From the NCBI GenBank assembly GCA_016235085.1, contig JACRMA010000137.1, forward strand, positions 11,106 to 75,105: 64,000 bases of DNA, written 5' to 3'. Shown in pieces: positions 1-64,000 of this stretch. Under the pieces are notes generated by a model. The model searched no databases and was not told the DNA's origin. It saw only the letters and a program-made list of their open reading frames with translations. How positions within the stretch are numbered: position 1 is the first letter of the stretch; the number at the start of each line of letters is the position of its first letter. The position numbers and the translations under genes are program-made. The stretch comes from Candidatus Zixiibacteriota bacterium (GTDB taxonomy: Bacteria > Zixibacteria > MSB-5A5 > WJJR01).

Positions 1-768
1 AATATCATCCGGCCTGTGAGCATCCGAAGCGGAGGCAATTGGGATGATATCCTCTACTGTCGTCCAACACGATTGCGCTTCGATCACCGGTTCGAAGTCA
101 CGGTACACGCCCCGGAATCGCATCATCTTCGCAGGCTGGTCGATTCGTCGGCGCTGACTCGGCCAATCCAGGATTGGGGAGACGACTGGCTGATTCATTG
201 GACGCGCACTTGCCATGGACCGTGGCCGGGGGAAACGAAGGCGCAATTCTTCGAGTGCTTCTCGGAATGGAGTGTCGAGTACTGCCACTCCGCGTACAAG
301 ACTCTGCTTCACATTCTCCGGGAGAAACGCATAAGGGCATCCGCAAGGAAGATCGGCGACAAGCGCGCGGTCGTTGCATTCACCGATTTGTCCCCGGTGG
401 CTTCGCTGGAGCTGATGCGCTGGCGGCCGCGCTGGACCAATTGGGCGTTCGAGCCGTACGGAATTGCCATCCACCGCGACCTGGCGGCCACCCTCGGTAT
501 CCGCCCGGTACGCTATGTGCCCGCGGCCGGATGGAAAACAGTGCCGACGGAGGAGAAGCCGTTTACACACAGTGACGGCAAGTCTGATCCGATCTGGCCG
601 ATGGAGCGCGAGTGGCGTTGTCTCGGTGACGTCGATCTTGCGAGCATTCCCCCCGAGGCAATTCGCATCATCGTTCGGGAACGGGCGGAGGCTGAGAAGG
701 CGGGTAAGCAATTAGCAGCAGGGGTGTTCGCGTTCATGGAGAGCGCTCCGAACGAATTGGATAAGTAG
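1..768 (+). CDS. Hypothetical protein, probably 5'-truncated by the window edge. The reading frame is open from nt 1 and the listed ORF begins with GTG at 16.
   Basis: ORF track 16..768 with no in-frame stop upstream to position 1. No recognisable motif. Directly upstream of an SNase-like gene on the same strand. Confidence 0.35.
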   Translation, partial: NIIRPVSIRSGGNWDDILYCRPTRLRFDHRFEVTVHAPESHHLRRLVDSSALTRPIQDWGDDWLIHWTRTCHGPWPGETKAQFFECFSEWSVEYCHSAYKTLLHILREKRIRASARKIGDKRAVVAFTDLSPVASLELMRWRPRWTNWAFEPYGIAIHRDLAATLGIRPVRYVPAAGWKTVPTEEKPFTHSDGKSDPIWPMEREWRCLGDVDLASIPPEAIRIIVRERAEAEKAGKQLAAGVFAFMESAPNELDK

Positions 769-1030
769 CCCACTGGGTACCAACTTAAGACTTCATAAAT
801 CGCTTGACTTGAATTTCGTGTGCCCTCAGAATTAGTGCCGGTGAGAGTCAGTACATGCGCTCGGCGGGAAACGGCCTGACGCCGGGCAATGAGTCGGCAA
901 GTTAAGCGCGGGTGATGTCGGTTGCCTGCGTGTGCGTTGGGTTGCGTTCGCGGTTGGGGATGCGCACCCATCAGCAGGCGACACGCGTTACTCCAATTCA
1001 CCATTGTTGCACCAAGAGGAGGTAGCGTAC

Positions 1031-2059
1031 ATGGGAATTCTCACTGTCCAAGGGTCGCTCCGTGTGGCCCAGTTCTGGCCCAAGGGGGGCGCTGATGCCG
1101 ACACGGCCACCGTGGAGGTTGTGCTGGCCCGAAGAAACGCATTCGTCTACACCGACGACCGGGGCCGGAAACAGGAAACGCGTGCGTTCATGAAGGCGGA
1201 AGTCGTGGGACGCCAGGGGCCCCAGCCGGTTGTGAGGCACGACAAGAAACTCGATTCCGACAAGATCAACGTACGGCTTCAGGGTATCGATGCGCCGGAA
1301 TTGCATTATCAACCCACCGTCAAAGGGTCTGCCGGAAAGAACGGCAAGTTTCGGCAGTGCTTTGGTGAATCCTGCGCCCACGCACTGCTGCGCTATTTAT
1401 CGCAATTGAAGATGCCGGAAATTCCCTGCGAGGTTCTTTCGCGCGTTCTGAAACCATCGGATGTCTGCGATGTCTATGGCCGAGTCGTCGGGAATCTCGT
1501 GATCACCCTGGATGGCGCGCGTGTCGACTTGAACCACTGGATTATCAGCGAAGGTTGGGCACTTCCCAGTTTCTACAATTCCATGACCAAGAGCGAAATC
1601 CGCCAGCTTATGGCAGACTTCACGGCGGCGAAAGACGGCAAACGCGGGATACACAGCGGCCGGTACGTTGCAGCAAAACTGGTGAAGTTCAGTGACAAGC
1701 GCCGGTACCGGAAGGGACCCGGCACATTCAAGTCCCTCAGCGACAAAGGAAGAATCAACTCACCGAAATTCTTCCGTCGCCAGGCGGAGCATCATGTGAA
1801 ACTCGCCGTGGGTACCGCGGGAATTCCGGCCTCGTTCTCCAGTTTTGTGTCGTCGAAAAAGGAGGACAAGGCAGTCGGGCGGGAGATCTTCCTGGCTCAT
1901 CGAGGTTCAGGGACGGCGCAATCTTTCGGCAAGCAACTCAGGCAGCTTGGTACGTTTGTCAAGCAGGGTAGCTATCCGATCGGGACAGAGCTTGTCTTTT
2001 GGGAAGCGGCGGCAAAACTCGTGAAGGCTGGGACGAAAAAGGAAATCACATCCTGGTAG
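1031..2059 (+). CDS. Staphylococcal-nuclease (SNase/thermonuclease)-like domain protein with a long basic C-terminal extension
   Basis: GIDAPE motif (LQGIDAPELHY) and downstream DVYGRVVGNLV...ISEGWALP, as in micrococcal nuclease homologs. AGGAGG RBS at 1016-1021, 9 nt before ATG 1031 (MGILTV); the ORF-track start at 932 is likely too long. Confidence 0.6.
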   Translation: MGILTVQGSLRVAQFWPKGGADADTATVEVVLARRNAFVYTDDRGRKQETRAFMKAEVVGRQGPQPVVRHDKKLDSDKINVRLQGIDAPELHYQPTVKGSAGKNGKFRQCFGESCAHALLRYLSQLKMPEIPCEVLSRVLKPSDVCDVYGRVVGNLVITLDGARVDLNHWIISEGWALPSFYNSMTKSEIRQLMADFTAAKDGKRGIHSGRYVAAKLVKFSDKRRYRKGPGTFKSLSDKGRINSPKFFRRQAEHHVKLAVGTAGIPASFSSFVSSKKEDKAVGREIFLAHRGSGTAQSFGKQLRQLGTFVKQGSYPIGTELVFWEAAAKLVKAGTKKEITSW

Positions 2060-2188
2060 ACACCGCCGAAGAACCATAGGATGTATCACGTGCCCGGTCC
2101 TTGCCGCGAATACGGCCGTTGTCGGATACGGAGCGCGCTTTCACGCGATGCCGAGTTCACCTGATCAGGCTGGCATACGGATTAGCGC

Positions 2189-5100
2189 CTAATTGGGTCT
2201 CACCAGCCAGAAATCGCGTGGATGCAGGCGATACACTGTAGCGTCACCTTCGGTGCTCCGGAGATACTGTTCATATGATTTGAACTGCTTCTCCGGGCCG
2301 ATGACGAAATAGACCGCGTCCGGGACATCCACCTTCTTGGGGCCGTATCCCGGAAGCACCTGGCCATAGGTGTACTCCATGCGCGAGTTCAGATCTCCGA
2401 ACAGATCGCGTGAGTCACGTTGCGCGAGCACGCCCTGGCGGAACCGGCGGACGGCATCCGGTGTCACGCCGTCTTCAAGGTCGGCAGCCATCGCCTCGCC
2501 TCGCTCCTCGAACGAGGACCCCGAACGGTACTCGGCGAACGCCCGGGAGATGGCGTATTCGGCGAGCGACGTGTCGTAGGGCGCCTTCTTCAGTTCATTC
2601 ACGACAAACTGCATGGTTTGGGCCAGATCGGGACAACGCTCGGCGTAATAAATCAGCCGGCCCTGTGATTCGTCGTAGCGCAAACCGTTGGAGTACGCCA
2701 GGCCGGCGCTCCACGTCTTCATGAACATGCTGTGCGCACCATGTCCGCCGTACAAGCGTGCCGAGAGAAACTTCTTGATCGCCTCTGGGTCGAAATCGAC
2801 GAAACTGGCGCCCTTGACGGAATTGATGAAGACGCCAGACCGCGTGTTCTCATTAAGGAGGCCGACGAACACCGGACGCCCGAGCCCGGGCGTGCGGTCG
2901 CGCAGGCGGTTCACGATGCGTGGGCTGCCGCCGTAGGCCAGATGCTTCGAGGGAGACTTATCCAGCTTTGCCAGGAGCGCCTGAATTCGCGGCTCGAGGG
3001 CCTTCTGGTTGGGTGAATTGCCAATGACGAAGGTGCGGACGTTGTCGGCGTGCCGGATCATTTGCATCACGCTGTTGAGTTCGGCGAGCGCAGTCTGCGG
3101 CGGAACCGCGAGATCGGAGCTCATCTGTTGGCAGAGATAGGTCCAATCTCCCTGAAGGCTGTTGTCCGGAAGATCCGCGAGCGTCAGCTGCAGGTCATTG
3201 GCGGCATCACGCACGAGATCCCTTGTAGCCGGTGAAAGCCCGCCGAGTTTCGCTTTCACGCTTGTGATCGCATCATTGAGTTCCTCTGCGGCGATGTCCT
3301 TGCCTTGCAGGATCGCCAGTGCCGAAGCCAGATGATCTCGATCGGTCTGCGAGGGCATGGCCGCGAGCTTATCCATGAAGCCGCTGAACTCGGCAAGGGC
3401 TGCCGGAGAACCGGCGTCCTTCAAGCGCCACCGCAAACGGTGCAGGGCGTGAGTTTGAGTCAGAAAACAGTCCGTGTTCAGAATCAGGGGATTGGTTTGC
3501 CGCCAGTAGGCGTTCGCCGGGTCCATTACCCAGGATTCCTCGGACCCGCGCATTCGATTACGCAACGAACTCAAATCGAGATCGATGGCATCGCGGAGGC
3601 GCGGAAGATTCGCGGCACGCCAGTCGGCGTCGTACAGGATCGCTCCCAGCCAGTCCATCGCAATCTGCGACTCGGCGGCATCATTGCCCGAGGCCTTCGT
3701 GACCAATTCCACCCGCTCGGTGCGGTCGTTCACGCTGTAGTATGTGCGCAGGTCATAAATCTCGCGGCGAATCCGCTCCTTCATCTCATCATAGGGAACC
3801 GGCCTGCCGTCCTTTTGCACGCCAACCTCAGTCAGTAGAGTGGGCAGTGCGGCCGCATAGAATAGCAGCGACTCGGGTACGACATCCATCCGGAACGCCA
3901 GTCCGACTGTGGCGCTGCTCATAGTCTCGAAGGTAGAGTTTACCGCCCGCCCGCCGCCGGGCAATTTGTGATTCGTCCACCGCAATTGATCATCAAGCGT
4001 CATCGGAGGATTGCTGATAAACTTGGGCATCGGGATCTTGCCCGCCTCGTCGTCGATGACCGCCGTCTTGGCGTCGTAGTCCGCTTTGAAACGGCGCATC
4101 GCGTCCTCTTTGCTGGATACTGCGTACTGCTGCTGCAATCCGGCGATGTAATTGTCGATGCGGGCGGTACGGGCGGCTTCTGTCTCCCTGATCATGTCGG
4201 CGCTGGGACGGGCAGCAACACCGTAGGGGATGTGTTCGAGCAAGCCCCATTTCTGAATGTAGTCGCGCCAGATGTTCTTCGCTGAGGCAAGTTGCATCTC
4301 GGCGAACTGCAGTTCCGAATCCAGCGTCAGGCGTTTCCGGAATCCAGGTGCCTTCTGAAGATGCTGAAGATGGCCAAACCAATCGGCAACGCCGCCACGG
4401 AATCCGAATCCGGGAGGAGTGTTGAGCAGTTTCTTCAACTCCCGGTTCCGTTCCATCACGCGGCTGCGGGCACGCTCGTTGAACTCTTCCAGCGCGTCCG
4501 AGCCATCCGGCATACTGGCGATGGCGCGGATTTCACTCAAGATCACCGAACGGACGGAATCGATCATCGACTCGGTTGCCACTTCGCGCTTGATGTTGTC
4601 GAGCCCGATCGATACGGGATGTCCCTTGTCGGAGCTCACCCAGCCGAAGACGGCATTGGCCCCGAGGTCCATTGTCCTTGTCTGCGAATCGATGAACTTT
4701 CGGTACAGATTCGATGTTTCGCCACTCGCGAGATTGGCGATCAGCAAATCGAGCAAGTACCCCTCGTTGTTGTCGTACGACAGAGATGGCGCCCAACCGT
4801 AGACCAGCAGACCGGGCTGGTTTTCATTCTCGTTGGGAAACGTCACGATCCGGATCGCTCCTGGGGTTGCGCTCCGGGGAGCGGGAAGCCGGTCATCCAG
4901 TGTCGCCGGGTCATCGCCGGGTTTGGCGTCGGGCTCGACTTTGGCCAGGAGCGCCGATGTCTTGGCGAGGCAGTCGTCAAGCGTGACATCGTCGGGGAGG
5001 GCGACAATCACACCCATGTTGTTCAGATGGTAGGTGTTTTCGATGAAACGCCACATGTCTTCGGGGACCATGGCGCGGATCGAGTCCGGAAAACCGCCGG

Positions 5101-5770
5101 CGTCGTTGCAGAGCGGATGGCCGGCGCCGTACTGGAGCAATCCCAGTTCGCGGCCCAGGTTCGACCACGGACGCTCGTACCCACTCACCATCTCGTTGTA
5201 AACAGTGCCCTTCTCTTCGAGTCGCAGGCTACTGTCGGTCGGATTGACCGTATATCCGACATTGCAGACTTCGCGCCGGATTTCCTCGTCGGAGAAATTG
5301 GGATGCAGCAATGCGTCCAATTGGTGCTGCATCAAATTGAAGAAGACATCGGCCCCTGCCGGCGTGTGAAAGTGATAGCAGGTCTGGAGCTGGGCCGTGA
5401 ATGCCGAGCTATTCCCAAGCGACATTGCCTCCAGCGATCCGACATACCTCCCCTTGGTGCCCTTCCCCAAGAGCAAATGTTCGCAAGTGTGCGGCTCGCC
5501 TTTGTCCGAGGGCGGTATCGAGTTGACCCACATGAAGGCCTGCGGGACCGATTGAATACGCAACAGGTCCAGGACAAGACCGCTGGGCACATGGCGGAAC
5601 CGCCCGCCCATTGCCTTGCCGGCGTCATCCTCGTAGACTGTTTCGATTCGGAAATCGGAGATGACCTGATCGGGTTTCAGGGATTCGAATGCGGGGTCAG
5701 CGGCGGCAGACGAGACAATCATGGAAGTGATACACACCATCACAGCGGTTAAGAAGAGCTGCTTACACAT
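2189..5770 (-). CDS. Secreted M16-family (pitrilysin/insulinase-like) zinc metallopeptidase, 1193 aa, tandem M16 lobes
   Basis: Inverted zinc motif HxxEH (HTCEHLLLGKGTKG) near the N-terminus, hydrophobic signal peptide (MCKQLFLTAVMVCITSMIVSSAAA), size typical of two-unit M16 peptidases. Confidence 0.75.
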   Translation of the reverse strand: MCKQLFLTAVMVCITSMIVSSAAADPAFESLKPDQVISDFRIETVYEDDAGKAMGGRFRHVPSGLVLDLLRIQSVPQAFMWVNSIPPSDKGEPHTCEHLLLGKGTKGRYVGSLEAMSLGNSSAFTAQLQTCYHFHTPAGADVFFNLMQHQLDALLHPNFSDEEIRREVCNVGYTVNPTDSSLRLEEKGTVYNEMVSGYERPWSNLGRELGLLQYGAGHPLCNDAGGFPDSIRAMVPEDMWRFIENTYHLNNMGVIVALPDDVTLDDCLAKTSALLAKVEPDAKPGDDPATLDDRLPAPRSATPGAIRIVTFPNENENQPGLLVYGWAPSLSYDNNEGYLLDLLIANLASGETSNLYRKFIDSQTRTMDLGANAVFGWVSSDKGHPVSIGLDNIKREVATESMIDSVRSVILSEIRAIASMPDGSDALEEFNERARSRVMERNRELKKLLNTPPGFGFRGGVADWFGHLQHLQKAPGFRKRLTLDSELQFAEMQLASAKNIWRDYIQKWGLLEHIPYGVAARPSADMIRETEAARTARIDNYIAGLQQQYAVSSKEDAMRRFKADYDAKTAVIDDEAGKIPMPKFISNPPMTLDDQLRWTNHKLPGGGRAVNSTFETMSSATVGLAFRMDVVPESLLFYAAALPTLLTEVGVQKDGRPVPYDEMKERIRREIYDLRTYYSVNDRTERVELVTKASGNDAAESQIAMDWLGAILYDADWRAANLPRLRDAIDLDLSSLRNRMRGSEESWVMDPANAYWRQTNPLILNTDCFLTQTHALHRLRWRLKDAGSPAALAEFSGFMDKLAAMPSQTDRDHLASALAILQGKDIAAEELNDAITSVKAKLGGLSPATRDLVRDAANDLQLTLADLPDNSLQGDWTYLCQQMSSDLAVPPQTALAELNSVMQMIRHADNVRTFVIGNSPNQKALEPRIQALLAKLDKSPSKHLAYGGSPRIVNRLRDRTPGLGRPVFVGLLNENTRSGVFINSVKGASFVDFDPEAIKKFLSARLYGGHGAHSMFMKTWSAGLAYSNGLRYDESQGRLIYYAERCPDLAQTMQFVVNELKKAPYDTSLAEYAISRAFAEYRSGSSFEERGEAMAADLEDGVTPDAVRRFRQGVLAQRDSRDLFGDLNSRMEYTYGQVLPGYGPKKVDVPDAVYFVIGPEKQFKSYEQYLRSTEGDATVYRLHPRDFWLVRPN

Positions 5771-5976
5771 TTGTGGACCTCGATGATAGGGGAGACTTGG
5801 AGAAATCGATTACATCGAACGGCATTCCCCTATATAGGAGAACCGGCATGCCTCGGGCAAGTGCTTGTCGATTGTGCCAACGATGATCCCTCTGTCTTTG
5901 CGGATAAGCCAGGATGAAGGAGGGCGATCCGCCGCGGCGGATCGCCTTCCCACTCGTGTCCGATTAACGAAGACTT

Positions 5977-6487
5977 CTACGCTGTGAGAATCTCCTCCAA
6001 CCGTTGGTAGCTCATCTCGACCCCTTTGGTCATGCCGGATTGGATCGCCATGTCACGGCCTTCCTTGGTGGGGTACATAATCGCCATGGTGAGTGTCGTC
6101 CTGCCGCCCTTCTCCACGAAAGTAGTCGTGTCCACGGCTTCACCGGGGAACCATGTCTCGTCGAATGTCTCTGTTGCGACATATCGCTCCGTCGAATTTC
6201 TCTGTTGCGACATATCGCTCGGGGATCACGACCTCGCGGAAGACCCCGCCCGACGCCATCCTGGAGCCCTTCTCGTTTTGCCAGACGAAACGGTATGTAC
6301 CGCCGACACGAAGATCGATCAAGCACTCCGGCATCGTCCAGCCCGGCGGACCCAGCAGCCAGCGTTTGACCAGTTCGGGTTTGGTGAGCGCATCGAAGAC
6401 CATTGCGCGCGGGGCGGCGAATTCGCGCGTCAGCACGATTTCCCGTTCTGAGGGTGTGGTGACTTTCAACAAGCTGGTGTCGATCAT
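5977..6487 (-). pseudogene. Aha1/SRPBCC (activator of Hsp90 ATPase-like, Bet v1 fold) domain gene disrupted by a +1 frameshift from a 31-bp tandem duplication
   Basis: Two overlapping minus ORFs (6140..6487 and 5977..6213) are both SRPBCC-like, and ERYVATE is encoded twice. The 31-bp unit gtcgaat[g/t]tctctgttgcgacatatcgctc is repeated at 6160-6190 and 6191-6221. The gene overlaps the upstream arsR-family gene by 4 nt, the typical arsR-aha1 operon arrangement. Confidence 0.6.
6160..6221. repeat. 31-bp direct tandem duplication (30/31 identical) inside the Aha1-like gene
   Basis: Read directly from the sequence; period 31. Confidence 0.85.
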
Positions 6488-6876
6488 CGTTTGACTCCCC
6501 TGGTTTTGGTTGGTTTGTGTTTGGCATCTTTCGTCTTGAGTTCAACAAGCAGCGCATCGAGACGGCCGAAATTGCCCTCCCAGATACGCCGGTATTTTTC
6601 CAGCCAATCGGTGGCTTCTGTCAGCGACTTGACGTCCAGCCGGCAGGGGCGCCGCTGCGCCTCGCGGCCCCGCGTGATCAGCCCGGCGCGCTCCAGCACC
6701 TTGAGATGTTTCGAGATCGCCGGCTGGCTCATGGCGAACGGTTCGGCCAGTTCCAGCACCGATGCGTCCCCGTTTGCCAGCCGCGCCAGAATGGCACGGC
6801 GTGTGGGGTCGGCCAGCGCGGCAAACGTGGCATTCAAACGGTCACGCCCCGGTTTTGTATAACCCATCGGTTCCAT
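6484..6876 (-). CDS. ArsR/SmtB-family HTH transcriptional regulator
   Basis: ADPTRRAILARLANGDASVLELAEPFAMSQPAISKHLKVLERAGLI, a canonical ArsR wHTH; 130 aa. Confidence 0.8.
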   Translation of the reverse strand: MEPMGYTKPGRDRLNATFAALADPTRRAILARLANGDASVLELAEPFAMSQPAISKHLKVLERAGLITRGREAQRRPCRLDVKSLTEATDWLEKYRRIWEGNFGRLDALLVELKTKDAKHKPTKTRGVKR

Positions 6877-6990
6877 AACTGAATGGTAATATAAGGCGCG
6901 GTCCTTGGGTTGTCAAGCCCAGTACCAGAGAAATCCTCGTGGTGCTAGACTAAGGGGTGTGTTGAAAGACCCGGTTCCAAATCAGGGTGC

Positions 6991-7038
6991 CACGGACAAG
7001 CAGATTCTCCGGCTCTTGGGAGAATCTGCTTGTCCGTG
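6991..7038. repeat. Perfect 20-bp-arm palindrome (cacggacaagcagattctcc / ggagaatctgcttgtccgtg) with an 8-nt loop, in the cysK-arsR intergenic region
   Basis: Read directly. Shares the cacggacaag/cttgtccgtg core with the neighbouring hairpin. Confidence 0.7.
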
Positions 7039-7052
7039 TCTTCTTCGCGCAA

Positions 7053-7116
7053 ACCGAATAAAAACACGGACAAGGAGGACCGAGCAAAACAGCCGCTCGG
7101 TCCACCTTGTCCGTGG
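7053..7116 (-). terminator. Rho-independent terminator of cysK: a 21-bp imperfect stem-loop followed by TTTTTATT on the minus strand
   Basis: Plus strand reads cacggacaaggaggaccgagc..gctcggtccaccttgtccgtg. On the minus strand the stem is followed by gtgtttttattcgg. Confidence 0.6.
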
Positions 7117-7235
7117 CACCCGCGAAATGCTCCTTCGCTCCTATTGGCAAGGGTTCTTCAACGTGCCGCTGAGATCGCAGCCACGCCTACGGGCGGAGTC
7201 GGGCACAAGGGATCTGAACTTGGGCAGTCGGGGAG

Positions 7236-8168
7236 CTACTGCTTGTACACGTCCGTACTCAGGTACTTAAGCCCGGAGTCCACCATCAGGGTTGCGATGC
7301 ACGCGTCCGGGCCGAGGTGTTCGCCTATCCGGATCGCCGCGACGACATTGGCGCCGGACGAGGTGCCGGCGAAGAGGCCTTCTTCGCGGGCGAGGCGGCG
7401 GGCCATCGCTTTGGCTTCGTCAGTTCTGACAGCGGCGATTTCGTCTACCAGGCTGGGTTCCCAGAGCGGGGGAGTGTAGCCGATGCCGACGCCTTCGATC
7501 TTATGCGATCCCGGCTGACCACCAGACAGTACCGCTGATTCGGCCGGCTCGACCACGACGATTCTCACCCTGGGGTTGTGACGTTTCAGAATCGTTGCCA
7601 CTCCGCGCGATGAGGCGGCCGTGCCCGCGCAATGCACAAACGCGTCGACCTTCCCGTTCGTCTCGCTCCAAATCTCCTCGCCCAATGGATAGTAACCGGC
7701 GATTGAGTCGGCATTGCTGAGCTGGTTGGTCCAAAACGTGTGCGGCTGCTTGCTGAATTCACGGGCGGCTTCGACCATATCGAGAATCAGCTTCTTCGTG
7801 GTGAGGCCCCCCTCGCTGGGCACCAATGTCAGCTTCGCGCCAAACGCCGTCATGTGATTCAGCTTTTCCCGGCTGAACGCGTCGGACGAAACGATGTGGA
7901 TAGCGTATCCCTTCGCCACGCAAATCAGTGCCAGCGAAATCCCGGTGCTGCCGCCGGTATATTCCAGCACAGTATCGCCGGGTTTAAGCCGGCCATCCTC
8001 TTCGGCCTTGGAGATCATCGCCAGCGCGGCACGGTCCTTCATGCTGCCGGTGGGGTTCTCCCATTCCAGCTTGGCGAAGATCTTCGCGCAACCCGGTGGA
8101 ACAACTCTGCGTAGTTGCACAAAGGATGTGTTGCCGATTGCCTGAAGAATCGTTGAGTCGATGCTCAT
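7236..8168 (-). CDS. cysK: Cysteine synthase (O-acetylserine sulfhydrylase), PLP-dependent
   Basis: PLP-lysine motif SMKDRAA, glycine-rich GGSTG, 310 aa typical of CysK/CysM. Confidence 0.85.
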   Translation of the reverse strand: MSIDSTILQAIGNTSFVQLRRVVPPGCAKIFAKLEWENPTGSMKDRAALAMISKAEEDGRLKPGDTVLEYTGGSTGISLALICVAKGYAIHIVSSDAFSREKLNHMTAFGAKLTLVPSEGGLTTKKLILDMVEAAREFSKQPHTFWTNQLSNADSIAGYYPLGEEIWSETNGKVDAFVHCAGTAASSRGVATILKRHNPRVRIVVVEPAESAVLSGGQPGSHKIEGVGIGYTPPLWEPSLVDEIAAVRTDEAKAMARRLAREEGLFAGTSSGANVVAAIRIGEHLGPDACIATLMVDSGLKYLSTDVYKQ

Positions 8169-8400
8169 ACAATGTCACTCCGCATTATCTTCATTTCGAC
8201 CGTCGGCAAGAAACACAATCTTTCGGGCAGTCACAATTCGGAAAGCGCGAGGTTATGCTACGAGTGATATGGCCAAATTGATTCGGTGACGGACCTTTCG
8301 GTAAGCGCCAGTTGGGACAACTCTTCGTTGACATCCTGAAACCTCAGTCTAATCTATCCGCATCCGGCAGAGACCCGCGGGCCGGATAAAGGAGAATCCC

Positions 8401-9378
8401 ATGCGAGCAATGGTCTACAACAGATATGGCTCACCCGAGGATGTCCTGCAACTCACCGACATCGACAAGCCCGTGCCTGGCGATGACCAAGTGCTGATCA
8501 AAGTCCACGCGGCCGGTGTCGATCCCAGTGTCTGGCATCTCGTGACCGGGTTGCCATTTCTGGTGCGCATCATGGGCTTTGGGTTGTTGAAACCCAAGTA
8601 CAGCATTGCGGGATGGGATGTCGCGGGGCAGGTCGAAGCGGTCGGGAAAAATGTTCAGCAGTTTCGGCCCGGCGATGAAGTCTTCGGAACATGCAGAGGA
8701 TCCTTCGCCGAGTATGCCTGTGCGGCGGAAGACAAGTTCGTTACGAAGCCATCCAATCTGACCTTGGAGCAGGCCGCTGCGATACCGGTCTCGGGGCTCA
8801 CCGCGCTCCAGGGCCTGCGTGATGTCGCCAAAGTGCAGCCGGGGCAGAAAGTCCTCGTGATCGGCGCGGGGGGCGGTGTGGGGTCGTATGCGGTGCAGAT
8901 CGCCAAGGCGTTTGGTGCCGAAGTGACCGGCGTGTGCAGCACGGCGAAAGTCGATCTGGTCCGATCGCTCGGCGCCGACTTTGTCATCGACTACACGAAG
9001 GAAGATCTCAGCAAGAAAGGGCAGCGTTACGATTGCATCCTCGACACGGGAGGCCGTCGTCCGCTATCGCACCTCAGGCGAGTGCTTGCACCGGAAGGGA
9101 CTTTGGTGGGGGTTGGTGGCGAAGGCGGCGGAAAGTGGACGGGCGGTTTTCTGGGAGACCAGATCAGGACCCTCGCGATTTCGCCATTCACCCGCCAGCG
9201 GCTGCGTTCAATGATGGCGAAGACAAGGAAGGATGATCTGGTTGTCCTCAAGAATATGATCGAAGCCGGAAAGGTCACACCGGCGCTCGACCGAACTTTC
9301 CCGCTCGCGGAAGCTGCCCAGGCGATTCGGTACCTTACTGAGGGCAAGGTGAAGGGGAAGTGCGTGATTACGATTTGA
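8401..9378 (+). CDS. Zinc-type medium-chain dehydrogenase/reductase: NADPH:quinone oxidoreductase family
   Basis: MDR fold signatures (GAGGGVGSYAVQIAKAFGAEV), 325 aa; matches the Qor/YhdH-like subgroup. Confidence 0.75.
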   Translation: MRAMVYNRYGSPEDVLQLTDIDKPVPGDDQVLIKVHAAGVDPSVWHLVTGLPFLVRIMGFGLLKPKYSIAGWDVAGQVEAVGKNVQQFRPGDEVFGTCRGSFAEYACAAEDKFVTKPSNLTLEQAAAIPVSGLTALQGLRDVAKVQPGQKVLVIGAGGGVGSYAVQIAKAFGAEVTGVCSTAKVDLVRSLGADFVIDYTKEDLSKKGQRYDCILDTGGRRPLSHLRRVLAPEGTLVGVGGEGGGKWTGGFLGDQIRTLAISPFTRQRLRSMMAKTRKDDLVVLKNMIEAGKVTPALDRTFPLAEAAQAIRYLTEGKVKGKCVITI

Positions 9379-9569
9379 GGAGTGGAATCGCGGAACAGCC
9401 TGGAGGATTCGACGCCGACGGCGCCAATCAAGAGCGCGGTGAGGCCACTACCCTCCACCAGGTTGTTTCTGGGAGCGGGGCTCGGACTTTACGCCAAGGG
9501 GACAGGACCGTCGTGTTGTGAGCCGCCGCAGGCCGTAAGCCAGCAAACACCACCAGACACCAAAGGGCA

Positions 9570-9604
9570 ATTCCGGCAATAACTTAGCCGGGATTGCCCT
9601 GTCT
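9570..9604. repeat. Imperfect inverted repeat gggcaattccggc..gccgggattgccc (12/13) after the qor-like gene; possible terminator-like hairpin
   Basis: Read directly; no clear T-run follows. Confidence 0.35.
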
Positions 9605-9617
9605 GGTGATACCCCGT

Positions 9618-9697
9618 CTTTTCTAACGTCTTGGCGTGTTTTGTTAGAAAAGTGTTAGAAAGAACCGCTTGACACCGAATTCATTAAGATATACGAT
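9618..9697 (+). promoter_or_regulatory. Putative abiEi promoter/operator: a 10-bp perfect IR cttttctaac-N15-gttagaaaag plus a direct repeat gttagaaa(g), then TTGACA (9669-9674) and a candidate -10 tacgat 17 bp downstream
   Basis: Motifs read directly. AbiEi antitoxins are known to autoregulate through inverted repeats in their promoter (established for AbiE systems); assigning that role here is inference. Confidence 0.4.
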
Positions 9698-9716
9698 TAC
9701 ACCGTAGAATGGTACA

Positions 9717-10541
9717 ATGACTACTCGAAGCAAAATGACTGGTATTGGCTCAAAAGAAGCAGAACTCATCGCAGCGATAAGCAACCGCGGTCTTCGAGTA
9801 TTCACCATTACAGAGGCTGCGCAGCTTCTCAACATCACGAATCGAGCCGTATCGAAACTCGTTCACCAGTTGACGCAGAAGCGCAAACTTCAGCCCATCG
9901 AGAAAGCGAGGTACCTCCTCATTCCCCCCGAGGCGTGGAAGGCGGGTGAATACACCGAGGAAGGCACGATCATCGCTTCACAGCTTGTGAAGCCTTACGC
10001 ACTGGCATACTGGACGGCGCTTTCGTTCCACGGCTGGACCGAGCAGGCTTCGCGTACGATCTTTGTCCAGACGACAAAGCTCAAACGTCCGGTCGAGATA
10101 CAAGGCATGACCATTCGCTTCGTCAAATTGAAAGCCGAGCGCTTCTTCGGCTCCGAGGTGCACTGGATGGGATCGCAGCAAGTCGTAGTCACCGACAAAG
10201 AAAAGACCATCGTTGACTGCCTTGACCAACCCCGCTACTGCGGCGAAATCGTCGAGGCCGCTAAGGGCTTGTGGAACGGACGCGACTCCATTATTCCCAA
10301 ACGACTCCTTGAATACGCACTACGCATGGGCAACGGTGCCGTCATCAAGCGTCTCGGTTTCCTCGCCGAGATTCTGGACGTATTCGATGAGCGTTACCGC
10401 AGGCAGTTGCGTAAGCACGTAACCCCGGCGTTCGTCGCGCTTGACCCCGGCCAGGGCAGGGGGACTGGAGCTTACAACACAGACTGGTATGTTCGCGTCA
10501 ACATCAACCCGAAGAACTTGACTGAATGGATGACCCACTGA
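9717..10541 (+). CDS. abiEi: AbiEi-family antitoxin/transcriptional regulator (type IV toxin-antitoxin, AbiE abortive-infection system)
   Basis: N-terminal wHTH region (ITEAAQLLNITNRAVSKLVHQL) and a ~270 aa two-domain architecture typical of AbiEi. Immediately upstream of an AbiEii-like nucleotidyltransferase, 4-nt gap. Confidence 0.7.
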   Translation: MTTRSKMTGIGSKEAELIAAISNRGLRVFTITEAAQLLNITNRAVSKLVHQLTQKRKLQPIEKARYLLIPPEAWKAGEYTEEGTIIASQLVKPYALAYWTALSFHGWTEQASRTIFVQTTKLKRPVEIQGMTIRFVKLKAERFFGSEVHWMGSQQVVVTDKEKTIVDCLDQPRYCGEIVEAAKGLWNGRDSIIPKRLLEYALRMGNGAVIKRLGFLAEILDVFDERYRRQLRKHVTPAFVALDPGQGRGTGAYNTDWYVRVNINPKNLTEWMTH

Positions 10542-10545
10542 GATC

Positions 10546-11268
10546 ATGATCGAAGCCACTCAGATTCGCACCATCGCGGCACAGGCCAAGATCGACCCAG
10601 GCATCATCGAGAAAGATTACATGCTTTCCAAGGCCCTCATGGCGCTCGCGACCCTCGACAGTTTCAAGGACTCACTGGTATTCAAAGGCGGAACAGCCTT
10701 GAAGAAGTGTTACTTTCCGGGCTGGCGCTTTTCCGAAGACCTTGACTTCACCAGCAAGACCCAGATGAAGCGATCTGACATCATGGCAATCTTCGAGCAA
10801 GCGACGTCCGCATCTTCCTCAATGTTCGGGGTCCCGCTTCGCGTCATCGAATACTCGCAGTGCCCAAGGACGCGCGGACCTATTGTCTCTGCCCAACTCA
10901 AAATCGGCTACGATGGACCTTTGAGAAAATCCAGTGGCCAGAAGAACAACATTCGAGTCGACATTGCGTTCGATGAAAAGATCGTATCCAAGACTCCTGA
11001 GCGCGGCCTATTCAAAACCTACCAGGACGACATCGACACCGCCCTGCCCCTCTATCCCCTTGAGGAAATCGCCGCCGAGAAACTCCGCAGCATCCTTCAG
11101 CGCGGAAAAAGTCGCGATTACTATGACGTGTGGGTCCTGCTGAAGGACTACAAATCCGACTTTTCTCTGCAGCGAACTCGTGAGATACTGAAGCAAGCAG
11201 AAGTGCGACCACAACGGTATCCCATTCCCCACGGTCGAAAGCTTCCTCGAACCGGAGCGTACCGATGA
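10546..11268 (+). CDS. abiEii: AbiEii-family toxin (DUF1814 nucleotidyltransferase); the C-terminus appears frameshifted, and the conserved C-terminal residues continue in another frame to ~11374
   Basis: Hallmark motif FKGGTALKKCYFPGWRFSEDLDF. The ORF stops at 240 aa, but the +1 frame from ~11215 reads VESFLEPERTDEAARYWERGLAHQLAALPSFDKMLKELSTLLQEFT*, which is AbiEii C-terminus-like. Confidence 0.65.
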   Translation: MIEATQIRTIAAQAKIDPGIIEKDYMLSKALMALATLDSFKDSLVFKGGTALKKCYFPGWRFSEDLDFTSKTQMKRSDIMAIFEQATSASSSMFGVPLRVIEYSQCPRTRGPIVSAQLKIGYDGPLRKSSGQKNNIRVDIAFDEKIVSKTPERGLFKTYQDDIDTALPLYPLEEIAAEKLRSILQRGKSRDYYDVWVLLKDYKSDFSLQRTREILKQAEVRPQRYPIPHGRKLPRTGAYR

Positions 11269-11476
11269 AGCGGCACGCTACTGGGAACGCGGACTCGCGC
11301 ACCAGTTGGCGGCGCTTCCGTCGTTCGATAAGATGCTCAAGGAGCTCAGTACGCTCCTGCAGGAATTTACCTGATTGAGGCGCCACTCTAAACGATCCTA
11401 ACAACTGTCAGAACCACAATGTCCCCAATTTGGCGGGAATGAAAGAACTCCCCGAAGTGTTTCCACTTCAGGGAGT

Positions 11477-11540
11477 TAAGCTTGGTAGCGGGGCTGGGGT
11501 TTCCCGCCGCGGTGGACTCCACCCCGCGGCTTCGACCGCT
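11477..11540. repeat. tRNA-fMet-derived fragment repeat, copy 1 (minus-strand reading ...ccgcggggtggagtcc..ggcgggaaaccccagccccgctacca)
   Basis: Shares 28-nt (tggtagcggggctggg..ttcccgcc) and 27-nt (ccgccgcggYggactccaccccgcggc) blocks with the copies at 11560-11592 and 12073-12100. Confidence 0.6.
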
Positions 11541-11556
11541 AAACGATTTCTGATAA

Positions 11557-11641
<85 letters not shown>

Positions 11642-11717
11642 CGGCCGGACAGGAAGGAACGCCGTCCACTTGACCAAGTCAAGCGATTCATGAGTGATTG
11701 GGAGTGCCGGGGCGAGG

Positions 11718-12035
11718 TTAGCCCGAGGAACTACTCCGAAGGGTGGACGGCACCATACCCTCCCGCTTAGTCTGTTCGGTGGAGTTCGATGCTACGACTG
11801 GATTGAGAATCCCCTTCAAATACTCCCGTGCTCTTCCTGTTTTGAGCCACTTCTCCCGGGCCATAGCCTCGCCACGGGAGGGAAACTCCTCCGTATGGAC
11901 CACGTGCCAGTCTGAATCTGCTTTTGTTGTCTTGCAGAGGCCATTCCTGTGTTCATGCAGACGACGGTCGAGGTTGTCGGTGTGCCCGGTGTACTGCAAT
12001 CCACCACGTGATTTGAGCACGTAGACGATAAACAT
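11718..12035 (-). CDS. GIY-YIG nuclease-superfamily protein (UPF0213/YhbQ-like)
   Basis: MFIVYVLKSRGGLQYTGHTDNLDRRLHEHRNG..REKWLK matches the GIY-YIG core (YVYIL..G..YIG.T.NL.RRL.EH). The start is set at the Met preceding the GIY-YIG core; the ORF-track N-terminal extension has low-complexity composition. Confidence 0.7.
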   Translation of the reverse strand: MFIVYVLKSRGGLQYTGHTDNLDRRLHEHRNGLCKTTKADSDWHVVHTEEFPSRGEAMAREKWLKTGRAREYLKGILNPVVASNSTEQTKREGMVPSTLRSSSSG

Positions 12036-12044
12036 ACAGAAGGT

Positions 12045-12110
12045 TGCTTGGAAGGAGCCCGACGAGCTACTCCGCCGCGGCGGACTCCACCCCGCGGCCG
12101 GGGGCCAATG
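12045..12110. repeat. tRNA-fMet-derived fragment repeat, copy 3 (contains gagcccgacgagctac plus ccgccgcggcggactccaccccgcggccgg)
   Basis: A 16-nt block identical to 11599-11614 and a 27-nt block matching 11505-11531; on the minus strand it includes gcggggtggag, the tRNA-fMet 5' end. Confidence 0.6.
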
Positions 12111-12372
12111 AAGGGAGCCGGTGGTCAATGTCAAGCGAGTCGTCGGAATCTCTGGTCACTCCTTGGTCTTACGACTCTTGGCAGCGCGCCAATCGAATCT
12201 CCCTCGTGCGCGGGTCGGACTGCGGATGCTTCGTCGCTTCGCTCCTCAGCATGACAGGAGTGACACGTGGGCATGATAGAGCACACTCAGAGCAGCATCG
12301 GATCGGGACTCAAATACCTGCTTTTCGGGGCTGCCAAAGGAATGTAGGTTACGATCAACTCTCGACTGGAGA

Positions 12373-12930
12373 ATGCCCATGACCCGTCCCGATGCCCTTG
12401 CCCTGCTCAATGAGTACACGAAGAACCCGGCACTGATCAAGCATGCGCTGGCGGTAGAAGCCGCGATGCGGGCGTACGCGCGGAAGTTTGGCGAAGATGA
12501 AGAAGTCTGGGGTGTGATCGGGTTGATTCACGACTTCGATTACGAGCGGTACCCGACCGCTGCCGACCATCCGTATCGTGGGGCGGAGATTCTCCGCTCC
12601 AAAGGTGTGGCCGAGGATTGGATCCGCACAATCATGTCGCACGCGGAATACACCGGCGTGCCGCGCGACTCGATCCGGGCCAAGGCGCTTTTCGCCGTCG
12701 ATGAACTCTGCGGATTCCTGACGGCCGTAACCTTTGTCCGTCCCGAGAAGAAGATCGCCGCCGTCGAGGTGGCGTCCGTGCGCAAGAAGATGAAACAGAA
12801 AGCCTTTGCCGCCCAGGTATCGCGCGAGGATATCACCAACGGTGCTGCCGACCTGGGTGTTGAGTTGGATGAACACATCGCATTCGTGATCAGCGCGCTG
12901 GCGGGGATTGCGAACGAACTTGGTTTGTAA
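12373..12930 (+). CDS. HD-domain metal-dependent phosphohydrolase (COG2316-like)
   Basis: The H..HD motif (HALAVEAAMRAYA...GLIHDFDYE) matches the HD superfamily; 185 aa. Confidence 0.7.
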   Translation: MPMTRPDALALLNEYTKNPALIKHALAVEAAMRAYARKFGEDEEVWGVIGLIHDFDYERYPTAADHPYRGAEILRSKGVAEDWIRTIMSHAEYTGVPRDSIRAKALFAVDELCGFLTAVTFVRPEKKIAAVEVASVRKKMKQKAFAAQVSREDITNGAADLGVELDEHIAFVISALAGIANELGL

Positions 12931-13119
12931 TGGCGGGTAACTCACCTCTCACGCGATCGTGGCGAGGGAAAAAGGGCGGGCAGAGCCTGCCCTGCTCAGG
13001 TAAGCGGATAATTCTCATCATGGCAGGGGCATCCTGCCCATGCAGTACAGGCGAGACGCCCGTGCCGCTATATGAAGGGTGGGCAAGCCCCGCCTCGCTG
13101 CGCGACTCCCAGCGGCGGA

Positions 13120-13716
13120 TTAAGGCGTTACAACGAGACGCACCGAGCGCTCGTAGTAGTCGGCCGCCAGGCCGCGCGCCAGCGATTTGAACAAGACCTG
13201 CAAGTCCACGGTCGTGTCCTGCGCATTCTCGAGCGGCCGGATCGTCATGGTGATCGCGGCCAACTTATCGCCGGGATACCCATCAACCTGCTCGACGAGC
13301 CTCTTGCCGCAGAAGGGGCGGTTGACCTCCCAGCCTGGCGCGAACTTCAAGGCGGATTCGTGGGCGCTTTCGAGGGCCGGTGTGAAAACGTAAAGCCACC
13401 CGACCATGTCGGGTGGGAAACGCACGCCCGGCTTCATACCAAAAATCGATTTCACCCGTCGCTCTTCGCCCCGCTTGACCGCGATCTCAAACGATCCATC
13501 TGCTTTCCGGAACGACCCTTTCGATACCGGATCGACGATGTCGAGCACAATCATCGACGTGTCGGTCCAGGATCCCGCGGCAGTGTGGCATCCCATACAA
13601 TTCTTGTGACGGCTTTCCAATGAAGCCGCCGGCCAGCCATAGGCATCCGCGCCGGATGACACCGCGATCAGCAGTGCGGCCATGACCAGCCACTGAGATT
13701 TGAGTCTTGCGCGCAT
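13120..13716 (-). CDS. Secreted monoheme c-type cytochrome
   Basis: CxxCH heme-binding site (CMGCH), signal peptide MRARLKSQWLVMAALLIAVSSGADA, RBS aggaga 7 nt upstream of the chosen ATG. Confidence 0.6.
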   Translation of the reverse strand: MRARLKSQWLVMAALLIAVSSGADAYGWPAASLESRHKNCMGCHTAAGSWTDTSMIVLDIVDPVSKGSFRKADGSFEIAVKRGEERRVKSIFGMKPGVRFPPDMVGWLYVFTPALESAHESALKFAPGWEVNRPFCGKRLVEQVDGYPGDKLAAITMTIRPLENAQDTTVDLQVLFKSLARGLAADYYERSVRLVVTP

Positions 13717-13747
13717 TGGCGAGTCTCCTTCCACGTTTGGTTGGATT

Positions 13748-14467
13748 CTACTTGTCCTCGTGACGATCCCTGCGGTACTCCGCCAGCTTCCGTTCCCCCA
13801 AAGGCTGCCTGCGCTTAATACGCACCGATCCGCGGCATTCGTCGCGGAAACTGGAATTGACGATCAGATTCACAATGAACGTAATCGCCATCGTGATTGC
13901 GGCGCCCAAGGCGGCCAGTGCCATGTCCTTTTGCGCATCCCAGGGATCGCCCTGTGCGCCCAGAAAGGCGATGCCCGCCTCGGGATTGACCACAATCGTC
14001 GAGGCCCATTCGACCAATTCATAGATCGCGGAGAACGAGATCATCAAGTCCAGCGGCAGTGCGATTCCCCAAATTCCGCGTGTGCCAATCACGCGGTAAT
14101 ACAACTCGCGGACAGGGTAAGCCAGAAGCAAACCGAAGCAAAAGTGAACCACGCGGTCAAAGTTGTTGCGCTGCCAGCCGAAGATCGGGGCCATCCAGTC
14201 GCCCAGCGGTGTCTCGGCGTAGGTGTAGTGCGCGCCGATGGCGTGCAGAATCATGAAGACGGTCAGGGGAATGTACGAGAGATTGGATAACGGAAAAGCA
14301 CGATAGGTTACGATGAAGAACAGCACGCCCAGGATCGCCAGGATGTTTTCCAGCAGCCAATCGGCGGGATACACCGGATTGATCGCCATGACCGCCCAGA
14401 CGATGGCGTAGATCCCCAGGCAAATGAGTGGAACGATCCGGGGCTTGGGGCGCTGGTGTTGCTGCAC
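13748..14467 (-). CDS. Polytopic membrane protein, DUF2238 (YjdF-like) family; start uncertain (GTG at ~14467 proposed)
   Basis: Multiple predicted TM helices and similarity of the central region to YjdF-type proteins. The first ~70 codons of the ORF-track product are Arg/Cys-rich and unlikely to be coding. Confidence 0.45.
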   Translation of the reverse strand: MQQHQRPKPRIVPLICLGIYAIVWAVMAINPVYPADWLLENILAILGVLFFIVTYRAFPLSNLSYIPLTVFMILHAIGAHYTYAETPLGDWMAPIFGWQRNNFDRVVHFCFGLLLAYPVRELYYRVIGTRGIWGIALPLDLMISFSAIYELVEWASTIVVNPEAGIAFLGAQGDPWDAQKDMALAALGAAITMAITFIVNLIVNSSFRDECRGSVRIKRRQPLGERKLAEYRRDRHEDK

Positions 14468-14608
14468 GAGAGATCTTCCTCCGACGCAATATCCGGCAAG
14501 GCACAGATGGCGGCAACGTCCATTCCGAACCGTATGAAACCGGGCACGGCGTTTTGGCGGCGGCATAGGCAGGATCGGGGTGTTGAAGAAGCCCTCCGAA
14601 AGGTGGCG

Positions 14609-14760
14609 ACAGTTGTGTAAGGGGGAGGTTGCTTCGGTGCAAAGAGCCGCGCCTCGCAACGACATCACACTGGTCGTTGGCAACGCAAAGGCACAGTTGT
14701 CGTTGCGAGGAGCGTCTCCGCCGAAGGTAGCGACGAAGCAACCTCCCCCTTACACAACTG
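14609..14760. repeat. Nested inverted-repeat element: outer 27-bp perfect arms (cagttgtgtaagggggaggttgcttcg / cgaagcaacctcccccttacacaactg) enclosing an inner 13-bp IR (cctcgcaacgaca / tgtcgttgcgagg)
   Basis: Read directly; lies between purA (stop 14836) and the DUF2238 gene, both on the minus strand. Confidence 0.7.
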
Positions 14761-14835
14761 CCGCGATCTCGAGGACAAGTTTTTCAACAGGTCCAGGATA
14801 CGCAAGCAACCCAGTTGCCAGCGCGTCAATGCCCG

Positions 14836-16146
14836 TCAGGCGCCGACGAGGCTGTGATGATTTTCGAGCAGGATCGTCTCTTCGCGTTCAGGGCCGGTGG
14901 AGACCATGAGCAACTTCACGTGCAATGAATCGCACACGAATTTCAGGTAGTTCTTAGAGGCCGACGGGAGTTCGTCGAAGTCAGTCAAACCCACGGTGCG
15001 TTGTTTCCAACCGGGCATCGTCTTGTAGACCGGCTTGACCTCATCGAGACGCGCGCCGTCAAACGGGACTTCAGTGGTACGCTGGCCACGATGTTCGTAG
15101 GCGACGCAAACCGGGATTTCGTCGAATTCGTCGAGCACATCAAGCTTGGTTACGGCGATATGCGTAATGCCGTTGACCCGAACCGCGTATTTGAGCGCGA
15201 CCAGGTCCAGCCATCCGCAACGGCGCGACCGGCCGGTGGTTGTGCCGAACTCGTTTCCACCCGCCTGAAGCCGATTGCCGTCATCGTTGAGCGCTTCGGT
15301 AGGGAATGGGCCGTTACCGACGCGCGTCGTGTACGCCTTGACCACGCCAATCACGCGTCCGATCGCACTGGGCGGAATTCCCAGCCCGGTGCAAGCGCCG
15401 CCGACCGTGGTGCTCGACGACGTGACATACGGGTATGTCCCAAAATCGATGTCGAGCAAGACTCCCTGCGCGCCTTCATAGAGGATCGATTGCCCGCGAC
15501 GGACCGCGTCATCCAAGAGCAGAGGACCATCAACGATCATCGGTGTCAGCCGGGCAATGCACGGTTGAAGCTCCTGCAGCACCGATTCCGCGGTGCAACC
15601 CCTGGAGCTCAAAAGTCCATTGGTGATGCGATTCCAGTAGTCGATTGCCTGGCGAAGACTGCGTCCCAGCCTGTCTGGATCGAGCAGATCGCCGGCACGG
15701 ACACCGCGGCGGGCGATCTTGTCGGCGTAGGCCGGGCCGATGCCGCGCATGGTTGTGCCGATCTTCTCGGCGCTTGACCGGCACTCCTCGCCTTGTTCCT
15801 CCAGAAGTTTGTGGTGAGGGAGGACCAGGTGCGCAGCGGAGGCAACAAACAGCCGGTCATCGACTTTGATGCCAGCTTTGATCAGGCTGTCGATCTCGTT
15901 GAACAGTGCGGGCAAGTCCAGCACGACTCCGTGGCCGATCAGGCAGCGTGCCTGGGGGGAGAGGATGCCGGTGGGAACGAGATGCAGGGCGAACTTGGTC
16001 TGACCGACTTTGACAGTGTGTCCCGCGTTGGCCCCTCCGGCGTAACGCGCCACCCAGTCTGCCGACTTGGCCAGCAGATCGACGACCTTTCCCTTACCCT
16101 CATCGCCCCATTGGGCCCCCAGCACCACACAGTTCGACATGGACAA
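14836..16146 (-). CDS. purA: Adenylosuccinate synthetase
   Basis: N-terminal P-loop QWGDEGKGK, GDEGKG..VDLL; 436 aa. Confidence 0.9.
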   Translation of the reverse strand: MSMSNCVVLGAQWGDEGKGKVVDLLAKSADWVARYAGGANAGHTVKVGQTKFALHLVPTGILSPQARCLIGHGVVLDLPALFNEIDSLIKAGIKVDDRLFVASAAHLVLPHHKLLEEQGEECRSSAEKIGTTMRGIGPAYADKIARRGVRAGDLLDPDRLGRSLRQAIDYWNRITNGLLSSRGCTAESVLQELQPCIARLTPMIVDGPLLLDDAVRRGQSILYEGAQGVLLDIDFGTYPYVTSSSTTVGGACTGLGIPPSAIGRVIGVVKAYTTRVGNGPFPTEALNDDGNRLQAGGNEFGTTTGRSRRCGWLDLVALKYAVRVNGITHIAVTKLDVLDEFDEIPVCVAYEHRGQRTTEVPFDGARLDEVKPVYKTMPGWKQRTVGLTDFDELPSASKNYLKFVCDSLHVKLLMVSTGPEREETILLENHHSLVGA

Positions 16147-16152
16147 TCCTTC

Positions 16153-16764
16153 CTATTGTTTCAATGGCGCGCGCGTTCGTGCCCGCCGCAAATCATCGAT
16201 CCATTGCCAGAGATGATCCTTGCCGTCACCGGTGTTCGACGAGAACAGCAACGGGGACTCCTGACTGTTTGCCACCGCCGGAGCCCAACGGCGCACCGAC
16301 TGCGCCTGTTCGCTCCGCGTCAATTTATCACTCTTCGTCAGCACGACAAGAGATGGTTTGTCCCATTGTCCCAGCCATGCCAGCCAGTCCTGATCCTCGG
16401 CCGTGGGGTCACGCCTCGCATCGAACAGCGCCACCAGTCCAACAAGCTGTTTCGATTTGTTGAGGTATGTTTCAATGAGCGCTCCCCAATCCCGCCGCAT
16501 CGACTTTGACACTTTCGCGTAACCGTAACCAGGTAGATCTACCAAATAGAACGCCCCGGCCGCGCCCGGTTCGATCCGGAAGTAGTTCAGGCATTGGGTT
16601 TTCCCCGGCGTGCCGGAGGTCTTGGCGAGTTGGCGCCGCCCGGTGATCTTGTTGATCAGAGACGATTTCCCGACATTGGACTTGCCGGCGATGGCTACCT
16701 CAACAAGCCGATCCTGAGGCAGATCGTCAATCTTGTAAACGCTCTTGACGTAGCTCGACTCCAT
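16153..16764 (-). CDS. engB: Ribosome-biogenesis GTPase EngB/YsxC (YihA)
   Basis: G1 GKSNVGKSSLIN, G2/G3 TPGKTQ...DLPGYGYA, and the TKSDK G4 motif. Confidence 0.85.
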   Translation of the reverse strand: MESSYVKSVYKIDDLPQDRLVEVAIAGKSNVGKSSLINKITGRRQLAKTSGTPGKTQCLNYFRIEPGAAGAFYLVDLPGYGYAKVSKSMRRDWGALIETYLNKSKQLVGLVALFDARRDPTAEDQDWLAWLGQWDKPSLVVLTKSDKLTRSEQAQSVRRWAPAVANSQESPLLFSSNTGDGKDHLWQWIDDLRRARTRAPLKQ

Positions 16765-16833
16765 ACCTTTTCACACATTCCGGCGTAATCTCACGGATGT
16801 CTCGCAGCGGACAGCGTGTACTGCGAATGACCG

Positions 16834-18108
16834 TCAGGCGCTCTTTTTCCGGGTCTTGGCGAATTCCAAAATGGGCCGCGCGCGATTGGCGACGGCGTCG
16901 GCCGTGAGGACCACGCGTTTCAGCGATTCCATTGACGGCAGCTCAAACATCAAATCGAGCAGCGCCCGTTCCAGAATCGAGCGCAATCCCCGTGCCCCGG
17001 TCTTGCGTTTAATCGTGTGTGCCACGATCTCCTGCAGTGCGGCGGGCTCGATGATAAGCTCGACACCTTCCATCTCGAAGAGAACCTGATACTGGCGCAC
17101 CAACGCGTTCTTTGGTTCGGTGAGAATACGTGTCAGCGCCGGCGCATCCAGTTCATCGAATGACGCTGCGACAGGGAGGCGCCCGATCAGTTCCGGAATC
17201 AAACCGTATTCGAGCAGGTCCTCGGCTTCGACCTGGGACAGCACTTCCGACGTCGTCATGTTGCGCAGCGACTCGGGGCTGCTATGGAACCCGACATTAC
17301 GTTTGCCGATCCGTCGGTTGATGATCGGTTCCAGTCCGTGGAATGCCCCGCCGCAAATGAACAGGATGTTCTGCGTATCGATCTTCACGAACGCCTGTTC
17401 GGGATGCTTACGCCCGCCCTTGGGCGGAACATTGGCGACCGTTCCTTCCAGGATTTTCAGAAGTCCCTGCTGGACACCCTCGCCGGAGACATCGCGCGTG
17501 ATCGATGGATTGGCATCCTTGCGGGCGATCTTGTCGATCTCGTCGATGTAAACGATGCCGCGCTCGGCGCGGGCGACATTGTAGTCGGCGGCCTGTAGCA
17601 GACGGACAAGAATGCTCTCGACGTCCTCCCCGACATACCCGGCTTCAGTGAGGACCGTGGCATCGGCGATGCAGAACGGCACCGCGAGCAGACGGGCGAG
17701 CGTGCGGGCCATGAGTGTCTTACCGGTGCCTGTCGGCCCGATCATCAGGATGTTCGACTTCTCCAGCTCGACGGCCTTTTGCCATTCCGGATAAAACACT
17801 CGTTTGTAGTGGTTGTGAACCGCCACTGAGACAACCCGTTTGGCCCGATCCTGTCCAATGAGGTATTGATCGAGGTAGGCTTTGATCGCGGTGGGTGGGG
17901 GGAGTTCCTCGCGGGCGACTTCCTCCACCGGGGCGGCGACATCGGACTCGGCCAAAAGGCCGTAGCAGGTGCGCACGCACTCATCGCAAATCAGGGCGTG
18001 GAACCCGGAGAAGATTTTGCGCACACGGGTCGGGTCTTTGCCGCAAAAGGAGCAGCGCGCCTTCCCGAAGACTTCTTTGTCAATTGGGGGTTCGTTTTTC
18101 TCGCTCAT
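16834..18108 (-). CDS. clpX: ATP-dependent Clp protease ATP-binding subunit ClpX
   Basis: N-terminal C4 zinc finger (CSFCGK..C.EC), Walker [16 protein letters not shown], and the IDEIDKI pore/sensor motifs. Confidence 0.9.
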
Positions 18109-18224
18109 CGCATTCCACCGGTTCTGAGTCGTTTCCGCCCGGGAACCTCGTCAGTATCCATTTCCAAACGAAAGGCCGAGCGGTTTGCCCGCATCGGCCC
18201 GATCTTGTGCCGTGATAGAATATA

Positions 18225-18827
18225 CTACGCCTTGGCGGGCGGCGTCACTTTCTTTTCGTACACGATATCGATGATGCCGTACGCTTTCGCTTCCTCGGCC
18301 GACATGAAATAATTCCGGTCGGTGTCGTGCTCGATCTTCTCGATCGGCTGATTGGTGTGTTTCACCAAAATCTCGTTAAGGCGCTGCTTGAGGGCGAGCA
18401 ATTCCCGGGCGTGGATTTCGATGTCGGACACCTGGCCCTGGACTCCGCCCCACGGCTGGTGAATCATGACGCGGGCGTTGGGGAGAGCGGTCCGCTTGCC
18501 GGGCGCGCCCGCGGTCAAGAGCAACGCTCCCATCGATGCGGCCATACCCACGCAGGTGGTGGCGACGTCCGGTTTGACGAACTGCATGGTGTCGTAGATC
18601 GCCAGTCCGGCGGACACGACGCCTCCGGGAGAGTTGATGTAAACGAAGATGTCCTTCTCCGGATCCTCGGCCGCCAGAAACAACAACTGCGCGATGACCA
18701 CGTTGGCGACATTGTCGTCGATCGGCGTGCCGATGAAGACAATCCGGTCCTTGAGAAGCCGCGAGTAAATATCATACGAGCGTTCACCACGCCCTGTCTG
18801 TTCGACCACGAATGGAATCAACGTCAT
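18225..18827 (-). CDS. clpP: ATP-dependent Clp protease proteolytic subunit ClpP
   Basis: Catalytic Ser context [11 protein letters not shown], His in MIHQPWGG; 200 aa. Confidence 0.9.
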
Positions 18828-18968
18828 TCTCCAGTTCTCCTTGTGATTGTCCGTGCAAATCCGTTTCGCTGGCCGGCGGAACGTCTTGCCCCTCCCTGCC
18901 TTTTAAGATCGGCTGCCGGCCGTATCCTGTTCACCTTGCCACAAAGGTTGGGTTGACAGATTTAACCC

Positions 18969-20231
18969 TCAGGGAGTCAGAATCTTGGGGTTCAAAACCT
19001 GGGCTGCCTCGGTGACTTCCGCGTTGGCCACGATGAAGTCGTAAATCTTGTTCTCCAACAGGGTCTCGCGAATCTTTTCCTCTGATGGTTTCTCCTTGGC
19101 GTCGTCGGGCCATGTGGCCTGGATGTCCTTCACTTCCTGGTCCTGGACGGCGATTCCCTCTTTGCGCGCGATCTCAAAGACGATGTAGTCCCAGCGGAAT
19201 TGCTCGATGGCCAACGGCGAGAACTGATTACGAATCGCCTCCGGAGTCAGGGTCTTGTCCGCCTGCTGGAGCCGGGAGGTGACGCCTTCCAGATACTCGT
19301 CTAAGAAGCCCTGAGGCACATCGAATGGATTCGCCTCCACGATCTGCTGGCGAACCTGCCGGGCCAGGTCCTTGATGGCCGCGCTGTCGGCCCGCCGCCG
19401 CAAATCCGCCGCGACTTTCTCGCGAAGATCGGCGAGTGAGGTGAACGTCCCGAGCTTCTTGGCAAACTCATCATCGACCACCGGAAGCGTGCGCTGGGAG
19501 ACGGATTTCAGCCAGGTCCGGAAGAGGACGGTGTTGCCTCTCAGATCGGGGTCCCGCTCGTCATCCGGGTATTGCACTTCGATTTCCTTCCCCTCGCCGA
19601 CGGTCATGCCGAGAACACCCTTCAGGAATTCCGGACGGGCTCTTCCTTCGCGCAGATCAAGGCGCACGTTTTCGAATTTGTTCTTCTTCACCTGATTGCG
19701 TTTGTCATAGATCTTCTGGAGATCGCACACCACGATGTCTCCGGTCTGCGCCGGGCGGGTCACCTCGGTGAATGTCGAGGACATTTCCCGCAATTCCTCA
19801 ATCGCCGGATCGACGTCGTTGTCGGTGATCTGGTAGATGTGCTTTTGGAGCTTGAGTCCCTTGTAGCCGGTGATATCGACCTGGGGCCGGATTTCGACTT
19901 CAATGCTGAAGATCATGTCGGCACCACGCTCGAGCTTCACCTTGTCCAGTCGGGGTGAGCCGATCGCCGAGATTCCGAGCTGGCCCAATGCGGCTTCGTA
20001 CGCCTTTGGGATTATGTCTTCCAGGACATCCTGGCGGATTTCCGTGGCAAACCGTGCCGCCGCCATCGTAGCGGTCGCCTTGCCGGGCCGGAAGCCGGGG
20101 AATTTCGCGTCCTTCCGGTAGCGCTCCGTGAAGTTGTCAAATGTCGAATCAACCTCGGCAGCCGGAACGGTCACCTGAAAGGTCCTGGACCAGCCCTTTT
20201 CCGCGGTAATCGTTGCCTGGACATTCATCAT
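18969..20231 (-). CDS. tig: Trigger factor (ribosome-associated PPIase chaperone)
   Basis: N-terminal ribosome-binding region, FKBP-like middle and C-terminal arm. Start placed at MMNVQATIT; the upstream MVEIGGL probably reflects the RBS region. Confidence 0.8.
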   Translation of the reverse strand: MMNVQATITAEKGWSRTFQVTVPAAEVDSTFDNFTERYRKDAKFPGFRPGKATATMAAARFATEIRQDVLEDIIPKAYEAALGQLGISAIGSPRLDKVKLERGADMIFSIEVEIRPQVDITGYKGLKLQKHIYQITDNDVDPAIEELREMSSTFTEVTRPAQTGDIVVCDLQKIYDKRNQVKKNKFENVRLDLREGRARPEFLKGVLGMTVGEGKEIEVQYPDDERDPDLRGNTVLFRTWLKSVSQRTLPVVDDEFAKKLGTFTSLADLREKVAADLRRRADSAAIKDLARQVRQQIVEANPFDVPQGFLDEYLEGVTSRLQQADKTLTPEAIRNQFSPLAIEQFRWDYIVFEIARKEGIAVQDQEVKDIQATWPDDAKEKPSEEKIRETLLENKIYDFIVANAEVTEAAQVLNPKILTP

Positions 20232-20313
20232 CAATCCACCAATCTCCACCATACGTGACGGTGGACACGCAAGTTAGGCAAAACCAACAGTCTGTCACAG
20301 TCCTTTTCAAATG

Positions 20314-20395
20314 TGCGAAAGGGGGGATTTGAACCCCCATGGGTTGCCCCACTGGATCCTAAGTCCAGCGCGTCTGCCAATTCCGCCACTTTCGC
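20314..20395 (-). tRNA. tRNA-Leu (anticodon UAG), type II with a long variable arm; CCA not encoded
   Basis: Minus strand reads GCGAAAG TG GCGG AATTGGCAGAC GCG CTGGA CTTAGGA TCCAG TGGGGCAACCCAT GGGGG TTCAAAT CCCCC CTTTCGC A. A cloverleaf with a 7/7 acceptor, T-loop TTCAAAT and anticodon TAG. Confidence 0.85.
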
Positions 20396-20943
20396 ATCAG
20401 CCTGCCCCAGCCACGGCGCGCAAGCGATTGCGCCTCAACGCCGGACCGGGTTACCACGCGGACAAATATAGAGCGCGCCGGTGGCTGGGGCAAGGCGGAG
20501 GCACTCCTGCACCATGTATTCGCGTCCCATAGGTAGAGTATGGTTCTCAGGGGGCCTGCGGCCAGTGGCGGATGTGGTAAGTTCAGCCATTCGTCAATCT
20601 CTTGGATGGCATGGATACCTGCGTGGTCGAGAGCTATTCGGGGCCTGTTCCCATTGATTGCCGTGAAGTGCTTACGGCGTGCGACCCAAATAAGCATTGC
20701 AGTCTATCTGGGTTGACGGGACTTTGATTAGGTAGTATGTCCGAAGTCGCTCTGCTCTGCAACACACGTGTAGCTCTCGACTCAACCTCACCGCTGCCTC
20801 CGCCGGCCCTTCCTCCCATACGACACCGGCAGCGAATGTCACAAAACCTCAGCGGTTCACACGGGCGCTTGAAGCGGACATCGACAATCGTTACTTTGAC
20901 GGTGACAAAATTGGCAAGCTGACCAATGACCCTGGAGGAACAC

Positions 20944-21414
20944 ATGAAGGGGAACAGTCGAGTACTGAAGTCACTGAACGCGATGTTGGCGGATGAGCTG
21001 ACGGCCATCGGCCAGTACATGGTTCATTCCGAGATGTGCAACAACTGGCAATACGGACGTCTCCACAAGGCCATCGAGCAGCGCGCGATTCAAGAGATGA
21101 AGCACGCCGAGAAGCTCATTGCCCGAATTCTGTTTCTCGAGGGGACGCCGGTGGTCAGCCATCTCAATGAAATCCGGATTGGGCCGGACGTGGCCAAGCA
21201 GTTCGCGATCGACCGTGAAGCAGAGGTCGGGGCTGTCGCCGCGTACAACGCCGCCATCAAGCAAGCCGCTGAGCTTGGGGACAATGGCTCACGGGAGTTG
21301 TTGGAATCGATCCTTAAAGACGAAGAGGATCACCTCGACTGGATCGAAGCTCAGACGGACCAGATCCGCCAACTTGGGATCCAGATGTATCTGGCAGAAC
21401 AGATTCGCGAATGA
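20944..21414 (+). CDS. bfr: Bacterioferritin
   Basis: VLKSLNAMLADELTAIGQYMVHSEM...EDHLDWIEAQ with the ferroxidase ligands, 156 aa, GGAGGA RBS 6 nt before ATG 20944. Confidence 0.85.
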   Translation: MKGNSRVLKSLNAMLADELTAIGQYMVHSEMCNNWQYGRLHKAIEQRAIQEMKHAEKLIARILFLEGTPVVSHLNEIRIGPDVAKQFAIDREAEVGAVAAYNAAIKQAAELGDNGSRELLESILKDEEDHLDWIEAQTDQIRQLGIQMYLAEQIRE

Positions 21415-21786
21415 AGCGGCCTGGTGCTCAGCGGTTTGACGGGCCCTCTGCCCGCCCCGCCCTTTCGTAATACACCGGCCGCAAGCGCAGTGGCTATGGA
21501 ACAGTTGGCGTCGCCGGGGGGGCCGGAGGCACCAATTCCGCGCTACAGTCAGCCACAATTCCTGATGCGCCGGGCTCGAAGAACGGATACATTGGCGGCG
21601 TCAGTGCCTGGGCAGGATCCGTTGGCTGGTCGACGGAAGTCGCGGCATTGATGTCGTACCGTAGACGATCGGAGTCCGAGGCTGCCAGTCCCCGAATCCA
21701 ACACTGAGTCCACTGACCACCCAGAAGCGCTGCATCCGTCCCTGCACCCTTACGTCCGCCCCGACCTCCGCCGCAGCCTTCTGCAG

Positions 21787-22734
21787 GTGCTGGACACCGC
21801 AATCCCGTTGGCACTTCTGTGGATTGCCATGGTGTACAGCCTGAAGATCTCGTACTGGCTGACCCTGGCGTTGTCTGTCCCGGCGGCCGGGCTGGTGATC
21901 CGGCTGTTCATTATCGAGCATGACTGCGGGCACGGTTCGTTCTTTGCCAGTCAGCGGCTCAACAATGCGCTCGGCTTCATCATCGGGGTTCTGAGCCTCA
22001 CCCCCTATGATTACTGGCGGCGCACTCATTCCATCCATCATGCGACTTCGGGCAATCTGGACAGGCGCGAGTTTGGAGATGTCGCCACGTTGACGGTCGA
22101 GGAGTATCTCGCCCTCTCTCCGCTTGGCCGGTTCGGCTATCGCCTGTACCGCAACCCGCTCGTCCTGTTTGGCATAGGGCCGTGCTATCAATTCATTCTC
22201 AAGCATCGTCTGCCCCTGGATTTGCCGTTGTCGTGGCGGCGGGAATGGCGCAGCATCATGCTGACGAACTTGTGCCTGGCTGGATTGATTGTTGTCATGT
22301 CAGAGATTGTGGGCTTCACGACCTTCCTCAAGGTTCAACTCCCGATCACGCTCATTGCCGGATCGCTCGGCGTCTGGCTGTTCTATATCCAGCATCAATT
22401 CGAGGGCACCTACTGGCGACGGCAACCGGCCTGGAACTACCGCGACGCCAGTCTCCAGGGCAGCTCATATTACGTTCTGCCGAGCGTGCTGAACTGGTTC
22501 ACCGGCAACATCGGTCTCCACCACGTCCACCACTTGTGCAGCCGGATTCCGAACTACCGCCTGCAAGAGTGCCTCCGTGATAATGAGTACCTGCAGCATG
22601 TGCCCCGGCTGACCATCGCCGGCAGTATCCGGTACGCGCGACTGAAGCTTTGGGATGAGGAAGCAGGCCAGCTCATCGGCTTCCGTCAATTGACCAGGGC
22701 TCGCCGCAAAGCGGTGTCTCAGCCCCACGAGTAA
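21787..22734 (+). CDS. Membrane fatty-acid desaturase (DesA-like, di-iron His-box family)
   Basis: Three His boxes, HDCGH, HSIHHAT and HHVHH, with hydrophobic TM segments. Confidence 0.75.
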
Positions 22735-22843
22735 AATAGGCAGGCCTCGTAGCCGCTGCCGGCGTGGTCGAAATGATGCACGACTGGCAGCCAGCCAGAC
22801 GGCGAAGTTGCGAACGATCTCAGGTGGCGGTGCCAGTTTCCCG

Positions 22844-23452
22844 TCAGAGATCCGACGGTATCGGCAGAGACCTGGGATAGGCCATAGCCCCGGGAGCCAT
22901 GAAGGGCCGCTCGTACCACGGTTGCAGCGCCTCCATTGAGAAATACGGGTCATCGGAAAAACTCGCCGGGTCCACAAGGATCGGTGAGCCCTTTCCCCAG
23001 TCGTTCTGCGGTGCCGGTTTGACCTTCATCTCATCCAGAACGATCCAAAGTTGCTTATTCGGGCGGTTTTTCAAATGTCTCTGGATGGCATGCGCACCAT
23101 CGGGGAGGAGGTGGATTTCCCAGAGTTTGCCCATGCCGCCGGGAAGCGTTCTTTCGGTCACATAACGGACGTCGTTGGTGGTCACAACTTGGCGTTCTCC
23201 GTCGGTCACCGCAAACTGGCGTTCCATGGCGAACTGCCGGGCATCCGGCACCTGATCCGGGGGGCCGTAGTATTCCTTCAATTGTTCTTCAGCGGTTCCG
23301 CTGCCCAGGGCGGCACGAATCTGCAATTGGAATTTCACCGGCATGAATGGATACGCCAACGCGCACAGAATTCCGAAGATCACCAGCCGCAAAATGACCA
23401 TTCGCATGTTGATGGTATGCATTGTTCCCCCCCGGGCGCGCGCCCGCTTCAC
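22844..23452 (-). CDS. Hypothetical N-terminally membrane-anchored protein
   Basis: ORF with one TM/signal segment (MRMVILRLVIFGILCALAYPF); no recognisable motif. Confidence 0.4.
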   Translation of the reverse strand: MKRARARGGTMHTINMRMVILRLVIFGILCALAYPFMPVKFQLQIRAALGSGTAEEQLKEYYGPPDQVPDARQFAMERQFAVTDGERQVVTTNDVRYVTERTLPGGMGKLWEIHLLPDGAHAIQRHLKNRPNKQLWIVLDEMKVKPAPQNDWGKGSPILVDPASFSDDPYFSMEALQPWYERPFMAPGAMAYPRSLPIPSDL

Positions 23453-23568
23453 GATTCGCCTGATTCGGACAGCCTATACAATATAAATCGGACGCCCAAC
23501 CGTGAGGTTGAGCGTCCGTGCGATACGATAAAGAATGGAGGCCAGGCAGCAGAGGCCTGCGACATCCC

Positions 23569-24027
23569 CTACCGGATCAGAGTCATTTTGCGCAAGTCAG
23601 TGTGGCCGTCGGACTCAAGCAGGCAGAAGTAGGTGCCGGTTTGGACCACTGCACCGTTGTCGTCGGTCCCATCCCATGCCAGTGTCATCGTTCCGCCTTC
23701 GTTGCCGGCAAATGTGCGCACCGCCCGTCCTTGATTATCCTCGACCCTCACGATCCAATTTGATCCGCGTTTTACCGTGAACGCGATCACCGTTTGAGTC
23801 GAGAAAGGGTTGGGCATATTTTGAAACAGTCCGAACCGATCCGCATGCGCTTGAGCGACTGGTTTGTCTGGTGCCGAGTGTTGTTCCATTGATTCCGTCC
23901 ACTCTGGCTTTCCGGCTAAAGGATCGGATCCCGCAAAGCACCGATCCTTCGGCCTGGGAAGCATGCCTTGCTGAAGGGTGATACCCGCGTTTCGAGGTAT
24001 CGGTGAACTTTCTTCCCCCACGGCCAC
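23569..24027 (-). pseudogene. Orphan T9SS C-terminal sorting domain (Por_Secre_tail-like) ORF with no signal peptide or cargo domain; likely the remnant of a T9SS substrate gene
   Basis: The C-terminal ~80 aa, LFQNMPNPFSTQTVIAFTV...GTYFCLLESDGHTDLRKMTLIR, match the T9SS CTD pattern (N.PNPF...GxY). The N-terminal 70 aa have no signal peptide. Confidence 0.45.
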
Positions 24028-24447
24028 GATGGGCCAGGTGTCGCAGTCGGTTCATTCGGCAGTTCCTTTCAAGCGTCACAATGCACTCTCGTCGTGCTGC
24101 GAAACGGACGCACAGCAAAAAGCAGCGCCATTTCGCGGCTTCGTTTGGAGATGTGGGCGCCGGATCAAACTTTGGATCTGACGCTGTCACTCAATCACAA
24201 GGATTTCTTAGGCAACTCCCGGAGAGTTGGGTTCTCTCTCTGACCCAAGCTAACAAGTCGCAAAATTGCTGTCAAGTGGAAAATCGCTGCTTCTTCGTCT
24301 TGCTATTGGCTTCCCGGCACGCCAATCCGGAAATTGTCAACTGCCCATTTGGCAGCCCATCGAAGCCCTTGCCGCCATGAAATCGAAAGCGCATACTCGG
24401 GCGGCAAAATAATGTGGTTGAATCCCTGGTGCATGTCGGCGAGGTGA

Positions 24448-25836
24448 GTGATGACAGAAAAAAGCATATCCCGAATCTGGGCTGAGTTTGCCGCCCAACT
24501 GAAATATGACCAAATCGACGCGACCGCGGTCCACGCCGCCAAACGTTTCCTGCTGGATTCCTGCGGCTGCGCCCTCGGTGGATTCCACCATGAGGACGTT
24601 GCGATCATGGATCGCACCCTGGCCGAATTTGGCGGCAATCCTGAGGCCACCATCTGGTCATCCGGGAAGAAGTCCAGCGCGTATCACGCGGCACTGATCA
24701 ATTCGCTGGCGATCCGGGTCATGGACTACAACGACATCTACTGGGAAGCAGACCCGTCGCATCCATCCGACCTGATTCCGGCGGCAACATCGTGTGGTGA
24801 GCATTTCCATAAGTCGGGTGCCAACATCATTGCCGGGATTGTATTGGCCTATGAGCTCGAGATGCGCCTTTGCGAATTCGGCGTCCCCGGCATCCGCGAA
24901 CGGGGCTGGCATCACGCCTCACTGACGCAGATTGCTTCGCCGGTGGTAGCGGCGTACATGATGGGTTTGACCGTGGATCAAACCGTCAACGCGATTGGAA
25001 TCTCCACCTGCCACAATATGACAATGGGGGCAGTGGCCGCGGGGAAGCTGACCATGATGAAGAATACGGTCGATCCGATGGCCACAGCATCGGGCGTGAT
25101 GGCGGCACGCATGGCGCGCCACGGTTACATCGGCACCGAGCTGATCATGGAAGGGAAAGAGGGCTTCTGCCAGCTTCTCGGTCCATCGTGGGATATGGGA
25201 CGGCTGACCGATGGACTCGGCGAATCATGGCGCATTGTCCGGTGTGGATTCAAGGCGTTCCCGACCGAGGCCCTGACTCATTCTCCGATCTCGGCGGCGC
25301 TGCAACTGGTCAAAGAGCATGACATCAAGGCCGACGATGTCACCCATGTCAGAGTGCGCACCGTCGCGCGCGCCAAGGATATTCTCGCCGATCCGACGAA
25401 ATACCACCCCGAAACCAAGGAAACGGCGGATCATTCGCTGCCTTATGTGGTGGCGGCGGCCATCGCCGACCGGATGATCACACCGCAGCAATTCACTCCG
25501 GCACGAATCGCCGAGCCGAAGTTGCGTTCCCTATTCCCGAAAATCGAAGTGGTCGCCGACGCCGAGTTTGAACGCCAGTTCCCCGCCAAGAAATGCTCAG
25601 CCGTGGCGATCACGACCAAGGACGGCCGCACAGTGGAACAGCAGGTCGATTACCCGCGCGGCAATCCCAGCAATCCGATGACCGATGCCGACATCGAGGA
25701 AAAGTTCCGCGCCCTGACCTCCGAGGTCATGGACAAGTCGGCGCAGGACCGTGTCATCGAGGCGGTGAATTCACTGGAGCACGCGCCGGACTTAAGCAAG
25801 TTTCTGGCAGCGATGACGGTTGCGCACGGAAAGTGA
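24448..25836 (+). CDS. MmgE/PrpD-family protein (2-methylcitrate dehydratase-like)
   Basis: 462 aa; conserved regions LLDSCGCALGG, MDYNDIYWEADPSHP and GWHHAS are typical of PrpD/MmgE. Confidence 0.8.
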   Translation: MMTEKSISRIWAEFAAQLKYDQIDATAVHAAKRFLLDSCGCALGGFHHEDVAIMDRTLAEFGGNPEATIWSSGKKSSAYHAALINSLAIRVMDYNDIYWEADPSHPSDLIPAATSCGEHFHKSGANIIAGIVLAYELEMRLCEFGVPGIRERGWHHASLTQIASPVVAAYMMGLTVDQTVNAIGISTCHNMTMGAVAAGKLTMMKNTVDPMATASGVMAARMARHGYIGTELIMEGKEGFCQLLGPSWDMGRLTDGLGESWRIVRCGFKAFPTEALTHSPISAALQLVKEHDIKADDVTHVRVRTVARAKDILADPTKYHPETKETADHSLPYVVAAAIADRMITPQQFTPARIAEPKLRSLFPKIEVVADAEFERQFPAKKCSAVAITTKDGRTVEQQVDYPRGNPSNPMTDADIEEKFRALTSEVMDKSAQDRVIEAVNSLEHAPDLSKFLAAMTVAHGK

Positions 25837-25966
25837 ACTGTGCGCCACTGACCTTGGGACGTGTTGTGAAACACGAGGACGAGTCCGGCTACTGCAATCC
25901 GACAGAAGACTGGGATAACGCGCTGCTGCGGCAGGGATGTCGCTCCGCGGTCTTGCGGATTCGGCG

Positions 25967-28102
25967 CTATATGGAGATGAGATACTTTATCTTCGCAGCA
26001 AACACGCGGTGTTGGGGGTGATACCTGTTATCCTCACGAGTTTGCCAATCGTTGAAGGCTAGATAGATCCAGCTCCTTGGTGCAAAGTTGTACGAGCATG
26101 TCAGGCCGATCCGGAAGGACAACACCCCCTCGGTTTGGGTAACAGGGATTTCAGTATATAGGCCGGCGTTCATACCCTCTCGGATGGCGCAGCTTGCACC
26201 CACGCGGGAACGCCAAGTGATCTCTTCCGCGCGCCCGCGCGGATCACGTTCAACCCAAAGAGAGCCGTCAAACTCCAGTGATAATGGCTGTGACACCCGC
26301 CACGCCGAATACCAGTCGCCGTATTCACTCCGGGCGAAGAACTCGCGAAGATAATTGAACCCGAAACTGCTGTAGCATGACACGCTGAACCATGCCCTGC
26401 GTGACATGTCAGAAGAGAGGGAGAAACCCCACGCCCGCGGGTTGTAGTCACCGGTGGGTTCATACTCGCGACCAAGCTGCAGTGTCGCGGTGGCGCCCCA
26501 ATTGTTGCGAAACGAAGCTTCCACCTGAACCGCGTAGCTGTGCGAGTAGTGAGATTCGCCGAACTCGCGACTTGCTTCAGCGGCAAAGTATGCCCCTGCG
26601 TAGGCAATTACCCCAGTGTCCCTGATGAATGTCGGTCCTGCTGAGAGAGTGAACCTGTGCAGACCCGCCCACGGGACATAACCGATCTGGGAGACATTGA
26701 ACCGGTCACCGATGATCGCTGCGTATCCCTTCAGGGAAAACGCCCTGGGATGGAAGATGAAGAATGATTTGGCCGCCCAATCAGATTGGATACCGAACTC
26801 GCTACGCCCGATCTGCCCAGTGAGTTGGAAAGTACGTGTGGAAACGGTGCCATCCATGGATAGCACCGTGTTATCGAGTGAGTCGGTCAGTTTCCCGGCC
26901 GCAAGGATCGCGCCCGTGATCTGTGGGGCAAACTGATGTCCCCAACGGGCGACCCCGAAGGTTGCGCGCGGCTCGAATGCGGGGCCAATGAAACTTTGAT
27001 AATTCGCACTACCTGTGGCGGCGGCAAACGCCGCCAATTCGTCCCGGCCAAACTTGACCGTGGTTCTCAGACCAGCGTGGACCGGCACTTCCGTGCCATC
27101 GGGGAGTTTCCTTCCCACATTTCGTGAGTAAAACATCTCGAGCATCCCGGCCATTGCCCCGCCGGTGGATCTGAAGAACTCCTTGCCCTCGACAAAGAAC
27201 GACCGCTTCTCGGTAAAATACCGGTCATACCTGGACAAGTTTAGAGCATACGGATCTGCCTCGATCTGGGAGTAGTCGGGATTAAACGTCGATTGAAGCC
27301 GCCACGAGGAAGAGATGTTCCAGTTGATATCTGCCGCAGGGCGCAACGTTCTTGAGATGCCGCGGGTTCCTTTCTCCGTGCGAACGAATGCTTGCGGGTA
27401 GAGTTCCACGCGGTTGGCCCTCGCCGCGGGTCTGAGCTCGGTCAGATCCGCGAATCCCGAGACGCACAGTCCCTCGTTGATCCTGACGGGCACAGCATAT
27501 GACAACTCGCCGTTGACGGGGATTGCGCGTTCAATATTGAAACCCCAGGTGTCACCGCCACGAGGGTACCGGAGACTCGACCAGGGAATCCGCATTTCGA
27601 CCGAGTAACCGGTGGAGTCGCAGACTGCGGCAGACTGAAACACCGCATCCCAATCCGGATTGTGTTCTCGCCCGTCGGCTGAGACGACCTCATCTGCCTG
27701 AACGCTCGCGCAGCTAACCGTGAATCGGAATGCGTTACGCCGGTCACGATACGTGTCGAGGTAAACACTCACATAGTCTCCGTCCTTCCCGCCGCGAGGA
27801 CCGGGACGCCGGTCGGGCGACCGTCCGGGTGTGCCACAGCGAAACGCAAAGTAGATTCCGTCGGCTGCCTGTAGTACATAGGCGATACTCGGCTCAGATG
27901 AAGGCCTGCCTTCATTCGGCTGAAGTTGTGTGAAACTCGAAATCGAGTCGGCGGTTCGCCATCCATCCTCAAGCACTCCATCGATGATCGGCGGGACTGA
28001 TGTCCATACGACCGAAAGCCCACCAGCCCACGCGCGCCCCTGCAGAGAGATTCCGAGCGCGAGCATGAGAGCCACGATCCTAATCCGGGATTTTGAGGGC
28101 AT
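25967..28102 (-). CDS. DUF5916-family outer-membrane protein with an N-terminal CBM9-like domain and a C-terminal beta-barrel
   Basis: Signal peptide MPSKSRIRIVALMLALGISLQGRAWA; architecture and motifs as in Bacteroidota DUF5916 hydrolase-like OMPs. Last gene of the putative peptide operon. Confidence 0.55.
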   Translation of the reverse strand: MPSKSRIRIVALMLALGISLQGRAWAGGLSVVWTSVPPIIDGVLEDGWRTADSISSFTQLQPNEGRPSSEPSIAYVLQAADGIYFAFRCGTPGRSPDRRPGPRGGKDGDYVSVYLDTYRDRRNAFRFTVSCASVQADEVVSADGREHNPDWDAVFQSAAVCDSTGYSVEMRIPWSSLRYPRGGDTWGFNIERAIPVNGELSYAVPVRINEGLCVSGFADLTELRPAARANRVELYPQAFVRTEKGTRGISRTLRPAADINWNISSSWRLQSTFNPDYSQIEADPYALNLSRYDRYFTEKRSFFVEGKEFFRSTGGAMAGMLEMFYSRNVGRKLPDGTEVPVHAGLRTTVKFGRDELAAFAAATGSANYQSFIGPAFEPRATFGVARWGHQFAPQITGAILAAGKLTDSLDNTVLSMDGTVSTRTFQLTGQIGRSEFGIQSDWAAKSFFIFHPRAFSLKGYAAIIGDRFNVSQIGYVPWAGLHRFTLSAGPTFIRDTGVIAYAGAYFAAEASREFGESHYSHSYAVQVEASFRNNWGATATLQLGREYEPTGDYNPRAWGFSLSSDMSRRAWFSVSCYSSFGFNYLREFFARSEYGDWYSAWRVSQPLSLEFDGSLWVERDPRGRAEEITWRSRVGASCAIREGMNAGLYTEIPVTQTEGVLSFRIGLTCSYNFAPRSWIYLAFNDWQTREDNRYHPQHRVFAAKIKYLISI

Positions 28103-28637
28103 TGGATAAATCCTCCCAAAAGGCCGCTTGGTCCTGTGCTGTGAGCCGAGGCGGATCGGCCCAGAGCACATTCCCGGTCGAGGTGACCAAGAGCTTGAGT
28201 GGTGTCACTCGAAACGCCATGCTGTCCGTCAATCCGAACGTCGTATCGAGGTACGTTTCAACCGGAATCGGGACTTTTGTCTCCCATCTCCAGAATTCTG
28301 ATTGGGAAGGGCTCATTCCAATACTGTACACCGCAACGGGGGTCCGGTGGGCAACCTGTCCCCACAAAGCCCGCTCCTCCAGGCAGGGGGGACAGTCCGA
28401 CGGGGAGAACACGATCAGGAGGCTCCGCGACTTACGGGATATAAGTTCTTGAAGAGACGTAACTCGTCCCGATCGATCCGTGACGGAGACTGCGGGAACT
28501 GACTGCCTTGACAGGTAGTCATTAACGCTCTGAAGCCGTGAATGGGCGTGCTCGTGACTACTCATGAGTCTCCATGCCAGTAGCCCATTCAGGCCCACTA
28601 GCAGAAGGATGACGATCCTGTACCCGAGTGTGGTCAT
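28080..28637 (-). CDS. TlpA-like thiol-disulfide oxidoreductase (thioredoxin fold, membrane-anchored)
   Basis: N-terminal TM anchor and CxxC active site (SPSDCPPCLEE). Confidence 0.7.
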   Translation of the reverse strand: MTTLGYRIVILLLVGLNGLLAWRLMSSHEHAHSRLQSVNDYLSRQSVPAVSVTDRSGRVTSLQELISRKSRSLLIVFSPSDCPPCLEERALWGQVAHRTPVAVYSIGMSPSQSEFWRWETKVPIPVETYLDTTFGLTDSMAFRVTPLKLLVTSTGNVLWADPPRLTAQDQAAFWEDLSNALKIPD

Positions 28638-29833
28638 CGGCTTATGGCCCCAGTCAGGTGGGCCTTCAGAAGCCGGTCACCCGCAGCTGTCAAGAAGTAG
28701 ATATGGCCAGCACTATCAGCGCCAACCGGCCAGGCGTCGGAGGCAACTGTTGGTCCCAAAGCGGTTCCAGCTATGGAGAACACATCGATCAAGAAGGGTT
28801 TGTCTGTTTCCGCAACTCTGTCGTTCGCGAGCGTTGCTCGAAGCAGGTGGTCATCGCCGAAGCAGACAATTTTAATTGGACGAGTCCAGGATTCATGGAA
28901 TCCTGTCGGGACGACTTCGCGCTGGGATAGTGGCGATCTCAGTGCACGTGGAGAGACAAACCACGCGGCCGGGCCGCCAAATGCTCGGCGTTCCTGACCG
29001 GCACTGTCCCAGACATGAATTTCGGGATCGATGCTAAACGCCACAAACGCATAGCCCTTGCGATCGACATCGAGTACCGCCCTCACACCGGTCCAGAGAT
29101 TTCGCGCCAAAGCCGACGCCGGCGTGTACGCGAACGACTGCAGGCGAACTCCTGCCATCGAGTACACATTACAGTTGTGGCCGGCGTTAAGCGCTGTGCT
29201 GCGATCCAGGCGTAGATTCGCGCAGAGCAAGTTGCCATCCGGCGTCAGCCTCATCTCCGACGGGGCATCTTCATCATCTCCCAGGAGAAACGAACTTCTG
29301 AAGTTGCCGTCAGGCCCCATCACGATAACCCTGCGGGAACCGACGTCACTAACCAGGAGGCTGCCATCATGGCCAAAAGCCAGGGCGACCGGCGTGTTTA
29401 CTTCGTCTTGTTTTCGACCCTGCCGGACCACCGTCCGAATCGCAACTTCACCAACTGACGCCCCAACTGCCGGTCCGCCTTGCTCTCTGGCCCGGATCGG
29501 ATCACTGTGCTCAACCACTCGAAGGTACCTTGATCCATCGGGTCTCTCTATAACCTCCGTGGAGTCGGACCATGTAAACACAGTCTTCGCCGTGTGTGAA
29601 AGCGCCGTTGTCATAGCTCCGGCGGCAAGGTCATACGTGCGAACGTCATTGAATTCCGGATCGATGTAGGCCATTCGCGCACCGTCAGGGCTCACTGCGC
29701 AGAAACTCCAGTCGGTCGAGGCGTGACGACCCGTGACGCGCAGCGCCGCCGGAGTCTGAAATGCCGTATCAACTACGAATGCGCTGTCAAAAGGCGAGAT
29801 GGCGATTGCGGCCGCCAAGACTGTCATCATCAT
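28634..29833 (-). CDS. Secreted NHL-repeat 6-bladed beta-propeller protein
   Basis: NHL-like repeats (GHDGSLLVSDVGSRRVIVMGPDGNFRSSF); start at MMMTVLAAAIAIS (signal peptide) with RBS aggaga 8 nt upstream. Confidence 0.6.
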   Translation of the reverse strand: MMMTVLAAAIAISPFDSAFVVDTAFQTPAALRVTGRHASTDWSFCAVSPDGARMAYIDPEFNDVRTYDLAAGAMTTALSHTAKTVFTWSDSTEVIERPDGSRYLRVVEHSDPIRAREQGGPAVGASVGEVAIRTVVRQGRKQDEVNTPVALAFGHDGSLLVSDVGSRRVIVMGPDGNFRSSFLLGDDEDAPSEMRLTPDGNLLCANLRLDRSTALNAGHNCNVYSMAGVRLQSFAYTPASALARNLWTGVRAVLDVDRKGYAFVAFSIDPEIHVWDSAGQERRAFGGPAAWFVSPRALRSPLSQREVVPTGFHESWTRPIKIVCFGDDHLLRATLANDRVAETDKPFLIDVFSIAGTALGPTVASDAWPVGADSAGHIYFLTAAGDRLLKAHLTGAISR

Positions 29834-29952
29834 GACCGTTTTCTCCTGTGTCCTTTGATGCGGGCCCTGGTTCTGGCGCGGCCGCTCCCCGGCGCCGAGG
29901 AACGGCCCGCCGTAATCCACCCGGTATCTGTCTTTGGTATCCTTGTGACCGG

Positions 29953-30165
29953 CTACTGCTGCGGAGGTACCCACTCGCACGTGCACTCGCCGATCATCCT
30001 CGGGCAACGACACCCCGTGATTTGGCCATCCCTATTCCGAATGGGCTCACCAGCCGAATACAAGACAGGTGCTGCCGAAACCGTCGTAGACAGCAACACA
30101 AAGCCATCAACGATCGCCAGTCCGAGCATTGCTGCGACTATTAACAGTATGCGCGCCTTTTTCAT
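29953..30165 (-). CDS. Small secreted cysteine-rich peptide precursor (~70 aa; mature ~39 aa with 4 Cys in a CxC-x7-CxC arrangement)
   Basis: MKKARILLIVAAMLGLAIVDGFVLLSTTVSA signal, then APVLYSAGEPIRNRDGQITGCRCPRMIGECTCEWVPPQQ. Strong RBS aaggaggtg 10-13 nt upstream; first gene of a minus-strand operon with the NHL, TlpA and DUF5916 genes. Confidence 0.45.
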   Translation of the reverse strand: MKKARILLIVAAMLGLAIVDGFVLLSTTVSAAPVLYSAGEPIRNRDGQITGCRCPRMIGECTCEWVPPQQ

Positions 30166-30363
30166 CATCAGCCACTCACCTCCTTTCAACGTTGCATTGA
30201 CTCCGGTGCTCATTTATCGCGATCGTGCGACATCGCACACCCTGGGACGCCCTAGCAAGAGACGTGCCGCTCCCGTACGATCCGCGAGTCGACAGGGACG
30301 TGGCTACAAGATCGTGAGTAGCATGGAGTTGCTTATCTTAGTCCGGCTTCGGGTGCCGGGTGC

Positions 30364-30373
30364 GGGGGGGGGG
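30364..30373. repeat. Homopolymeric G10 tract (C10 on the coding strand of the flanking operons) in the intergenic region ~200 bp upstream of the Cys-peptide operon
   Basis: Read directly: tgcggggggggggacc. Confidence 0.8.
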
Positions 30374-30762
30374 ACCACAATTGGCGCGAAAAGCTGCGGA
30401 TTCGCCTTGGAATGTTCGAATCATGCAGAATAACCGCGCAGGAATTTGCCAAAACCGGTGAGCAGTCGAGGTCGATATTCCAAGTGACTGAGAGATATGC
30501 GATTACGATGCAGAAACTTGCGCTTCCGGATCCCGGTTCAATCGATTGCGGCACCCGATCCGGTCCTCCCGGATGTACTTCAGGTGACTCTGACGATTAC
30601 TCAGAATTTGAACGCAACCACACTGGAGAGTTTCCAAGAATCAGATTCGCCATCCAGATTGCCTGCGTTCGCGCGCATGACGGGACGATCTGTCTACCAT
30701 CGACGGATGCGCTCAACTTTGCGGTCTGGCACCGAAGTCGAATGACCTGACTACGAAGCCGT

Positions 30763-33700
30763 CTAGAACGCAAACCGCCACTCTCCCTGCGGGGCCGGCC
30801 CGCTGCCGCTGAGGTAGGCCAGCAGGTAGACCAGATCCACGGGGTTGACGGCGCCGTCATTGTTCACGTCGCCGCAATAGGTATCCGGATAGATCTGATT
30901 GCCCGAAAAGAGCCAACAGGCGTCGGCGAGATTAACGCATCCGTCGTCGTTGACATCGCCCCGCGCGTATCCCGCCCAGCGTGCCGCGCGTTTGGCGACT
31001 TCGACACCAAGGGCCTCGATAGTCGCGACGTCGTTGGATATTGCGGGGACGGCGAACATTGCCTGCACCTCGTTATAAGTACCGTTGGCCGGCAGGATGA
31101 AACCTTTGTTGGTGAGGAATGCCATCCGATCATCTGGGGTACCAGCCACTCCCTGGGGCCCTTCACAGTACTCGCGACTCGACCAGAGGTTGGCGTTATC
31201 CCACGTTAACCCCGCGATGTCTGCTTCGAACCACAGGTCCCACCAGTAACCCCACCAGTTGCACACGGAGATCTTGTGAGGCGAATTGGTAGCCGGTGCT
31301 ATTCCGCAGTAGGACGAGGGCTGGCTTGGGTCAAACATCCCATACGCAAAACGAGGTGACAGGGCATCCCAGATCGCATAGCCATCGAAACTGTCGGAAA
31401 TCAGACCGACGTTTGTCATAGGATTGTTAGCAACGTCCCAATCCATGTATGTCCCTGCCCTGAGTTCCTTGGCGAGTGAATCCCTGTTCTTGATTCGCCA
31501 CGAGATCAGTTTGAAATCACCATACATTGGATCGTTCGCACCAACTTCAGTCTGCGTTACGAATGTATTGATCGGCTGCACATTGGTGAAACCATATGGC
31601 AGGGTCGTGTCGACATAGTTCGAGCGAACCCACTCCCCCAGGATTTCAACAGGAATCCCGGGGCAGCCTCCCTGGCGGCGATAACCCATATGGACACTAC
31701 TGCCGCCATCGAATCCACAAGTACTATCCGAACGACGAAGCTCGGGACGAAACAGGCCCTCCATATTGTAGAAGTCAGCCGCAACCTGACCACGACCGCT
31801 ATTGAACTTTTCTCCCGACAAAACGAGGCTACCATCGTACAGATTGGCACTGTATCCGTCATCCGCACCCCAAACCAGCGCTCCAATATTGCCGTCTCCC
31901 AGGGAACCATGATTGAACACCTTCTCGCTATTGGGTGCGCCAAGGGTGTTCCAGTTAAGCACGGTACTGGCTTCAGGGCAGCCCCCATTATACACGACGT
32001 GGAGCGTCGGATACATGTACGAATACGTTAGGTCTTCGGGGTAAAGATCAGGATCGTTGTTGGGGAATTCGATGTACTCCTCATCGGTCCCGCGCCCAAG
32101 TCCGGTGCCATCATACATCCACGAGACGTTGGTAGATTGCCCAGGTGGAAGAGGATTCGCGCTGAATGAAACAGCGGACGTGCGCAGCACATCGTCGGTC
32201 CCTGCCGTGATCGACCCCGTGGCGCGGGCCTTTAGACGCGACTTGTTCGCGGTTTCAATAGCCTTGTCGAAAGCGGTCAAATCGTCTTCCCCACGCGCGC
32301 CCACACCGGCGAGGATGGCCCGCTTCGAGAGCCTGTCGTCCTTGAACCGGGTCACGTAATCGCTGCCGAGATGGCGATCCACGTAAGCGGCGGCATACCG
32401 GCGTTGAATGTCCGTGTAGCTCCCTGCCGATGGCGGCGGATCCCAGAGAACCGGATTCTGGAAATTGAGACTGACACAGCCGTCGTTGCTGAATACGCCC
32501 GCCTCTGTGTGCGTCTGCCCGGATGGGGTACCCAACGGTACCTGGATTTCAGTCGAGTAGACATACTGGTGGAGGAACGGCCTGAGCTGCTGATGGAAGC
32601 GCCATGCCGTCACGACTCCATAACCGCTTGGTTCGAGTACGGCACTGCGGGCGCTCACCACGGCATAATCTTCTCCGTTTGCGAAATTGTGCGCGATCGC
32701 CGTGCCATTCACGATACCAGTGAATTGGCGCCGCCACTCCAGTGACTGGTCAGTGGTGTTGAGCAGGTACCACCACCCCAGCCGGTCGCCGGCGAAGAGA
32801 TACTTGTCACAGGAAAGAGTGACATTGATAGGGACGGCGGCGACACCCTGCACGGAGAAATTGTGAATGGCTGTTCCCCCGAATTTGTCCACCATGAGAA
32901 TTCCGGCGGATGGATCGTCTTGGGGTATGTAGAGGAAGTTTGGACCGATGGTCGGCGCTGCGTAGAGCGTCGGGCCCTCGGCCATGCGCCACCGGATCGC
33001 CGAGGGATCCAGAGTTGGCCCCGGACCGGCGAGTGAAACGTCGATCGCGTAACGGTGACCTCCAGAGGCCGCACTCGGTGCGTCGTTATAATAGGTCGCG
33101 CCGTAGAGAATCGCGCCCTCGACAGAAACTCCGCCGGGCCAGCCCTCGAGTGTGGCAGCCGCATCTTTGAAGTTCCAATTCACGGCGCCGGTGGCGGCGT
33201 TGATCGAATAAAGCGATCCGTCGCCTAGACTTCCAAAGGTCGCCGTCCCCACATAAAGGTTGGTGCCATCGAACGATGGTGACATCAAACTGCCACGATC
33301 GAGGGCGATCGGGTTGGTTCCCCAGCCCGAGTAGAGAAATCCGGTCCGTGCGTCCAAGGCGTACAGCCAACCGTGATTGGAGCTCGTTGTCATCTCGGTA
33401 CCGATTACGACAATGCTGTCCGTGCCGACACGATAGACCGCCGCGGCACCGAATCGATTCCGGGTCAGTAGGGAACCGTGAGCCGCCGCCGCGAGCCCTG
33501 GACCGCTCAGGTCATTCGACCAATACACAGTCGAGAGCGTCGTGTCCCAGCACGATATCGAATTCGCGGTACCACCGGTAATGAAGGCGCGATTTCCCTC
33601 CACTGACACGTTGCACCGTACCTGGCCGCTAGTGTAGGGAAACACGCCAACGCGATTGCCAGGGGTTCCGGTGGCCAGGTCGAACGAGTTAACTTCGTTA

Positions 33701-35364
33701 TCAGACGCGACATAGACCTTGCCGCCGGCAATGACCGGACTCGTGAAACTGGACAACTTGGGCAGGAACTTCGACCACTCGGCCCGAACCTCACACGGGT
33801 TCCCGACCGTCATCCCGCTCGCCCCTGTCCTTTGATAATCATGCATCCAGGTGTTCCAGTCATCGGCATGGGCCGAAGTACAGGCACTTGGAATCTCAAC
33901 GACCCTCTCCTTGCAGATATAGGCGTCGATGTATGCCTCGTCGTCGTTCCCCGAGTACTCGCCGCCGTACAACCAGCTTCCCGAAACATTGAACATCGTG
34001 TGCGGATCGGTGGTGCAGGACCCGTATGATCGTGTGCGTGTATACAGCGCATACCGATGGGCGGGTCCATTTGGCACGGAAAGCGCGACAAACAAATCTT
34101 GCGACAGTCCACCGTTGAGATTGCCCCAGATCACATCCGGGATTGGCACATTGTTGGTCAATGGCGGGTTCACCAGACTGGCGTACGGCACCGTCACCGA
34201 GTAGAGCAACGCCCCCGGATTTGTCGTCAGGCCACATGACGCTCCGGATGCGGCTCCAAAGATTTCAACCAAGACGTCGGGCGCTCCAGTGTAGGGCATT
34301 CCCATGAATGCGATTTGTTTGAGCGTGTCCAGTCCGAGCGATGCGAATCGCGTGGCCATCTTTTGGCGTGCACCGGAAAGGCTGGGGAGCGTATACGCAA
34401 AAAGCTCGGGATCGGTTACCGGATTTGCCACACCACGCCCGACCCCATACCACCATTGCCAGCCGCATACACCCGGCGCACAAGCGGTGGCGGGATCATT
34501 GGGTGTGTACCCTTCGGAGTACAGCCGCAAATGATATGGCCCCATGAGATCATTGACCCAGTCATAGAGCCCAGCGCCATCGTGGAGGTAATTGTGGCAG
34601 GGCTGTGCCGGCGGTGGCGCAGGTATCGATCCCGCACCGTCGGTTAATACCTGAGCGATTCCGGGCTCCCAGCTTCCGGACAGATAGACAGCGGCGAAAT
34701 AGGGGCCGGTCACACAGCACTCAACAACGAACGGGAGTTTGATCAGATAATTCACGCCGGCCGTGGAACCACCGTTGAGCGTCACCTGGTAGACTGGTCC
34801 GGCACACTTGACGCCGCCCGGTATGGGACAGCCGGGATTCGTCAAGTCGGCGTCGAATGCCACCGGCTGAAGATTGAAAGTGAATGGGTTGGGTTGCTCG
34901 GATGCGGGACGTTTATTGACCTCAATGTTGATGGCTGTGGCATTGAACGTGTATGCCGGCGTGCAGGCAGCGCCCCATGAATAGGGCAGCGTACCAGATG
35001 GGTCCTGAAGGCTGAAATACGTCTCGCCGCCGGCAAAGGAGAGTGTAACGCGATTCATCTGCGGTCCCATCCAATCGCCAATGCAAAACGAGCCGGGTAG
35101 CGCCAGCGGTGTTCCGGCTTGCGCAGTTGTGAGGGGCGTGTTTTCGAGGAGGGTCGGCCGCAGGTTGCCGGGAGGTGCGTTACGGACTAATTGGATGACA
35201 CCATCTTTGGACGGTGGAGCCGCTGGCGCAATGACCGGCGCATTTACCAACGTCAGAACTGCAACCGCGATCGCAAAGTCCCTGGATACTCGCACGCGTA
35301 CCTCCGGATGTCGCTTACGGCAGTTTTCGGAACGGATGTATAACCAGAACAGGGAGCCGATCAC
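30763..35364 (-). CDS. Giant (1533 aa) secreted surface protein with PQQ/BamB-like beta-propeller repeats and a C-terminal dockerin-like double Ca-binding module
   Basis: Repeats such as LYALDARTGFLYSGWG / LYSINAATGAVNWNF. C-terminus GDVNDDGCVNLADACWLF...CGDVNNDGAVNPVDLVYLLAYL is a dockerin-type DxNxDGxxNxxD pair. Confidence 0.6.
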   Translation of the reverse strand: MIGSLFWLYIRSENCRKRHPEVRVRVSRDFAIAVAVLTLVNAPVIAPAAPPSKDGVIQLVRNAPPGNLRPTLLENTPLTTAQAGTPLALPGSFCIGDWMGPQMNRVTLSFAGGETYFSLQDPSGTLPYSWGAACTPAYTFNATAINIEVNKRPASEQPNPFTFNLQPVAFDADLTNPGCPIPGGVKCAGPVYQVTLNGGSTAGVNYLIKLPFVVECCVTGPYFAAVYLSGSWEPGIAQVLTDGAGSIPAPPPAQPCHNYLHDGAGLYDWVNDLMGPYHLRLYSEGYTPNDPATACAPGVCGWQWWYGVGRGVANPVTDPELFAYTLPSLSGARQKMATRFASLGLDTLKQIAFMGMPYTGAPDVLVEIFGAASGASCGLTTNPGALLYSVTVPYASLVNPPLTNNVPIPDVIWGNLNGGLSQDLFVALSVPNGPAHRYALYTRTRSYGSCTTDPHTMFNVSGSWLYGGEYSGNDDEAYIDAYICKERVVEIPSACTSAHADDWNTWMHDYQRTGASGMTVGNPCEVRAEWSKFLPKLSSFTSPVIAGGKVYVASDNEVNSFDLATGTPGNRVGVFPYTSGQVRCNVSVEGNRAFITGGTANSISCWDTTLSTVYWSNDLSGPGLAAAAHGSLLTRNRFGAAAVYRVGTDSIVVIGTEMTTSSNHGWLYALDARTGFLYSGWGTNPIALDRGSLMSPSFDGTNLYVGTATFGSLGDGSLYSINAATGAVNWNFKDAAATLEGWPGGVSVEGAILYGATYYNDAPSAASGGHRYAIDVSLAGPGPTLDPSAIRWRMAEGPTLYAAPTIGPNFLYIPQDDPSAGILMVDKFGGTAIHNFSVQGVAAVPINVTLSCDKYLFAGDRLGWWYLLNTTDQSLEWRRQFTGIVNGTAIAHNFANGEDYAVVSARSAVLEPSGYGVVTAWRFHQQLRPFLHQYVYSTEIQVPLGTPSGQTHTEAGVFSNDGCVSLNFQNPVLWDPPPSAGSYTDIQRRYAAAYVDRHLGSDYVTRFKDDRLSKRAILAGVGARGEDDLTAFDKAIETANKSRLKARATGSITAGTDDVLRTSAVSFSANPLPPGQSTNVSWMYDGTGLGRGTDEEYIEFPNNDPDLYPEDLTYSYMYPTLHVVYNGGCPEASTVLNWNTLGAPNSEKVFNHGSLGDGNIGALVWGADDGYSANLYDGSLVLSGEKFNSGRGQVAADFYNMEGLFRPELRRSDSTCGFDGGSSVHMGYRRQGGCPGIPVEILGEWVRSNYVDTTLPYGFTNVQPINTFVTQTEVGANDPMYGDFKLISWRIKNRDSLAKELRAGTYMDWDVANNPMTNVGLISDSFDGYAIWDALSPRFAYGMFDPSQPSSYCGIAPATNSPHKISVCNWWGYWWDLWFEADIAGLTWDNANLWSSREYCEGPQGVAGTPDDRMAFLTNKGFILPANGTYNEVQAMFAVPAISNDVATIEALGVEVAKRAARWAGYARGDVNDDGCVNLADACWLFSGNQIYPDTYCGDVNNDGAVNPVDLVYLLAYLSGSGPAPQGEWRFAF

Positions 35365-35516
35365 ACCTCCGGCAACAAAACCCTGAGATTATAAGGTACA
35401 AGAAAAGGGCTGAATGTCAAGATCGACAGAGAAGTTCTTCTGGCGCACATCGGCGCTAGAGGGATGCATATTCCTGGTACGAAACGCCAAAGTCGGAACG
35501 CTCCGGCGTTGTGTGC

Positions 35517-38500
35517 TCACGGCTCGCAGGGAGCCGTGCCGCCTCTGAAGATGTAGTTGATCAGTATGACGACATCGAGCAAGTCGGTCCGGCCGTCGCA
35601 ATTCATGTCGGTCGGTTCAAAGGGCGGGAAGGTGCTGCCGTTGCGGTAGAGCATATCGATCAGGCGCACTAGATAGATCACGTCGTAATCGGGCGAGAGA
35701 ATCACTCCGGAGTTCCAATTATCGGCCTGGAATCGCGGCCATGGACGCGCCTTTCGCGTGAACGGTGTGCCCAGATCCCACAGCGCCACACTGGTACCGG
35801 TCGATTGCACCGTGACCATGTCTGCCTGCGCGTCACCATCGACGTCTCCCACGATCGGGGCCGACATGATGCTGGAGGAACCAATTCCAAACGTGAGAGG
35901 ATATCCCGGCACAAAGGTGCCATCCGGATTCAGTGCCCAAATCTGGTCGGGGCCGAAGAGCAGCTCACCGATTCGAAGAATGATTTCCGGCTGTTGATCA
36001 TTGTCGATATCCGCGAGAATGACCGCTGATGCTGACCCGGGCAATGGCGTAAAGAGCCCGTTGGTCGAGTCGGACAATAGCGGCACGCCGTTGGCGTGGT
36101 ACGCATAGAGGAAGCCGTCGCCAAGCGAATACGGCGCCAGAAACAATTCCGGTACTCTGTCGCCATCGACATCGCCGGCAGTGAGCGAATACAGGATATA
36201 TTTGTCCATCGTTTGCGGGATCGTTTGTGGCCATCCCGCCAACGAGGATCCGTTCGGCTCGATGATGTTGAGGTTGAAATTTCCCGCAGCGGCGTCGGTA
36301 TAGATGTACGCGATCTCCCTGGTGCCGTCATTGTCAAAGTCGCCAATCGCCAGACCGTGCGTTGAGTGGTGACTCCGAACTTCTACGGAGGCGTTTCCAT
36401 GGTAGGGCAAGCCAGTGCGTCCATCGAAGATGAAGATTCCATCGGCGGCAATTACCAGCTCCGGACGGCCATCACCGTCGAGGTCGCAGATGCTTTCGCG
36501 CGGGACGGAATAGTTGAACGTGGTCGCACATGGAACAAAGCCGAAACTGTGCGTTGAGAGCGGGCTGTACGGCGTGCCGTCCTCGTGCCAGGCGTTAATT
36601 ATGCCCGCGCTGTCGATTGCGACAATCTCCAGCGGGCCTTCTGCATCAAGATCGCCGATTCCGGGTACGGTCACGCCAAAGACATGACTACGGCCACTGA
36701 ACGGTTGGGGCCAGCCCGCATACTGCTCCCCGATGAAGGCGTACACGTACATTGAATCGGGTGAAGCGACAATGATTTCATCCTTGCCGTCGCTGTCCAG
36801 ATCCGCGACGGCCGGCGGTGTCTGAAATCTTGCCAGCGTATCACGCGGCCAGCCGGGGTAACTGGTTCCGTTTGCCGATAGTACCCAGAGTCCGCGCGTG
36901 GTTGGACAGATGATCTCGTCTGTGCCGTTACCATCAATGTCGGCGGTGGTGGTGGCGAATCCGATTGAGGCCGGCAGTCTCACTGGCCAGCCGGTGTGGA
37001 ATACGGACTCCACGGTGACCGCGACAGAGTCGCGTGTCACTCCTGACGCGGTCACCAGCGTCAAGCGGAGCCAGTAATTCCCCGATGGCAGCAGATCCAC
37101 TTCCCAGATTCCCAGCGTGTCGTCCCACACCGGACGCGAAGACTGGCTGATCGCGCGCATCGTCATCGCCGGAGCCGGTCCCAACGCTTCCAAACGGTAG
37201 CTCTCAAAATCCGGCGCGATGGCAGTTCCCTTCACCATTGCCAGCAAGTGGACGTGCTGACCGCTGGCCGGTGACGTTAGTTTCGCGATCGGCGCTTGCG
37301 CGAGATTGACCGGCATGTCGAACACGGCATCGGGTCCGGCGTCGAGCCGTACCATGTATGGACCGTTCAAGGTGCTGGTATTCCAAGTAGCGAGGGTGCC
37401 GCCGGAATTGGGCGTCGAGGACGTCGCAATTGTGCTCCACGACGCTGAGGCCGGGGAGTGTCCGGGCGCGATTCTTACGGAGTAAGTTGTAAAGGCGCTT
37501 CCACCCGCGTACCCGGTGATCGGGACCAATCCGCTGAGCCATTCATTTGTCTGAGGCGAGGTGATTTCAACGAAGATTCTGGGGAGACCCGCGACGGCGC
37601 GCGCGAGATTGATTCGACCCCACCCGGTGTAGCGGTCGAATCCGGGCAGATGTGCACCGGTTCCATACGGGTCCAGAATGTCATCGGCCGTGGATGTCAG
37701 GATCTGGCGGACACGCGCGGTCGAAAGCCCCGGCGCAATTGACAATAGAGCCGCCGCCGCGCCGGTCACGTGCGGTGCCGCCATCGATGTTCCGGAGGCG
37801 ATGTAATACCGGTCATTGATGATGTGCACGCCCGGTTCCGCACCAGAGGCATACAGATCGGTTCCCACGGCGCGCAATGAGAGAATGTCCTGACCGGGTG
37901 CGGCGACGTCAATGGAGTCGTTGAACGTGGAAAACGTCGCAAGACGGTCATCGGCGGTCGACGCGCCAACCCCAATCGTGACGGTGTACGCACTCGGATA
38001 GAAGACCGTGCTGTCGCCGGAATTCCCCATCGAGGCGACCAGCACCACGCCGTGGTCCGAGGCGTACTTCAGCGCGTCCTCCAACGCCCGCGACGGATAG
38101 GCGCCGCCCCAGCTCATGTTGACCACTCGGGCGCCGCGCAACACAGCGTAGTAGACGGCCTGAGAAGTGACGGAGAAGTACGCATTGGGGAATACCTTGA
38201 TGGCGAAGACACGCGCCGAGTCCGCCACGCCGGCGATCCCGATGCCGTTGTTCACCTCTGCCGCGACCGTCCCCGCCACGTGGGTGCCGTGTCCGATCTG
38301 GTCGCTAACGTCGTTATCACCGGCTAATGTGGTTGGTGACGCACTCACGTCGCCGGAAAAATCCCAGCCGTAGACGTCATCGACAAACCCGTTATGATCG
38401 TCGTCGATTCCGTTTGCCGGTATCTCGCCGTCGTTGGTGTACAAACGGCCGGTGATATCCTCGTGGTCTGTCTCGATTCCGGTGTCAATGATCCCGACCG

Positions 38501-39095
38501 GCACCTTTGCCTTTGGACCGGCGTCGTCATACGAAGCGCGGAATCGGACATCGGCTCCCGGCGTGCCCGTAAGGTTTGCCAGCGTGTCGTTGTGCTCCCC
38601 CGCGACACGCAAAACCGACCAATACGGTTGGCCGGAGTTTTCGAGATCCCACTGACGTGAATACAGGACATCGCTGGGTGGCGCATGCAATTCGAACAGC
38701 CGGTCCACCTCGGCCCACTCGACCCAGGGGAGCGCCTGCAAGCGCTTCACGAACTCCTCCGCCGATACGCCGGCATCGGGCTGGACAAGATACGTGCGGT
38801 TGGCCGGGTTCTCGCTCTCCGTGACGGCGGCCGTCGGCCACAGCGCCCGTGCATTGCGGGCTCCGGCTGCGGCAGCCCACTGGTGGACCCGTCCGGCGGA
38901 TTTGTCTGTCCCGAAATCGCCGGGGCCAAGATATCCCTGCCGTACCTTGACGATGACACTGCCTGAGTATGCCGGACTTGCAGGTCTGTATGCTGGAGGC
39001 CGGCTGGCGTCGCATGAGTGTTGTACGCTGGCCAGCGCCGGTCGGCGTCGCTTTCCGCGGGGAATGGGCCCGGACATGAGACGTCTCATGTCCAT
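35517..39095 (-). CDS. S8 subtilisin-like serine protease (1192 aa) with FG-GAP/VCBS-like repeats and a C-terminal dockerin-like module ending GGTAPCEP
   Basis: Catalytic triad motifs DTGI..DH, HGTHVAGTVAA and GTSMAAPHVTGAAA. Repeated DxDGDG..EI segments; C-terminus TDMNCDGRTDLLDVVILINYIFRGGTAPCEP. Confidence 0.75.
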   Translation of the reverse strand: MDMRRLMSGPIPRGKRRRPALASVQHSCDASRPPAYRPASPAYSGSVIVKVRQGYLGPGDFGTDKSAGRVHQWAAAAGARNARALWPTAAVTESENPANRTYLVQPDAGVSAEEFVKRLQALPWVEWAEVDRLFELHAPPSDVLYSRQWDLENSGQPYWSVLRVAGEHNDTLANLTGTPGADVRFRASYDDAGPKAKVPVGIIDTGIETDHEDITGRLYTNDGEIPANGIDDDHNGFVDDVYGWDFSGDVSASPTTLAGDNDVSDQIGHGTHVAGTVAAEVNNGIGIAGVADSARVFAIKVFPNAYFSVTSQAVYYAVLRGARVVNMSWGGAYPSRALEDALKYASDHGVVLVASMGNSGDSTVFYPSAYTVTIGVGASTADDRLATFSTFNDSIDVAAPGQDILSLRAVGTDLYASGAEPGVHIINDRYYIASGTSMAAPHVTGAAAALLSIAPGLSTARVRQILTSTADDILDPYGTGAHLPGFDRYTGWGRINLARAVAGLPRIFVEITSPQTNEWLSGLVPITGYAGGSAFTTYSVRIAPGHSPASASWSTIATSSTPNSGGTLATWNTSTLNGPYMVRLDAGPDAVFDMPVNLAQAPIAKLTSPASGQHVHLLAMVKGTAIAPDFESYRLEALGPAPAMTMRAISQSSRPVWDDTLGIWEVDLLPSGNYWLRLTLVTASGVTRDSVAVTVESVFHTGWPVRLPASIGFATTTADIDGNGTDEIICPTTRGLWVLSANGTSYPGWPRDTLARFQTPPAVADLDSDGKDEIIVASPDSMYVYAFIGEQYAGWPQPFSGRSHVFGVTVPGIGDLDAEGPLEIVAIDSAGIINAWHEDGTPYSPLSTHSFGFVPCATTFNYSVPRESICDLDGDGRPELVIAADGIFIFDGRTGLPYHGNASVEVRSHHSTHGLAIGDFDNDGTREIAYIYTDAAAGNFNLNIIEPNGSSLAGWPQTIPQTMDKYILYSLTAGDVDGDRVPELFLAPYSLGDGFLYAYHANGVPLLSDSTNGLFTPLPGSASAVILADIDNDQQPEIILRIGELLFGPDQIWALNPDGTFVPGYPLTFGIGSSSIMSAPIVGDVDGDAQADMVTVQSTGTSVALWDLGTPFTRKARPWPRFQADNWNSGVILSPDYDVIYLVRLIDMLYRNGSTFPPFEPTDMNCDGRTDLLDVVILINYIFRGGTAPCEP

Positions 39096-39104
39096 CGGTA
39101 TGCT

Positions 39105-41177
39105 TTAACCTGCGCATGGGTTGCAGGGGCCTGTCCCCCCCGCAAACACGAAATCGATCAGCGCAATGACGTCAAACACATCGTACAGCTGGTCGCAATT
39201 GAAATCCCCACGATGCATATGTGGCGGACAATCGGCGTCGGTCGGTGGGGGGGGTGCTCCGGCGAACACGCCATCGATCGCGGCGATGACATCGAAAACA
39301 TCGAATATGTCGTCGCCCGTGATGTCGCCGTGTTTGCTGCAAATGCAGGCATCGTTGACCGTGATGGAAACCTGGTCCGTATCGGCCAGCGAACCATCGC
39401 TAGCGATGAACGATACCTGGTAGGTTCCCTGCTGAGTGATGTCGGAGACAAACACAAAAGTGCCACTCCCGTTACCGGCATCGGTAAACGACGCATTCGT
39501 CAGCGATGAAGCTGAGAGAGTCGGGATCGTGAAGTTCGAATCGACCGCATGAACGGCAATCCGGAGAGTGTCCAGTTCGGTAACAGTCTGAGAGCCCGGA
39601 GTGATCAGAACCGGTGGCAGGGCGACCGCCAGCGCCTGCAAGGTCGCGCGGGCATTAATCCGGCCCCATCCATGATACATGTCCCAACCAAGCGTGTCCT
39701 CGGCCGGCCTGCCGACGAGATCTTCGGCGGCCTTCTGAATGATGTCCTGGACCTGCGCCGGTGTGAAGGCGGGCCGTAGTGCTCTTAGCAATCCGGCCAG
39801 ACCGGAAACATGGGGCGTAGCCATCGATGTGCCGCACTTGTAATCGTAGCTTCCGGATTCAACAGGAACGGTTGACCACACCCAGTCGCCCGGGGCGGAG
39901 ACATCGATGGCCGGTCCGTAATTTGACCCCGAAGTACTGGAGAAGCAGAAAGGGAGCGCCCGGTAGTCATGCGAGTCGGTTGCGCCGACCGCGATGACGT
40001 TGGGGAGGGCTGAGGGGTAATGAGGATCACCGGAGTTATCGTTTCCCATGGCGGCGCACACAGTCACTCCCGCCGTCACGGCAAAGTTGATGGCTGTGGC
40101 TTCCACTCCCGAATTCTGATACGATCCCAGCGACAGGTTGATCACGTCCGCACCATTGTTGGCGGCATAGTAGATACCACCGGCCACCGCGTCGGCGGTT
40201 CCGGACCCGCTGGCTCCGAGGACCTTGACGGCCATGAGGCGGCACTTCCAATTCATCCCAGCTACACCGATCCCGTTGTTCGTGAGTGCACCGACGATTC
40301 CCGCCACATGGGAGCCGTGCGAATGATCATCATCGGTCATATAGTTGCCATTGTTGAAATTCCAGCCTTTGATGTCGCCTGGGTATCCGTTGTGATCGGT
40401 GTCAAACTCTCCTTCCGTCTCGTTGACGTTGACCCAGAGCTTGTCTGCCAGGTCGGGATGATCCCAATCGATGCCGGTGTCGACGATCGCGATGACGACA
40501 TTGGAATCCCCGGTCGTGTACGCCCACGCACCTTCCATGTCGATGTCTGCACCGGCGAAACCCGGATCGGCGGGTGGCTGGCTGCCGGTGTTGCGCAATG
40601 GATACTGGTGGGTCAGATAGTACAAGTCATTGGGCGTTATGTCCGCTTCGCAGATTCGCACGACGGCATCAAATTCAATTGAGACGACGTCCGGCAATAC
40701 CTCGAGACGCTGTTTGAGTGCATCGGGATCGGTCCCCAGTGGAACGGGAACCACAACGAAGTCCTCGAGGTGGCTGGCGCGTGCTAGAGGCGCAAGCCGG
40801 TGTGACGGAGCGAGGGGGGGAAAGACCTGTTTGATGTTGCTGACTCCGGCCTCGGCGAGTACCCGATCGAACCCCATGCGCCCGGTGTTGCCCATTGTGA
40901 TCCGGCGCGCATCGCCGGAGGTCGGCGCCAGTTTCACGATGATCCGCGAGCGATCGAGATCATCGCGTGGGGCGGCAGCCGCGGAGACCGGCATCAATTG
41001 TCCCGCAACGGTAGCCATAATGATGACCATCGCGGATGTAACGCCAGAAGATGTGTGACTTGATCCTCGCCAGCGCATGATGTGTGTTGGCCTTGTGTGC
41101 TTCCCGTGCCGTCCAGTCGCGACAAATGCAAGGAGTTCCTTCCGATTCCTGGTCAGCCTCGTTAGCAAGGATTGCAT
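39105..41177 (-). CDS. S8 subtilisin-like serine protease (690 aa) with a C-terminal dockerin-like module ending GPCNPCAG
   Basis: DTGIDWDHPDL, HGSHVAGIVGA and GTSMATPHVSGLAGL. C-terminus GDITGDDIFDVFDVIAAIDGVFAGAPPPPTDADCP..GDFNCDQLYDVFDVIALIDFVFAGGTGPCNPCAG. Confidence 0.8.
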   Translation of the reverse strand: MQSLLTRLTRNRKELLAFVATGRHGKHTRPTHIMRWRGSSHTSSGVTSAMVIIMATVAGQLMPVSAAAAPRDDLDRSRIIVKLAPTSGDARRITMGNTGRMGFDRVLAEAGVSNIKQVFPPLAPSHRLAPLARASHLEDFVVVPVPLGTDPDALKQRLEVLPDVVSIEFDAVVRICEADITPNDLYYLTHQYPLRNTGSQPPADPGFAGADIDMEGAWAYTTGDSNVVIAIVDTGIDWDHPDLADKLWVNVNETEGEFDTDHNGYPGDIKGWNFNNGNYMTDDDHSHGSHVAGIVGALTNNGIGVAGMNWKCRLMAVKVLGASGSGTADAVAGGIYYAANNGADVINLSLGSYQNSGVEATAINFAVTAGVTVCAAMGNDNSGDPHYPSALPNVIAVGATDSHDYRALPFCFSSTSGSNYGPAIDVSAPGDWVWSTVPVESGSYDYKCGTSMATPHVSGLAGLLRALRPAFTPAQVQDIIQKAAEDLVGRPAEDTLGWDMYHGWGRINARATLQALAVALPPVLITPGSQTVTELDTLRIAVHAVDSNFTIPTLSASSLTNASFTDAGNGSGTFVFVSDITQQGTYQVSFIASDGSLADTDQVSITVNDACICSKHGDITGDDIFDVFDVIAAIDGVFAGAPPPPTDADCPPHMHRGDFNCDQLYDVFDVIALIDFVFAGGTGPCNPCAG

Positions 41178-43323
41178 GGCGCAGGTCCTCCGGAGAACGT
41201 AGACGTGATAGCGTAGATGACATCGAACACATCGATGGTGGTGTCGCAGTTGAGATCTGCCCGCGTTGCGACGGGGCAGGTCGGATCAGTCGGCGCTGGT
41301 GGAGCACCGGCGAAGGCGATATCGATGAGGGCCATGATGTCGAAGACATCGGTGATGCCATCGTTGTTGATGTCACCTTGATGGCTGCAGTCGCACGGAT
41401 TGACCGTGATGGTACCGCTCGAGAAGGAGTTCGGATACCCGTCTCGGAAGTAGGAAACCAGCCGCAACCGGGTGCTGGATCCCAGCCATGCTGTGTCGAC
41501 AGCAACCGTTCCCCCCGGAATCGAATTGAATCCGGCTGTAACCCACAGATACGCGACGATGCCGGAGCCACCGGAAAGTGACGGACCATTGCCACTGACA
41601 TTGCCGCGCAATACGTACCCCATCTCACCAAAGAACTTGTTATCGAAAATCAACTGCACATCCTCGAACGCCGCGGTTCGGGGGCCCCGGGTCAGCGAGT
41701 CAATCGTCATCGGTGTCGAACCCGTCAAGACAAACGGCAGGTAGATATCCTGGAGTGGATGGGAATTCGACAGATACACCGGGAGGGCGGCGTGGGACCA
41801 TTTGTCGAGGCTTATCTGGCCATACCAAATCGAGTCTACGGCGGTAAACAGAGTCCCCAACGCCGCCTGAAGATTGGGGCGCGGGCCGATGTTATAGATT
41901 TGGTTTGGCAACGGTTGCGGGGATCCGGTGGCTACCAGCAGAGCTCGGGCGGAATCGGCATCGATGACTTGGCCGAGCATGTTCTTAAAGACACCCGCGA
42001 CGCACGCGACCGAACCGGTTACGATCGGTGATGCGGACGATGTGCCGCTGAACCCGCTGTTGTAAAGAAAGTTCTTACCTCCGGCACGGTGAAGATCACC
42101 GTACCCTGTCGTGTAAACTTGGATACCGTATCCCTGCAAATCAACCCGAGACCCATAATTGGAGAAGCCGAGTTTGTAACGATCCGGATTGCCGGGACCG
42201 GGCGGGAACCCGGCTCCGCAAATGATGGCGTGGGAATTGCGGTAGGAGCGCTGGAAGAGCTGCCCGTAGAGCAATGTATCATCGAAATTCTCAGCACCAT
42301 TCCCCGCGGCTTCACAGACAATGACGCCTTGGGCGTAGGCATTAACGATGGCGTCGAATTCCACCGGGAAGTACTCCATCGCGACATAACCCCTCTGATC
42401 ATCGCGCACGGCATAGTTGAAATGCGGGCCAGGGCTGTGCAGTTCGATGAGAATCAGATCCCCCGGCTGCGATATCGCAGTCGCCGAATAAATCGCACCG
42501 GCAACGGATTGAGTCATGACGGAGGAGACGCCGATATCCGCCCCGTGGGCGATGCCGGTCATCCCATACCCATTCCGATCCGCCACCATCTCCCCGAGGA
42601 CAGCGGTCCCGTGGTCATTGTCAGTGCTGTTGCCATTGATGACGATGGCGCTGGCACCTTTGGAAAGATCTTCGTGAGTCAGTTGCCATCCGTATTCGAT
42701 ATCCGTGATTCGGATTCCGGTCCCGGTACCACCGGGCAACGTCCAGGCCGCGCGGGCATGAACACCGTCCGTCGGCGGATTGAGGTAGAGCTGGCCGCTC
42801 TCGCAGTTCGGAGTCGTCATTGCGTCCTGAAATGAAGCGACTTCGGGGCGGGGCGCAAAGTACGCGATTTCAACTTCATCCAGCGCGTTGAGTTGGCGCA
42901 CGATTTCGGCGGCGGCCGATGGATCGCTAATCGGTGTGCTAAAGTAAAGCGACAGGTCGGGCAGGTTGGCCCTGATTCGATCCTGGGCCGCCAGTCGGCG
43001 ATTCTGGATAGCCGCCGGATCATCGACGATCATCGGCTCCAGTCCGGGAAGGCGATGACGGGCAATTACATTCACTGCGGCACTCGCACCGATTCCGGCA
43101 AGGCGTGATGTCCCGCTGGACACGGTGATTCCTTCACGGAATTTCACGACGATGTGCCCCGGGCCGGCCGCCGGGCTGATATTGACCTGCGCCGGTTTCA
43201 CCATGGGACGCAGAGGCTGATAACCGGGAACGAAGCCCGACGCATCCCGGGCGACACCGTTTACGGTGCCTGCCAGGACGATGACAGCAACAAAAGCCAG
43301 AGTACCCGGCTTACATCTCATAT
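41162..43323 (-). CDS. S8-family serine peptidase (~720 aa) with a C-terminal dockerin-like module ending GGPAPCNPC
   Basis: His motif DHGTAVLGEMVA, Ser motif GTSSASPIVTGSVA, and a C-terminal module near-identical to that of the upstream subtilase. Start at MRCKPGTLAFVAV, with RBS aggag 8 nt upstream. Confidence 0.7.
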
Positions 43324-43615
43324 TGTGCACTCCTGTTTCGGATTTGGATGGCGCTACGGGAGGGTGAGGGACACCGATGCGTCGGTCCAAATCGTGACCT
43401 GAACGTAAAAAAGGCGCCGCCATTTTGGCGGCGGACACTAGACCCAATATACCCGCACTTCGGTCCTTGTCAAGCGGTGAACTTCAAGGTATCCAACGAA
43501 TTGCCGGGACTCCCCGGCGCTTGGATGTCAAGGTCACGATCGCGGTTCAGCGCAGCGTTCCTGCCTGTGTCAACGATAGTGGTTGAGACGACAGCCTTGC
43601 TGGACCTGAGACAAT

Positions 43616-44809
43616 TTGGGTTCTATGTTCCTCACTGACCCCCGGGTCGCGGGGGGAGGAGGTTCGATGCGGTTGCTCATTCTTGGCGCCGGGCTGATGG
43701 CACGCGGCGCGGCGTACGATTTTCTCAGGAATCCCAAGGTTTCATCGCTGGTTGTGGCCGATCAGTCGCAAGCGGCCCTCGATTCGTTTCGTCAGAGATT
43801 TCCGGATCCACGAGTTCAAATCGCGAAGTGTGATGCGCGTGATGGCGGGATGATCGAATCGCTCATGAAGGACGCCGATGGGGCGCTGTGCGCCGTGCAT
43901 TACGGATTCAATGTGGCGTTCACGCAGACGGCAATCGCCAGCGGGACGAATATGGTCGATCTGGGGGGAAACAACGACGTGGTCGCGGCACAGCGTGCGC
44001 TGTCGGATCAGGCCCAGAAAGCCGGCGTGTCGATCATTCCCGATTGCGGCCTCGCACCGGGAATGGTCTCGATCTTGACCGCGTGGGGATTGCAGCGGTT
44101 TGCCTGGGCGGACACGGTGCGAATCCGCGTTGGCGGCCTGCCGTTGAACCCGGTCGCCCCCTTCCAATACGAGCGGCTGTTTTCCGTCGAGGGGTTGATC
44201 AATGAGTATGTCGAGCCGCCGGTGTTGCTGCGCAATGGTGACATCGTCACCGGTCCGCCACTGGGAGACGTGGAGTCGATCGAATTCAAATCCCCGGTCG
44301 GCATGCTGGAGGCTTTCAACACATCGGGGGGAACTTCCACGCTTCCGGAGACCTATCGTTCCCGCTTGCGCAATCTCGACTACAAAACACTGCGATACCC
44401 AGGGCACGTGGGCGCGATGCAGTGGCTGTTCCATCTCGGATTATTCTCGTCGGAAGCGATCGAGATGAATGGCCAGAAGTTGGTTCCCCGGCATCTGACG
44501 GCAAACAGGATCGCGGCCACAGTGCCGCTGTGCGAACGCGACCGCACCGTTGTGCGCGTGGAGTTTGCCGGCACTGAATCCGGCAAGGCCCGGGTACACC
44601 GGCTGGAGATCATCGACGAATACGACGCGGCCTCCGGACTGACCTCGATGATGAGGATGACCGCGTTCCCGGCCGCCATTATCGCCCAGATGCAGTGTGA
44701 CGGTCGAATTCAGAAGAAGGGTGTGATTCCTCAGGAACTCGCCGTCGAGCCGGGGGAATTCATTCGGGAACTCCAGGCGCGTGGAGTCAGAATCGATGGG
44801 CTTCAGTAA
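43616..44809 (+). CDS. Saccharopine-dehydrogenase-family NAD(P)-binding oxidoreductase (carboxynorspermidine/lysine dehydrogenase-like)
   Basis: Rossmann GxGxxG (LILGAGLMARGAAYDF) at the N-terminus, ~390 aa two-domain size. Confidence 0.6.
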   Translation: MGSMFLTDPRVAGGGGSMRLLILGAGLMARGAAYDFLRNPKVSSLVVADQSQAALDSFRQRFPDPRVQIAKCDARDGGMIESLMKDADGALCAVHYGFNVAFTQTAIASGTNMVDLGGNNDVVAAQRALSDQAQKAGVSIIPDCGLAPGMVSILTAWGLQRFAWADTVRIRVGGLPLNPVAPFQYERLFSVEGLINEYVEPPVLLRNGDIVTGPPLGDVESIEFKSPVGMLEAFNTSGGTSTLPETYRSRLRNLDYKTLRYPGHVGAMQWLFHLGLFSSEAIEMNGQKLVPRHLTANRIAATVPLCERDRTVVRVEFAGTESGKARVHRLEIIDEYDAASGLTSMMRMTAFPAAIIAQMQCDGRIQKKGVIPQELAVEPGEFIRELQARGVRIDGLQ

Positions 44810-44869
44810 GGAAGATGTCGGATAGCAGATCGTGATGGTTGCTCGATACTCAAGAGCGACCATCCCCGG

Positions 44870-46930
44870 CTAATTTCTATGTCCGCGGCTCCGGCCAGAG
44901 CCGCCACCGCTCGATCCCGAGCCCTTTGGCTTGGCGCTGCCGACTCCGTCATTGGTCCGGACGGATGAATCACGTAGCTGCCGATCTTCGCTAAGCCGGA
45001 AAATCCATTCGGCATTGCTCGCTTCACGGTATGACCGGCGGAGCGTCGCGGAGCCTTCCAACTCATCTTCGGATCGGCCTCTTCCATCCCAACGAAGGTG
45101 GCGGTTCACCCGCAGTTCCCCTTGATCGAATGTGCGCTTTTCACCGCATTCCCCCAGCGTCATCGGCTGGAAGACGGCGGCGGGCCACAACTCCGGAGAC
45201 CATCCTTCCGGGAATCGAACGGATAATGTGTCGTAGGCATTCATGGCGAATCCGGCCCAGCCCGGATCTGGACGACCCAGGAGAGTATCGGATGCCATCC
45301 AGCCGGCCAGCCGTGGGCGAACGACCATCCGCTGCGGCTCCACCACGGCCCAGCCCATGATGCGCCCGGAGATGTGCATGAACACCTCATCCGGCGACAC
45401 CGCCCTGATCTGATCCACCGTGGCTTGAATCGCCGGCGGCGCAACACCGAGTACAATGGCCGCGGTGGCGGCCTGGTCGCCGTTGCCATGAATCGGCAAC
45501 ATCCGCGCAAAGTGCCCGCGGACTGTCACGGTCGCGTCGAATGCGAGATTCCCACGGTCATCAAGTTTCCCGTCGCAGCGCACGACCTGACGATTCTCGT
45601 CACTGGATCGCTCCGGGGTCCAAACCAGGCGTCCGCCAAACTCCCCGACGGCCAGCGCCCATCGCGCTTCACATGCCGGAGGGAGCGAACCCAACCGGTA
45701 TCGGTGATCGGAAAGATCGGCGAAGAGTGTATCGCCATCGATTACGGTCATGCCGATGACATGGTCGAACCAGTCCTTGGGGAAGTTCGGATCGATCTGC
45801 AGGGCGTTGCGGGTGCGAATCAGAGTCGGGAACGCCTCCAGCCCGATCTGGCGCATCATTGATACCCACAGGAAGACGACATCTTTGCAGTCACCGTAGC
45901 GGTTGTCGAAGACGTCATGCGCTGGGTGCGGTTGCCATCCACCCAAGCCCACTTCGATAGCGACATATCGTCAATTATCGGAGACCCAGTCCTTGAGCGC
46001 GGCAGCCTGGGCGCGAGGGCCAACGATGTCGGCGAGGCGTTTCGCGACGGCCTTTCCCTGCTCCTTGGACAGCCCGATACGATTCGCGGTCAGATTCCAG
46101 TACCAGCGCCCCAAGCCGTCCCAGGTATCGGTTCTCCCTTTGGTCGAACCCACGCGAAATTCCTGCGGGGCCACATAGACCAGCGGAGTGACCGAATAAT
46201 CGCCATTGGTGCCTTGTGGGGGCGTCCAATCCCGAAGAATCCACTTCGTGACTTCGCGGCGGGGTTGCTTTTCTGTGATGCGCTGCAGAGTCGGCAAGAC
46301 CTGCTGTTGCCGAATCTCATAGCGGGGGGGCACCGCCACCCGATAGGAGGCCAGCCGCCGGGGATAATGGTCGGCCAGCGACCAGTCCGGCCAGAAGAAC
46401 GGATTGTCGATTTCTACCCGCCATCTGGCTTCGAATACGTACGGGGGCTGTGGCGCCGACAGGTCCACCGCGCGCACCACGTCGCCAGAGTACAGCCGGA
46501 ATTCAGAGAAAGGTGCTTCCGATCGGACGTCCTTCAGCCCGACCGTGTACAGCACGTTTCCCAAAGTATCTTTGACGCTTCCCTCGAATGAAATCAGGCG
46601 TTGAAAGAAGGTATCCCAGATCCTCAAGCTTCCCGCGGCGATTCCACCCGACCGATTGACCCGCACAATCCGGTGCGCCTCGACCACCAGGCCATGAGTC
46701 GGCGACCAATCGACCGACCACTCGTCCAGATCATACACGGCGGGATAGCTGTCCCAGGCTATCTCGCCATGGGCAGGGGAACTCATCGCAAAGCTCGAAA
46801 GTACCAAAGCAATGAACCAGAAGAAGTCAGCTGCTGAGTAAGCCCGCCTTGATGGGGAATTCGACATAGGGTTCAGAGGTCCAGTGGCAGTTCCCTGTAG
46901 ACAGAATACGCGATCCCGGCGGTTTGCCAA
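44870..46930 (-). pseudogene. DUF3857 (N-terminal) plus transglutaminase-like cysteine-protease-core (C-terminal) gene interrupted by a single in-frame TGA at 45971-45973; the two ORF-track halves are in the same frame, separated by 6 codons
   Basis: Upstream half 45971..46930 is DUF3857-like. The downstream half, 44870..45952, carries the transglutaminase core YGDCKDVVFLWVSMMRQIGLEA. The junction reads ..LKDWVSDN*RYVAIEV(G)LGGWQ in one frame. TGA is used as a true stop elsewhere in the window (e.g. bfr). Confidence 0.55.
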
Positions 46931-46995
46931 GCGGAAAGCGACAATGAAAACACCCCGGAGGTCCTCCGGCGCCCATTTTGCTCTGGGAGATGGGG

Positions 46996-48981
46996 TTAGT
47001 CTTTGTACAGGACGACCAGGGCACGCTCGGAAAGCTGCACCGTATTGAATAATTCCCGAAGCTCGGGGAATCGAATGAGCGGGAAATCTCTCTTGTCGAC
47101 CCGCCAGAAACGAGTGGCGACGACGTGGTCTTTGTCCAATCCGACCGCCGACCGGAACACGAATCCATCGCCGGTCATTTCCCGCCCCTCCGGGAGGTCA
47201 TGGAGGGCGAACCCATCGGGCAGTTTCCAGGTAATCTGACAGTCTTCGGTCCACGGGACATCAAACGACACCGGATAACGGCGTGTGGACGTCATCAAGG
47301 GATTCGATCCGAGACGTCGCAGAATCGCCGGACGCAGAAAGAGCCGCTGGTCGTCGAGTGTCGCCGCCTGCGCCCAATTGAAATCAACCGTGAATTTGAT
47401 CGGTGCCCATTCGTTATTCGCGTCTACTGAAACAGAGAAAGATCGCGGGGCGATCTCAGGTAACCACTGGCGCTGGAGATATCCCACGGTGTCGCGATCA
47501 GCCAGCGCTCGCAAGAGTTCGTAGGCCGCCTCGCCGCTCACCGAGGCATTGAGCTGTCCCGTGGCGGAACCGTCGGAATACAATTCAATGGTGGCCGCAC
47601 CTTTGGACTCACTGTTAACCGGGGGCGCCGGGACTTCCAGGACCACGCTATCCTCGTATTCAGGGGCGTCGATAACCACTCCCGCTCCCACCTGGTCTTC
47701 CGGTGGCAGATAGCCCAGCCAAGCCGCCGGGGAGTTTGCATCGCAGAAGATCTTCTCGCCGTCGTCGTCGAGCAACACGAGCACGTGATCGAATTGATCG
47801 AGCCGGTGGTCACGCCGGTCGAATCGGATATGATTGCGACGGGAAATCAGGAACGGGTGAGCAGAGAAACCATTGTACCGCAGAAGCGACACCAGCAGCA
47901 GGTTCTTCTCGATAGGAGTTCCCCGGCGCTGCGCCAGAACTTCCGCTACCGGCACGATCTCCGGCCCCGCGATCGATCCGGTGCCCTCGGTTGAAGCCAC
48001 CGAATCACGTACGGACTGATAAATCCGGTTGAGTAACGTCCGCCGGGCTATATCCTTCTGTGCTGCTGGGATCCCCTCCGGAATGCGGCCCATCTTCTGC
48101 CAAGTATCTCCGTGGCGTAAGAGCGGCTTGTAAACGCGCTTGACCTGGTTGGCCAGATCGGGCCAGCTATCAACAAACTCCCAGATCTTCTGGCCATCAC
48201 GGAAACGAACAATCTGGAAGTCCAACTGCACTTGGTGATCGAAAATTGACGCTACACAGGGCTCGCGGAACAGCGGAGCCAGCTTCCTTGACCACCAGGT
48301 AAACTGGCGCACTTTGACATCAAACCGAACCGAGGGGAACAGCGACGAGTCTGGGCCATGAACGAAGTCGGTATTATTGAGAACCGCCTCATACTCAAAG
48401 CCCTCGGGTACACGCACGGACAACTCGGAGTACTCGGTCGGGACGTCATTTTGGAATATCCAGGGCCGGAGATAATAAAAATTGTCGGAAGTCAGGGTGT
48501 AACGGTATTCAACCACGCATCCCGGAACCACTCCAGGGAACGCGAATACGCTGGCCACGCGGTCCCCGATTTTGGACTCAAATATCTCGTTGGATGCGAC
48601 TTCAATGACTTTGCCCTCGGGCGTCAGAGTGTGCGCCTCAATCTTTTCCAGCCGCTCCGACACATGATGGGGGATTTCGACGTTGGCGAAGCGGTAAGCG
48701 TCGGCACGAAATATTTGAACCCGGCGGTGCCTTTCATACGTAAACCTAAATCCAGGGCCGACTGTGATCAGGCCTTGATCGAAGACCACGGCGGCCCCGG
48801 CAAACGGGTCGTCCGAGAGGCGGTCTCGGATCTCGGTGGGGGTCAATTGGCCCCAGGAACCAGCACTGGCGTTTTGGGCAAAAACAGGGCGGGCTGCCAG
48901 AAGGACTAACCCAAGGGCAGAAAAGAGAACTACCTGACGAACAAACTTGTCCCGCGGCCAAACTTTGGCAACGCGCATCAA
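46996..48981 (-). CDS. DUF3857/DUF3858-family secreted protein, paralog of the adjacent gene
   Basis: Signal peptide (VVLFSALGLVLLAARPVFA) and the DUF3857 N-terminal region; 661 aa. Confidence 0.55.
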   Translation of the reverse strand: MMRVAKVWPRDKFVRQVVLFSALGLVLLAARPVFAQNASAGSWGQLTPTEIRDRLSDDPFAGAAVVFDQGLITVGPGFRFTYERHRRVQIFRADAYRFANVEIPHHVSERLEKIEAHTLTPEGKVIEVASNEIFESKIGDRVASVFAFPGVVPGCVVEYRYTLTSDNFYYLRPWIFQNDVPTEYSELSVRVPEGFEYEAVLNNTDFVHGPDSSLFPSVRFDVKVRQFTWWSRKLAPLFREPCVASIFDHQVQLDFQIVRFRDGQKIWEFVDSWPDLANQVKRVYKPLLRHGDTWQKMGRIPEGIPAAQKDIARRTLLNRIYQSVRDSVASTEGTGSIAGPEIVPVAEVLAQRRGTPIEKNLLLVSLLRYNGFSAHPFLISRRNHIRFDRRDHRLDQFDHVLVLLDDDGEKIFCDANSPAAWLGYLPPEDQVGAGVVIDAPEYEDSVVLEVPAPPVNSESKGAATIELYSDGSATGQLNASVSGEAAYELLRALADRDTVGYLQRQWLPEIAPRSFSVSVDANNEWAPIKFTVDFNWAQAATLDDQRLFLRPAILRRLGSNPLMTSTRRYPVSFDVPWTEDCQITWKLPDGFALHDLPEGREMTGDGFVFRSAVGLDKDHVVATRFWRVDKRDFPLIRFPELRELFNTVQLSERALVVLYKD

Positions 48982-49404
48982 GAACCTCTATCGAACCACT
49001 CGTCTTCGACGGGTCGGGGGACCCGCCGCCTTCACGATGGAGGGCGGGACTCTCATGTCCCTGCTTAAAATACGCAAGAGCCAAATTCTCGCAAGCGTAA
49101 AGTTGCGTTTAAGTTGCGGAGAAGCCTCGCAAAGTTTGCGCCGGGTCCAATCCGCGGTCCCTTAGTGCAGCACTTCGTGTCCAAACTGCATTCTTATTCT
49201 GTTGGCCATCAATCAATTATCGTGATCTTTCCGATCGTCGCGCTCGATGAATGACCGTAAACCTCCGGCTTGGGGTCAGGATTGGAGAAGCAGCCTTTGG
49301 GGATGGCTTGTTAACGGCCGGACCAGAGGAACTCGGGCGAGCTGAATGGGTTCTGGCTATGATGCCCGTGCTCATTTCAGGGCGAGGCCACGTATATATC
49401 TGCT

Positions 49405-50421
49405 TTGTTAAGTCTCTTTGGGGAGATCTTGGTGGAAACGAAGACCTTGGCGAAAGCTAATCGAGTTCAAGATACGACTGTACGTCCAGGGAATCCCTGG
49501 GTTTACCGACTGGCCCTGGCCCTGGCTGGTGCGACGCTGCTGACGATACTCATCGGCGGATCAGTTACTACGATGGGTGCGGGGGACTCTGACCCAAGCT
49601 GGTCGCTGCGCTTTTGGGACTGGTTCCGGTCCTGGAGCCAGATGCCCGGGGGCCAGATCTACGAAATCTCCCACCGGCAAATTGGCACGATTGTCGGTCT
49701 GATTGCCCTGGCTTTCATCATTGTACTCTGGCGATCGGAGCGGCGTCGATGGGTCAAGTATCTTGGCCTGTCCGTGCTTGGGGCTGTGATTCTTCAGGGC
49801 CTTCTCGGTGGACTGAGAGTCCTGACGGTTTCCGACCCAAATGTTCAACAACGCGTCCTGGGAATATCCGGCCTCGCAGATGCTCTCAGCGCCCGCTTGG
49901 CATCGGCAATAGTGCATGCTGGTCTGGCGCAGATTGTGTTCGCAATGACCGTCGTCATTGCGGTCGTGACATCCTCCCGATGGAGCCAGATCATTCAGAT
50001 GCCGGCACTGCCTGGAGTCAGAAAGATCCGCCGCTTGGGGGTGATTGCGGCGAGCGGGACCCTTATTGAGATGATTCTCGGGGCGTTCGTTCGCCATGGC
50101 TCCAAAGTGGTGACAGAGCACATCGTCGGAGCGCTCTTGGTTTCCTCGTTGTGCGTGCTGTTGGCCCTGCGTGCGATGGCGGTGGCGGCGGAAGTCCCGT
50201 TGCTGCGCCGCCCGGCTCACACTCTTGGCATGATTGTCCAGCTTCAGTTGTTCCTTGGAGTCGCGTCATTGATGATCGATTCGTTGTCGACCATTGCGCC
50301 GACTTTGCATGTGGTTGGCGGGGCCGGAACCCTTGCGGCAACATTGATTCTCACCGCACGAGCTTATGGCATCAGGGTGCCCGACCAGGCACCTGCCATT
50401 GCGGAAGCAGAACCGGCATGA
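49405..50421 (+). CDS. ctaA: Heme A synthase (COX15/CtaA family)
   Basis: Polytopic membrane protein with conserved His in TM helices, 338 aa, 4-nt ATGA overlap with the downstream ctaB. Confidence 0.7.
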   Translation: MLSLFGEILVETKTLAKANRVQDTTVRPGNPWVYRLALALAGATLLTILIGGSVTTMGAGDSDPSWSLRFWDWFRSWSQMPGGQIYEISHRQIGTIVGLIALAFIIVLWRSERRRWVKYLGLSVLGAVILQGLLGGLRVLTVSDPNVQQRVLGISGLADALSARLASAIVHAGLAQIVFAMTVVIAVVTSSRWSQIIQMPALPGVRKIRRLGVIAASGTLIEMILGAFVRHGSKVVTEHIVGALLVSSLCVLLALRAMAVAAEVPLLRRPAHTLGMIVQLQLFLGVASLMIDSLSTIAPTLHVVGGAGTLAATLILTARAYGIRVPDQAPAIAEAEPA

Positions 50422-51323
50422 GCATGTCCCAACAAACATCGACGATTGCTGCGGGACCGGACCGGTTCACGTTCGCAGACTTCGCGGAGCTGACCCGCCT
50501 CCGCCTGACGTCGCTGATTTTGGTCACCGCTGCGGTGGGTTTTCTGCTCTTTCCAGGACATGCCGGGATGGGGGTACGGCTCCTGTCGGTTCTGATCGGG
50601 CTGGGTCTCGTCTCAGCTGGGGCGACGGCGTGCAATCAGGTGATCGAACGTGACACCGATGCCCGGATGTCACGCACACAGAATCGTCCGTTGCCGCGCG
50701 GACGGATTACTCCGCCGGCGGCTCTGGGGCTGGGTACCATTTTCTGTGCACTGGGGCTGGTCGTTCTGATGACGAAGGCGGGACTGCCGACCGCGATCCT
50801 GGCCGCGGCCAGCGCGGCGATCTACATTGCGGCATACACGCCGCTCAAACGCCGCTCCTCCCTCAACACATTGGTCGGTGCCGTTTCCGGGGCGCTGCCG
50901 CCGGTGATTGGATGGGTCGGCGCCGGTGGGCGCCTTGACGGTGGTGCCACTGTCCTGTTCGGAATTCTCTTTGTCTGGCAGTTGATTCATCTGTTCGCCA
51001 TTGCGTGGATCTACCGTGAGGACTACGCGAATGCCGGGCTGGTCATGGTCAGTGGAACCGATGATGAGGCCGGAACGCTGACCATGCGATTGATCCTGCT
51101 TTCGTCGCTCACCATGATCCCGATCAGCCTGCTGCCATCGCTCATCGGCCAGGCCGGACTGCCATATGCTCTCGCAGCGCTGGTACTGGGCCTGGGATTT
51201 TGCGCCGCGGCAATTCATCTGGCGGTCCGCCGCTCACGCGTGGCGGCGCGCCAACTGTTCCTGGCGTCGATCGCTTATCTTCCGATTCTGCTATTTGTCT
51301 TGGTGATCGATCACGTCAGTTGA
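50418..51323 (+). CDS. ctaB: Protoheme IX farnesyltransferase (heme O synthase)
   Basis: UbiA-family motifs NQVIERDTDARMSRTQNRPLPRGRI; ~300 aa. Confidence 0.85.
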   Translation: MSMSQQTSTIAAGPDRFTFADFAELTRLRLTSLILVTAAVGFLLFPGHAGMGVRLLSVLIGLGLVSAGATACNQVIERDTDARMSRTQNRPLPRGRITPPAALGLGTIFCALGLVVLMTKAGLPTAILAAASAAIYIAAYTPLKRRSSLNTLVGAVSGALPPVIGWVGAGGRLDGGATVLFGILFVWQLIHLFAIAWIYREDYANAGLVMVSGTDDEAGTLTMRLILLSSLTMIPISLLPSLIGQAGLPYALAALVLGLGFCAAAIHLAVRRSRVAARQLFLASIAYLPILLFVLVIDHVS

Positions 51324-51376
51324 GGATCACCGGAAATCGATCTGACTTGATCGGCCGCTTTCGGTTCTGGCGCCGG

Positions 51377-51985
51377 TCAGTTCTGGACGATCATTACCAG
51401 GAACATCACGATCCACACTGCGTCCAGGAAGTGCCAGTACATCGCGGCGTAGGATATGCCGGGATGGTACCCAGCCGAATACACGCCTTGGAAGGATCGG
51501 CGTGTGACAACTCCGAGTTGGATAAGACCGCCAACCACGTGCGCCGCGTGGAGACCGGTCAGCATGTAGAAGGTAAACGCGTACAGATTGCGTGTGGTCG
51601 GCGGCACTTGCGCGGCGGTCAGGGCCAGCCAGTTGAGGAATTGATTAACCAGGAATCCGGTACCGAGGACAGATGCGGCCAGCAGGGCCTTTCGCGCTGC
51701 GCCAAGATTGTTTCTGCGGATTTGGATCAGGGCATAGTGAATCACGACGGAGCAAGCAACGAGGATGACCGTCGATAGCCAGAGTCCCGAAGGCAGCGAA
51801 GGCAGGTCGCTGGTGCGCCAAAGTTGGGCGCGCATGCGCACGACCAGATAGCCGATGATACTGGCGGCGAAGAGGATCGAGAGCGAGATGAGAAAGATCG
51901 CCATGCCGAACCGGCCGGTGTTGGCTTCCGACCGCGTCATCCCGGATGGCACCGGACGAGTTTCTCTGTCGTCCTCTGAGTTCAT
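51377..51985 (-). CDS. Second cytochrome c oxidase subunit III-family protein (paralog of coxC)
   Basis: Subunit-III-like TM pattern with the conserved TGLHAAHVVGG and YWHFLD motifs; 202 aa. Confidence 0.55.
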   Translation of the reverse strand: MNSEDDRETRPVPSGMTRSEANTGRFGMAIFLISLSILFAASIIGYLVVRMRAQLWRTSDLPSLPSGLWLSTVILVACSVVIHYALIQIRRNNLGAARKALLAASVLGTGFLVNQFLNWLALTAAQVPPTTRNLYAFTFYMLTGLHAAHVVGGLIQLGVVTRRSFQGVYSAGYHPGISYAAMYWHFLDAVWIVMFLVMIVQN

Positions 51986-52341
51986 TTCCCCAAGAGCTGT
52001 TCCTGGCGCAGGTCGATGTTAGGCTGGTATTGGCCGCTGTCGGTGAGCACGAGGGAGACAAACAGCAGGACGAAAACCAGCGCCGTGACGAAGACGATCG
52101 CGTGGAACGGCCGGTCATATCGCAAGTGCATGAAATACAGGGCGACCAGCGCTCCCTTGACGGTCGCGATCGCCATGGCGAGATAAAGATTGAGATTGCC
52201 GAGATCGATGTAGACAACTTCAACGGTAACGACGGTCAATACCATGAGCGCCAGCCAGACGGCGACCAGGATGCGAAACGGGACGACGTGCACTGTCGCG
52301 TCGGAACCGTGGCCGGGTTGTGAGTGTGCGTGCTCGCTCAT
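51982..52341 (-). CDS. Cytochrome c oxidase subunit IV (prokaryotic CtaF/CoxD type)
   Basis: 119 aa, three TM helices, KGALVALYFMHL motif typical of caa3 subunit IV. Confidence 0.6.
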   Translation of the reverse strand: MSEHAHSQPGHGSDATVHVVPFRILVAVWLALMVLTVVTVEVVYIDLGNLNLYLAMAIATVKGALVALYFMHLRYDRPFHAIVFVTALVFVLLFVSLVLTDSGQYQPNIDLRQEQLLGK

Positions 52342-52353
52342 CGATAGTATTCC

Positions 52354-53082
52354 TCAGCGAATGAGATACAGAAGAGGGAACAGGAATATCCAGATCAAGT
52401 CCACCAGATGCCAGTACAGCCCGGCGTAATCGACCGGGTAGAAGTAGCTCGGCGAAAACGCACCCCGCCGGGCCTTGACGAGAACCCACCCGATGATGGC
52501 CATCCCGGCAATGATGTGCAGGGCGTGCAAGCCGGTCATGAGGAAGTAGATTCCGAAAAAGACATGCACGTTGGGCGGGCCCGTGTAGTGTGCCTCGGCA
52601 GAATCTGCCGGCGCGGCCTCGCCCGCGTGGGCAGCTTCTTCAATCGGATGGTAGTGCGTCCCCCACAGCAGCCCTTCCTTCCACTTGTTCTGGTACTCGA
52701 CATACTTTACGCCCAGAAAGATAAAAGCGCAGAGCAGCGTTATTGCCAGGAGGTTCACGAGGGCACGCTTCTTGCCAAGTTGCGCCGCCCGCACCGCCCA
52801 CGCCATGGTGAAGCTGGAAAAGATGAGCACTGCGGTGTTCAGCGCTCCCAGGTTTTTGTTTAGAAAGCGGTGGGCATAGATGAAGATGTCGGGGTGATTG
52901 GCGCGGTAGACGGCATAGACGCAGAACAAGCCGGCAAAGAGGAGGATCTCCGTGACCAGGAAGATCCAGATCCCCAGCTTGCCGGACTGGTATTGCTGAT
53001 CAAGCGTGTCGAACTGGTGGGCAAGGTGTGCCGACCGATGTTCTCCGTGTTGTTGATGGCTCTCTTGCATGCGATTTCGCAA
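52354..53082 (-). CDS. coxC: Cytochrome c oxidase subunit III
   Basis: HQFDTLDQQ..GKLGIWIFLVTEILLFAGLF and the HALH motifs are classic for subunit III. Confidence 0.85.
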   Translation of the reverse strand: MRNRMQESHQQHGEHRSAHLAHQFDTLDQQYQSGKLGIWIFLVTEILLFAGLFCVYAVYRANHPDIFIYAHRFLNKNLGALNTAVLIFSSFTMAWAVRAAQLGKKRALVNLLAITLLCAFIFLGVKYVEYQNKWKEGLLWGTHYHPIEEAAHAGEAAPADSAEAHYTGPPNVHVFFGIYFLMTGLHALHIIAGMAIIGWVLVKARRGAFSPSYFYPVDYAGLYWHLVDLIWIFLFPLLYLIR

Positions 53083-53095
53083 CCGGTATTCCCGG

Positions 53096-54778
53096 TCAGG
53101 CGACGCCCTCCGCTGACTCCGCGCGATACGTGAATCCGCCCAGTTTGGGATCGAATACCAGTGGCTTCAAGTCATATGGATCGCCCGCCGTCGGCTGCTG
53201 GGCGAAATTCTCGGTTGGTGGCGGTGAGGCGCAGCGCCATTCGAGCGTGGCGCTTCCCCATGGATTCGCCGGAGCCAGACGGCCGCGGCGCAGTGAGTGG
53301 ATGAGATAGACCGCGACCAGAATAAAGCCGATCGCCTGCAGATACGCCCCGGCGGTCGACCACTGATGGTACGATTCAAACTCCGGGCGGTAATTGTAAT
53401 AACGCCGCGGCATTCCCAGGCTGCCCATGATGAATTGCGAGAGGAAGGTGATATTGAACCCCACCACAATCATCAGGCTGGCGATATTGGCGAGCTTCTC
53501 GTTGTACATACGCCCGAAGATCTTCGGCCACCAGTAGTGCAAGCCGCCCATGAACGCCATGAGCACGCCGCCCATCATCGTGTAATGGAAGTGTGCCACC
53601 ACGAAGTACGTGTCGTGCAGGTGAACGTCGGTGGCGAGTGCCCCCAGAAACAGCCCGGTCAGTCCGCCAATCCCGAACAGGAGGATGAACGCCACCGTGT
53701 ACGTCATCGGCGCATCCATCTTGATGGAGCCTTTGTACATGGTGGCAACCCAGTTGAAGACCTTGACCGCTGAGGGAATGGCCACGCTGAACGTCAGCGC
53801 GGAGAAGATCATGTTGGCCATCGGCGACTGCCCGCTGACAAACATGTGATGTCCCCAGACGAGGAAGCTGAGGAAGGCAATTGCGACGCTGCTGTAGGCA
53901 ATGGCCTTGTAACCGAAGATGTGCTTCCGGCTGAACGTTGATACCAATTCGCTGATAACTCCCATCGCCGGCAGAATCATGATGTAGACGGCCGGGTGTG
54001 AGTAAAACCAGAAGAAGTGCTGGAACAGGACTGGATCACCGCCGAGTGTTGGGTCGAAGATGCCCACACCGAGGACACGCTCGACGATCAACAAGAGCAG
54101 TGTGATCCCCAGCACCGGTGTGGCGAGCACCTGGATGATCGCGGTCGCGTACAGTGCCCAAAGAAACAGGGGCATCCGGAACCAGCCCATGCCCGGTGGC
54201 CGGAACCGATGGATCGTCACGATGAAATTCAACCCGGTCAGAATGGACGAGAATCCGAGAATAAACGCACCGAACACGATGGGAACGACCGCGCTCGTTG
54301 TCGTTGTGCTGTAAGGAGTGTAAAACGTCCAACCCGTGTCAGCTCCACCGTGGATCAGCGAGTAGATGGCAAACAGCGCGCCGATCACGTACAGGTGCCA
54401 GCTCAGCCGGTTGAGGCGTGGGAAGGCCACGTCGCGTGCCCCCAGCATCAACGGCAGCACAAAATTGCCCAGCGCGGCCGGAATGCCGGGGATAATGAAA
54501 AGAAAAATCATGATCGCGCCATGGAGCGTGAAGACACGGTTGTATGTTTCCGCCTCCATGACTGTTTTCGTCGGCGTCAACAGCTCCGTGCGGATCAGCA
54601 TCGCAAACAGTCCGCCGAGGAACATCGCGGCCAAGATCGATATCAGGTACAGCACGCCGATGCGCTTATGGTCCAGCGTCATGATCCAGGACTTGATGCC
54701 GTGTCCGTCCTGGAGATAGCTGGCCGCGTGTTCAGGCTCAGCGGCGGCGGGGGTTGCCGGGGAACTGACTGTATTCAT
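53096..54778 (-). CDS. coxA: Cytochrome c oxidase subunit I (heme-copper oxidase catalytic subunit)
   Basis: 560 aa; the conserved WFFGHPEVY-type region, the HH pair and multiple TM helices, e.g. ..[16 protein letters not shown].., HHMF and HFHY. Confidence 0.9.
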
Positions 54779-54792
54779 TCGAATCAGTCATC

Positions 54793-55776
54793 CTATCGCT
54801 TAAGGGTTTTGAGGTACTCAATGATCACTGTGATCTCGTTGTCTTTGAGTTTCCCCTTGTAGGTTGGCATGACCGGCTGGTAACCGGCCACAATCTTGGC
54901 TTGGGGATCGATGATCGCCTCACGGATGTAATTTTCATCAACGGTCAACTTAGCGCCGTCCTTCATCGTCTCGCTCCGCCCGAACATCCCGAGGAAACTC
55001 GGGCCGGTGCTGGCGCCGCCGTCGATAGTGTGGCACTGCTTGCAACCTCGCGTCAGGTACAGTTTCTCGCCTGCCTCAGCGGGGGGCAGCTTGCTGATCT
55101 CATCTCCCACCTCGGTGAGCCACTTCTCGTATTCACCCGGCGGATGGACGACGACCCACGCTGACATGTCGGAGTGTCCGCGGCCGCAGTATTGGGTGCA
55201 GAATATGATGTGTTTGCCGGGACGGCTGACGTTAAACCAGACAGTGGAGTAGCGCCCGGGAACAACGTCCATCTTCTGCCGAAAATCGGGAATGAAAAAA
55301 CCGTGGATGACATCCTCGGACGTCATGATGAGTTTGACGGGCTGGTCGACCGGGACATGCAAATCCGGATCGACATGACCGTTGGGATAGCTGAACAGCC
55401 ACTGCCACTTTTGGCCGGTGACTTGGATTTCGAGCGCATTCTCCGGGGCGATCTTCATGTCCATGTAGCCGGTGAATCCGAAGTAGAAGATCACGATGAC
55501 GATGATGGTCGGGATGACCGTCCAGGTAATCTCCAGCCAGGTATGATGCGTCGGAGGCTGGCCCGCTTCGATTCCCTGACGTCTGCGATACCGCAGCAGG
55601 AAGTAGATGGTGAGTACCGCGATCAGCGCGAAGAAGAAGACCGAAATGCCGAGGATCAGATTGAACAGCCAGTCCACCTGTCCGGCCGCGGCGGTGCCTT
55701 CCTCGGGCAGCCAGAAAGCGTTCGATGCCCTCAGTGGGACCAGGGATGCCAGGACGGCAGGGATTGAGTGGATCAC
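54793..55776 (-). CDS. coxB: Cytochrome c oxidase subunit II with a C-terminal cytochrome c domain (caa3-type)
   Basis: CuA site H...CTQYCGRGHSDM and a C-terminal CxxCH (GCKQCH). The upstream ORF-track extension (MAFPGRL..) overlaps sco1 and is rejected; start placed at GTG (VIHSIPAV). Confidence 0.8.
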   Translation of the reverse strand: MIHSIPAVLASLVPLRASNAFWLPEEGTAAAGQVDWLFNLILGISVFFFALIAVLTIYFLLRYRRRQGIEAGQPPTHHTWLEITWTVIPTIIVIVIFYFGFTGYMDMKIAPENALEIQVTGQKWQWLFSYPNGHVDPDLHVPVDQPVKLIMTSEDVIHGFFIPDFRQKMDVVPGRYSTVWFNVSRPGKHIIFCTQYCGRGHSDMSAWVVVHPPGEYEKWLTEVGDEISKLPPAEAGEKLYLTRGCKQCHTIDGGASTGPSFLGMFGRSETMKDGAKLTVDENYIREAIIDPQAKIVAGYQPVMPTYKGKLKDNEITVIIEYLKTLKR

Positions 55777-56609
55777 TTGGCGACCCCGGCTAACATCTCT
55801 TTGCGGTGCGCATCCCGGCGCCATCTTATGCCCAGCATGATTCCCAGCGCGACGACCGTGAGGAGCCCGGCCAGGCGCATGAGGAGCATGGCCGCCAGGG
55901 CGTAGCGTCCGGATTTGTTGTCGTAATGGAAGCAAAAGAGCAGAACCCGGTCGATCGTGGTGCCGATCTTGCCCTGTGACGCCTCCAACAGCGAGAACGT
56001 GAGCGTCTGCGGCTCGTACATCACCCCGTACAAATACCGTGACAGATGTCCATCGGGAGTGCAAATCATCGAGACCGCCGCGTGGATGTACTGATCCTGA
56101 TCCTGATCGTACTTGTAACCGAAGCCGACAGTTCCTGCCAGTGTCTTGATGTTGGTGTCCAAGCCGACCAGGAAATGCCACCCCGGACCGGATTCGGGCT
56201 GGCCGTATTCTTTCATGTATTTCTGCTTGGTGAGCTTCGCACGTGTTGGCGATTCACGCGGGTCGATACTGACCGTCACGATCTCGTAGTCCCGTCCCAG
56301 GACAAGCTTGCTTCCCTTGAGTCCTTCGACCAGTCCATCAAGCTGAACCTGGCAGAGCATCGGGCAATTGGAATAATTCAAGGTGAGGACGACCGGCTTC
56401 TGGCCCCCGAAGTAATCGCCGAGCCGTACCGGCTTGCCGGTTTCATCGGTGAATTCCAGATCCAGCGGGAGGGCGACATCCGGGTGTTCTGTGATCCCAA
56501 CGCCTTCCAACTCTGGCGGCAAAGGCTCGATCCGCTCAGCGGCCCATGCCTGCGGGCGGACCACCGTTAGGAGCGCGATAGCAAATACAATCAGACGGAT
56601 TGCTTTCAT
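55773..56609 (-). CDS. SCO1/SenC copper chaperone for CuA assembly
   Basis: Thioredoxin-like fold with CxxxC (NCPMLC) and a conserved His; signal/anchor at the N-terminus. Confidence 0.8.
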   Translation of the reverse strand: MKAIRLIVFAIALLTVVRPQAWAAERIEPLPPELEGVGITEHPDVALPLDLEFTDETGKPVRLGDYFGGQKPVVLTLNYSNCPMLCQVQLDGLVEGLKGSKLVLGRDYEIVTVSIDPRESPTRAKLTKQKYMKEYGQPESGPGWHFLVGLDTNIKTLAGTVGFGYKYDQDQDQYIHAAVSMICTPDGHLSRYLYGVMYEPQTLTFSLLEASQGKIGTTIDRVLLFCFHYDNKSGRYALAAMLLMRLAGLLTVVALGIMLGIRWRRDAHRKEMLAGVAK

Positions 56610-56929
56610 TGGGCTGCCGCCTTGGCGGGGACTTGGGGACGCGTCGAATCCGCCGCCAGATCGCGCACGACCAGTTCCATGGCGCGGTCAATCGGGATTG
56701 TGACCGTTCCCTTGGATCGGTCAATCCACCGGTACCCCTCGAGAAGTTCGAGCTGCTCGGCGCGCAGTGCCGTCAGCTCTTCCGAGGCGACCGCTTTCCG
56801 CGAAATTTCAGATTCCTGAGCCTGATAATACGCGGCCTGAAGCGCGACGATCAGGACCAGGGTGATGAGCACGCTGATCGCGCCGACGTAAACCGTTCTC
56901 AGGGCATCGGGATCGCTTTGATTACTCAT
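56606..56929 (-). CDS. Small single-pass membrane protein; position consistent with ActG of alternative complex III
   Basis: 107 aa, one TM helix, sits between actF and sco1; assignment by synteny only. Confidence 0.4.
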   Translation of the reverse strand: MSNQSDPDALRTVYVGAISVLITLVLIVALQAAYYQAQESEISRKAVASEELTALRAEQLELLEGYRWIDRSKGTVTIPIDRAMELVVRDLAADSTRPQVPAKAAAQ

Positions 56930-56951
56930 GGTTCACCAATACATCTTGACG

Positions 56952-58163
56952 CTATACGTTCTCAAACGACAGCGATTCATCCAGCCTCGGATCCCTCACC
57001 GGGATCAGCGCATTTCGGCTCAAATTATACGTTACGGCGGCGATCATCAAAGCTCCAACTCCGACCAGGCAGAGAACATGCATGAGTGAAAATCCCAGGC
57101 TGCTGGGGCTCGACTCCGGCATTGTCAGCCAGTAAACGTCCAGCAAGTGCATGAGCAGCACCCAGGAGGCGGCCAATGCCAATGTGGCCGGGCGGCGCTT
57201 CACGCCACGGGAGATCAAGAGCCAGAAGGGAATCACAAAGTGCCCCAGGAGCAGGATCAGGCTGAAACCCGACCACGGGCCACTGAGACGGCGCAGATAC
57301 CAACTGGTCTCCTCGGGAATGTTCGAGTACCACATGAGCATGAATTGCGAAAACGCAATGTATGCCCAGAACACCACAAACGCGAAGGTCAGTTTCCCCA
57401 GGTCGTGGTAATGTTCACGCGTCACCGCATGCTGAATTCGTCCCCACCGCTGCAGAGACATCGTCAGCAACGGGAGCAAGGCGCAAAACCCGACGACACT
57501 GCCGGAGAACAGGTAGACCCCATAAATTGTGCTGTACCAGTGGGGATCGCGGGACATCAAGACATCGAATGAAAAGAAAGTCGCCGTCAATGCAAATACG
57601 ACCATTCCCGGAGCGCTGAGCCGTTCCATCTTTATGGTCAGTGCCGGATCGCCAGAGCTGTCCTGCCGTGCCGAAGTCCGCCGGAAGTAGGCTGCCATCA
57701 GACTCCAGATACCGAAGTAGGCGATCCAGCGAATCAGGAAGAACGGAACATTGAGATACGCGGCCTTGCCCGCGAGCACATGATCGCCGGCCGCCTCAGC
57801 ACCCGTCCACGGATAAAGCGAGTGCAGATTTAACAGCAGCGGAATGGACAGAACAGCGAATAGAGGAAAGACACCAGCAATCGCTTCCGCCGGTCGCCGT
57901 ACCACAACTCCCCATCCGGCGCCGGTGACATGCTGAAGCAGTACGAAGAACAGTGCCCCGAGTGCGAGGGTCAGGAAGAACACAAATGCCGTCAGATAGG
58001 CGGTGGCGAATGACTCTCCGCCGTCGGGAGAAAGCAGCCCCATGATCACGGCTGCGGCAATCGCAACAAGACCAATCGCGCCGGTCAGCCAGGTGACTTT
58101 CGCCGCTTTGGCTCCCAACTGGAGATTGTCTTTTGTGATGTCGGCTTTCTGCACTGTGATCAA
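56952..58163 (-). CDS. actF: Alternative complex III subunit ActF (NrfD-like polytopic membrane subunit)
   Basis: 403 aa, ~10 TM helices, follows actE in the canonical actABCDEFG order. Confidence 0.65.
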   Translation of the reverse strand: MITVQKADITKDNLQLGAKAAKVTWLTGAIGLVAIAAAVIMGLLSPDGGESFATAYLTAFVFFLTLALGALFFVLLQHVTGAGWGVVVRRPAEAIAGVFPLFAVLSIPLLLNLHSLYPWTGAEAAGDHVLAGKAAYLNVPFFLIRWIAYFGIWSLMAAYFRRTSARQDSSGDPALTIKMERLSAPGMVVFALTATFFSFDVLMSRDPHWYSTIYGVYLFSGSVVGFCALLPLLTMSLQRWGRIQHAVTREHYHDLGKLTFAFVVFWAYIAFSQFMLMWYSNIPEETSWYLRRLSGPWSGFSLILLLGHFVIPFWLLISRGVKRRPATLALAASWVLLMHLLDVYWLTMPESSPSSLGFSLMHVLCLVGVGALMIAAVTYNLSRNALIPVRDPRLDESLSFENV

Positions 58164-58169
58164 CCGTCC

Positions 58170-58880
58170 TTACCGCAGATCCGATTGGTGATCCGCGGGC
58201 ACATCGTTTGGTGACGCATTCTGGCTGCGCTGCAACGCCCGCATATACGCCACAATCGCCCAGCGATCGCCGACCGGGATCTGAGGTCCGTATGCAGGCA
58301 TGGTGCGAATCCCGTTGCTGATCGTGTTGAACAACTCTCCGTCAGTCCGCTCCCTCACGACATCTGAAGTGAGCGAAGTCGGCGGCACCCACTTGCCTTC
58401 CTGTAACGCATCGGCCCGTTTGGCAACCATCCCGTCGCCCATCCCCGCCAGGCCATGGCAGGGTGCGCAGAAAATGTTGAATCGTTCCCGGCCCCGGTGC
58501 ATCACTTCCATCGTGACCGGGAATGGGAAGGTTGTGGACCAGTTGCCGTCTACCTTTCCACGCAACAACAGATCGTCGTCATCAAGCTCGCCGCGCGCAA
58601 CTGTGCCCTCGACCGGCGGCCGCATGGCACGATGATCGGCAAACAGGGGACTGGCCGTCTGGGCGAGATATTTGGGTTGCTGATCCATGTCGGGAATCAG
58701 TTGAATCCGCGGCACGTCGGATTTCGTCACGCGGGACTTGGCGATAAACACCAGCGGAATCCACGATACCACAACCAGCGTGACAATCACCGGCAGCACC
58801 CACCGCGGCAGACGTTCCCCGGCCGCACGCGTGTACTGGCGAACCGTCTGATGATCCTGCAATTCGCGGAAAATCGACAT
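58170..58880 (-). CDS. actE: Alternative complex III monoheme cytochrome c subunit ActE
   Basis: N-terminal TM anchor and a single CxxCH (FCAPCHG). Confidence 0.7.
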   Translation of the reverse strand: MSIFRELQDHQTVRQYTRAAGERLPRWVLPVIVTLVVVSWIPLVFIAKSRVTKSDVPRIQLIPDMDQQPKYLAQTASPLFADHRAMRPPVEGTVARGELDDDDLLLRGKVDGNWSTTFPFPVTMEVMHRGRERFNIFCAPCHGLAGMGDGMVAKRADALQEGKWVPPTSLTSDVVRERTDGELFNTISNGIRTMPAYGPQIPVGDRWAIVAYMRALQRSQNASPNDVPADHQSDLR

Positions 58881-58884
58881 CGGA

Positions 58885-59472
58885 TTATCCTCGAACCTCT
58901 TCTACGGCGCTGCTGCCGAGTGAACGCAAGAAGCCGGCGGTTCTCTCGGCATCGAATTTCGGATCGTCAGCCTCGATACTGATGAAGAATCGGTCGGCTG
59001 TCGCACGACGGAAGCGATCGTTGGTCAGGAGCGGATGATACAGGGCCGGCAGTCCATTCATCACCAGCATGCCCAGGAACGCGCCAATGGCGGCGCACAG
59101 AACGGTCAACTCGAACATGACCGGGATGTTGGCGGGAATGCTGAAGAGCGGCTTGCCGCTAATGATCAGTGGATAATCGATCGCATTCATCCACCACTGC
59201 ATGGCCAATCCCACGGTTCCACCGGTCAAACCTCCGGCGAGAACCACATAGGGGAGACGTGTCGGTTTCAATCCCATGGCGTCGCTAAGTCCGTGCACGG
59301 GGAACGGCGTGTGCGAATCCCAATGCGTGTATCCCGCGTCGCGCACTTTCTCCGCGGCGGCCATCAATTGGGGGACAGTCTGAAACTCGGCGAGCAGCCC
59401 GAAGATTCCAGTGCCTGCCATCGGAGCGGCGCCATGATCCGGAGCTCCCGAATGTTTCTGGGCCGCCGTCAT
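58885..59472 (-). CDS. actD: Alternative complex III subunit ActD (DUF3341)
   Basis: 195 aa with two TM helices; LAEF..AA...R.AGY motif of DUF3341. Confidence 0.65.
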
Positions 59473-60947
59473 GACTTGCCCCCGCGATGATGCCCACCCT
59501 GCTCGCCATGCTGCTGTGGCATGTCGCCCCAGTAGTCACCGAGTCCCTTATGAACTCCCTCTTCCAAGTGCGCCTGCGGCATGACACTCTTAACTTCCGC
59601 CATCGCAACCATCGGCAGGTAGCGGACAAAAAGTAGGAAGAGCGTGAAGAACAAGCCGAAGCTTCCGGCAAAAGTCAGTATCTCGACATACGTCGGTGTG
59701 TAGCTCAGCCAGCTTCCAGGAAGGAAATCTCGCGATAGCGACGTGACGATGATTACGAAACGCTCGAACCACATGCCGACGTTGATCAGGATGCTGGCTA
59801 CGAAAAGCACCGGAATGCTGCCCCGTAGTTTCTTGAACCAGAAGAGCTGCGGGGTCAGGACGTTGCAGCTGACCATGATCCAATACGCCCAACTGTACGG
59901 TCCCAACGCGCGGTTGAGGAAGGTGAACATCTCGTACGGATTGCCGCTGTACCACGCCATGAAGAACTCGATGGCGTAGGCGAAGCCGACCATCGAACCT
60001 GTGGCGAGGATGATCTTGGACATGTTGTCCAGGTGGCGCATCGTGACGATGTCTTTAAGGCCGAAATACTGGCGCGCCGGGATGATCAGCATCATCACCA
60101 TGGCAAAGCCGGAGAAGATCGCGCCGGCCACGAAGTACGGCGGAAAGACGGTCGTGTGCCATCCGGGAAGCTGCGACGCCGCAAAATCGAAACTCACGAC
60201 CGAGTGCACGCTAACCACCAGCGGTGTGGCGAGCGCCGCCAAAAGCAGGTACGCGCGTTCGTATCGGTGCCACTGGCGATTGGAACCGCGCCAGCCCAGA
60301 CTGAAGATGCCGTAGACAATCTGGCGGACTTTGGTCTTGGCGCGATCACGCAATGTCGCCAGATCCGGGATCATCCCCATGTACCAGAACATGAGCGACA
60401 CGAACATGTACGAAGAGACGGCGAACACATCCCAGAGTAGCGGGCTGCGGAAGTTCGGCCAGACCTGTTGCTGATTCGGTAGCGGGAAGAGCCACCACGC
60501 CAGCCAGATTCGGCCCACGTGGATCGCGGGAAACAGCCCCGCGCAGACGACCGCAAAGATCGTCATCGCCTCCGCGAAGCGGTTGATGCTCGTCCGCCAT
60601 TTCTGCCGGAACAGAAAGAGGATCGCGGAGATGAGTGTCCCGGCGTGCCCGATCCCAACCCAGAAAACGAAGTTGGTGATATCGAAGCCCCAGCCGACCG
60701 GATTGTTCAACCCCCAGACACCGACGCCGGTGAAAACGAGGTAGCCGATCATCGCCACGAGGACACCGGTCAGCGCCAGCGACACGGCAAACGCGACATA
60801 CCAGGCCCGCGGTGGACGTGGCCGTTCCACCAGTCCGGCGACCTTATCAGTCACCGTGGTGAAATCGTTGCCGCCGAGAATCAACTCGGGGCGCACGCGT
60901 GGATCGTCAACAGTTGGGTCTGGTATCGCCGTCTTCATTGATATCAC
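59469..60947 (-). CDS. actC: Alternative complex III quinol-binding membrane subunit ActC (NrfD/PsrC family)
   Basis: 492 aa polytopic NrfD-like protein immediately downstream of actB. Confidence 0.8.
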
Positions 60948-63900
60948 GCTTTGTCGAACGTCCGGTCCCGAAGCTCCTCCGACCGGTTGCGCAATTTCGC
61001 CAGGTACTTGGTGCGCGGTTTGACGTTCAGTTCTTCCAGCATCGCGTAGGAACGATGATGCTCATGCAATTTCGCCACGCGGCTCGTTTTGTCGTTCAAA
61101 TCCCCAAATACGATCGCCTGTGATGGGCAGGTCTGAGCGCACGCCGGAATGATTTCCCCGTCGGTGATCGGACGCCGGTCGTTCTTGGCTGTGATCTTGA
61201 CCGACTCGATCCGCTGGATGCAGTACGTGCATTTCTCCATCACACCGCGGCTCCGGACCGTGACGTCCGGGTTGTACATCATCTTGGCGACTTCAGGTGT
61301 GTCCTTATGGTAATTGAAGAAGTTGAATCGCCGGACCTTGTAGGGGCAGTTGTTCGAACAGTACCGTGTGCCAACGCACCGGTTGTAGACCATGACGTTC
61401 AAACCCTCGGCGTCATGCGTGGTGGCGGCCACTGGGCAGACCTGCTCGCACGGGGCATTCTCACAATGGTGGCAGGCGACCGGTTGGAACAGGACCGACG
61501 GGTGTTCGGGGTCGCCGGAGAAATACCGGTCGACGCGAATCCAGTGCATCTCGCGCCCACGGATGACATTCGCCTTGCCGACAATCGGAATATTGTTTTC
61601 CGCCTGACAGGCCACCATACAGGAACCGCAGCCGATACACGAGCTTAAGTCGATGGCCATTGCCCAGCGGTGGCCGTTGTAATCGTGTTCGGTCCAGAGC
61701 GAGACCAGCGGCGGATGATGGACACCCTCGCGTACAAAGTCCGGGTTCGAAATGAACGTCGAAAGCTCCGCTTCGCGAACCAGTTCGGGAATCCGGGATT
61801 GGATTTCCTTGATACCCACGGCGTCGATGGCATGATGATCGTGGGTGCAGGCGAGTTCGATCGTGGCGCCTGTTCTGGTGATCTTAACCCCGGAAGCGAG
61901 ATGGGGTGTTGCCGAATTTCTTAACGCATAGGCATTGACACCCACCCCATTGCCCACGCTGCCGCTGAACTTGCGGCCATACCCCAATGCGAGCGCGATC
62001 GTCCCGGCTGGATGTCCGGGGAGGACATACGCCGGCGCCTCAAGCGACTTGCCGCCAGCTCCAATTCGGACGACGTCACCATGGGACACACCGAGTTTCC
62101 GCGCTGTTGCCGGAGCAATCAAAGCGGCGTTGTCCCAGGTGAGTTTGGTCACCGGGTCGGGCATTTCCTGCAGCCAGCCGCTGTTGGCAAATCGGCCGTC
62201 GTAGACTTTGGTATCCGGCGTGAATACCAGTTCCAAGTCCTCACTCGCCGACGGAGTCGTTGAAGCCAGCCGTCCAAGCTCGTCAGAAATCGGCTGTGCA
62301 CTCAACTGAGGCATAACCGGGGGACTGGCGCTGCCATTCATCACCCCATCGTGGAGGAGACGGCGCCAGGCCACCTCGAAATCAAGGCCGCTCGTGAGCG
62401 GCTGCAAAGTGCGCCGGACAATATCGTAACCATTCGTCATTTGATCGCCGGTGACCATCGCCAACAGCTCGATTGGCGACTTGCCGCCATAGAGCGGCTG
62501 GATCAGCGGCTGAATGGGACTGATTGTGCCATCCCAGGCGCGTGTATCTCCCCATGACTCCAGGTAGTGCGCGCGGGGAAGATGCCACTGGCAAAGTTGT
62601 GAGGTCTCGTCGTCATAAAGTCCGAGATGAATGCTTGTTCCAACCTTCGACAGTGCTTCGGCGAAGTTCACATCCGTTGGGGCATTGTAGGCGGGGTTTC
62701 CGCCGAGAATCACCAAAGTCTGCACGCGACCCGCGCGCGCCTCATCGGTCAGCGGCCGAATCGATTCGGCGTCCGGCTTGCACATGGCATCGGGTTCATC
62801 AATGTAGGTGACGGTCGAGCCGACATTGCCCAGAATCGTGTTGATCAGATGGGCGACGGCATGAACAACGGCGGGCTGCCGCGGCCCAACCGTAACGATC
62901 GACTTGCCGCGATGCGCCAAAAGGTCGCGGGCCATGAACGGCGTAATCGCCGAACTGCTCGTGGAGGAACGGAACTGCTGCAACGCAGCTTCGAGCCCAC
63001 TTCCCGGCAATGGCAATGATCCGCCGGCTTGGGAATAGAGCTCGGCCGCCAGACGGCAGACTGCCGCTGGGATCTCGGATGCCCGCAGACCAACACGATG
63101 GTCGGCTGCCGCACCGGTCAATGACAGCACGCTCTCGATGGAAAAGAGCCGATTCATCTTCCCGTCCTCGGCTCGCCGTCCCGAGGCGAAATCCCGGGCG
63201 TAACGCACCGATTCTGGGTGAGTCAGCAGGAAGTCGGAATCGAAGGAGACAATGGCCTCGGCGCGATCAAATGCGTAGTTGGTGCGCAGCGGTTTGCCGA
63301 ACGCCAAATGCGCGCCGGCGCGTTCATTGTCGCGCGAAATCGGTTCGTAGGCAAGCCACTGTGCCTTGGGGAACGCCGACAGCAGACGCCCGCGCATGTC
63401 CAGAAGACTTGGCGAGTTCGATTCTTCGGCGAGAATGAAGAGGCCCGCGCCTCCGGCGGCGCGCAGGCCGGCAAAGTGGGAACGGGCAAAGCCCGCGAAA
63501 TCATCCCAACTCTGCGTCAATTCTTGGCCATGCTCGCGACGGACAAGGATCTTGCTGCGATCCGGGTCGTACATCTCAAGCAGGCTTGCCTGGTTGATGG
63601 CATCGCAAGCGCCGAGGCTTCCCGGATGAAGTGGGTTTCCTTCAATCTTGATTGGCCGGCCATCGAAGCTGGTGACGAGCAGGCCGCGACCGACCCCACC
63701 CAATTCCGACGACGTGGCAAATTGTTTGGTCTTGCCGGGGATGAATCCTTCGGGATTCCGGGCAAACGGCAGAATTTCTTCTTTGGGCCAGCGGCATCCG
63801 GCCATCCAAGCCAGCGCCAAGGACGCGCCCATCAGTTGCATGAACTTCCGGCGCGAAACGCCGCCGTCAGGCTCGGTCGCTCCGCCGGGGAATTCATCCT

Positions 63901-63991
63901 GCGCCCAACGCTGGAATTCGGGCGTATTGGCCAGTTCGTCCAGACTGCGCCAGTAGAACTGCTTGTTCTCTTGTGCTCTCAGCGATGACAT
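60944..63991 (-). CDS. actB: Alternative complex III subunit ActB (molybdopterin-oxidoreductase-like domain fused to a 4Fe-4S ferredoxin domain, Tat-exported)
   Basis: Tat motif [21 protein letters not shown]; C-terminal Cys clusters [20 protein letters not shown] and [18 protein letters not shown]; 1015 aa. Confidence 0.85.
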
Positions 63992-64000
63992 GTCCAGCAG

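Follow-up and report, generated by a model that had tools for sequence, protein, structure and literature searches.

A conserved cassette encoding a small, putatively secreted four-cysteine peptide, an NHL propeller and a TlpA-type thioredoxin looks like a peptide maturation and export system

SOQ1 and NHLRC2 provide the precedent for a thioredoxin–NHL unit acting on a small Cys-bearing β domain; in SOQ1, a TlpA-like thioredoxin and an NHL domain are stably associated with a redox motif at their interface, and a small β-stranded C-terminal domain with Msr activity contains a Cys pair that the thioredoxin reduces (PMC6107167; bioRxiv 10.1101/2021.03.16.435614; 10.1101/2024.11.01.621559). Whereas SOQ1 carries thioredoxin and NHL in one chain, the locus described here splits them over overlapping genes.

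A self-contained cassette and its distribution

The window, that is, the whole 64,000-nt stretch of DNA analyzed, comes from the genome of an uncultured Zixibacteria member and carries four genes on its minus strand: a peptide precursor, an NHL propeller, a TlpA-type thioredoxin, and an outer-membrane protein (OMP) with CBM9 and DUF5916 domains (Table 1). A first-pass annotation had placed four co-directional genes at these positions, and this was confirmed. It had also described short or overlapping junctions, which holds for the last three genes: the propeller stop and the thioredoxin start share 4 nt (ATGA), and the 3' end of the thioredoxin gene overlaps the likely OMP start (MPSKSRIR, 28102) by 23 nt, an overlap also found in L013, L014, and L017. 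However, the peptide and propeller genes are separated by a 119-nt gap with a strong GC hairpin.

A four-Cys peptide was found upstream of the same propeller–thioredoxin pair in approximately 13 lineages. The gene order was the same in these lineages while the flanking genes differed in each; therefore, the operon is real and conserved and forms a self-contained cassette. Scans seeded only with the thioredoxin motif yielded 27 more loci, with labelled sources in Zixiibacteriota, Aminicenantes, Acidobacteriota (Ca. Angelobacter), and Latescibacterota. The CxxC motif was present in the thioredoxin of all 27, and the propeller lay immediately upstream of the thioredoxin in 21. Leader-bearing Cys-rich ORFs stood beside the pair in most of these loci with enough flank, with a Cys pattern differing from that of the window; a peptide ORF was not found in four loci with some flank (L028, L029, L030, and L037). 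Several further bacterial phyla, likewise little known, have the peptide–propeller–thioredoxin trio, which looks like an unrecognized peptide maturation and export system.

Table 1. Coordinates of the cassette features in the window.
Feature	Position	Strand	Evidence
Peptide precursor gene, 71 aa + stop	29953..30168	-	Family profile results, alignment, AF2 model, pN/pS < 1
Precursor leader, residues 1–33; long h-region, buried Asp21, cleavage site VSA↓A	30070-30168	-	
Mature peptide part, ~38 aa	29956-30069	-	
Core motif G52-C53-x-C55-P56-xxx-G60-x-C62-x-C64 (GCRCPRMIGECTC)	29977..30015	-	Family alignment
Shine-Dalgarno GGAGGTG, 8 nt before ATG at 30168	30177..30183	-	Read directly off sequence
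Candidate sigma-54 type -24/-12 promoter, GGCAC-N5-TTGC, 100 nt upstream of peptide ATG	30255..30268	-	Motif match
10-nt poly-C tract, ~200 nt upstream of peptide start	30364..30373	-	Homopolymer comparison across loci
GC-rich stem-loop, ~16 bp, no U-tract, in 119-nt spacer after peptide gene	29875..29911	-	Folding energy
Divergent NHL-type six-bladed β-propeller, 399 aa	28634..29833	-	AF2 model, Foldseek, profile
Membrane-anchored TlpA/CcmG/ResA-type thioredoxin, 185 aa	28080..28637	-	Weak Redoxin and DsbE matches, alignment, profile
Invariant Asn17 in thioredoxin TM helix	28587-28589	-	
Thioredoxin active site D-C82-P-P-C85	28383-28394	-	Alignment
OMP, 711 aa from MPSKSRIR; signal peptide, N-terminal CBM9-like domain, DUF5916	25967..28102	-	Pfam above cutoffs; putative barrel

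The four-cysteine peptide family

The ORF listed for the peptide gene (29953–30213) reaches too far upstream; translation begins at the ATG at 30168, giving a 71-aa precursor (MMKKAR…). The small ORF is a real gene conserved in relatives: it occurs at the same position in 17 loci (HMM E 1e-20 to 1e-29), and pN/pS values of 0.23–0.29 indicate that its mature part is under purifying selection. A profile search of 1.84 billion representative proteins returned 24 clusters of 54–76 aa sharing [YF]xAG…GCxCPxxxGxCxC, and no match to the family was found in Pfam, NCBIfam, or PDB. The small, putatively secreted four-Cys peptides, which the first-pass annotation could not assign, are a real and undescribed family.

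In an alignment of 30 sequences, C53, C55, C62, C64, and G40 were invariant, and G48, G52, P56, and G60 were at least 90% conserved. The Cys motif noted earlier, GCRCPRMIGECTC, does occur, with the spacing CxC-x6-CxC, as in 32 of the 35 type-1 peptides, rather than CxC-x7-CxC. An AF2 model of the precursor (pLDDT 83.5) showed a helix at residues 3–27 followed by a three-stranded sheet (36–44, 50–57, and 62–66), with the two CxC pairs on adjacent strands. All 46 peptides contained an even number of Cys (2, 4, 6, or 8, in four or more patterns), as expected if every Cys is disulfide-paired.

A RiPP-like product had been proposed earlier, and an RiPP precursor modified by an unrecognized enzyme, with the propeller as maturase (e.g., a lyase or amidating enzyme of the PAL/Vgb type), would be in line with weak Vgb_lyase and ScyF-like matches and with a radical-SAM/SPASM gene near the distant L022 cassette. 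We regard this as very improbable. Each locus has a single copy of the gene, always in the same place, with no sign of paralogs combining a hypervariable core with a conserved leader; instead, conservation lies in the Cys scaffold of the core, and the leader varies more (alignment and pN/pS). That leader is a Sec signal rather than a recognition leader, and the Ala at -1 of its AxA-type signal-peptidase site is conserved across precursors, whereas the peptide C-termini are not conserved. The loci share no conserved modifying enzyme and no known RiPP enzyme, and the propeller alignment contains no invariant His, Cys, or Glu, its conserved residues being mostly Gly, Pro, Asp, Asn, and aromatics.

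Nearly all lineages checked had a near-perfect, AAGGAGGTGA-like Shine-Dalgarno site 5' of the peptide gene; that of L017 was weaker. The spacer after the gene had a minimum free energy of -50 kcal/mol (z = -2.2), and local hairpins (ΔG -21 to -35) occurred at the same place in seven of nine lineages, without sequence conservation; the stem-loop is likely a transcript stabilizer or attenuator. The Shine-Dalgarno sites and the hairpin suggest that the peptide is made in large excess over its partners.

The propeller–thioredoxin pair

The propeller sequence matches that of NCBI protein HZB43_13375, from a Zixibacteria MAG, with 100% identity. In its AF2 model (pLDDT 73.5), the top Foldseek matches were NHL domains (E 1e-10), and its profile matched the NHL domains of TRIM71, TRIM2, and Brat at 1e-29 to 1e-14, with one canonical blade matching all blades of TRIM71. 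A lineage-specific 28-aa insertion around residues 101–132 was of low confidence. The six-bladed NHL fold given by the first-pass annotation was thus borne out, but not its secretion: the N-terminus in the window has only a 12–15 aa hydrophobic stretch without basic residues, and no canonical signal peptide, whereas homologues in other phyla (type-2 loci and L022) carry lipoboxes.

The thioredoxin has the TM anchor and DCPPC site expected of the membrane-anchored CxxC protein first described, and its profile matched CcmG (6e-7), ResA, Etrx, and relatives. Judged by sequence, it groups with the extracytoplasmic reductase/isomerase clade (CcmG, ResA, StoA, Etrx, and the PilB N-terminal domain). 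Glu88, three residues after the CxxC, is a feature of this clade, and Pro146, aligned to the CcmG cis-Pro, is the cis-Pro candidate. A role as simple oxidase is therefore unlikely, and the "oxidation" step suggested earlier is doubtful. In one lineage (L004–L006, two samples) the thioredoxin domain is cleanly deleted, while the four-Cys peptide, propeller, and OMP are intact; the thioredoxin is thus dispensable or replaceable in that lineage.

A reductase-clade thioredoxin fits a thiol-keeping role, in metal handling or a redox relay, as well as it fits isomerization. In the first case, the peptide would be a periplasmic thiolate peptide that binds metal as a buffer or metallochaperone. Its four Cys would be kept reduced by the TlpA-like protein, the CxC…CxC face would bind Cu(I), Zn, or another soft metal, and the propeller and OMP would share in metal delivery or efflux. 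Four thiols on one hairpin face of the AF2 model could form a tetrathiolate site, and, as cited in PMC6107167 (reference 40), metallation of ScoI and CoxB is prepared by TlpA-family reductases acting on their Cys ligands. MerR, an OM barrel, and a periplasmic HMA CxxC protein form a cluster with P0005 (DUF5128), which is a distant relative of the propeller, and the neutral to acidic charge of the peptides suits metal binding better than membrane attack. Nevertheless, we consider metal binding unlikely. Even Cys numbers are expected for disulfides and not required for metal sites; the peptide alignment shows no conserved His, Met, or other auxiliary ligands; and several variants, such as GCFCLACPPMYCYCPCPPYICTC, are rich in aromatics and Pro, unlike metallothionein-type peptides. 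The flanks of the cassette differ everywhere and contain no conserved metal-responsive regulator or P-type ATPase, and in L003, a locus without thioredoxin, identity is only 28% across 39% of the propeller.

In the second case, the small Cys protein would be not a product but a redox-active subunit of a split SOQ1/NHLRC2-like periplasmic relay. Electrons would pass from CcdA/DsbD through the TlpA-like thioredoxin to a Cys mini-domain held on the NHL propeller, and this mini-domain would repair methionine sulfoxide or sulfenic acid in oxidized envelope proteins, of which the co-encoded OMP might be one. The same three modules occur in the single SOQ1 chain, the propeller and thioredoxin are coupled in 21 of the 27 thioredoxin-seeded loci, and the reductase-clade matches include the PilB N-terminal domain (an Msr fusion) and Etrx, thioredoxin-family by PDB names. 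Such a relay is also improbable, since a catalytic module would be expected to keep one conserved Cys pair, whereas the patterns vary widely between phyla (4, 6, or 8 Cys) and the peptide gene changes faster than any other between close strains. The conserved signal-peptidase site of the precursors and the suggested excess of peptide speak against it as well. The propeller profile matched the NHLRC2 structure 6g7w only at E 0.044, no NHLRC2 or SOQ1 match was obtained for the thioredoxin profile, and the association with MacB pumps and OM barrels favors export.

The envelope partner and a proposed route of maturation and release

The OMP scored above the Pfam cutoffs for both DUF5916 (65 bits; cutoff 22.6) and CBM9_1 (32 bits; cutoff 23.4) and is 41–61% identical to the fourth gene of L002, L012, and L014. 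An envelope-spanning fourth component was always present and varied by lineage: a putative DUF5916 barrel, a DUF481-like barrel, or a MacB/FtsX pump. The two barrel families are mutually unrelated, and a duplicated MacB_PCD/FtsX permease directly follows the peptide in four independent type-2 loci. The DUF5916 assignment was thus upheld, but by comparison of loci this OMP is not core to the cassette, its place being taken elsewhere by the other barrel family or the pump.

With even Cys counts in all 46 peptides and an envelope-spanning partner in every version, a dedicated pathway of Cys chemistry and export, as first proposed, is the best reading, although no signalling domain in the cassette supports the "sensing" variant. 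We give about even chances that the operon is a dedicated periplasmic maturation and release system for a small secreted cysteine-stabilized mini-protein, built around a split thioredoxin–NHL unit. The abundantly translated 71-aa precursor would be exported by Sec and briefly tethered by its unusually long leader with buried Asp/Asn. The ~38-aa C-terminal domain is predicted to form a three-stranded β-sheet in which Cys53/Cys55 (strand 2) face Cys62/Cys64 (strand 3), with a two-disulfide ladder, C53–C64 plus C55–C62, as the most likely arrangement. Thioredoxin and propeller may act as one unit, the propeller as peptide-binding platform and the thioredoxin in thiol–disulfide exchange, by analogy with SOQ1/NHLRC2; the propeller–thioredoxin and peptide–propeller contacts are proposed from gene coupling and the SOQ1 analogy only. 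The thioredoxin would more likely reduce or isomerize wrong CxC pairings than serve as primary oxidant. Signal peptidase would then cut at VSA↓A, and the folded peptide would be released or displayed on the surface by way of the outer-membrane barrel, CBM9+DUF5916 here and DUF481-like elsewhere; acidobacterial versions would use the MacB/FtsX pump instead. Weighing against this reading are the lineage with the deleted thioredoxin domain, the window's propeller with no canonical signal peptide, the four loci in which a peptide ORF was not found, and the neutral to acidic charge of the peptides; nor is an immunity gene or receptor evident.

The pump and the lipoboxes also bear on a self-immunity function, in which the peptide would be an antagonistic toxin made with general Dsb help, and the propeller (a lipoprotein elsewhere) and pump/OMP would mainly guard the producer against the peptide, which they would sequester and expel rather than fold. 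LanI lipoproteins and BceAB/LanFEG transporters offer a parallel. The lipoprotein propellers of type-2 loci and L022, the FtsX/MacB-type permeases after the peptide in four loci, the peptide gene as a divergence hot spot between close strains, and possible phase-variable tracts upstream all agree with this function, which we nonetheless hold to be quite unlikely. It leaves the invariant 4-nt-overlap coupling of propeller with thioredoxin unexplained, and the peptides are neither cationic nor amphipathic, being neutral to acidic in contrast to typical cationic antimicrobial β-hairpins.

As to these tracts, the window, L002/L007 (G8), L004–6 (G10), and L018 (G12) have G/C homopolymers of 8–12 nt located 185–400 nt ahead of the peptide gene, against a background of approximately one per 25 kb, and tract length varies between close relatives. 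The poly-C tract is a possible slipped-strand (phase-variable) element. The minus strand showed no sigma-70-like site, and no sigma-54 activator is encoded in the 64-kb window. The candidate sigma-54 motif recurs in L008, where it lies at -103, and ahead of the peptide gene of L020, with approximately 0.07 such matches expected by chance in the upstream regions scanned.

Layout, borders and distribution of the cassette

The first-pass annotation had placed four co-directional genes, for a small Cys-rich peptide, an NHL-type propeller, a thioredoxin and an outer-membrane protein (OMP), at 25967-30213. All four open reading frames (ORFs) were confirmed on the minus strand (see table), and the description was extended beyond the operon. 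The short or overlapping junctions reported for them were borne out after the propeller and thioredoxin genes, as ATGA and 23-nt overlaps; the gap between peptide and propeller is 119 nt and holds a hairpin. A convergent MmgE/PrpD gene lies downstream, and upstream 550 nt of non-coding DNA precede the gene for a 1533-aa dockerin-bearing protein, so the cassette has clear borders.

Features of the cassette and its upstream region in the window
Feature	Position	Strand	Description
Peptide gene	start ATG 30168	minus	71 aa, MMKKARILL…; GGAGGTG Shine-Dalgarno sequence 8 nt before ATG
Peptide-propeller spacer		minus	119 nt; GC-rich stem-loop of ~16 bp at 29875-29911
Propeller gene	28634-29833	minus	399 aa
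Thioredoxin gene	28080-28637	minus	185 aa; ATG overlaps propeller stop (ATGA)
OMP gene	25967-28102	minus	711 aa; likely start 28102, 23-nt overlap with thioredoxin gene
Asn17 of thioredoxin transmembrane helix	28587-28589
Candidate sigma-54-type -24/-12 element	30255-30268	minus	GGCAC-N5-TTGC, 100 nt upstream of peptide start
C10 homopolymer tract	30364-30373		upstream of peptide gene

Directly upstream of the cassette (30763-43447, minus strand) runs a series of very large secreted proteins, among them the 1533-aa protein, in which DUF7451 and a PQQ-like propeller accompany the C-terminal dockerin, and three S8 subtilases, one with FG-GAP repeats. The genes of this run are not kept beside the cassette in other lineages. 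A small ORF with a FlgD_ig/T9SS-like C-terminal sorting domain was also noted at 23569-24027 (minus strand).

The cassette was compared with homologous loci from other genomes and metagenomes (L001-L042). The order peptide-propeller-thioredoxin-OMP, with the same overlaps as in the window, was found in L001/L008, L002/L007, L012/L013 and L014/L015/L025. The same order and overlaps occur in L016, L017, L018, L019 and L024, and in L004-L006, which lack the thioredoxin domain; two further loci with peptides resembling that of the window (L034 and L042) are not long enough to reach the OMP gene. Flanking genes differ in every lineage with the cassette, and their GC content varies between 44% and 61%. 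The synteny that had been suggested as a check in relatives is thus kept in multiple lineages with differing flanks.

When a propeller alignment served as the seed, nothing was found in genome or metagenome contigs; the thioredoxin motif succeeded instead. Scans of GTDB genomes and JGI metagenomes seeded only with this motif, whose E-values refer only to candidate stretches, yielded 27 further loci, and in 21 of them the propeller HMM matched the gene immediately upstream of the thioredoxin gene. Adjoining the propeller-thioredoxin pair are small ORFs that encode a Sec-type leader and a Cys-rich tail with a different Cys pattern; in four loci with limited flanks, no peptide ORF was seen. All homologues come from metagenomes, and their taxonomic labels are sparse.

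The peptide genes share several expression signals. A near-perfect Shine-Dalgarno sequence precedes nearly all of them (weaker in L017), and a stable hairpin (dG -21 to -35) directly follows the peptide gene in 7/9 lineages, conserved in position and not in sequence, with no U-tract. This hairpin suggests that more peptide is made than partner proteins. The sigma-54-type motif recurs at -103 in L008 (L008:651) and before the L020 peptide gene (L020:339); a sigma-54 activator gene lies downstream of the cassette in L020 and L028, and none was present in the window. A sigma-70 scan of the coding strand found no promoter, and a terminator scan gave nothing meaningful. Homopolymeric runs of G or C, 8-12 nt long, occur in four lineages at 185-400 nt before the peptide gene, in the forms C10, G8, G10 and G12 (~185 nt upstream in L002 and L004-L007, ~400 nt in L018). 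Their lengths differ between close relatives (G8 versus G10), which suggests phase variation, with assembly error as the other possible cause. An Rfam search of the cassette and its homologues gave no hit, so neither a riboswitch nor an sRNA is supported for the long upstream region.

[quoted passage not shown]

Searching with the single peptide sequence returned only the query itself; profile searches were needed because the relatives share almost no 5-mers. The propeller's few relatives lay on contigs with the same four genes, where the upstream small ORFs share the pattern Y-x-A-G…G-C-x-C-P-xxx-G-x-C-x-C. Searched with a profile, 1.84 billion representative proteins then yielded a family of 24 clusters at E <= 1e-3, all of 54-76 aa. 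In an alignment of 30 sequences, G40, C53, C55, C62 and C64 are invariant, G48, G52, P56 and G60 are nearly so, and conservation extends to the Ala at -1 of an AxA-type signal-peptidase site. The mature peptide evolves with a pN/pS of 0.23-0.29 at moderate divergence, the leader being more relaxed. The number of clusters, the invariant Cys residues and the pN/pS values exclude a chance ORF and confirm the small ORF as a real gene.

The two Cys pairs are spaced CxC-x6-CxC in 32/35 peptides of the window's family (type 1), the x7 given earlier being a miscount. No consistent Pfam or NCBIfam family match was obtained at E <= 1 for any of the 30 peptides; matches to NVEALA, conotoxins and spider toxins were single and insignificant and were not accepted. 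In an AF2 model built with the family alignment (pLDDT 83.5), residues 3-27 are predicted to form an N-terminal helix and residues 36-44, 50-57 and 62-66 the strands of an antiparallel sheet that places the two CxC pairs on adjacent strands, and a PDB fold search with this model retrieved no similar structure. The peptide founds an undescribed family.

Other Cys patterns accompany the same pair. Type-2 peptides (CxC-x4-CxxC, e.g. YTGNQFSDGQGHYACLCNPNNCVPC), which have the N-terminal half of the mature domain in common with type 1, directly follow the thioredoxin gene in L021 (Ca. Angelobacter, Acidobacteriota), L032, L036, L038 and L040/L041. L020 (Aminicenantes) and L026 have a peptide of a 6-8-Cys type, GCFCLACPPMYCYCPCPPYICTC, encoded upstream of the propeller, and an 8-Cys peptide was found in L022 (Latescibacterota), where the order is thioredoxin-peptide-propeller. 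Across 46 mature peptides, the number of Cys residues is always even (2, 4, 6 or 8), and the net charge is approximately zero or negative, which makes a protegrin-like cationic beta-hairpin antimicrobial unlikely. A TTQ/CTQ-type cofactor subunit was ruled out, as no aromatic residue is conserved in the peptide.

These data do not fit the RiPP-like product that had been envisaged: a RiPP enzyme family is absent from all four genes (Pfam/NCBIfam), and the leader is of the Sec type with an AxA site. Nor does the family combine a hypervariable core with a conserved leader; the opposite was found, the Cys scaffold being conserved and the leader more variable. The anticipated search for paralogous precursors showed one peptide gene per locus, the sole exception being L038, in which two type-2 genes stand in tandem (L038:5579-5869 and 5989-6324). 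Between the nearly identical strains represented by L002 and L007, the peptide gene is the most diverged of the operon (pN 0.047 versus 0.002-0.012 elsewhere), and the changes lie in the loop between the CxC pairs and the C-terminal tail.

The propeller-thioredoxin pair and the putative exit proteins

The third protein carries the features of TlpA/CcmG(DsbE)/ResA/StoA/Etrx proteins: a thioredoxin fold with a CxxC motif (DCPPC), an N-terminal membrane anchor, an acidic residue three positions past the second Cys, and a cis-Pro loop, in which Pro146 (TPLK) aligns with the cis-Pro of CcmG (GAPETF). The CxxC motif is present in all 7 + 27 homologues. The acidic residue, Glu88, is invariant, and we take it to correspond to ResA E80 and CcmG E86. 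Scores of the window protein lie below the curated Pfam and NCBIfam cutoffs; its profile matched CcmG/DsbE (6e-7), ResA (2e-5), StoA, the pneumococcal Etrx proteins and the N-terminal domain of PilB. The protein is thus a member of the extracytoplasmic reductase clade, with putative reductase activity. In all homologues, a hydrophobic helix (approximately residues 8-24) comes after basic residues and probably places the thioredoxin domain in the periplasm. Compared with TlpA-type reductases, it has Asp instead of the usual Trp before CxxC and an invariant Asn within the transmembrane helix, and it probably serves the propeller and peptide alone, and not cytochrome c, ScoI/CoxB or Msr. As a thioredoxin of the reductase/isomerase type, it would be expected to proofread non-consecutive Cys pairings and not to be the primary oxidant.

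Propeller and thioredoxin co-occur in nearly every locus, and their genes overlap in the window. In L004 (3592-3759), as well as in L005 and L006, from two different samples, the whole thioredoxin domain has been deleted within the locus; the remnant is 55 aa long and frameshifted, with both gene ends recognisable, and the peptide, propeller and OMP are intact.

The window propeller is 100% identical to NCBI HZB43_13375, a protein of a candidate division Zixibacteria MAG, and matches Pfam families only marginally. Its AF2 model is six-bladed (pLDDT 73.5, pTM 0.76), and the best PDB matches in Foldseek were the NHL domains of Thin, Brat, TRIM71 and TRIM2, together with Vgb lyase (E 7e-11 to 1e-8). 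A profile of eight homologues matched the TRIM71/TRIM2/Thin/Brat NHL domains at 1e-29 to 1e-14; against TRIM71 NHL (3e-29), one canonical blade (positions 108-153) aligned to all six blades. The Pfam NHL score exceeds the cutoff in the L014 homologue (25.6 bits versus 20) and falls below it in the window. With a six-bladed fold and a recognisable repeat motif, the propeller belongs with the NHL superfamily.

Several further features were considered for the propeller. A catalytic Cys was rejected, since Cys221 is kept in three close relatives and lost in L014 and L016; PAL/Vgb-like catalysis was likewise rejected, as His invariance is absent. A longer ORF from GTG 30013 is not conserved, carries no signal-like sequence and spans the hairpin, and was discarded; in L002, a stop lies 6 codons upstream, against an N-terminal extension. 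The export signal of the window propeller is atypical, and lipoboxes occur on the type-2 and L022 propellers. The window protein also has a 28-aa insertion at residues ~101-132 (RPDGSRYLRVVEHSDPIRAREQGGPAVGAS…), unique to it and predicted at pLDDT < 50.

The fourth protein, a putative outer-membrane beta-barrel, matches DUF5916 (65.3 bits; cutoff 22.6) and CBM9_1 (32.1 bits; cutoff 23.4) in Pfam. Both domains occur also in the fourth genes of L002, L004, L007, L012 and L014. It had no relative in PDB or NCBIfam searches, and our literature searches returned nothing on DUF5916 or NVEALA and nothing relevant on a propeller, a TlpA-like protein and a peptide together. L016, L017 and L019 have, in place of the DUF5916 protein, an unrelated ~430-aa barrel protein with a weak DUF481 match and an N-terminal CxxC, and in four lineages an ~800-aa duplicated MacB_PCD/FtsX permease follows the type-2 peptide.

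Peptide and thioredoxin also share a polar residue within a hydrophobic segment. Asn (sometimes Asp or Glu) stands at leader position 17-22 in 33-36/46 peptides (~75%), of all Cys types, with ~14 hydrophobic residues before it and ~5 after it; in the window peptide it is Asp21. Polar residues are rare in signal-peptide h-regions, so this residue is constrained. The thioredoxin anchor has an Asn in an "L-x-N-x-L-L"-like context in 7/7 type-1 lineages and most others, and the peptide HMM weakly matches thioredoxin N-termini. We propose that the leader residue contacts the thioredoxin Asn within the membrane. Co-occurrence of the two across lineages (13/3/2/3) showed a trend only and was not significant.

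A proposed maturation and export route

Our best reading is that the cassette serves dedicated maturation and export of a Cys-rich peptide by a split thioredoxin-NHL pair, an undescribed variant of such systems. Four observations point to maturation and release: Cys numbers are even throughout, the cleavage site is conserved, putative export partners accompany the peptide, and propeller and thioredoxin are strictly coupled. The precursor would be exported by Sec, and its CxC…CxC sheet would fold into a two-disulfide ladder, with propeller and thioredoxin acting as one unit for substrate binding and thiol exchange. Signal peptidase would cleave the leader, and the peptide would leave through the outer-membrane barrel or, in Acidobacteria, a MacB-type pump. 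The dedicated folding and export suggested by the first-pass annotation is retained here; its RiPP-like idea is not, and a simple oxidase role is not what we expect. A bolder form, which we put forward tentatively and judge somewhat unlikely as a whole, holds that the trio is a multi-phylum post-export maturation system: the split thioredoxin-NHL machine would recognise its own Cys-rich substrate within the membrane through the leader Asn/Asp at approximately position 20, matched by the thioredoxin Asn, set the disulfide ladder and hand the substrate to an outer-membrane exit of its own. This would amount to a new class of periplasmic peptide maturation guided by the leader. The buried Asn in a Sec leader suggests that a periplasmic enzyme could select its substrate within the membrane.

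A precedent is SOQ1, whose TlpA-like thioredoxin and NHL domains associate stably, with the redox motif lying where they meet; the thioredoxin's partner in disulfide exchange is a small beta domain that bears Cys (PMC6107167; 10.1101/2021.03.16.435614; 10.1101/2024.11.01.621559). The cassette shares its three module types, at work on a membrane's oxidising side, with SOQ1 (plant thylakoid lumen) and NHLRC2 (animals, bacteria). However, SOQ1 and NHLRC2 are single chains with a CC(I/V)NC active site, whereas here three polypeptides are separate and the motif is DCPxC. The Cys partner is a ~38-aa, four-Cys three-stranded sheet with a cleavable Sec leader, not a ~100-aa nDsbD-like Ig fold; it varies widely and is linked to export components. 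Specific relatedness was not found either: NHLRC2 (6g7w) matched the propeller profile only at E 0.044 and was absent from the thioredoxin profile matches. A redox relay of the SOQ1 kind split over separate proteins, to which the shared modules would conform, is an improbable account of the cassette.

A TlpA-like thioredoxin is paired with an NHL propeller in bacteria, in plants (SOQ1) and in humans (NHLRC2, linked to FINCA disease), a conserved pairing whose substrates are hardly known. Leader-guided maturation, if true, would supply the first cognate substrates of this module. If our best reading is correct, a bacterial version with its substrate encoded next door would make the thioredoxin-NHL mechanism directly testable, and the cassette would define a dedicated two-protein folding unit as well as a new family of small, disulfide-stabilised proteins secreted by poorly known phyla (Zixibacteria, Acidobacteriota/Aminicenantes and Latescibacterota). 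With their CxC-x6-CxC, CxC-x4-CxxC and 6-8-Cys variants, the peptides are compact, evolvable scaffolds and could be new antagonistic or signalling molecules.

Three other systems resemble the cassette in part. The mau cluster encodes together MauA, a small Cys-rich subunit, MauB, a 7-bladed propeller, and the thioredoxin-like MauD; MauA (~130 aa, 12 Cys) bears TTQ, a cofactor derived from Trp for which MauG is required. Both loci co-encode a signal-bearing disulfide-rich small polypeptide, a beta-propeller and a periplasmic TlpA-like protein. Here, by contrast, the peptide has ~38 aa, no conserved Trp and no invariant aromatic residue before AG, the propeller is of the six-bladed NHL type, and MauG/MauE-like neighbours are absent, at variance with methylamine dehydrogenase. 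The E. coli enterotoxins STa and STb carry a Sec signal, fold in the periplasm with DsbA and are released through TolC/MacAB. The parallel extends to the Sec pre-peptide, the periplasmic disulfides and a separate outer-membrane step, for which MacB-type permeases follow type-2 peptides here; the enterotoxins, however, use general Dsb proteins and are not known to have a dedicated thioredoxin or propeller, and the sequences are dissimilar.

Bacteriocin loci with dedicated thiol-disulfide oxidoreductases are known for sublancin (BdbA/BdbB), pediocin (PedC) and Blp (BlpG), and these also encode a small secreted Cys peptide with its own thioredoxin-family helper. They belong to monoderms and rely on double-glycine leaders, C39 ABC exporters and immunity genes, all of which are missing here, and they are not known to include a propeller. 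That the propeller and pump themselves confer immunity seems to us very unlikely.

Alternatively, the Cys pairs may bind a metal through their thiolates, an explanation that we doubt. In its favour, a distant propeller relative sits in a MerR/OMP/HMA cluster: at L003:6587-9753, a DUF5128 propeller lies with a MerR regulator, a small outer-membrane barrel and a periplasmic HMA (CxxC) protein, which hints at a metal-related cousin of the system. That cluster adjoins multihaem cytochromes. The even Cys counts are among the grounds on which we prefer disulfide maturation. In a variant order, L027 (1040-3924) holds a thioredoxin, an 81-aa leader peptide with two Cys only, a DUF5128-type propeller and a 161-aa protein, which links the cassette to a Bacteroidota-type 6-bladed propeller family.

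Multihaem cytochrome c genes also adjoin the cassette at L004:163-1560, L016:6358-7689 and L002:4855-5256; this proximity may simply reflect their abundance in these genomes. Beside the cassette in L012 (GCA_035559435.1) lie two fluoride riboswitches (4391-4478 and 6361-6419, minus strand), upstream of crcB/DUF190 and a dynamin-like GTPase gene.
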